From Macrostomum lignano (lineage: Eukaryota): DNA of 46,826 bases. The DNA lies in contig NIVC01004411.1 in assembly GCA_002269645.1 (NCBI GenBank), positions 1 through 46,826 on the forward strand, given 5' to 3'. Positions 1 through 46,826 of the stretch are shown here, one piece after another. The notes under the pieces are model-generated. The model worked only from the letters and a program-made list of their open reading frames with translations, did not search any database and was not told where the DNA came from. The position numbers and the translations under genes were made by a program. The first letter of the stretch is position 1. Every line of letters begins with the position of its first letter.

Positions 1-586
1 CAGGATATCTTGGCAAGACCTACAGTGTATTGTGTCTCCCCGTTCGTGAGAATGAATGATGAGCTGCCGCGTTTCATCGCTAATTTTAGTATTTTGGCCT
101 TGTGGAGGTTAAATCTCCGCCGTCAGAGAGCAGACAACGCGTCAGTCAATCAAGTCGTCAAAAGAAAAGGGCTGTTTGTGGTCTTACGAGACCACAAGCT
201 CGCACTTAAGTTTAGACCTGATCAAAGCCTCTCAGAAAAGCTTCGGCACTGAATGGTCTCAGTATAGCTTGGCCATAGACAAAATTCCGCTGCCTTTTCC
301 ACGGAGTCCTCTGCTTACAGGGTGTGGAAAATTTGTTGCCTCAGTTGGAAAACTGATCGCGCCTTCTAGCCACTTTGGTTTGGGCCATAGACTACTTTGA
401 CTAGGCGAAGCCACAGAGTCTCTGTGTCCATCCTTGAAAGCCCCGAGTGGAAAATTGAGGGTCACTCGTACTCGATGGATTTGATTGCAGCCGAGAATTA
501 GAATATGGAAAGCAAAAGTTTCTGGCAGTTATTATTATTTACTAGATAACTTGTTATAGTGTATTAAAAAAATTTAAGGTACCTAC

Positions 587-883
587 CGTCGAAATCGATC
601 TGCAAGAGACTCAGCGACAGGAGATCGTTGCTGCCGCAGACTCGCTTTTCTCCGTTGCACGTGGCGTCACAGTTAGAGGCGCTGCCAAACATCTTCATAT
701 TATCACCGTCGCTCTTTGATGCAGTAGCAGTCTGGGCTGGTCAGGCCCATGTAGACATAACCCTTTCCGTAGCAGCATTCTCTGCACATCTGGCTCGTCA
801 TGCCAGCAAAGTCATTTATGGCACATTTATAGGGCCCGAAGCTGCCGCTTTGAAATAGCAGCCAAGCTCGATTTGCAGCGGAC
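587..883 (-). pseudogene. WSC-domain exon (phase 1-1) with two frameshifts
   Basis: Acceptor TTCTCTAG| (884) and donor GACG|GTAGGT (587). Joining the frames gives ELGCYFK...INDFAGMTSQMCRECCYGKGYVYMGLTSPDCYC...GSASNCDATCNGEKRVCGSNDLLSL, which has all eight Cys of the WSC pattern. Confidence 0.75.
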
Positions 884-1184
884 CTAGAGAACAAATGCCG
901 ATCATATTTTTAATTTCAGTCACCCAGGCAATACATTTTTCAGAGGAATAGTGCCTTCTCTTTCTGTGCATTCTCAATGCTCAGTGCTCAGACTCTGTGT
1001 CTTTGGATCGGCCCTCATGGGGGCAGACCGAATACGTCTCATGGTTCTAAAGTCGAGTCTTTGGAATCGGTGCAACGACCCCTATTTAGAGCCGGTTTTC
1101 GACCCAAAATGCACTAGTGAGATACCGGGTACTAGGGAAGAATTTCCGTAAAAATGGAACATATTGAACTAGCTGCAGACTCAC

Positions 1185-1248
1185 CACCGACTCTTATGAA
1201 AGCACTCACACAAGGTGACTAGCGAGGCACGTGCACATAAAACTGGCT
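1185..1248 (-). pseudogene. Putative DEG/ENaC exon 3 (64 nt) with an in-frame TAG
   Basis: Acceptor TTCATAG| at 1249 and donor GGTG|GTGAGT at 1185; phase 0 in, phase 1 out. Translates SQFYVHVPR*SPCVSAFIRVG, resembling the ENaC/ASIC vH....P......v.pG segment. TAG at 1221-1219. Confidence 0.6.
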
Positions 1249-1438
1249 CTATGAACATAATTTGAGCAGACTCGCTACTCGTGTTGCAAAAAGCGACGAA
1301 AAACTATTTCATTAATGAGCCATTTAAATTCCACAAGTAAAAATTTACTAAACCTGATAGTTTCATTTACAATTCTTAAGTGCAGTCAATTAAGGATCAA
1401 CCTCTTGTTCAGGAAGGGAAATATAAGAGTATCCCGAA

Positions 1439-1776
1439 CAAGGATCACTAGAAGTTACCGTTGTATGTCTAGCACTATGTCTGCATAAAGCATAGCAAGT
1501 TTTAAACGAGTTGCAAGGTTGCATATGATGACATGTCATAAGTACTTTTATAAATATATGTGCATTTAACAAGTTAAAGCCCTAATAAATTATGAATACA
1601 CCTATTCTGGAGCTCCTGAGGCTCAAATTTAGTGCAAGCTTTTTTAAAACAGTCGACTAGAATGCTTTTTTGAAGCAAGCATCGCTAAATACACGTAAAC
1701 AAGCGGGCCTTCAATTAACTTTGCAATATTTACGAGTGTTGCGTCCTGATACAACGGTAACTTCTAGTGGTCCTTG
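1439..1776. mobile_element. 338-bp MITE (non-autonomous hAT- or P-like DNA transposon) in ENaC intron 2
   Basis: 28-bp terminal inverted repeats CAAGGA(T/C)CACTAGAAGTTACCGTTGTAT at 1439-1466 and 1749-1776 (1 mismatch). Perfect 8-bp TSD ATCCCGAA at 1431-1438 and 1777-1784. AT-rich non-coding interior. Confidence 0.88.
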
Positions 1777-1818
1777 ATCCCGAATTCTCGGTAAAGTTTT
1801 AATTGCGGTTTAACTTAC

Positions 1819-2907
1819 GATAGGACCCATTCCACACTGAGTCAGAGGGACGCCCGGAGGAGCTCTGCACTTGTTGTCACTCTCTGACAGGTTCAACGCC
1901 AGAATCAGGCCGGCTTGATGGACAGCTCGGTTCCACTCGGTGCAATTCTGGTAGCCCAGGTACGGCAAGGTGCCCGAGAAGCTGACGTTCGGTACGAATT
2001 TTTCTTCTCCAATACGTTGGTAGATGGGCACAACTGAGAGGCTACCATTGTACTCCTCACCAGCGTGCGTGATGCGACACTCGAATTGCTGTCTGCAACG
2101 GTGTTTGGGCACGACTCCTGAGTTGATAAGCCTAATCAGCTTAGGTTAGGCGTGTGCAGAGAAAGTTTAATGCAGAAAATGTTTACTGTAGCTGCAACCT
2201 TTAAATAGGCTAGCGAAATTTTTATTGTCACAATTAAGCTCCTGACAAAAGTCTTAGTAACTTTGATGCTCTGACAAGAACAGCTAGGCTATACCAGAGT
2301 TCTGAGCGTTCTAGGGTTCTCGAAGAAAAAGCATTGAGTAGTCGCAGAGCTCACGGTTAACAGCCTGTCGGTATTCTTTCATCAGCGATTGCTCCGTCCA
2401 GGAAATCACGTGAAACAGTGCCAGAATCTCCGGAGTAAGTCGCAACTCAGACGGGTGGGCGCCACTTACTTTTTTCTCCATGTCAAAGGCGAAGCTGTTC
2501 GACCAGCAGCAGTCAACTTGGGAGTTAGTTAAATACGTAGGCGAGATCCTCTCCACCATGGTGCTCATGGTGATCGCTCTGTGCGGGCACAGGTACACAT
2601 CCGGAAACTCGAACGGAAGCGAGGTCGCAATGGACGTGAGCACCGGTGCGCCCATGAACCGGTCGAACAGGCTGTACAGGTGGTACGTGAAGCCGCCGTA
2701 GGTGCCCAGCAGGAAGGTAAGCCAGATGACGCGACCCAAGGTGCCCGACTGGGAAGAGAACCGGCCGAGTCCGTGAGCGGAGGTGTAGCCGCAGAAGTCG
2801 GACACGAACTGAGTGACTTTCTGGGGCGGTGAATTTTCTTGTTGTTTGTCTTGCTGCTTCTCATCAGCCTGAAGGCCTTCCTCGGTCTGTCGCTCAGAAG
2901 CCATCAA
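1819..2907 (-). CDS. DEG/ENaC (amiloride-sensitive Na+ channel family) subunit, exons 1-2 (2907-2355, 2117-1819); gene continues leftward
   Basis: Pre-TM1 HG motif (FCGYTSAHGLGR), TM1 (VIWLTFLLGTYGGFTYHLYSLF), post-TM1 FPDVYLC (FPAVTVC-like), then YQNCTEWN...GLILALNL (GNCYTFN...GLxLxL-like). The phase-1 donor AACC|GTGAGC at 2355 matches the phase-1 acceptor CTCAG|GA at 2117; exon 2 ends at a phase-0 donor ATC|GTAAGT at 1819. Confidence 0.9.
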
Positions 2908-3404
2908 TTAGGAGCGAGAATGCTGAGCTAGGATGCAGACAGTTTTTCTAATTAGAGTTAAACTGTGACTAGCTAATAGAAGTTTGTGTGGCGTGGAGTA
3001 AAAGCCGCCAATGCATCCAGCATTTTAATGAGCTCAAATGAACTGGAATAATCTGGGCGTGCAACTGGATTGGATAGCAAAGTTTCTATCGCAATGGCAG
3101 TTAATAATGCACGAGACAGATAGAACTGTGCCATTGGAGTTGGCATTGCTGTAGTTATTTATCCTGTAGTTTCAATGACAATGACAGAACTGATAATTGC
3201 ACTGGGTGAGATATTACTGAAAGCAGTAGGTATCGCACGCATATCCTGAATCCAACTAGCTATCTGAGACACAACATAACTTGGGCACTTTTCAATACAG
3301 CAATTAGCTAAATTTATAAGCCTTCAGCTTATCGAGGCAAGATTATTCTGGTAGGTAGAAAAAATCCATCTTTTATTACCAAAGCTAGTCTGAATCTGTT
3401 TTCC

Positions 3405-3916
<512 letters not shown>

Positions 3917-3989
3917 GTTCACAGAAGAGCAGAGGTAAGAAAACAGAAAAAATTTCATTATTTGATGGTCAGTTCACTGTTGGTCAGTT

Positions 3990-4233
3990 CAGTGAGCACA
4001 CAGAGATTCTGTTGGTCAGGCTAAGGCCAGTGAGCACACAGAGATTCTGTTGGTCAGGCTAAGGCCAGTGAGCACACAGAGATTCTGTTGGTCAGGCTAA
4101 GGCCAGTGAGCACACAGAGATTCTGTTGGTCAGGCTAAGGCCAGTGAGCACACAGAGATTCTGTTGGTCAGGCTAAGGCCAGTGACACACAGAGATTCTG
4201 TTGGTCAGGCCAGTGAACACACAGAAATTCTGT
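3990..4233. repeat. 38-bp minisatellite, about 6 copies
   Basis: Unit CAGTGAGCACACAGAGATTCTGTTGGTCAGGCTAAGGC; AGTGAGCACA recurs at 3991, 4029, 4067, 4105 and 4143. Confidence 0.95.
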
Positions 4234-4402
4234 TATAAGCTTCATTCAGCATCTATGAGCTCGTGAGAGTTCTAATTAAAAGTGTGTAATCTACGCACTG
4301 AAGTCAAGAATCCAACACTTACAAGGTTATGCATGAATACTGAATTACGTCGACATACAAACCATTCAGCATAGAAACTGAGTGGCAAATCACAGCAGAG
4401 TT

Positions 4403-4618
4403 TAAAGAATAAACCAATAATTGATTTTGGCTGGCGACAAAGAAAACGAAGTTAGGGCGGTCGCAGCCCAGAATTCAGCTTTTATATTCTCTAACTTAAA
4501 CATAGGTGAAAAGTTTTGGGGGTTGGCGGAGATAGTACATCGTGCGTACAGTGAAAATAGAGAAAATACCTTATGGATGAAATAGGCGGCTAGCCTAGGC
4601 CAACTCATTTTTTCGACA
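4403..4618 (-). repeat. 3' LTR (216 bp, TG...TA)
   Basis: Direct repeat of 12182-12406, differing by roughly 6 substitutions, a 10-bp indel and small indels. Starts TGTCGAAAA on the minus strand. Confidence 0.93.
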
Positions 4619-4626
4619 CTCCCCCC
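4619..4626 (-). promoter_or_regulatory. Polypurine tract GGGGGGAG
   Basis: Purine run immediately upstream of the 3' LTR on the minus strand. Confidence 0.85.
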
Positions 4627-5013
4627 AAATGATTTATCATTTGATTCTTTAAATTCGGAAAAGCAAACCTAAATTACGTTCGAACTTGTTGCAAAATAAC
4701 AATGAAAAAGGAAAAAAATATCTTAGCCGAACAGACAAATACTGGTTTGTTGTTTTAAGTGAAACAGTCAGCAGAGAACAAAAAACCGTTAGAGCCAAGT
4801 TTAAGCGCATGTGAGCATGATAGATGAGGAAAAATATACTACGACGTAAATGGAAAAATGACGAATAATGACGCGTAACATCGTCCACCACCAAGAGAAT
4901 TATCTCAAAACAGAAAAACAAACCTTTTCTCATTACAAATTTTGGCGAGAGGCTGTCAAAAAAGTTAGCAAACGAATTCGAAAGTTGTGGGAAAGGACAA
5001 AAAAATAACGGTC

Positions 5014-6531
5014 TTAGGATTGAACCTCTAAAGGAATCAACGACTGGACTGGCCGTCTCACCCGTTCCCAGCGCCGGGAACTCCCAGCACCCGCAACGCG
5101 AAGAAGAACCGAACGGATAGCACCATCACGGCCAGGACGAACTTCCTTGACAATACCCAATTTCCATTTGAGTCTTGGTTGTCGAGCTTCACCTGCCAGA
5201 AGAACTACTTCACCAACATTTGGTGGACAGCGGTTAGGTTGATCCTTTAGGGCTTTCTCGCGCAGAGACTCCAAGTAGGACGTCTTCCATTGGTTCCAAA
5301 ATTGGTTCCAAGCTGCTCTAAGCATTCTAAGCCGTTTCGGAAGCGGTAGAACGGAGTCCGCCTCACCGTCGATATCTTCCGGTTCTTGGCTGAGACGACT
5401 AGCTGCCATGAAATGGGACGGTGTGATGAACTTCATACCGTCGCCTGAATCCGAAGGTACATACAACAGCGCCCGACAGTTAACCACAGCTTCGACTTCC
5501 ACAGTTAGAGTGATCAATTGGTCGTAGGTAAACAGCTGTCGACCTGCAGCCTTTTTTAGTGCCATCTTCACGATGCCAATCAGCCTTTCCCAGTAGCCTC
5601 CCCACCACGGGGCTCGCTCGGGCACAAAATGCCAAAAAATCTTCTTTGACGAACAGAACGACTGCAGCTCTTCTGAGATACTAGCGCCGATCAGTTTGGC
5701 GCCTGATCGAAATGTCCACGCATTGTCACTGACGACGGAGGGAATGCCCCGTCGAGCCACGAACCGACGCAGTGCATGCAGAAGCTGTTCGCTGTCCATA
5801 CTCGAAACAACTTCCAGGTGAACGGCTCGAGTTGCTGAGCAAGTGAAGAGCAGGATGTACGCCTTTTTGCTCTCACCACCCTCCCCCGTCCGATAGAATA
5901 TCGGACCAGCATAATCCAGTCCTACGGTACGAAAAGCACGAACAGTTGACAAACGGAAGGATGGAAGCTACGGAACCGCACTCATGGAAAACGGTCGACC
6001 TTGAAACTTCTTGCAGACAACACACTCCCCCAGTAACTGCTTCACGCGCTGTCTCGCCTTTAAAATCCAAAAACGTTCACGAAGCTTGCATATTGTTGCC
6101 GCGACCCCGGAATGCATCACAGCCGCATGGCAATGACGGACAAGCAGGGTTTCGAGCGGGTGCTTCGAGGGAATCAGCACTGGATTGTTGGTGTCGAAGG
6201 GCACAGCGCCCTGCAGACGACCCGCTGACCGAACTAATCCAGCAGGATCAAGGAACAATTTGAGATCGCGCACTAACGGCATACGAGGTCCAGAACCGCT
6301 GAGGCACGAAATTTCGTTCGACAATGATTCGCACTGTACGGCTCGCAGCACTGACTGTTCTGCCTGTAATACTTCCGTAGCCGTTAACAAGGATGGTCGC
6401 TTAACAATCCGATGGCGCAAGATGCTGACAAATCGCAAGATCCAACCAACCACTCGAGTGAGCTTGGTCCACGAAGAAAATCTTGAAATCTGAATCGCTT
6501 TGAGCAGAGAAGGTGAAGAAAATCGGTACAC
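5014..6531 (-). pseudogene. BEL/Pao integrase (Zn-binding domain, catalytic core, DUF5641-like tail), frameshifted near 5950-5970
   Basis: HCHAAVMH...CVVCKK (HHCC); VGLDYAGP, TCSATRAVHLEVV, VSDNAWTF, PWWGGYWERLIG; FWNQWKTSYL. Confidence 0.93.
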
Positions 6532-6659
6532 TCCACGGTCATCACAGTCGTCGTTTCGTTTTGCTCAGGTTCACAGTAGACTGCCGCCGGGGTTGCATCT
6601 CGCGTGTCATATCTTCGAAGAAATTCCGGACCGATAACCATGTCGCGTCACAAACCAAT

Positions 6660-8656
6660 TGCTCTGGCAAGCATCCTCGCGATGGCAGGTCGGCCGGGTT
6701 CGTCTCCCCTGACACGTGGTGCCATTACTGAGCCTCTGTCAACCGTCGAATTTCACTGACCCGATTTTGCACAAAGACTTGGCGTAGCTTGGACTCACAC
6801 GTGATCCACTGCAGTGTAGTCATGCTGTCTGTCCACAGTTGACGCTTAAGACCCGGAAGTTGGATTGAGACGAAGTCCATTAAACGAGCTAGAATTAATG
6901 CTCCAAGCAACTCCAATCGAGCAATGCTGATGGACACGACAGGCGCCACTCGAGCCTTAGCGATGAGAAGATGAGCAGAAACATCCTGGCGCTCATGATC
7001 GATAACCCTTAGGTACACGACAGCAGTATATGCTCGTTTACTAGCGTCAGAAAAACCGTGCAATTGCATTTCAATGCGACATGACTGCCATTGTTGAGGC
7101 ACGACACAACGATGAAGTTTCAGATTCAACGTCTTGAGTGAATCCAACCAGCGGGTCCATTTTGCTGCCATCTCACTCGGAATATCACCGTCCCACGGGA
7201 CTTTCTGCTTGCAAAGCTGTTGAAACCAGGCTTTGACCAGCGTCACTGCCGGTGTTAGGAACCCAAGTGGGTCAAACAGCTTTGAAAAAATTGAAAGCAT
7301 CATTCTCTTAGAGTACCGCTGACCTGCGACGGAGTCAAGCACTGCAGCGAACTCAAGCCGAAAAATGTCTTCATCCGGTTCCCCAGCAAGGCCAAGAACT
7401 TTCTTTGCTTTATCGACATCCGCTACAGGAAGCGACTTCATGAAATCCTTGGAATTTGACTGCCACTGCCGCATGTTCATGCCTGCTTCCGCAAAAATTC
7501 GCTTCGTCTGAGCGTACAACTCGCCGGCTTCTTCATCCGAATCGCAACAAGTGACTAAATTGTCCATGTACAGGCTAGTCTTTAAGATGTTTACAACTGT
7601 CCGAGCATCGTCTTGATGCAGTTCAAGGTGTCGCAATATGGTAGCTCGTAGAATCGCCGGTGAACAAGTTAGGCCAAAAGGTACTCGACAGAATCTATAA
7701 TGTATGACTTTGTAGGGCTCGTCGGGCGTCGTCTCTGTCCACAAGAACCGAAGAGCGTCTCGATCACGCGAGTCAATACCGATTTGAAGGAACGCTTTTT
7801 CAATGTCTGCTAGTACAGCTACCGACTTGAGGCGAAAGCGAAGAAAAATCGGGGGAATCAGTGGAAAACACGTAGGCCCCGTCAGCAGAAAGTCGTTGAT
7901 AGAGAAGTCTGTACTGTCCGTCTTTGCTGATCCGTCAAAAAGCATGCGTAGCTTCGTGTGTTCGCTATCCTTTTTCGTGACGCAGCTGTGTAGTAGATAA
8001 TGAATGATGTTCGGCGACTGGTCGTTGACGTCGACTGGAACTTTCTCGATGATGCCGAGCTCTTCTTGTTCGGAAAGAATAGCATCACACTGCGCTAGTT
8101 GTGCTGGATTACGCTGAAGATGTCGAATGCTCGCCTTTAGCCGAGTTGTCGCTACATTGAAATGGTCACGCAGGCTAATCGTCTCCTTGGAGAAACGCCA
8201 AGGCAACTGCACAGAATATCGTCCCTCATGCAGCTGCGGGTTGCAAGGGAAGACGTCGGACGAAACAGGTTGTGGGTCATCTAGAATCCCGATTGAGTCC
8301 AACCTCCAAAGAGAAGTGAAATCGTCATTTAAGGACTTCGAGACAGATATTTGGCCATTGACAAAGCAGCAAACTGCTGCTGTATTCGCGCAGTTGACCT
8401 CCTGGACACTTTGTAAATCCGATGATCGTTCCGAATCGCACTTTGAGATACTAAGCGTCAATGGTCCGCAGAGCACATAACCAAGCTTTGAAGAAATCGC
8501 AACGGGACCATGGGATCCACGAATAACCTCGTCGCCGACGATTTGATAAAAGAAATCTGATCCAATCAGTATCGAAATCGGAGTATGTCCGTCTCGTGTG
8601 TCATACGGATCGGCCAGATCCAAGCTGGATAGATGTTGGAATTCATTGACCCTCAC
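6660..8656 (-). pseudogene. BEL/Pao reverse transcriptase and RNase H, with a premature TAA at 6727-6725
   Basis: LRMLFDGS, LADIEKAFLQI, RVPFGLTCSP, LYMDN, FDPLGF, LHGFSDASKRAY, RLELLGA, WTDSM. The same frame continues after the stop as WHHVSGETNPADLPSR. Confidence 0.94.
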
Positions 8657-8755
8657 AGATCGCTGTGGTTGACAAATAGTCTCAACAATGTTTGCCTGGA
8701 GTTCAACTGTCTCAAAGGAATCGAGTTTGCGCTACGAAAACCTTACACAGCCCGA

Positions 8756-9037
8756 TTAAATGTCTGTGTTGAGGCCAGAGAAGGATGAGACACTCAGATT
8801 TTCAGTCATTTCCGCACCAAAACCCATAGCCTCACAAACATCCTTTCGAATATAACTACGATTACTTGCTGTTTCGAGAAGGACGCGCACCATCATTTCT
8901 CTGCGACCGTCGGCGCTCAAGAGAATAGCTTTGGCAACTGGTAGCGCTACCGAGGGATTTTCAGAGATAAACATTGACATGACGAGCGAGCTGGCTTCCA
9001 ACTGTGATGATGTGGTCCTTGTTTCCGAGCCATGCAA
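8756..9037 (-). pseudogene. BEL/Pao aspartic protease fragment
   Basis: VRVLLETASNRSYI corresponds to the LLDxGSxRSYI motif; the catalytic Asp reads Glu here. Confidence 0.75.
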
Positions 9038-9199
9038 GTCTGAAGACGAAGGACGTGAACGAGAGGCCTCATCGTCGGCCGTAACTGTGAGACACAGATC
9101 GATTTTTTGAGCCGGAGGAACCCTTGCTGTCTTTGCTGTCGGAGGAACCAGAAGCCGTTGTGGCGTTCACCTTTAGGTGGAGATTTTTTACGAGACACG

Positions 9200-11608
9200 C
9201 CTTGAGCACGGATGCTTACGTGATGCTTGCCGGAGCAATCACGGCATTTCCGCGGATCGCGACACTGTTGAACCATGTGACCAGGCCGCAGGCACTTGAA
9301 GCACCGCTTCTCTTTCACCAGAAATTGTCCACGCCACGCCACGGTCGGGAACTCCACGCAATTTCCGAATGATGCAAAGCTTTGCAATAGGTGCAAAACA
9401 TTTTTTTCGTAGCGTCTGGTGCTTTCGGTTGCACTGCTACCAGTGTTGATGCCATTGACATTGATGAGTTTGAAGCTTGCTTTGACTCTGAATGAGATGC
9501 TTGTGAAGTTGACTTGTGGCTGAGCTGCGATCCAGCGGACTCATGCACAGAAATTTCATTCTTCAAAAAACACAGAAAGCTGCCAAGCGTGTCAATAGTT
9601 TTCCCTGAAGTTGAGCTGACCGAATCAAGTCGAGTCGAATGTAGCAGGGCACCTGTTCATTAGACTTGGCACCAGCAGACACTGATACGATTCCGCGGCA
9701 ACACCCTGTGATAAATACAATTAAATAAATAGCATGCACGAAAAGCAATAGTTTAGGCCCTAGACAAACCTATTTTTGGAGCGTTCAGAGATTTTAAAAC
9801 TATTGGCCCTATTGCCTATCGCCGGTCGGCGAGTTCTACCAATCTTTCTCAAATAGTCGCAGTACGGTACAAGAAAAGGAAGAACACAGGTGAAAACGAT
9901 CCGAATAGATTTAGAGAGTGATAATCCTAGTAAGAATAGCTAATGAGTAATGGACTCAGACGATTTAATTAAATGACGTCAAGTTGATTACAATCCTTAC
10001 TACAATTTCGCAACGCAATTAAATTCCGAGCACTGATAAACGAACAATAACGATAATAATCAATTAATTAGTAGATAACGCACTGGCGAGCGGATCTCAG
10101 CTTGAAGAAGAAAAACCGAACAGGACCACGGAGAAGATTCCTAAACACTGGCCTAACCAGAACCTACGCTCGAACGAGAGCCCTGACGAATCGACTGTTC
10201 AGCGGAGCACTGACTAAGTTCTATCAGCGCTGCCCTTCAGTGTGACACTGAGGCCCTCGGGGTCGAGGCCACGTACTTGATCGAATCCGTCAGTCTCTAT
10301 CTAGACCGCGCTTAATAGCGACGACTTCAGACAAGGATTGCCGAGACGTTACGCTACAAGACTGAAGCGGTCGGGCAGTGAGTAAACACGGACCGGGGGT
10401 GATGAAATTGAGCGCCTCAAAGCGCGGAACCAAAATAGGGCAAAACGGCCGGGAAGTTGGAACAAAACCGGAAGCGGGAAAAAAAGGGGTGAGATCCGAC
10501 CGCCAAACACACTTTCATATATAGTCATTGTCAGACCCCTCAAAACCCCCTCAAGCCGGGTGGTGGTCGTCTGGCCGGCCGCTTGCTAAGCTGAATTGCA
10601 CTGAGCCCGCGGCGCCGGGTAGAGTTGGATTTTGCCGCGTGCCAGGGTCCAGGCCGGTTCTGATTGGCTGGCCGCGCAAAGCTGGGGTTTGCAGAAACTT
10701 CAACCCTCCGCTGAGTCACAGAATTGGCGTCTGACTTTTACCCTGTTTACGCAAAGTAAACTCTAACTAACAAGAAAAAGTACATTAGACCGCGTAACTA
10801 AATTAAAGAAAAATAATTATTATTAACAACAATATAGAAACTAGCTAATAGAATTCACAAAAGATGCTCACACTACAACCCTGAGTCTCCAGGCTGCGCA
10901 TGCTGGCAGTTGTGTCGTCGTGAAACTGCTGAAGACACTTTAGAGATAAGTCCTGAAGACGAAGTTCAGATATCTTGTGCATTAAGTCCTTGACTATGAT
11001 TTCTTTCTTTCCGTAGCGCTCTCGCAAAATATCTAAGGCTATTGAATAATTGGCCGCCGTGACTGACAGGCCTCGAATGCTTGCCTTGACTGAGTCGGAC
11101 AGAGAGCTGACGAGATAGTTGAACTTGTCTATATCTGACAGGCTAGAGTTGCGATGTATGGAAGAGTTGAGCTGATCCCAAAATGACTGCCACGCCGAAA
11201 TCTCCCCAGTGAATGTCGGGATTTGCCTCTTGGGAAGCTTGATCTGCGACCGGACTCTACGGAATGACTTTTGGCCGCTGACTCCTCCGGCGATTGTTGA
11301 CTATTGAAAGTTGCTTCCAGCATCTTGATTAAGCTGATACACTTCATCGAATAAGTTTGATTCTCTTCCACTTCAGCATCCAGCCCCTCTTCAGCTACAG
11401 ACTCCTCTATGGCTTCATCCAATGCTTGCACTGCCGTCAATTTCGACTTCAGAATCTGCACAGTTGCCTCCGCATCCGCACGATTAGCAGCTCGACCAAT
11501 ATCCACGGAGAGAAGATGGTCAGCCTTTCCAACAGCCTTCGTGATCGCCGCGCGGATACCTGCACGCTTCCTGACTGCTGAAGATAGCTCGTCTTCACTG
11601 AGAACCAT
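9200..11608 (-). pseudogene. BEL/Pao gag (DUF1759-like, three Cys/His knuckles), frameshifted and split by an insertion
   Basis: IKLPKRQIPTFTGEISAWQSFWDQLNSSIH...DKFNYL...RERYG in a shifted frame at about 11250-10850. CTYCKALHH, CFKCLRPGHMVQQC and CRDCSGKHH at about 9400-9200. Confidence 0.88.
9683..10850 (-). mobile_element. About 1.17-kb non-coding insertion in gag, solo-LTR-like
   Basis: Deleting 9679-10850 rejoins gag in frame (IFCEF-LLVPSLMN). The insert has CCAAT (about 10665) and TATA (about 10520) on the minus strand and ends in GTATCA. No matching TSD found. Confidence 0.55.
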
Positions 11609-12169
11609 GACGACTTGAATTGGGAGATGCTGCTAAAGCCAAGAACTCCCGACACTGAGAACTTGAAGACGGACAGCCCAAAAAAAGAAGCAGACTGCAG
11701 GATAACACTACGAGTGAACACGAAGACAAGCGAATGCAAAAAGCAAAAAAATACGAGTAAATTTGTTAAGAGAAACTCTAAAATTCAAGAGTTTGAAAAA
11801 TTTAACGATCAGCTATTAACTATACGTATAACTGTCAATAATGTTAACGAGATGCGCAAAAAACGTAATGTAAAAGGAGAAACAGTTACGATACTCATCA
11901 ACGCAAGGACTGTTCGACATCGATCAGAGAGGGCCTGGCTGAAGGTTGCTCGTGGAACCCGAGGGACCGGAATACCGTTGACGGGACCACCGCTGCAGCG
12001 ATCCGGAGGCCGCGAGCTGCTGCTTATTCCGATGACTGCGCTTCGCCGATAGCCAACATAGCAGCCCCGTGCGGAACGTGAAATATCGCTGCGCTAGAGA
12101 TTCAGTGCAGTTGCACTAGCTTGAGCTTCTGTAGGCCGCAATAGTTTTAAATTGTTTGTTGTACTTTTT

Positions 12170-12181
12170 GTTTGGGCGCCA
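12170..12181 (-). promoter_or_regulatory. Primer-binding site TGGCGCCCAAAC (tRNA-Lys type)
   Basis: Directly follows the 5' LTR; the TGGCGCCC start matches known tRNA-Lys PBS sequences. Confidence 0.8.
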
Positions 12182-12406
12182 TAAAGAATAAACCAATAAT
12201 TGATTTTGGCTGACGATAAAGAAAACGAAGTTAGGGCGGTCGCAGCCCAGAATTCAGCTTTTATATTTTCTAACTTAAACATAGGTGAAAATTTTGGGGG
12301 TTTGGCGGAGATATATTATTTGAGTACATCGTGCGTACAGTGTAAATAGAGAAAATACCATATGGATGAAATAGGCGGTTAGCCTAGGCCAACTCATTTT
12401 TCGACA
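12182..12406 (-). repeat. 5' LTR (225 bp, TG...TA)
   Basis: Direct repeat of 4403-4618; contains TATAAAA on the minus strand at about 12265-12259. Confidence 0.93.
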
Positions 12407-12410
12407 GAGT

Positions 12411-12416
12411 TTTATT
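12411..12416 (-). terminator. AATAAA polyadenylation signal of the FReD gene
   Basis: 65 nt after the stop codon and 4 nt before the LTR. Confidence 0.6.
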
Positions 12417-12481
12417 GAATGCTGCTAAGGTTGGCTGTTGACCAAAAGAATTCGCAAATTGTTTAAGATTTTTAATCAGTT

Positions 12482-13474
12482 TCACAGTACCATCATCTCG
12501 AACTCCTTCAGCGAGTAGTAGTACCCATATTTTAAGTTCCAGATGGTGCCCTGTGCGTACATACCACCGATAGCCTCAGAGAAGTTTTTGTAAACTCCAT
12601 TGGGGTGCGTACTGTGGCAGGCGAAAAACCACCAGGCACCGGAATATACCTTGGCACAGTTGCTTTCCAGGTGGGCATCGTGATCAACGTCTTTCGTGCT
12701 GAACTGCCGGCCGCTGCTGTAGGACAGTGAGTCGCCGATGCCAGCGCTGCCGGAGAAGCCGGACACGCTCAGCCGGTAGTTGTCCGACTCGGGACCCACT
12801 GAGAAGCTGGAGTACTCAGCCCAGCTAATCGAGTCGTTCCAGTCCTTCATCAGGATCCTCAGCTTCCGTGCGCCAGATGACGTCAGAGTATGGAGAGAGT
12901 TCAGGCCTGGGAAGTTGAAAAGTTGAACATAGTTCCAATTATCCAAATTTAATTACAGAATATTAAAAAGCTTTCAACCCCACCGATCCAGTAGTTTCCA
13001 TCGGGTCCCTCGCCGAACTCGCTCTGGTACTGAGTCCAGTTGCGGTAAAAGTCCACTGAGCCGGACACCCTGTGCTGCACGGTGGTCCAGCAGTCACTGC
13101 CGGCTGTCTGCAATGTAAAAAGTTTTTTGCTAAAGTGTCAATTCAGACTATGTTAATGCGAATGCTGCTGACACAGGACTCACCCACACTTGATGATCTC
13201 CTTTGTTCACATCCCGGCACTTCCTGCAGTGGCTCAGGTCCAGGCGACACCTGAAGTGAGCGCACAGGCCGGAGCTGGCGTTGAACGCCACCAGCTGCAC
13301 AGCGGATTCGCTGCTTGCCACATTGAGGCATTCGACTTCCGAGCGCATGGAGCGCGAGCTCGCAACCTCATAGTCAGAGAGACCGTCGCGGCTGGTCCAA
13401 TAGGTTCGCTCGGGAGTGGCTAATTCAGCAAGTTGGAGTCCAACAATGAGCAGCAACAAGAGCTGAAGCATCAT
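12482..13474 (-). CDS. Secreted fibrinogen-related (FReD) protein with an N-terminal PAN/apple-like segment, 279 aa; exons 13474-13184, 13107-12984, 12906-12482
   Basis: Hydrophobic signal peptide [16 protein letters not shown]; [46 protein letters not shown]...GAWWFFACH. Two GT-AG introns (76 and 77 bp) with matching phases; 840 nt with no interruption. Confidence 0.92.
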
Positions 13475-13763
13475 TTTCTACAATTCATATTAAAAAATGA
13501 GAGCCACAGTTGCATTCCTACTGCTTATAGAAGCCGGATGAGACGAGAACGCGTGCGAGACTTCTGGTTTTGTCAGGAAAAATTACATAGGGGAAATTTT
13601 TATGGAAACTACCGAACTTAAGACAGGTGAAGTACATGTACACAGTGAAATAAAGGTAAAACACATACTCTAGGAAAATGTGGAAAAATCAGTCAAATGG
13701 TCGATACGATACCATGTGGAGGCTTTCCTACAAAGACACGCCTCATACAGACACGGGCCCGTT

Positions 13764-13861
13764 CTATAAAGCCATCGTAAGATAAGATCGTTCTTAGTTC
13801 CTATCTCCGTAGTGTAAAAGTTCCGACGTACGATCGAACTTACGCTACGACAGCTTTATAG
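13764..13861. repeat. Imperfect inverted repeat, possible MITE remnant
   Basis: CTATAAAGC..TCGT..GATCGT at 13764-13791 pairs with ACGATC..ACGA..GCTTTATAG at 13830-13861; no TSD seen. Confidence 0.35.
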
Positions 13862-15531
13862 TACGACTACGACCCCACGTTCTATGCAAGTAGTGGGGCT
13901 TTCCCGAAGATTTGGGCAATTCTACTTGATTAAAGTACAGCCCTTGTGTTTTTTAACTTCTCTGAATGAATTCGATTTATTCTGCACAAAGATTTGCAGG
14001 AATTTATCCATACGTCTTACCCAAGCCGTTGACATGAGCGAGTCACAGCGCCTCGAAATTTGGCAAGTTGAATCCGCCAATAAGCCAACAACAATTCACC
14101 AATAAACGGTGAAATATCTCTTCAAGCTGCTTGCTCAGAAGCAAAGCAGCACAGCTGTTCATGGCCTTTTATCACAGTCTCAATGGCATACAGACGGGAA
14201 AATCTCCCATGGGCCTGGCATCACTGTCATCTCGTTAGCTGCCAGTCATTGCAATATTGCAATTTGAGCTCGAGCAGTATTTCCCTTGTCAAACAGGTGT
14301 TCGGTGCCACGCTGTGTCGCGGAAATTGATGCTTAGGAGTTCGCAGGTGTTAAGTCAATTTGCTCACAGAATTTTAGTGATGCGTTGACAATTGACAATT
14401 CGTTGTCACGTGCTGCGACCGCTGATTCTTTGTATTGTTTTTCAGTTTGACGATCCTACAAACAATGCAAAAAATGTGCGAACAACGATAGTCAAATTGC
14501 TAAACAATGCAAAACAGCAAAGCATTGAAGGTTTTTAACGATTTTTTTCAATCCAGCAATGTTATTACATGTATACTACATAAGGAGTAGTTAACTCCAT
14601 AGATCTGTGTGAAAACGCATAGTCTATGGTTCAAATCGGGCGTAAAGAAACGCGTATTGCCTCCTCTAGCAACATGCCCCAGGGAGTTGACTATGGACTG
14701 TCTATGGAATACTGCTTATTCAGGTAGAGTGATGCAGCAGGGAGAATGCTTCAACAGATGACAGATCGGTGGGGTCGCCAACTGCATGCTGCAGCCGGAC
14801 GATAATGTACCGTTGCACTGGGCATACTACTCGTACTTTTTACATACAATATGCATTCTATACGAGTTGATTGAAATATCAGTGATACAAGACTGATGGT
14901 TGAATACCAACTTCTATTGTTAATTCCAAGATCTGCTGTTGCGGTCAATTGTTCCAACTGAAGTTTCAAAGTTGCTATTTGGAACTACGAGTATGCTGAT
15001 AGCACGCAATCTTTGACGCAACTCTGACGATAAAAGTTTCGCTGTCCAATTCCGGCTCGGAAGAAACACTAGAAAGATTTAATAATGCCCTGGCTTCTTG
15101 ACACGCAAATTTATTCAAAAACATCCAAGCTAAAACGAATATTCAGCTCGATGTTATTAGTTGTAGCTTAAATGCATTCCTTGTTTAATAAAAATTCAGA
15201 CCTGAACCGATGCCATTTTATTTTAAACGGTTGCTTCCGAGATTGAAGGGAAGAATATCCTGCTGTCCATCTGCAAGCTATTCAGCTCTTTTATCATTTT
15301 TCATTGAAACTGAATGAAACACAAACAACACTTTTTCGGCTTTCCATCAAAAAGTGAAAGAAGAATTCAAGCAGTGCAAAACGATGCTGTTTAGCAAACT
15401 GCTTTCTTGAAGTCGTTTTCAAAGAAACGCAGCGTCTCTTTTCTCCTACTATCAGTAGTCCTTACATCGTGCAGTCCAAATTTTAAGTAGCGCTAAAAAA
15501 ATAAGGAAATTCCACTGCTAAAGTCGCGCTA

Positions 15532-18500
15532 TTAGTTGCCATCCTTCCAGCGCGCAGTGAGGTACTCAGAGTAGTCCACGTAGCCGTCCTTGTCCAAATC
15601 ATGCTCGTCCATGACGTGGTCGATTTCTCCTAGAAAAATGGCAATAAAATTAGAACTACTTTCTGTTAGAATGTTTTTGAAACGTCCTTTTTGACTTGAA
15701 TTCAAGCTAGTTAGGAATTTGAATCACACTCCTTAAAAGCATGCGATGAAAAGTACATTAGTTGGCCGCTAAGTCGTGCATTCGGGTTTGAAAATTGGCC
15801 GAAGTGAACGAGTCCATTATGAAGGAATTTCTAAAGCCTAGCTAGTACAGTCTAAAATGCTTTCTTTTCACTGAAATCTTACAGCACCAATCCAGCAGAC
15901 CTTGATGCTTTTACAAATAATCAGTGGGTTGCAGGTGCACACGTAGCAACTTGTTGGCAAGAGCAGGCTGCAAATGTACAGACACGTGGAATCAATGCGC
16001 ACTTACTCTCCATTGAGGCGTGCTTCTCATTCACAAGTTTTTCTTTTTTCTCAGCAATCTGCTTTGGCGTCAGGGTTCGTTCCTCCTCCGGCGTCAAATG
16101 GTTCACATCGATGTAGTCGTAATGAGTCATGGCCTTCAGCATTTCCAGCCCATCAAGTTTGCCATTCTTGTCGAAGTCGTGAGACCTGAGGGTTGCGGGT
16201 TCAGGATGCCTGTAATTTGTAGCCTTCTGAATCTTTGTATTCGCTTTACGTAATAATTGACTGTTTTTATTGCATTATTGATAAGTCTGTTGTAGGATTC
16301 AGCTAATTTTGAAGCTTATACCCCAGTCGTTTCTTCTGGTCGTTTAAAATCGAACTTTATGATTCAGTTAAAAGCACAATGCTGGAAGCTTTGAACGTGA
16401 AACTGCAATTTCGTCTATTTTATTATGAGATCATTGCAAATAAAACTGTAAAGCATGATGCAACTCTCATAGTGCCCGAAATGTGCATGTGCCTTTAATT
16501 TTTGCTCTTTTGGTCCATGGCCCTGACTTGGCCTTAGTAACCAGAAATTCTGTGAGAGTTGCATCACGCTCTCAGGCACTATTTTTTAGTATCCCGAGAG
16601 CCGAAGGCTTTGTCTTCTATATAAGTCACTACAGGTGCCTATCAGCTAGACAGCTAGACAGCGCTCGAATCGGGTGACGTTTCAATCAGTAAAAGTACAA
16701 ATCAGAAACTGTAACCCGAGTATCCCGAGAGCCGAAGGCTTTGTCTTCTATATAAGTCACTACAGGTGCCTATCAGCTAGACAGCTAGACAGCGCTCGAA
16801 TCGGGTGACGTTTTAATCAGTAAAAGTACAAATCAGAAACTGTAACCCGAGTATCCCGAGAGCCGAAGGCTTTGTCTTCTATATAAGTCACTACAGGTGC
16901 CTATCAGCTAGACAGCTAGACAGCGCTCGAATCGGGTGACGTTTCAATCAGTAAAAGTACAAATCAGAAACTGTAACCCGAGTATCCCGAGAGCCGAAGG
17001 CTTTGTCTTCTATATAAGTCACTACAGGTGCCTATCAGCTAGACAGCTAGACAGCGCTCGAATCGGGTGACGTTTCAATCAGTAAAAGTACAAATCAGAA
17101 ACTGTAACCCGAGTATCCGAGAGCCGAAGGCTTTGTCTTCTATATAAGTCACTACAGGTGCCTATCAGCTAGACAGCTAGACAGCGCTCGAATCGGGTGA
17201 CGTTTTAATCAGTAAAAGTACAAATCAGAAACTGTAACCCATTCGCCCGTGTTTCACAGAAACGCTTTTCCATATAGAATTTCGAACAGAGCGTAGTGAG
17301 CGCAATTACTTTGATATGTGTCTAAAAATACTCTCTAGACAGGCGCGATTTTAAATTATTGCACAATAATTTTGCTCCCCGGCATTTGAGCCTCGGAGTG
17401 ATTCCTAGTCTTCTCGTGCCTGATTTTCATTGCGTTGTAAATGAAAATAAAGCCTACTTGTTTCGTGATCCGGGATTATTTATCCTTCCTGAAATTGACA
17501 GGAAATCGAACAACACCGCCAACTGTTCAATAGAAGCGCAGACTCAGCAAGAAAACTATAATTTATGAGTAAACTTCGCGGCTAGCTATTTCACTTCTTA
17601 CTTGTACTTTTACTCAGACAAACAAATAGCTTAGTAGCTCGGAATGAAAAGCATTAAACTAATTAACACAATTGATAATTCACTGAAAACTGCTTTCTGA
17701 GCTTTATAGAAAATTGCAGTCCTGAGCCGCAACTCCTGCCCAAATCCGTGTCCTGGCTTCATGGCAGACACAAAGGACTTTAAATGGATCGAAGTCCCTC
17801 GCTCAGCTGCGATCAATGCAATTCCCGCAGCCGCCTTCCCAACCCAGACCCACTCTAATTCCCTTATTGATTCGAACTATAACCCCCAGTCCAGGGGGAT
17901 TAATTCTCAGCTAGACTTTAGACTTTACGAGATGGCATTGAAAGTCAGTGCCGAAGTCACGAAATGCAGCGGACTTACTTGAATTCGTAGAACTCGATCT
18001 CAGACCGGCTCATCTCGCTGGGATCCTTCTTAATCCCGAAGTCCTCGCTGAGGTGAGACCTGATGTGGCTGGAAATGTTTTATTGTATTTCGGTTGCTGA
18101 GGCTTAGGGATCCTGGAACTCCGCTCCCTGAGGCTTAGGGATTTTGCGGATTAAAAATATGCCAAATGGCTGTTTCATTGAACCCCATTTTTGCATGAAC
18201 TTTTATGCTGCTTAAATAGTCTGCCATGGACAACTGGAGTCGAAGTATCACACTCGGTTTTCTAAGATATGAAATAAAGTCCAGTAAGGAACGAAGATTT
18301 GTCGTATCGCTGGTACACCTTTTCCCATGCAATATCAATCAAAGTCACATTCAATTCAATTCGATTCTCGGTTTAGGTGGCTTTTTATCACTTTGCTTGG
18401 CTTTGCAGTCTATGGCCCATGTGCATGGGAGAACGCAATGGTAGATTGTGCAAATGGTTTTAGAGGCAGACACGAGTGACTAAAATTAGTCATTGTCTCA

Positions 18501-20626
18501 TGAATGCATTTTTAATGGCCTTAAATAATGATTTCAAAGCGTTGAATAATGAGCGTACAGTATGGGACAATGAGCGTACAGTATGGGACAATGAGCGTAC
18601 AGTATGGGACAATGAGCGTACAGTATGGGACAATGAGCGTACAGTATGGGACAATGAGCGTACAGTATGGGACAATGAGCGTACAGTATGGGACAATGAG
18701 CGAACAGTATGGGACAATGAGCGTACAGTATGGGACAATGAGCGTACAGTATGGGACAATGAGCGTACAGTATGGGACAATGAGCGAACAGTATGGGACA
18801 ATGAGCGTACAGTATGGGACAATGAGCGAACAGTATGGGACAATGAGCGAACAGTATGGGACAATGAGCGTACAGTATGGGACAATGAGCGTACAGTATG
18901 GGACATGGAGCGTACAGCATGATACAATGAAGCCAACAATAACCTGCTACTGAAGTTCATCGGATTTCTTAAACAAAACTGTAGTGTAGTTCAGTGCGAT
19001 GTACGAGCGTACAATATTGGCGCGCAAATATTATTAGTCACGTGTTGCAATGTATTACGTAAGACTCACGCGCACTTACTCTTCACATATATAAATATAC
19101 TTGCAGGGCAAGTCGGCCCATTTCTAAGATTCTTCGTCCACTCGCAAACCCTCCGATTTTGTCTGAGTCACTACAAAAACGATTTCAACAATCTTACGTT
19201 TTTGCCCGACGAAGAACTTATCTAACGCATATGTTTTTCAAACGAATTTTAAATTGTATCCTAATTTTCTAATTTGAAAGCAAATGGCGCTTGTTATCTC
19301 ACAGACAAGAAAGTCACTCGCGAAAGTGTTTAAACTAAATTCAGTGTCCCTTTGGAGAATTTGAACGCAATTTTCTGTAACAGAATTTCCGCTTTTCTAA
19401 CAATAATTCTGGTTTGCTAAGATAAATAATTAACTGAGTAATTCCACGTTGATTGAGACACAAGATTGAGAAACTAAACTCAGACACAAGAGACTGAGAC
19501 ACAATGGACTCAGACACAAGGGACTGAGACACAATGGACTCAGACACAATGGACTGAGACACAATGGACTGAGACACAAGAGACTGAGACACAATGGACT
19601 CAGACACAAGAGACTGAGACACAATGGATTCAGACACAAGGGACTCAGACACAAGAGACTGAGACACAATGGACTCAGACACAAGAGACTGAGACACAAT
19701 GGACTCAGACACAAGGGACTCAGACACAAGAGACTGAGTCACAATGGACTCAGACACAAGAGACTGAGACACAATGGACTCAGACACAATGGACTCAGAC
19801 ACAGGAGACTGAGACACAATGGACTCAGACACAAGAGACTGAGACACAAGGGACTCAGACACAATGGACTCAGACACAAGGCACTGAGACACAATGGACT
19901 CAGACACAAGGGACTCAGACACAAGAGACTGAGACACAAGGGACTCAGACACAAGAGACTGAGTCACAATGGACTCAGACACAAGAGACTGAGACACAAT
20001 GGACTCAGACACAATGGACTCAGACACAGGAGACTGAGACACAATGGACTCAGACACAAGAGACTGAGACACAAGGGACTCAGACACAATGGACTCAGAC
20101 ACAAGGCACTGAGACACAATGGACTCAGACACAAGGGACTCAGACACAAGAGACTGAGACACAATGGACTCAGGCACAAGAGACTGAGACACAAGGGACT
20201 CAGACACAAGAGACTGAGACACAATGGACTCAGATACAATGGACTCAGACACAAGAGACTGAGACACAATGGACTCAGACACAATGGACTCAGACACAAG
20301 AGACTGAGACACAATGGACTCAGACACAATGGACTCAGACACAAGAGACTGAGACACAATGGACTCAGACACAAAGCACGTTGATTGAAATCGAAAGTGA
20401 AAAAGTATATTACTTGTGACATTATTAGTGACAGACTCGCTACACAATTTCATTTGACTCACTCGGCATTGGTCATGACTCGGTCATCGTGTATCCCGTG
20501 CGAGCCGTGCTGATGATGCCCAGCACTGGATGCTGAGCAAGTAGCGGTTAGCAACAAGGCGACTGCGGCCACATGCAGGACCAGCTTGGCAGCTCCGGAG
20601 GCCGCAGAAGGTTGGCAAGCCGTCAT
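15532..20626 (-). CDS. MCFD2: MCFD2-like two-EF-hand secretory-pathway protein, 176 aa; exons 20626-20463, 18068-17979, 16185-16007, 15629-15532
   Basis: Signal peptide, His-rich segment, DHIRSHL...EMSRSEIEFYEFKSHDFDKNGKLDGLEM (EF1) and IDHVMDEHDLDKDGYVDYSEY (EF2). All introns are GT-AG with consistent phases (2,2,1); 531 nt intact. Confidence 0.9.
16588..17240. repeat. 131-bp tandem repeat, 5 near-identical copies (MCFD2 intron 2)
   Basis: AGTATCC starts at 16588, 16719, 16850, 16981 and 17112. Confidence 0.96.
18548..18918. repeat. 21-bp minisatellite (AATGAGCGTACAGTATGGGAC), about 17.5 copies (MCFD2 intron 1)
   Basis: Read directly; T/A variant CGAACA. Confidence 0.97.
19457..20376. repeat. 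15-bp minisatellite (GACTGAGACACAATG family), about 61 copies
   Basis: Variants GACT(G/C)AGACACAA(TG/GA/GG); internal 225-bp (15-unit) duplication marked by GAGTCACA at about 19737 and 19962. Confidence 0.97.
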
Positions 20627-21278
20627 GCTTCTGAAGTGTGAAAAGAGATGCACGGCTCAGTGGATTTGTATGCCTGCATGATTTTATGCCTGACCAGCGG
20701 CTCGGACGCCCAAACGCGGGTCGGTCCGCACAGCACACGTGCTGTTTTCACACGCGCGCCTGTGTTGCAAGCGCATGTACAGCACTGGTAAATGCTAGAA
20801 CTTTGCTCAAATCAAAGACAAAACTTTGCTTGATACGAGCTACTTTGCAACGCATGAACCCCAGCAAAATGTAGCGCAGCAATTCGAATAGATATGGACA
20901 AGACTAATCAGCTCAATCATATCGAGTTTCATTGCTCCTTTCATCTTTTTTGTCCGATTCTTTTGCTTCACTTTTTGTCCAAATACATGTACAACCCTGC
21001 CAATCCCAGGTGGCCAGGCAAGCAGCAACATGCTGTGGCTCACATTTTCTTATCTCTGCCCTCTGCTCTGACCTGCAATCATCACTGGAAGTCTGCTGGC
21101 AATTCAGCGCCCGGCACGTGGCTCTTTGCATCAGAGAGGCCAATCCTGGGCATCCCGGATGGGCCAATCAAAGGTGGCGAGCTGCAGCTAAAGCTGCCTT
21201 GTCACCGCCAACCCGGTGGTGAACGCGGACACAGCAGGGACAGGAAAGGATCGAGAGAATCCCATTCAGCAATCTGCG

Positions 21279-26070
<4,792 letters not shown>

Positions 26071-26077
26071 GTGAGAT

Positions 26078-26712
26078 CACTGCTCAGGGTGAATGGGGAT
26101 CAGAGACCACTGCTCAGACTGAATGGGGATCGGAGACCACTGCTCAGGGTGTGTGGGGATCGGAGACCACTGCTCAGACTGAATGGGGATCGGAGACCAC
26201 TGCTCAGGGTGTGTGGGGATCGGAGACCACTGCTCAGACTGAATGGGGATCGGAGACCACTGCTCAGGGTGTGTGGGGATCGGAGACCACTGCTCAGACT
26301 GAATGGGGATCGGAGACCACTGCTCAGGGTGTGTGGGGATCGGAGACCACTGCTCAGACTGAATGGGGATCGGAGACCACTGCTCAGGGTGTGTGGGGAT
26401 CGGAGACCACTGCTCAGGGTGTGTGGGGATCGGAGACCACTGCTCAGAGTGAATGGGGATCGGAGACCTGCTCAGGGTGTGTGGGGATCGGAGACCACTG
26501 CTCAGACTGAATGGGGATCGGAGACCACTGCTCAAGGTGTGTGGGGATCGGAGACCACTGCTCAGAGTGAATGGGGATCGGAGACCTGCTCAGGGTGTGT
26601 GGGGATCGGAGACCACTGCTCAGACTGAATAGGGATTGGATACCACTGCTCAGACTGAATGGGGATCGGAGACCACTGCTCAGGGTGTGTGGGGATCGGA
26701 GACCACTGCTCA
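26078..26712. repeat. 30-bp minisatellite with alternating A/B monomers (60-bp dimer), about 21 copies
   Basis: GATCGGAGACCACTGCTCAG followed by ACTGAATGGG or GGTGTGTGGG; begins within 10 nt of the exon 2 donor. Confidence 0.96.
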
Positions 26713-27130
26713 GAACGCTGGAAAGGTAAAAAGAATGCCTGCCCTGAAGAGCTCCAACGCATCCACCGTGAAGCTTTCAAAAAAGGCTCACAGAACACTT
26801 CAGATTGTAGCTGAGTGAATTCGCTAACCTTCCCAGGCAATTCTGGCTAAAAACTTCCAAGAGTTTTCGAAACCATTGGTAGATGATGGATGCTGCACCG
26901 ACCCTCCAAACTGATCGACATTTTGAATTTTTTAGATTTTTTGAACGTAGTCTGAGTCTGAGTGATGCAGAGCAGCCTCAATCGGTTTGCACTTTACCGT
27001 AGAATGCTTCATCAAAATGTGAGGCTTGATTTTAAAGCGAGCTTTTTCGATCGTTTCAGAGAATTTGTTTTTTTCTGAGGCTTAAAAACGGAACAGGCAG
27101 AAGCAATTCTGACGGGCTGAACACGAAATG

Positions 27131-30100
27131 CAGAGCTTCACTGGCACCCACAGAGCCTCACTGACACCCACAGAGCCTCACTGACACCCATAGAGCCTGA
27201 CTGACATCCACAGAGCCTGACTGACACCCACAGAGCCTCACTGACACCCACAGAGCCTCACTGACACCCACAGAGCCTCACTGGCACCCACAGAGCCTCA
27301 CTGGCACCCACAGAGCCTCACTGGCACCCACAGAGCCTCACTGACACCCATAGAGCCTGACTGACATCCACAGAGCCTCACTGACACCCACAGAGCCTCA
27401 CTGACACCCACAGAGCCTCACTGACACCCATAGAGCCTGACTGACATCCACAGAGCCTCACTGACACCCACAGAGCCTCACTGACACCCACAGAGCCTCA
27501 CTGACACCCACAGAGCCTCACTGGCACCCACAGAGCCTCACTGCACCCACAGAGCCTCACTGGCACCCACAGAGCCTCACTGACACCCACAGAGCCTCAC
27601 TGCACCCACAGAGCCTCACTGACACCCACAGAGCCTCACTGACACCCACACACCCACAGAGCCTCACTGACACCCACAGAGCCTCACTGACACCCACAGA
27701 GCCTCACTGACACCCACAGAGCCTCACTGACACCCACAGAGCCTCACTGACACCCACAGAGCCTCACTGACACCCACAGAGCCTCACTGACACCCACAGA
27801 GCCTCACTGACACCCACAGAGCCTCACTGGCACCCACAGAGCCTCACTGACACCCACAGAGCCTCACTGACACCCACAGAGCCTCACTGACACCCACAGA
27901 GCCTCACTGACACCCACAGAGCCTCACTGACACCCACAGAGCCTCACTGGCACCCACAGAGCCTCACTGACACCCACAGAGTCTCACTGACACCCACAGA
28001 GCCTCACTGGCACCCACAGAGCCTCACTGACACCCACAGAGCCTCACTGACACCCACAGAGCCTCACTGACACCCACAGAGCCTCACTGACACCCACAGA
28101 GCCTCACTGACACCCACAGAGCCTCACTGACACCCACAGAGCCTCACTGACACCCACAGAGCCTCACTGACACCCACAGAGCCTCACTGACACCCACAGA
28201 GCCTCACTGACACCCACAGAGCCTCACTGACACCCACAGAGCCTCACTGACACCCACAGAGCCTCACTGACACCCACAGAGCCTCACTGACACCCACAGA
28301 GCCTCACTGACACCCACAGAGCCTCACTGACACCCACAGAGCCTCACTGACACCCATAGAGCCTGACTGACACCCACAGAGCCTCACTGACACCCACAGA
28401 GCCTCACTGACACCCACAGAGCCTCACTGACACCCACAGAGCCTCACTGACACCCACAGAGCCTCACTGGCACCCACAGAGCCTCACTGACACCCACAGA
28501 GCCTCACTGGCATCCACAGAGCCTCACTGGCACCCACAGAGCCTCACTGACACCCACAGAGCCTCACTGGCACCCACAGAGCCTCACTGACACCCATAGA
28601 GCCTTACTGACACCCACAGAGCCTCACTGACACCCACAGAGCTCACTGGCACCACAGAGCCTCACTGACACCCACAGAGCCTCACTGACACCCACAGAGC
28701 CTCACTGACACCCACAGAGCCTCACTGACACCCACAGAGCCTCACTGACACCCACAGAGCCTCACTGCACCCACAGAGCTCACTGCACCCACAGAGCCTC
28801 ACTGACACCCACAGAGCCTCACTGACACCCACAGAGCCTGACTGACACCCACAGAGCCTCACTGACACCCACAGAGCCTCACTGACACCCACAGAGCCTC
28901 ACTGACACCCACAGAGCCTCACTGACACCCATAGAGCCTGACTGACATCCACAGAGCCTCACTGACACCCACAGAGCCTCACTGACACCCACAGAGCCTC
29001 ACTGACACCCACAGAGCCTCACTGACACCCACAGAGCCTCACTGGCACCCACAGAGCCTCACTGACACCCACAGAGCCTCACTGACACCCACAGAGCCTC
29101 ACTGACACCCATAGAGCCTGACTGACACCCACAGAGCCTCACTGGCACCCACAGAGCCTCACTGACACCCACAGAGCCTCACTGACACCCACAGAGCCTC
29201 ACTGACACCCACAGAGCCTCACTGACACCCACAGAGCCTCACTGACACCCACAGAGCCTCACTGGCACCCACAGAGCCTCACTGACACCCACAGAGCCTC
29301 ACTGACACCCACAGAGCCTCACTGACACCCACAGAGCCTCACTGACACCCACAGAGCCTCACTGACACCCACAGAGCCTCACTGACACCCACAGAGCCTC
29401 ACTGACACCCACAGAGCCTCACTGACACCCACAGAGCCTCACTGACACCCACAGAGCCTCACTGACACCCACAGAGCCTCACTGACACCCACAGAGCTTC
29501 ACTGGCACCCACAGAGCCTCACTGACACCCACAGAGCCTCACTGACACCCACAGAGCCTCACTGACACCCACAGAGCCTCACTGACACCCATAGAGCCTG
29601 ACTGACACCCACAGAGCCTCACTGACACCCACAGAGCCTCACTGACACCCACAGAGCCTCACTGACACCCACAGAGCCTCACTGACACCCACAGAGCCTC
29701 ACTGACACCCACAGAGCCTCACTGACACCCACAGAGCCTCACTGCATCCACAGAGCTCACTGCACCCACAGAGCCTCACTGACACCCACAGAGCCTCACT
29801 GCACCCACAGAGCCTCACTGACACCCATAGAGCCTTACTGACACCCACAGAGCCTCACTGACACCCACAGAGCCTCACTGACACCCACAGAGCTCACTGC
29901 ACCACAGAGCCTCACTGCACCCACAGAGCCTCACTGACACCCACAGAGCCTCACTGGCACCCACAGAGCTTCACTGGCACCCACAGAGCCTCACTGACAC
30001 CCACAGAGCCTCACTGGCACCCACAGAGCCTCACTGACACCCATAGAGCCTTACTGACACCCACAGAGCCTCACTGACACCCACAGAGCCTCACTGACAC

Positions 30101-33100
30101 CCACAGAGCTTCACTGGCACTCACAGAGCCTCACTGACACCCACAGAGCCTCACTGACACCCACAGAGCCTGACTGACACCCACAGAGCCTCACTGACAC
30201 CCACAGAGCCTCACTGACACCCACAGAGCCTCACTGGCACCCACAGAGCCTCACTGGCACCCACAGAGCCTCACTGACACCCACAGAGCCTCACTGACAC
30301 CCATAGAGCCTCACTGACACCCACAGAGCCTGACTGACACCCACAGAGCCTCACTGACACCCACAGAGCCTCACTGACACCCACAGAGCCTCACTGGCAC
30401 CCACAGAGCCTCACTGGCACCCACAGAGCCTCACTGGCACCCACAGAGCCTCACTGACACCCATAGAGCCTGACTGACATCCACAGAGCCTCACTGACAC
30501 CCACAGAGCCTCACTGACACCCACAGAGCCTCACTGACACCCATAGAGCCTGACTGACATCCACAGAGCCTGACTGACACCCACAGAGCCTCACTGACAC
30601 CCACAGAGCCTCACTGACACCCACAGAGCCTCACTGGCACCCACAGAGCCTCACTGGCACCCACAGAGCCTCACTGCACCCACAGAGCCTCACTGACACC
30701 CACAGAGCCTCACTGGCACCCACAGAGCCTCACTGACACCCACAGAGCCTCACTGACACCCACACACCCACAGAGCCTCACTGACACCCACAGAGCCTCA
30801 CTGACACCCACAGAGCCTCACTGACACCCACAGAGCCTCACTGACACCCACAGAGCCTCACTGACACCCACAGAGCCTCACTGACACCCACAGAGCCTCA
30901 CTGACACCCACAGAGCCTCACTGCACCCACAGAGCCTCACTGACACCCACAGAGCCTCACTGACACCCACAGAGCCTCACTGACACCCACAGAGCCTCAC
31001 TGACACCCACAGAGCCTCACTGGCACCCACAGAGCCTCACTGACACCCACAGAGCCTCACTGACACCCACAGAGCCTCACTGACACCCACAGAGCCTCAC
31101 TGACACCCACAGAGCTCACTGACACCACAGAGCCTCACTGACACCCACAGAGCCTCACTGACACCCACAGAGCCTCACTGACACCCACAGAGCCTCACTG
31201 ACACCCACAGAGCCTCACTGACACCCACAGAGCCTCACTGCACCCACAGAGCTTCACTGGCACCCACAGAGCCTCACTGACACCCACAGAGCCTCACTGA
31301 CACCCACAGAGCCTCACTGACACCACAGAGCCTGACTGACACCCACAGAGCCTCACTGACACCCACAGAGCCTCACTGACACCCACAGAGCCTCACTGGC
31401 ACCCACAGAGCCTCACTGCACCCACAGAGCCTCACTGACACCCACAGAGCCTCACTGACACCCATAGAGCCTGACTGACACCACAGAGCCTCACTGACAC
31501 CCACAGAGCCTCACTGACACCCACAGAGCCTCACTGACACCCATAGAGCCTCACTGACACCACAGAGCCTCACTGACACCCACAGAGCCTCACTGACACC
31601 CACAGAGCCTCACTGACACCCACAGAGCCTCACTGACACCCACAGAGCCTCACTGGCACCCACAGAGCCTCACTGACACCCACAGAGCCTCACTGACACC
31701 CACAGAGCCTCACTGACACCCACAGAGCCTCACTGACACCCACAGAGCCTCACTGACACCCACACACCCACAGAGCCTCACTGACACCCACAGAGCCTCA
31801 CTGACACCCACAGAGCCTCACTGACACCCACAGAGCCTCACTGACACCCACAGAGCCTCACTGACACCCACAGAGCCTCACTGACACCCACAGAGCCTCA
31901 CTGACACCCACAGAGCCTCACTGACACCCACAGAGCCTCACTGACACCCACAGAGCCTCACTGACACCCACAGAGCCTCACTGACACCCACAGAGCCTCA
32001 CTGACACCCACAGAGCCTCACTGACACCCACAGAGCCTCACTGACACCCACAGAGCCTCACTGACACCCACAGAGCCTCACTGACACCCACAGAGCCTCA
32101 CTGACACCCACAGAGCCTCACTGACACCCACAGAGCCTCACTGACACCCACAGAGCCTCACTGACACCCACAGAGCCTCACTGACACCCACAGAGCCTCA
32201 CTGACACCCACAGAGCCTCACTGACACCCACAGAGCCTCACTGACACCCACAGAGCCTCACTGACACCCACAGAGCCTCACTGACACCCACAGAGCCTCA
32301 CTGACACCCACAGAGCCTCACTGACACCCACAGAGCCTCACTGACACCCACACCCACAGAGCCTCACTGACACCCACAGAGCCTCACTGACACCCACAGA
32401 GCCTCACTGACACCCACAGAGCCTCACTGACACCCACAGAGCCTCACTGACACCCACAGAGCCTCACTGACACCCACAGAGCCTCACTGACACCCACAGA
32501 GCCTCACTGACACCCACAGAGCCTCACTGACACCCACAGAGCCTCACTGACACCCACAGAGCCTCACTGACACCCACAGAGCCTCACTGACACCCACAGA
32601 GCCTCACTGACACCCACAGAGCCTCACTGACACCCACAGAGCCTCACTGACACCCACAGAGCCTCACTGACACCCACAGAGCCTCACTGACACCCACAGA
32701 GCCTCACTGACACCCACAGAGCCTCACTGACACCCACAGAGCCTCACTGACACCCACAGAGCCTCACTGACACCCACAGAGCCTCACTGACACCCACAGA
32801 GCCTCACTGACACCCACAGAGCCTCACTGACACCCACAGAGCCTCACTGACACCCACAGAGCCTCACTGACACCCACAGAGCCTCACTGACACCCACAGA
32901 GCCTCACTGACACCCACAGAGCCTCACTGACACCCACAGAGCCTCACTGACACCCACAGAGCCTCACTGACACCCACAGAGCCTCACTGACACCCACAGA
33001 GCCTCACTGACACCCACAGAGCCTCACTGACACCCACAGAGCCTCACTGACACCCACAGAGCCTCACTGACACCCACAGAGCCTCACTGACACCCACAGA

Positions 33101-36100
33101 GCCTCACTGACACCCACAGAGCCTCACTGACACCCACAGAGCCTCACTGACACCCACAGAGCCTCACTGACACCCACAGAGCCTCACTGACACCCACAGA
33201 GCCTCACTGACACCCACAGAGCCTCACTGACACCCACAGAGCCTCACTGACACCCACAGAGCCTCACTGACACCCACAGAGCCTCACTGACACCCACAGA
33301 GCCTCACTGACACCCACAGAGCCTCACTGACACCCACAGAGCCTCACTGACACCCACAGAGCCTCACTGACACCCACAGAGCCTCACTGACACCCACAGA
33401 GCCTCACTGACACCCACAGAGCCTCACTGACACCCACAGAGCCTCACTGACACCCACAGAGCCTCACTGACACCCACAGAGCCTCACTGACACCCACAGA
33501 GCCTCACTGACACCCACAGAGCCTCACTGACACCCACAGAGCCTCACTGACACCCACAGAGCCTCACTGACACCCACAGAGCCTCACTGACACCCACAGA
33601 GCCTCACTGACACCCACAGAGCCTCACTGACACCCACAGAGCCTCACTGACACCCACAGAGCCTCACTGACACCCACAGAGCCTCACTGACACCCACAGA
33701 GCCTCACTGACACCCACAGAGCCTCACTGACACCCACAGAGCCTCACTGACACCCACAGAGCCTCACTGACACCCACAGAGCCTCACTGACACCCACAGA
33801 GCCTCACTGACACCCACAGAGCCTCACTGACACCCACAGAGCCTCACTGACACCCACAGAGCCTCACTGACACCCACAGAGCCTCACTGACACCCACAGA
33901 GCCTCACTGACACCCACAGAGCCTCACTGACACCCACAGAGCCTCACTGACACCCACAGAGCCTCACTGACACCCACAGAGCCTCACTGACACCCACAGA
34001 GCCTCACTGACACCCACAGAGCCTCACTGACACCCACAGAGCCTCACTGACACCCACAGAGCCTCACTGACACCCACAGAGCCTCACTGACACCCACAGA
34101 GCCTCACTGACACCCACAGAGCCTCACTGACACCCACAGAGCCTCACTGACACCCACAGAGCCTCACTGACACCCACAGAGCCTCACTGACACCCACAGA
34201 GCCTCACTGACACCCACAGAGCCTCACTGACACCCACAGAGCCTCACTGACACCCACAGAGCCTCACTGACACCCACAGAGCCTCACTGACACCCACAGA
34301 GCCTCACTGACACCCACAGAGCCTCACTGACACCCACAGAGCCTCACTGACACCCACAGAGCCTCACTGACACCCACAGAGCCTCACTGACACCCACAGA
34401 GCCTCACTGACACCCACAGAGCCTCACTGACACCCACAGAGCCTCACTGACACCCACAGAGCCTCACTGACACCCACAGAGCCTCACTGACACCCACAGA
34501 GCCTCACTGACACCCACAGAGCCTCACTGACACCCACAGAGCCTCACTGACACCCACAGAGCCTCACTGACACCCACAGAGCCTCACTGACACCCACAGA
34601 GCCTCACTGACACCCACAGAGCCTCACTGACACCCACAGAGCCTCACTGACACCCACAGAGCCTCACTGACACCCACAGAGCCTCACTGACACCCACAGA
34701 GCCTCACTGACACCCACAGAGCCTCACTGACACCCACAGAGCCTCACTGACACCCACAGAGCCTCACTGACACCCACAGAGCCTCACTGACACCCACAGA
34801 GCCTCACTGACACCCACAGAGCCTCACTGACACCCACAGAGCCTCACTGACACCCACAGAGCCTCACTGCACCCACAGAGCCTCACTGACACCCACAGAG
34901 CCTCACTGACACCCACAGAGCCTCACTGACACCCACAGAGCCTCACTGACACCCACAGAGCCTCACTGACACCCACAGAGCCTCACTGACACCCACAGAG
35001 CCTCACTGACACCCACAGAGCCTCACTGACACCCACAGAGCCTCACTGACACCCACAGAGCCTCACTGACACCCACAGAGCCTCACTGACACCCACAGAG
35101 CCTCACTGACACCCACAGAGCCTCACTGACACCCACAGAGCCTCACTGACACCCACAGAGCCTCACTGACACCCACAGAGCCTCACTGACACCCACAGAG
35201 CCTCACTGACACCCACAGAGCCTCACTGACACCCACAGAGCCTCACTGACACCCACAGAGCCTCACTGACACCCACAGAGCCTCACTGACACCCACAGAG
35301 CCTCACTGACACCCACAGAGCCTCACTGACACCCACAGAGCCTCACTGACACCCACAGAGCCTCACTGACACCCACAGAGCCTCACTGACACCCACAGAG
35401 CCTCACTGACACCCACAGAGCCTCACTGACACCCACAGAGCCTCACTGACACCCACAGAGCCTCACTGACACCCACAGAGCCTCACTGACACCCACAGAG
35501 CCTCACTGACACCCACAGAGCCTCACTGACACCCACAGAGCCTCACTGACACCCACAGAGCCTCACTGACACCCACAGAGCCTCACTGACACCCACAGAG
35601 CCTCACTGACACCCACAGAGCCTCACTGACACCCACAGAGCCTCACTGACACCCACAGAGCCTCACTGACACCCACAGAGCCTCACTGACACCCACAGAG
35701 CCTCACTGACACCCACAGAGCCTCACTGACACCCACAGAGCCTCACTGACACCCACAGAGCCTCACTGACACCCACAGAGCCTCACTGACACCCACAGAG
35801 CCTCACTGACACCCACAGAGCCTCACTGACACCCACAGAGCCTCACTGACACCCACAGAGCCTCACTGACACCCACAGAGCCTCACTGACACCCACAGAG
35901 CCTCACTGACACCCACAGAGCCTCACTGACACCCACAGAGCCTCACTGACACCCACAGAGCCTCACTGACACCCACAGAGCCTCACTGACACCCACAGAG
36001 CCTCACTGACACCCACAGAGCCTCACTGACACCCACAGAGCCTCACTGACACCCACAGAGCCTCACTGACACCCACAGAGCCTCACTGACACCCACAGAG

Positions 36101-39100
36101 CCTCACTGACACCCACAGAGCCTCACTGACACCCACAGAGCCTCACTGACACCCACAGAGCCTCACTGACACCCACAGAGCCTCACTGACACCCACAGAG
36201 CCTCACTGACACCCACAGAGCCTCACTGACACCCACAGAGCCTCACTGACACCCACAGAGCCTCACTGACACCCACAGAGCCTCACTGACACCCACAGAG
36301 CCTCACTGACACCCACAGAGCCTCACTGACACCCACAGAGCCTCACTGACACCCACAGAGCCTCACTGACACCCACAGAGCCTCACTGACACCCACAGAG
36401 CCTCACTGACACCCACAGAGCCTCACTGACACCCACAGAGCCTCACTGACACCCACAGAGCCTCACTGACACCCACAGAGCCTCACTGACACCCACAGAG
36501 CCTCACTGACACCCACAGAGCCTCACTGACACCCACAGAGCCTCACTGACACCCACAGAGCCTCACTGACACCCACAGAGCCTCACTGACACCCACAGAG
36601 CCTCACTGACACCCACAGAGCCTCACTGACACCCACAGAGCCTCACTGACACCCACAGAGCCTCACTGACACCCACAGAGCCTCACTGACACCCACAGAG
36701 CCTCACTGACACCCACAGAGCCTCACTGACACCCACAGAGCCTCACTGACACCCACAGAGCCTCACTGACACCCACAGAGCCTCACTGACACCCACAGAG
36801 CCTCACTGACACCCACAGAGCCTCACTGACACCCACAGAGCCTCACTGACACCCACAGAGCCTCACTGACACCCACAGAGCCTCACTGACACCCACAGAG
36901 CCTCACTGACACCCACAGAGCCTCACTGACACCCACAGAGCCTCACTGACACCCACAGAGCCTCACTGACACCCACAGAGCCTCACTGACACCCACAGAG
37001 CCTCACTGACACCCACAGAGCCTCACTGACACCCACAGAGCCTCACTGACACCCACAGAGCCTCACTGACACCCACAGAGCCTCACTGACACCCACAGAG
37101 CCTCACTGACACCCACAGAGCCTCACTGACACCCACAGAGCCTCACTGACACCCACAGAGCCTCACTGACACCCACAGAGCCTCACTGACACCCACAGAG
37201 CCTCACTGACACCCACAGAGCCTCACTGACACCCACAGAGCCTCACTGACACCCACAGAGCCTCACTGACACCCACAGAGCCTCACTGACACCCACAGAG
37301 CCTCACTGACACCCACAGAGCCTCACTGACACCCACAGAGCCTCACTGACACCCACAGAGCCTCACTGACACCCACAGAGCCTCACTGACACCCACAGAG
37401 CCTCACTGACACCCACAGAGCCTCACTGACACCCACAGAGCCTCACTGACACCCACAGAGCCTCACTGACACCCACAGAGCCTCACTGACACCCACAGAG
37501 CCTCACTGACACCCACAGAGCCTCACTGACACCCACAGAGCCTCACTGACACCCACAGAGCCTCACTGACACCCACAGAGCCTCACTGACACCCACAGAG
37601 CCTCACTGACACCCACAGAGCCTCACTGACACCCACAGAGCCTCACTGACACCCACAGAGCCTCACTGACACCCACAGAGCCTCACTGACACCCACAGAG
37701 CCTCACTGACACCCACAGAGCCTCACTGACACCCACAGAGCCTCACTGACACCCACAGAGCCTCACTGACACCCACAGAGCCTCACTGACACCCACAGAG
37801 CCTCACTGACACCCACAGAGCCTCACTGACACCCACAGAGCCTCACTGACACCCACAGAGCCTCACTGACACCCACAGAGCCTCACTGACACCCACAGAG
37901 CCTCACTGACACCCACAGAGCCTCACTGACACCCACAGAGCCTCACTGACACCCACAGAGCCTCACTGACACCCACAGAGCCTCACTGACACCCACAGAG
38001 CCTCACTGACACCCACAGAGCCTCACTGACACCCACAGAGCCTCACTGACACCCACAGAGCCTCACTGACACCCACAGAGCCTCACTGACACCCACAGAG
38101 CCTCACTGACACCCACAGAGCCTCACTGACACCCACAGAGCCTCACTGACACCCACAGAGCCTCACTGACACCCACAGAGCCTCACTGACACCCACAGAG
38201 CCTCACTGACACCCACAGAGCCTCACTGACACCCACAGAGCCTCACTGACACCCACAGAGCCTCACTGACACCCACAGAGCCTCACTGACACCCACAGAG
38301 CCTCACTGACACCCACAGAGCCTCACTGACACCCACAGAGCCTCACTGACACCCACAGAGCCTCACTGACACCCACAGAGCCTCACTGACACCCACAGAG
38401 CCTCACTGACACCCACAGAGCCTCACTGACACCCACAGAGCCTCACTGACACCCACAGAGCCTCACTGACACCCACAGAGCCTCACTGACACCCACAGAG
38501 CCTCACTGACACCCACAGAGCCTCACTGACACCCACAGAGCCTCACTGACACCCACAGAGCCTCACTGACACCCACAGAGCCTCACTGACACCCACAGAG
38601 CCTCACTGACACCCACAGAGCCTCACTGACACCCACAGAGCCTCACTGACACCCACAGAGCCTCACTGACACCCACAGAGCCTCACTGACACCCACAGAG
38701 CCTCACTGACACCCACAGAGCCTCACTGACACCCACAGAGCCTCACTGACACCCACAGAGCCTCACTGACACCCACAGAGCCTCACTGACACCCACAGAG
38801 CCTCACTGACACCCACAGAGCCTCACTGACACCCACAGAGCCTCACTGACACCCACAGAGCCTCACTGACACCCACAGAGCCTCACTGACACCCACAGAG
38901 CCTCACTGACACCCACAGAGCCTCACTGACACCCACAGAGCCTCACTGACACCCACAGAGCCTCACTGACACCCACAGAGCCTCACTGACACCCACAGAG
39001 CCTCACTGACACCCACAGAGCCTCACTGACACCCACAGAGCCTCACTGACACCCACAGAGCCTCACTGACACCCACAGAGCCTCACTGACACCCACAGAG

Positions 39101-42100
39101 CCTCACTGACACCCACAGAGCCTCACTGACACCCACAGAGCCTCACTGACACCCACAGAGCCTCACTGACACCCACAGAGCCTCACTGACACCCACAGAG
39201 CCTCACTGACACCCACAGAGCCTCACTGACACCCACAGAGCCTCACTGACACCCACAGAGCCTCACTGACACCCACAGAGCCTCACTGACACCCACAGAG
39301 CCTCACTGACACCCACAGAGCCTCACTGACACCCACAGAGCCTCACTGACACCCACAGAGCCTCACTGACACCCACAGAGCCTCACTGACACCCACAGAG
39401 CCTCACTGACACCCACAGAGCCTCACTGACACCCACAGAGCCTCACTGACACCCACAGAGCCTCACTGACACCCACAGAGCCTCACTGACACCCACAGAG
39501 CCTCACTGACACCCACAGAGCCTCACTGACACCCACAGAGCCTCACTGACACCCACAGAGCCTCACTGACACCCACAGAGCCTCACTGACACCCACAGAG
39601 CCTCACTGACACCCACAGAGCCTCACTGACACCCACAGAGCCTCACTGACACCCACAGAGCCTCACTGACACCCACAGAGCCTCACTGACACCCACAGAG
39701 CCTCACTGACACCCACAGAGCCTCACTGACACCCACAGAGCCTCACTGACACCCACAGAGCCTCACTGACACCCACAGAGCCTCACTGACACCCACAGAG
39801 CCTCACTGACACCCACAGAGCCTCACTGACACCCACAGAGCCTCACTGACACCCACAGAGCCTCACTGACACCCACAGAGCCTCACTGACACCCACAGAG
39901 CCTCACTGACACCCACAGAGCCTCACTGACACCCACAGAGCCTCACTGACACCCACAGAGCCTCACTGACACCCACAGAGCCTCACTGACACCCACAGAG
40001 CCTCACTGACACCCACAGAGCCTCACTGACACCCACAGAGCCTCACTGACACCCACAGAGCCTCACTGACACCCACAGAGCCTCACTGACACCCACAGAG
40101 CCTCACTGACACCCACAGAGCCTCACTGACACCCACAGAGCCTCACTGACACCCACAGAGCCTCACTGACACCCACAGAGCCTCACTGACACCCACAGAG
40201 CCTCACTGACACCCACAGAGCCTCACTGACACCCACAGAGCCTCACTGACACCCACAGAGCCTCACTGACACCCACAGAGCCTCACTGACACCCACAGAG
40301 CCTCACTGACACCCACAGAGCCTCACTGACACCCACAGAGCCTCACTGACACCCACAGAGCCTCACTGACACCCACAGAGCCTCACTGACACCCACAGAG
40401 CCTCACTGACACCCACAGAGCCTCACTGACACCCACAGAGCCTCACTGACACCCACAGAGCCTCACTGACACCCACAGAGCCTCACTGACACCCACAGAG
40501 CCTCACTGACACCCACAGAGCCTCACTGACACCCACAGAGCCTCACTGACACCCACAGAGCCTCACTGACACCCACAGAGCCTCACTGACACCCACAGAG
40601 CCTCACTGACACCCACAGAGCCTCACTGACACCCACAGAGCCTCACTGACACCCACAGAGCCTCACTGACACCCACAGAGCCTCACTGACACCCACAGAG
40701 CCTCACTGACACCCACAGAGCCTCACTGACACCCACAGAGCCTCACTGACACCCACAGAGCCTCACTGACACCCACAGAGCCTCACTGACACCCACAGAG
40801 CCTCACTGACACCCACAGAGCCTCACTGACACCCACAGAGCCTCACTGACACCCACAGAGCCTCACTGACACCCACAGAGCCTCACTGACACCCACAGAG
40901 CCTCACTGACACCCACAGAGCCTCACTGACACCCACAGAGCCTCACTGACACCCACAGAGCCTCACTGACACCCACAGAGCCTCACTGACACCCACAGAG
41001 CCTCACTGACACCCACAGAGCCTCACTGACACCCACAGAGCCTCACTGACACCCACAGAGCCTCACTGACACCCACAGAGCCTCACTGACACCCACAGAG
41101 CCTCACTGACACCCACAGAGCCTCACTGACACCCACAGAGCCTCACTGACACCCACAGAGCCTCACTGACACCCACAGAGCCTCACTGACACCCACAGAG
41201 CCTCACTGACACCCACAGAGCCTCACTGACACCCACAGAGCCTCACTGACACCCACAGAGCCTCACTGACACCCACAGAGCCTCACTGACACCCACAGAG
41301 CCTCACTGACACCCACAGAGCCTCACTGACACCCACAGAGCCTCACTGACACCCACAGAGCCTCACTGACACCCACAGAGCCTCACTGACACCCACAGAG
41401 CCTCACTGACACCCACAGAGCCTCACTGACACCCACAGAGCCTCACTGACACCCACAGAGCCTCACTGACACCCACAGAGCCTCACTGACACCCACAGAG
41501 CCTCACTGACACCCACAGAGCCTCACTGACACCCACAGAGCCTCACTGACACCCACAGAGCCTCACTGACACCCACAGAGCCTCACTGACACCCACAGAG
41601 CCTCACTGACACCCACAGAGCCTCACTGACACCCACAGAGCCTCACTGACACCCACAGAGCCTCACTGACACCCACAGAGCCTCACTGACACCCACAGAG
41701 CCTCACTGACACCCACAGAGCCTCACTGACACCCACAGAGCCTCACTGACACCCACAGAGCCTCACTGACACCCACAGAGCCTCACTGACACCCACAGAG
41801 CCTCACTGACACCCACAGAGCCTCACTGACACCCACAGAGCCTCACTGACACCCACAGAGCCTCACTGACACCCACAGAGCCTCACTGACACCCACAGAG
41901 CCTCACTGACACCCACAGAGCCTCACTGACACCCACAGAGCCTCACTGACACCCACAGAGCCTCACTGACACCCACAGAGCCTCACTGACACCCACAGAG
42001 CCTCACTGACACCCACAGAGCCTCACTGACACCCACAGAGCCTCACTGACACCCACAGAGCCTCACTGACACCCACAGAGCCTCACTGACACCCACAGAG

Positions 42101-45100
42101 CCTCACTGACACCCACAGAGCCTCACTGACACCCACAGAGCCTCACTGACACCCACAGAGCCTCACTGACACCCACAGAGCCTCACTGACACCCACAGAG
42201 CCTCACTGACACCCACAGAGCCTCACTGACACCCACAGAGCCTCACTGACACCCACAGAGCCTCACTGACACCCACAGAGCCTCACTGACACCCACAGAG
42301 CCTCACTGACACCCACAGAGCCTCACTGACACCCACAGAGCCTCACTGACACCCACAGAGCCTCACTGACACCCACAGAGCCTCACTGACACCCACAGAG
42401 CCTCACTGACACCCACAGAGCCTCACTGACACCCACAGAGCCTCACTGACACCCACAGAGCCTCACTGACACCCACAGAGCCTCACTGACACCCACAGAG
42501 CCTCACTGACACCCACAGAGCCTCACTGACACCCACAGAGCCTCACTGACACCCACAGAGCCTCACTGACACCCACAGAGCCTCACTGACACCCACAGAG
42601 CCTCACTGACACCCACAGAGCCTCACTGACACCCACAGAGCCTCACTGACACCCACAGAGCCTCACTGACACCCACAGAGCCTCACTGACACCCACAGAG
42701 CCTCACTGACACCCACAGAGCCTCACTGACACCCACAGAGCCTCACTGACACCCACAGAGCCTCACTGACACCCACAGAGCCTCACTGACACCCACAGAG
42801 CCTCACTGACACCCACAGAGCCTCACTGACACCCACAGAGCCTCACTGACACCCACAGAGCCTCACTGACACCCACAGAGCCTCACTGACACCCACAGAG
42901 CCTCACTGACACCCACAGAGCCTCACTGACACCCACAGAGCCTCACTGACACCCACAGAGCCTCACTGACACCCACAGAGCCTCACTGACACCCACAGAG
43001 CCTCACTGACACCCACAGAGCCTCACTGACACCCACAGAGCCTCACTGACACCCACAGAGCCTCACTGACACCCACAGAGCCTCACTGACACCCACAGAG
43101 CCTCACTGACACCCACAGAGCCTCACTGACACCCACAGAGCCTCACTGACACCCACAGAGCCTCACTGACACCCACAGAGCCTCACTGACACCCACAGAG
43201 CCTCACTGACACCCACAGAGCCTCACTGACACCCACAGAGCCTCACTGACACCCACAGAGCCTCACTGACACCCACAGAGCCTCACTGACACCCACAGAG
43301 CCTCACTGACACCCACAGAGCCTCACTGACACCCACAGAGCCTCACTGACACCCACAGAGCCTCACTGACACCCACAGAGCCTCACTGACACCCACAGAG
43401 CCTCACTGACACCCACAGAGCCTCACTGACACCCACAGAGCCTCACTGACACCCACAGAGCCTCACTGACACCCACAGAGCCTCACTGACACCCACAGAG
43501 CCTCACTGACACCCACAGAGCCTCACTGACACCCACAGAGCCTCACTGACACCCACAGAGCCTCACTGACACCCACAGAGCCTCACTGACACCCACAGAG
43601 CCTCACTGACACCCACAGAGCCTCACTGACACCCACAGAGCCTCACTGACACCCACAGAGCCTCACTGACACCCACAGAGCCTCACTGACACCCACAGAG
43701 CCTCACTGACACCCACAGAGCCTCACTGACACCCACAGAGCCTCACTGACACCCACAGAGCCTCACTGACACCCACAGAGCCTCACTGACACCCACAGAG
43801 CCTCACTGACACCCACAGAGCCTCACTGACACCCACAGAGCCTCACTGACACCCACAGAGCCTCACTGACACCCACAGAGCCTCACTGACACCCACAGAG
43901 CCTCACTGACACCCACAGAGCCTCACTGACACCCACAGAGCCTCACTGACACCCACAGAGCCTCACTGACACCCACAGAGCCTCACTGACACCCACAGAG
44001 CCTCACTGACACCCACAGAGCCTCACTGACACCCACAGAGCCTCACTGACACCCACAGAGCCTCACTGACACCCACAGAGCCTCACTGACACCCACAGAG
44101 CCTCACTGACACCCACAGAGCCTCACTGACACCCACAGAGCCTCACTGACACCCACAGAGCCTCACTGACACCCACAGAGCCTCACTGACACCCACAGAG
44201 CCTCACTGACACCCACAGAGCCTCACTGACACCCACAGAGCCTCACTGACACCCACAGAGCCTCACTGACACCCACAGAGCCTCACTGACACCCACAGAG
44301 CCTCACTGACACCCACAGAGCCTCACTGACACCCACAGAGCCTCACTGACACCCACAGAGCCTCACTGACACCCACAGAGCCTCACTGACACCCACAGAG
44401 CCTCACTGACACCCACAGAGCCTCACTGACACCCACAGAGCCTCACTGACACCCACAGAGCCTCACTGACACCCACAGAGCCTCACTGACACCCACAGAG
44501 CCTCACTGACACCCACAGAGCCTCACTGACACCCACAGAGCCTCACTGACACCCACAGAGCCTCACTGACACCCACAGAGCCTCACTGACACCCACAGAG
44601 CCTCACTGACACCCACAGAGCCTCACTGACACCCACAGAGCCTCACTGACACCCACAGAGCCTCACTGACACCCACAGAGCCTCACTGACACCCACAGAG
44701 CCTCACTGACACCCACAGAGCCTCACTGACACCCACAGAGCCTCACTGACACCCACAGAGCCTCACTGACACCCACAGAGCCTCACTGACACCCACAGAG
44801 CCTCACTGACACCCACAGAGCCTCACTGACACCCACAGAGCCTCACTGACACCCACAGAGCCTCACTGACACCCACAGAGCCTCACTGACACCCACAGAG
44901 CCTCACTGACACCCACAGAGCCTCACTGACACCCACAGAGCCTCACTGACACCCACAGAGCCTCACTGACACCCACAGAGCCTCACTGACACCCACAGAG
45001 CCTCACTGACACCCACAGAGCCTCACTGACACCCACAGAGCCTCACTGACACCCACAGAGCCTCACTGACACCCACAGAGCCTCACTGACACCCACAGAG

Positions 45101-46826
45101 CCTCACTGACACCCACAGAGCCTCACTGACACCCACAGAGCCTCACTGACACCCACAGAGCCTCACTGACACCCACAGAGCCTCACTGACACCCACAGAG
45201 CCTCACTGACACCCACAGAGCCTCACTGACACCCACAGAGCCTCACTGACACCCACAGAGCCTCACTGACACCCACAGAGCCTCACTGACACCCACAGAG
45301 CCTCACTGACACCCACAGAGCCTCACTGACACCCACAGAGCCTCACTGACACCCACAGAGCCTCACTGACACCCACAGAGCCTCACTGACACCCACAGAG
45401 CCTCACTGACACCCACAGAGCCTCACTGACACCCACAGAGCCTCACTGACACCCACAGAGCCTCACTGACACCCACAGAGCCTCACTGACACCCACAGAG
45501 CCTCACTGACACCCACAGAGCCTCACTGACACCCACAGAGCCTCACTGACACCCACAGAGCCTCACTGACACCCACAGAGCCTCACTGACACCCACAGAG
45601 CCTCACTGACACCCACAGAGCCTCACTGACACCCACAGAGCCTCACTGACACCCACAGAGCCTCACTGACACCCACAGAGCCTCACTGACACCCACAGAG
45701 CCTCACTGACACCCACAGAGCCTCACTGACACCCACAGAGCCTCACTGACACCCACAGAGCCTCACTGACACCCACAGAGCCTCACTGACACCCACAGAG
45801 CCTCACTGACACCCACAGAGCCTCACTGACACCCACAGAGCCTCACTGACACCCACAGAGCCTCACTGACACCCACAGAGCCTCACTGACACCCACAGAG
45901 CCTCACTGACACCCACAGAGCCTCACTGCACCCACAGAGCCTCACTGACACCCACAGAGCCTCACTGACACCCACAGAGCCTCACTGACACCCACAGAGC
46001 CTCACTGACACCCACAGAGCCTCACTGACACCCACAGAGCCTCACTGACACCCACAGAGCCTCACTGACACCCACAGAGCCTCACTGACACCCACAGAGC
46101 CTCACTGCACCCAGAGCCTCACTGACACCCACAGAGCCTCACTGACACCCACAGAGCCTCACTGACACCCACAGAGCCTCACTGACACCCACAGAGCCTC
46201 ACTGACACCACAGAGCCTCACTGACACCCACAGAGCCTCACTGACACCCACAGAGCCTCACTGACACCCACAGAGCCTCACTGACACCCACAGAGCCTCA
46301 CTGACACCCACAGAGCCTCACTGACACCCACAGAGCCTCACTGACACCCACAGAGCCTCACTGGCACCCACAGAGCCTCACTGACACCCACAGAGCCTCA
46401 CTGACACCCACAGAGCCTCACTGACACCCACAGAGCCTCACTGACACCCACAGAGCCTCACTGACACCCACAGAGCCTCACTGACACCCACAGAGCCTCA
46501 CTGACACCCACAGAGCCTCACTGCACCCACAGAGCCTCACTGCACCCACAGAGCCTCACTGCACCACACAGAGCCTCACTGACACCCACAGAGCCTCACT
46601 GACACCACAGAGCCTCACTGACACCCACAGAGCCTCACTTGACACCCACAGAGCCTCACTGACACCACAGAGCCTCACTGACACCCACAGAGCACTGCAC
46701 ACCACAGAGCCTCACTGACACCCACAGAGCCTCACTGACACCCACAGAGCCTCACTGACACCCACAGAGCCTCACTGACACCCACAGAGCCTCACTGACA
46801 CCCACAGAGCCTCACTGACACCCACA
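27131..46826. repeat. 20-bp satellite (CAGAGCCTCACTGACACCCA)n, about 985 copies, open at the window end
   Basis: Read directly; diverged left edge, near-perfect core, indel-rich last 900 bp. Stops occur in all frames on both strands. Confidence 0.99.

What the first reader, a model, noticed from the sequence alone, without database searches (positions are those of the whole stretch)
587..2907. DEG/ENaC channel gene apparently spliced to a WSC-domain exon
Seen: four same-strand exons whose phases chain exactly (1, 0, 1): ENaC N-terminus and TM1; ENaC palm/beta-ball; a 64-nt ENaC-like exon; then a symmetric phase 1-1 exon encoding all eight WSC cysteines. Established: WSC is an extracellular, putatively glycan-binding module (fungal wall sensors, polycystin-1, Kremen), and phase 1-1 exons are the classic exon-shuffling unit. 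Inference: a WSC module was inserted into the channel ectodomain just ahead of the thumb, which could give a carbohydrate-sensing or matrix-tethered DEG/ENaC. I do not recognise this as a standard architecture, but cannot confirm it is novel.
Basis: partly seen in the sequence, partly recalled or inferred. Interest (0 to 1): 0.72.

Follow-up and report, generated by a model that had tools for sequence, protein, structure and literature searches.

The report
Broken flatworm sodium-channel gene with WSC insert
This is the front half of an unannotated, frame-broken copy of a Macrostomum lignano sodium-channel (DEG/ENaC) family whose intact members really do carry a WSC module, nested inside a kringle module, in the outer "finger" of the channel.

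Summary
The window comes from the flatworm Macrostomum lignano. On the minus strand, three pieces are colinear and homologous with a set of M. lignano proteins that combine Pfam ASC (DEG/ENaC) with WSC and kringle-like modules: exon 1 (2904..2355), exon 2 (2117..1819) and the WSC exon (883..587). Full-length, transcript-annotated paralogs (PAA82974.1, PAA47210.1) encode WSC on one phase 1-1 exon spliced between channel exons.

Several details are wrong:
- The 64-nt "exon" has an in-frame stop, no counterpart in any paralog, and no such exon in two paralog loci.
- Exon 2 is not palm or beta-ball. It is the N-terminal two thirds of a kringle that the WSC exon splits.
- The cassette sits in the finger region (ASC profile about 130-137), not next to the thumb.
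- As assembled, this copy is not an open gene. Exon 2 is one base short of the family's phase, and the WSC exon needs two compensating 1-nt frameshifts.

The copy is most likely a young pseudogene. Long-read indel errors are the main rival. I found no paper that describes the architecture, though the sequences are already public as uncharacterised proteins.

The parts
2355..2904 (-). Exon 1 (550 nt, ends in phase 1). Holds the start codon, the cytoplasmic N-terminus with the HG motif (FCGYTSAHGLGRF), TM1, FEFPDVYLCP and the first finger helices.
   Evidence: Open frame. Pfam ASC 53.7 bits, profile positions 1-105. Family HMM 186 bits, hmm 3-163. tblastn against P0097 gives E 5.8e-34 at 43% identity, aligned up to position 2356. 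Donor TTAACC|gtgagc.
2118..2354 (-). Intron 1 (237 nt, phase 1).
   Evidence: Splice sites. Paralogs have a phase-1 intron at the homologous place.
1819..2117 (-). Exon 2 (299 nt, phase 1 in, phase 0 out). N-terminal two thirds of kringle 1 (ECR..GEEYNG..C.EWN..KCRAPPGVPL). It is not ENaC palm or beta-ball.
   Evidence: No Pfam ASC hit. Family HMM 60.5 bits, hmm 164-255. tblastn E 1e-11 to 1e-15. The equivalent paralog exons are 303 and 297 nt, phase 1-1. Kringle assignment rests on hhalign of the paralogs with WSC left out: probability 97.9%, E 3.7e-13.
1815..1837 (-). Lesion zone 1. The exon is 3n-1 nt and ends in phase 0 at a perfect gtaagt donor, whereas the family and the next exon require phase 1.
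   Evidence: Homology holds through PPGVPLT, so the missing base lies in the last ~20 nt or at the donor.
884..1818 (-). Intron 2 (935 nt). It is 299 nt in P0097.
1436..1779 (.). MITE-like element with 31-nt terminal inverted repeats (94% complementary), inside intron 2.
1185..1248 (-). Rejected as an exon.
Evidence: The 62-nt alternative reading PVLCARASLVTLCECFHKSRW falls in an alignment gap against P0001-P0003. It scores -3 bits against the family HMM. L001 and L002 have no exon between the equivalent exons.
587..883 (-). WSC exon (297 nt, AG/GT bounded, phase 1-1 by homology). All eight cysteines are present, but it reads in three frame segments.
   Evidence: The frame-repaired translation scores Pfam WSC 27.7 bits against a cut-off of 27.8 and 38.3 bits on the family HMM, hmm 267-350. 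tblastn of P0097 against 834..712 gives E 6e-4.
819..857 (-). Frameshift A inside the WSC exon (frame A to frame B). A GGGCCC run at 838..833 is a candidate site.
   Evidence: Frame A hits TAA at 818..816. WSC homology continues in frame B from about 834.
706..720 (-). Frameshift B inside the WSC exon (frame B back to frame A), within ATCAAAGAGCGACGG.
   Evidence: Frame B hits TGA TAA at 705..700. Frame A is open from 740 and carries the last three WSC cysteines.
1..586 (-). Sequence downstream of the WSC exon. No kringle or channel exon is detectable. The rest of the gene (kringle 1 C-part, kringle 2, palm, thumb, TM2) must lie left of the window, or has decayed.
   Evidence: The family HMM and two sub-HMMs give no hit above background here.

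Best explanation
The locus is the 5' part of an unannotated member of a Macrostomum lignano DEG/ENaC subfamily. In that subfamily, a cassette of phase 1-1 exons lies in a phase-1 intron of the finger region. The cassette encodes kringle 1, split by a nested WSC exon, followed by kringle 2.

Intact paralogs are complete channel subunits. They have the HG motif, TM1, the cassette, CxFxGxxC and GxCxxF, the thumb cysteine ladder and a TM2 with a G-I/V-S filter. The cassette therefore decorates the finger, the peripheral and most variable part of the ectodomain. In other DEG/ENaC channels the finger holds ligand- or protease-sensing elements. The likely role of the cassette is to bind an extracellular ligand or matrix component and bias gating. 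That role is inferred, not shown.

In this particular copy the reading frame is broken three times by 1-nt changes: once at the 3' end of exon 2 and twice in the WSC exon. Spliced as the consensus sites dictate (2355>2117, 1819>883), the mRNA would stop 18 codons into the WSC exon. That gives a 301-aa product with TM1 only and no pore. I take it to be a young pseudogene of an otherwise long-independent paralog, at most 43% identical to its nearest annotated relative.

Shown: homology, colinearity, exon structure and the frame breaks in the assembled sequence.
Inferred: that the breaks are real, and the function of the cassette.
For: - Species. The FReD and globin exons in the window are 100% identical to M. 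lignano proteins.
- Family. P0001-P0003 carry ASC and WSC. An exhaustive HMMER search finds 10 clusters at E<1e-30, all M. lignano. P0097, P0098 and P0250 pass the Pfam WSC gathering score with 39-41 bits and match ASC on both sides of the insert.
- Fold. The P0097 model matches FaNaC, ENaC and ASIC structures (E 1.5e-17). TM2 aligns to FaNaC.
- Exon structure. In two paralog loci the kringle N-part exon is 303/297 nt, the WSC exon 300/312 nt, the kringle C-part exon 123/123 nt and the kringle 2 exon 195/201 nt. All are phase 1-1.
- Nesting. WSC sits inside a kringle: hhalign probability 97.9%, E 3.7e-13, covering 86 of 86 template positions.
- Window. Hits are colinear over hmm 3-163, 164-255, 288-317 and 324-351. 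A model without the 64-nt exon aligns as one domain over hmm 3-350 at 301.7 bits.
- Frame breaks..
- No annotation. No protein from this locus appears in the searched collections, although the neighbouring FReD and globin genes are annotated. The NCBI annotation is transcript-based (PMC5730564).
Against: - All three lesions are single-base frame changes, two of them beside short homopolymer runs. No nonsense substitution and no loss of a conserved residue is visible in the corrected frames. That is also the signature of long-read consensus errors.
- I could not see reads or a second assembly of this locus.
- Exons 1 and 2 (849 nt) are flawless, which is slightly odd for a neutral pseudogene.
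- The 3' two thirds of the gene lie outside the window.
- Absence from the annotations could reflect low or cell-restricted expression.
Confidence: 0.6

Rival explanations
1. The gene is intact and functional in the animal. The three 1-nt frame changes are indel errors of a long-read assembly of a repetitive, neopolyploid genome.
For: - The lesions are pure 1-nt frame changes. A GGGCCC run lies within the 819..857 interval and an AAA run within 706..720, and a G|GT context could sit at the exon 2 donor.
- In the corrected frames all eight cysteines and the family-conserved residues are kept, and the score rises from 19+6 to 38 bits.
- The two WSC shifts compensate, so the exon length stays at 3n (297 nt).
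- Mlig_3_7 is a Canu PacBio assembly polished with Pilon. It has 180-312 Mb of duplicated sequence in which short reads map ambiguously (PMC5730564).
Against: - Three errors fall within about 1.2 kb, but none in the 849 nt of exons 1-2 or in the FReD and globin exons of the same window, which are 100% identical to database proteins.
- No protein from this locus or from a near-identical homeologue is present in either annotation.
Confidence: 0.33
2. The WSC exon belongs to a different gene, or is a stray shuffled exon, and merely lies downstream of an ordinary DEG/ENaC gene.
For: WSC is promiscuous in M. lignano, for example the WSC+FReD model P0020. The frame of exon 2 does not fit the WSC exon as assembled.
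Against: Order, strand, exon boundaries and linker length match those of the paralogs, where the same join is part of a 1052-aa channel. From PL to GC there are 15 residues in both the window and P0097. With the WSC exon frame-repaired and one base assumed at the exon 2/WSC junction, a single HMM domain spans exon 1 to the WSC exon.
Confidence: 0.03
3. The ASC+WSC+kringle architecture of the paralogs is a gene-model artefact: a kringle/WSC gene nested between two halves of a channel gene.
For: Many UniProt models for M. lignano are fragmentary or chimeric. Examples are P0100 named for a BCAS3 domain, P0248 for Mab-21, and P0104 with ASC plus FReD.
Against: - The insert is flanked by ASC profile positions 1-129 and 132/137-455, which are useless apart.
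- Exon phases are continuous through 14 exons in two independent loci.
- The NCBI models derive from a genome-guided transcriptome.
- Several clusters less than 50% identical to each other, and two mapped loci, share the same order.
Confidence: 0.04

Closest known systems
DEG/ENaC channels (Pfam ASC PF00858), nearest solved structures FaNaC (7YVB, 8ON7), then ENaC and ASIC
   Same: The window has the HG motif, TM1 and the FP.V..C strand. The paralogs add the CxFxGxxC/GxCxxF motif, the thumb cysteine ladder and a TM2 reading GLWSGISVLT, as in FaNaC. The predicted fold matches FaNaC, ENaC and ASIC.
   Different: An insert of about 390 residues, made of kringle and WSC modules, sits in the finger. 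This copy is frame-broken, and its pore half is outside the window.
Finger-domain elaborations in other DEG/ENaC members (ENaC GRIP domain; extra cysteine-rich domains of nematode degenerins). Recalled from general knowledge, not tested here.
   Same: Same place in the fold: the peripheral and most variable finger is used as a regulatory or sensing platform.
   Different: Those elements are family-specific. They are not mobile, independently folding modules such as WSC or kringle that were brought in as phase 1-1 exons.
Kremen1/2 (kringle-WSC-CUB ectodomain)
   Same: Kringle and WSC modules are combined in one extracellular unit. P0002 gives weak hits to Kremen WSC (5FWW) and to HGF kringles.
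   Different: No CUB domain. WSC is nested inside kringle 1 rather than following it. The host protein is an ion channel, not a single-pass receptor.
M. lignano ASC+kringle-only proteins (P0102, P0106, P0112)
   Same: Same species. Kringle sits at the same ASC profile position (about 132).
   Different: No WSC detected. They may represent the state before the WSC exon entered the intra-kringle intron.

Membership tests
DEG/ENaC (Pfam ASC) | Cytoplasmic N-terminus with the HG motif, followed by TM1 and the post-TM1 strand | tested here: met
   FCGYTSAHGLGRF, TM1 and FEFPDVYLCP are present in exon 1. Pfam ASC scores 53.7 bits against a cut-off of 23.6, profile positions 1-105.
DEG/ENaC (Pfam ASC) | Palm/beta-ball motif CxFxGxxC...GxCxxF, thumb cysteine ladder, TM2 with G/S-x-S filter | not testable with these tools
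   These parts lie left of window position 1. They are present in paralogs P0097 and P0250.
DEG/ENaC (Pfam ASC) | Uninterrupted reading frame across the spliced exons | tested here: not met
   Consensus splicing gives a stop 18 codons into the WSC exon. Three 1-nt frame corrections are needed.
WSC domain (PF01822) | Eight-cysteine pattern and a Pfam score at or above gathering (27.8 bits) | tested here: inconclusive
   All eight cysteines are present. After frame repair the score is 27.7 bits, E 3.1e-6. The family HMM gives 38.3 bits. Paralogs reach 39-41 bits.
Kringle (PF00051) | Six-cysteine kringle with G..Y.G, C..W, CR.P and PWC/PYC, ending C.VP.C | tested here: inconclusive
   Paralogs with WSC left out: hhalign probability 97.9%, E 3.7e-13, full template. 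Pfam stays below gathering. Window exon 2 alone aligns over only 16 residues, probability 15%. It carries C1, GEEYNG, C.EWN and CRAPPG by direct reading.
Kremen-like KR-WSC-CUB receptors | Kringle, then WSC, then CUB in a single-pass receptor | tested here: not met
   No protein shows a CUB hit. WSC is nested in the kringle. The host is a two-TM channel subunit.
Class 1-1 exon-shuffled module | Module encoded by an exon with phase-1 introns on both sides | tested here: met
   Paralog WSC exons are 300 and 312 nt, phase 1-1, inside a run of phase 1-1 exons. The window exon is 297 nt with boundaries at the homologous residues.

The most novel reading that the evidence does not exclude
M. lignano, and perhaps Macrostomorpha more widely, evolved a clade of DEG/ENaC sodium channels whose finger carries a Kremen-like kringle/WSC cassette built by nested exon shuffling. 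Through this cassette the channels would be gated or tethered by an extracellular glycan, matrix or protein ligand. That would be a new gating modality for the superfamily.
Probability: 0.25. Interest if true: 0.7.

Novelty: new variant of a known kind. Interest (0 to 1): 0.5.

Why it matters
DEG/ENaC channels are gated by protons, peptides, proteases, bile acids and force, and much of that sensing involves the finger. I found no published description of a subfamily in which the finger has acquired independently folding, ligand-binding modules (WSC nested in a kringle, plus a second kringle) by textbook phase 1-1 exon shuffling.

Such a subfamily would give a natural test of whether the finger can serve as a general docking site for new sensors. 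M. lignano is transgenic-capable and RNAi-amenable, so this could be tested directly.

For annotation, the locus shows how an arithmetic phase match can create a false mini-exon. It also shows that this copy should be flagged as disrupted, or re-polished.

Tried and rejected
1. My own frameshift- and intron-aware protein-to-DNA alignment of P0001 and P0002 to 1..1900. It recovered the WSC middle and C-part with a frameshift near 720, but otherwise overfitted short noise 'exons'. I did not use it for boundaries.
2. By-eye candidates for the kringle 1 C-part (RNFCFPYSNSRLQS, 538..404) and kringle 2 (VVYGPNQ...EFCLWPS, about 400..250) in 1..586. Neither the family HMM nor dedicated sub-HMMs rank them above background, so I dropped them.
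3. Pfam Kringle on the WSC-deleted concatenation of paralog exons. It detected only the C-terminal 20 residues or nothing. Only profile-profile comparison showed the full kringle.
4. AlphaFold2 of P0097 with a 32-sequence alignment. Mean pLDDT was 67, but the WSC region (265-363) was below 50. The model confirms the channel fold but says nothing about how WSC packs.
5. Exact-protein look-ups of P0001 and of the exon 1 ORF found no contig. I therefore could not fetch a second assembly or reads for this locus.
6. Literature searches: 'WSC domain'+ENaC; amiloride-sensitive+WSC+kringle; kringle domain+ENaC+finger domain; M. lignano+ENaC. No paper describes the architecture. The M. lignano channels tested in PMC9234716 are other genes.
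7. An alternative donor 4 nt downstream (GTAA|gttaaa) would make exon 2 303 nt and phase 1, like P0097. Its +3 T is unlike all 12 mapped donors of L001, and a perfect gtaagt lies 4 nt upstream. I consider it unlikely.
Full report
**Where the window comes from**

The window is eukaryotic and rich in satellites. A fibrinogen-related gene (13477..12485, minus) and a globin gene (exons 21279..21524 and 25774..26073, plus) match Macrostomum lignano UniRef proteins P0006/P0008 and P0015. The FReD exons and the first globin exon are 100% identical. The window is therefore M. lignano DNA.

**What is at 587..2907**

The gene is on the minus strand.
- Exon 1 starts at ATG 2904, directly after an in-frame stop. 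It stays open through to a phase-1 donor at 2355 (C|gtgagc). It carries FCGYTSAHGLGRF, a TM1 and FEFPDVYLCP. Pfam ASC scores 53.7 bits against a gathering score of 23.6, profile positions 1-105.
- Exon 2 runs from 2117 (acceptor ...ctcag|) to 1819 (ATC|gtaagt). It is 299 nt, entering in phase 1 and leaving in phase 0.
- The segment 883..587 is bounded by ...ctctag| and |gtaggt and is 297 nt long.

**Relatives**

A composite query found three M. lignano proteins (P0001-P0003). They are 33-37% identical over 94% of the query and are pre-annotated with both PF00858 and PF01822.

An exhaustive HMMER search with P0002 against 1.84 billion representatives found 10 clusters at E<1e-30. All are M. lignano. 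They include complete subunits: P0097 = PAA82974.1 (1052 aa), P0250 = PAA47210.1 (1091 aa) and P0242 = PAA86857.1 (1033 aa).

P0097, P0098 and P0250 pass the Pfam WSC gathering score with 39-41 bits. They match ASC on both sides of the insert: profile 1-129 before it, and 132/137-455 after it. P0097 aligns to FaNaC, ASIC and ENaC chains in TM2 (GLWSGISVLT) and at CTFGEHLC...GVCHRFN. Its AlphaFold2 model (mean pLDDT 67) matches FaNaC, ENaC and ASIC structures at E 1.5e-17.

Every other listed hit matches either the ASC N-terminus or the WSC/kringle region of P0002, not both. The non-Macrostomum ones whose sources I looked up carry only ASC, only WSC or only kringle. In these collections, the architecture is seen only in M. 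lignano.

**Exon structure of intact paralogs**

I mapped P0097 on L001 and P0250 on L002, both from GCA_002269645.1, with exact splice junctions.

| Exon | P0097 | P0250 | Phase |
|---|---|---|---|
| pre-WSC (kringle N-part) | 303 nt | 297 nt | 1-1 |
| WSC | 300 nt | 312 nt | 1-1 |
| kringle C-part ('half-kringle') | 123 nt | 123 nt | 1-1 |
| kringle 2 | 195 nt | 201 nt | 1-1 |

The channel exon before the cassette ends in phase 1. The channel resumes after another phase-1 intron. There is no mini-exon between the pre-WSC and WSC exons. According to PMC5730564, the NCBI models come from a genome-guided transcriptome. The join is therefore transcript-derived, although I did not see reads myself.

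**WSC is nested in a kringle**

I joined the pre-WSC exon to the kringle C-part exon, leaving WSC out. The joined paralog sequences align to a kringle profile over all 86 template positions (hhalign probability 97.9%, E 3.7e-13). C1, G.EY.G, C..W and CR.P come from the first exon. GPYCF and C.VP.C come from the second.

Pfam alone sees only fragments of this kringle. Window exon 2 has no ASC match and is homologous to that first exon (60.5 bits). It therefore encodes the kringle N-part, not palm or beta-ball. On its own it aligns to the kringle profile over only 16 residues, so this assignment is by transitivity through the family.

**The window copy against the family**

I built an HMM from 13 family members and searched it against all 3434 stop-to-stop pieces of the window, both strands. 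It gives four colinear top hits and nothing else.

| Piece | Bits | HMM positions |
|---|---|---|
| exon 1 | 186 | 3-163 |
| exon 2 | 60.5 | 164-255 |
| 909..706, frame B | 19.6 (E 2.7e-5) | 288-317 |
| 740..567, frame A | 5.4 | 324-351 |

With the two shifts repaired, the WSC exon scores 38.3 bits over hmm 267-350. A model built from exon 1, exon 2 and the WSC exon, with the WSC exon frame-repaired and one base assumed at the exon 2/WSC junction, aligns as a single domain over hmm 3-350 at 301.7 bits. The nearest paralog is P0097, 43% identical in exon 1. This is therefore a distinct, old family member.

- The 64-nt exon (1248..1185) converts phase 0 into phase 1, which is why the phases 'chain'. 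In that frame it reads SQFYVHVPR-stop.
- The 62-nt alternative reading has no counterpart in the relatives. It scores -3 bits.
- The cassette lies at ASC profile position about 130-137, in the finger region ahead of CxFxGxxC. The thumb cysteine ladder comes several hundred residues later (P0097 residues about 786-803).

**The frame breaks**

1. Exon 2 is 299 nt, where paralogs have 303 and 297. It ends in phase 0, where the family and the next exon need phase 1. Homology holds to PPGVPLT, so the lesion lies in 1837..1815 or at the donor.
2. Inside the WSC exon, frame A stops at 818..816 while WSC homology continues in frame B from about 834. A GGGCCC run lies at 838..833.
3. Frame B stops at 705..700 and frame A resumes after CYC, within 720..706 (ATCAAAGAGCGACGG).

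With the consensus splice sites, the product would be 283 residues followed by 18 out-of-frame residues and a stop. That is TM1 plus a partial ectodomain with no pore.

**Pseudogene or assembly error?**

For a pseudogene:
- The three lesions cluster in the cassette, while exons 1-2 and the neighbouring FReD and globin exons are clean.
- No protein from this locus, or from a near-identical homeologue, is in either M. lignano annotation, though its neighbours are.

For assembly error:
- All lesions are 1-nt frame changes next to short runs. There are no nonsense substitutions, and every conserved residue is kept.
- The published assemblies are PacBio-based, and the genome has extensive near-identical duplication.

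I put it at about 0.55-0.6 pseudogene against about 0.33 error. Only reads can settle it.

**Downstream**

Nothing in 1..586 matches the kringle C-part, kringle 2 or channel exons above background. The rest of the gene is outside the window or has decayed.

**Function**

Intact paralogs look like competent subunits. They have the HG motif, the conserved cysteines and a G-I/V-S filter, as in FaNaC. The cassette sits in the finger. A ligand-, glycan- or matrix-binding role that modulates gating is the most economical inference, but nothing here tests it. M. lignano also has ASC+kringle-only proteins (P0102, P0106, P0112). These fit a stepwise history in which the kringles came first and the WSC exon later dropped into the intra-kringle phase-1 intron.

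**Novelty**

The sequences are public as 'WSC domain-containing' or hypothetical proteins. Four full-text searches found no paper describing a DEG/ENaC with WSC or kringle modules. The M. lignano channels assayed in PMC9234716 are different genes. I rate this a new variant of a known kind. The family is of moderate interest. This locus is of low interest in itself, because it is probably dead.

Noticed in passing
window 27131-46826: A 19.7-kb array of about 985 copies of the 20-mer CAGAGCCTCACTGACACCCA, with 98% matches. It runs to the end of the window and has strong strand asymmetry (GC skew -0.5).
   Followed up: no
window 3405-4210: (GGTGTCT)n with about 73 copies, followed by a 38-mer repeated 5.8 times, 0.5-1.3 kb upstream of the channel gene's ATG.
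   Followed up: no
window 1436-1779: A MITE-like element of about 344 bp with 31-nt terminal inverted repeats (94% complementary), inside the intron between exon 2 and the WSC exon. It accounts for part of the intron's extra length compared with the paralog.
   Followed up: partly
window 5014-8656 (pol ORFs; further unassigned ORFs up to about 11600), minus strand: A BEL/Pao-type LTR retroelement. Its pol is split into at least three ORFs: RVT_1 + Peptidase_A17 at 6725-8656, Integrase_H2C2 at 5968-6531, and rve + DUF5641 at 5014-5952. One frame change and one in-frame stop separate them, so this is a degenerate copy.
   Followed up: partly
window 12485-13477, minus strand: A secreted fibrinogen-related (FReD) gene whose exons are 100% identical to M. 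lignano UniRef proteins P0006 and P0008. M. lignano has dozens of paralogs about 70% identical to it.
   Followed up: partly
window 21279-26073, plus strand: A globin gene matching P0015. Exon 1 (21279-21524) is 100% identical and the next exon (25774-26073) aligns at 81%. The roughly 4.2-kb intron is filled with (CTAT)n and 15-, 24- and 20-mer minisatellites, and a 30-mer array follows the second exon. The last about 45 residues of P0015 are not found in the window.
   Followed up: partly
window 16588-17240, 18548-18930, 19478-20374, 22563-23343: Several minisatellite arrays (131-mer x5, 21-mer x18, 15/30/45/75-mer arrays). The arrays at 19478 and 22563 have related units (ACTCAGACACAAGGG and GGACTGAGACACAAT).
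   Followed up: no
proteins P0104 and P0020 (M. lignano UniRef): P0104 joins an ASC N-terminus to a Fibrinogen_C domain. P0020 joins FReD to WSC. Either lectin-like modules are shuffled widely in this species, or these are fused gene models of neighbouring genes. This window has the same pairing, with a FReD gene upstream of the channel gene.
   Followed up: no
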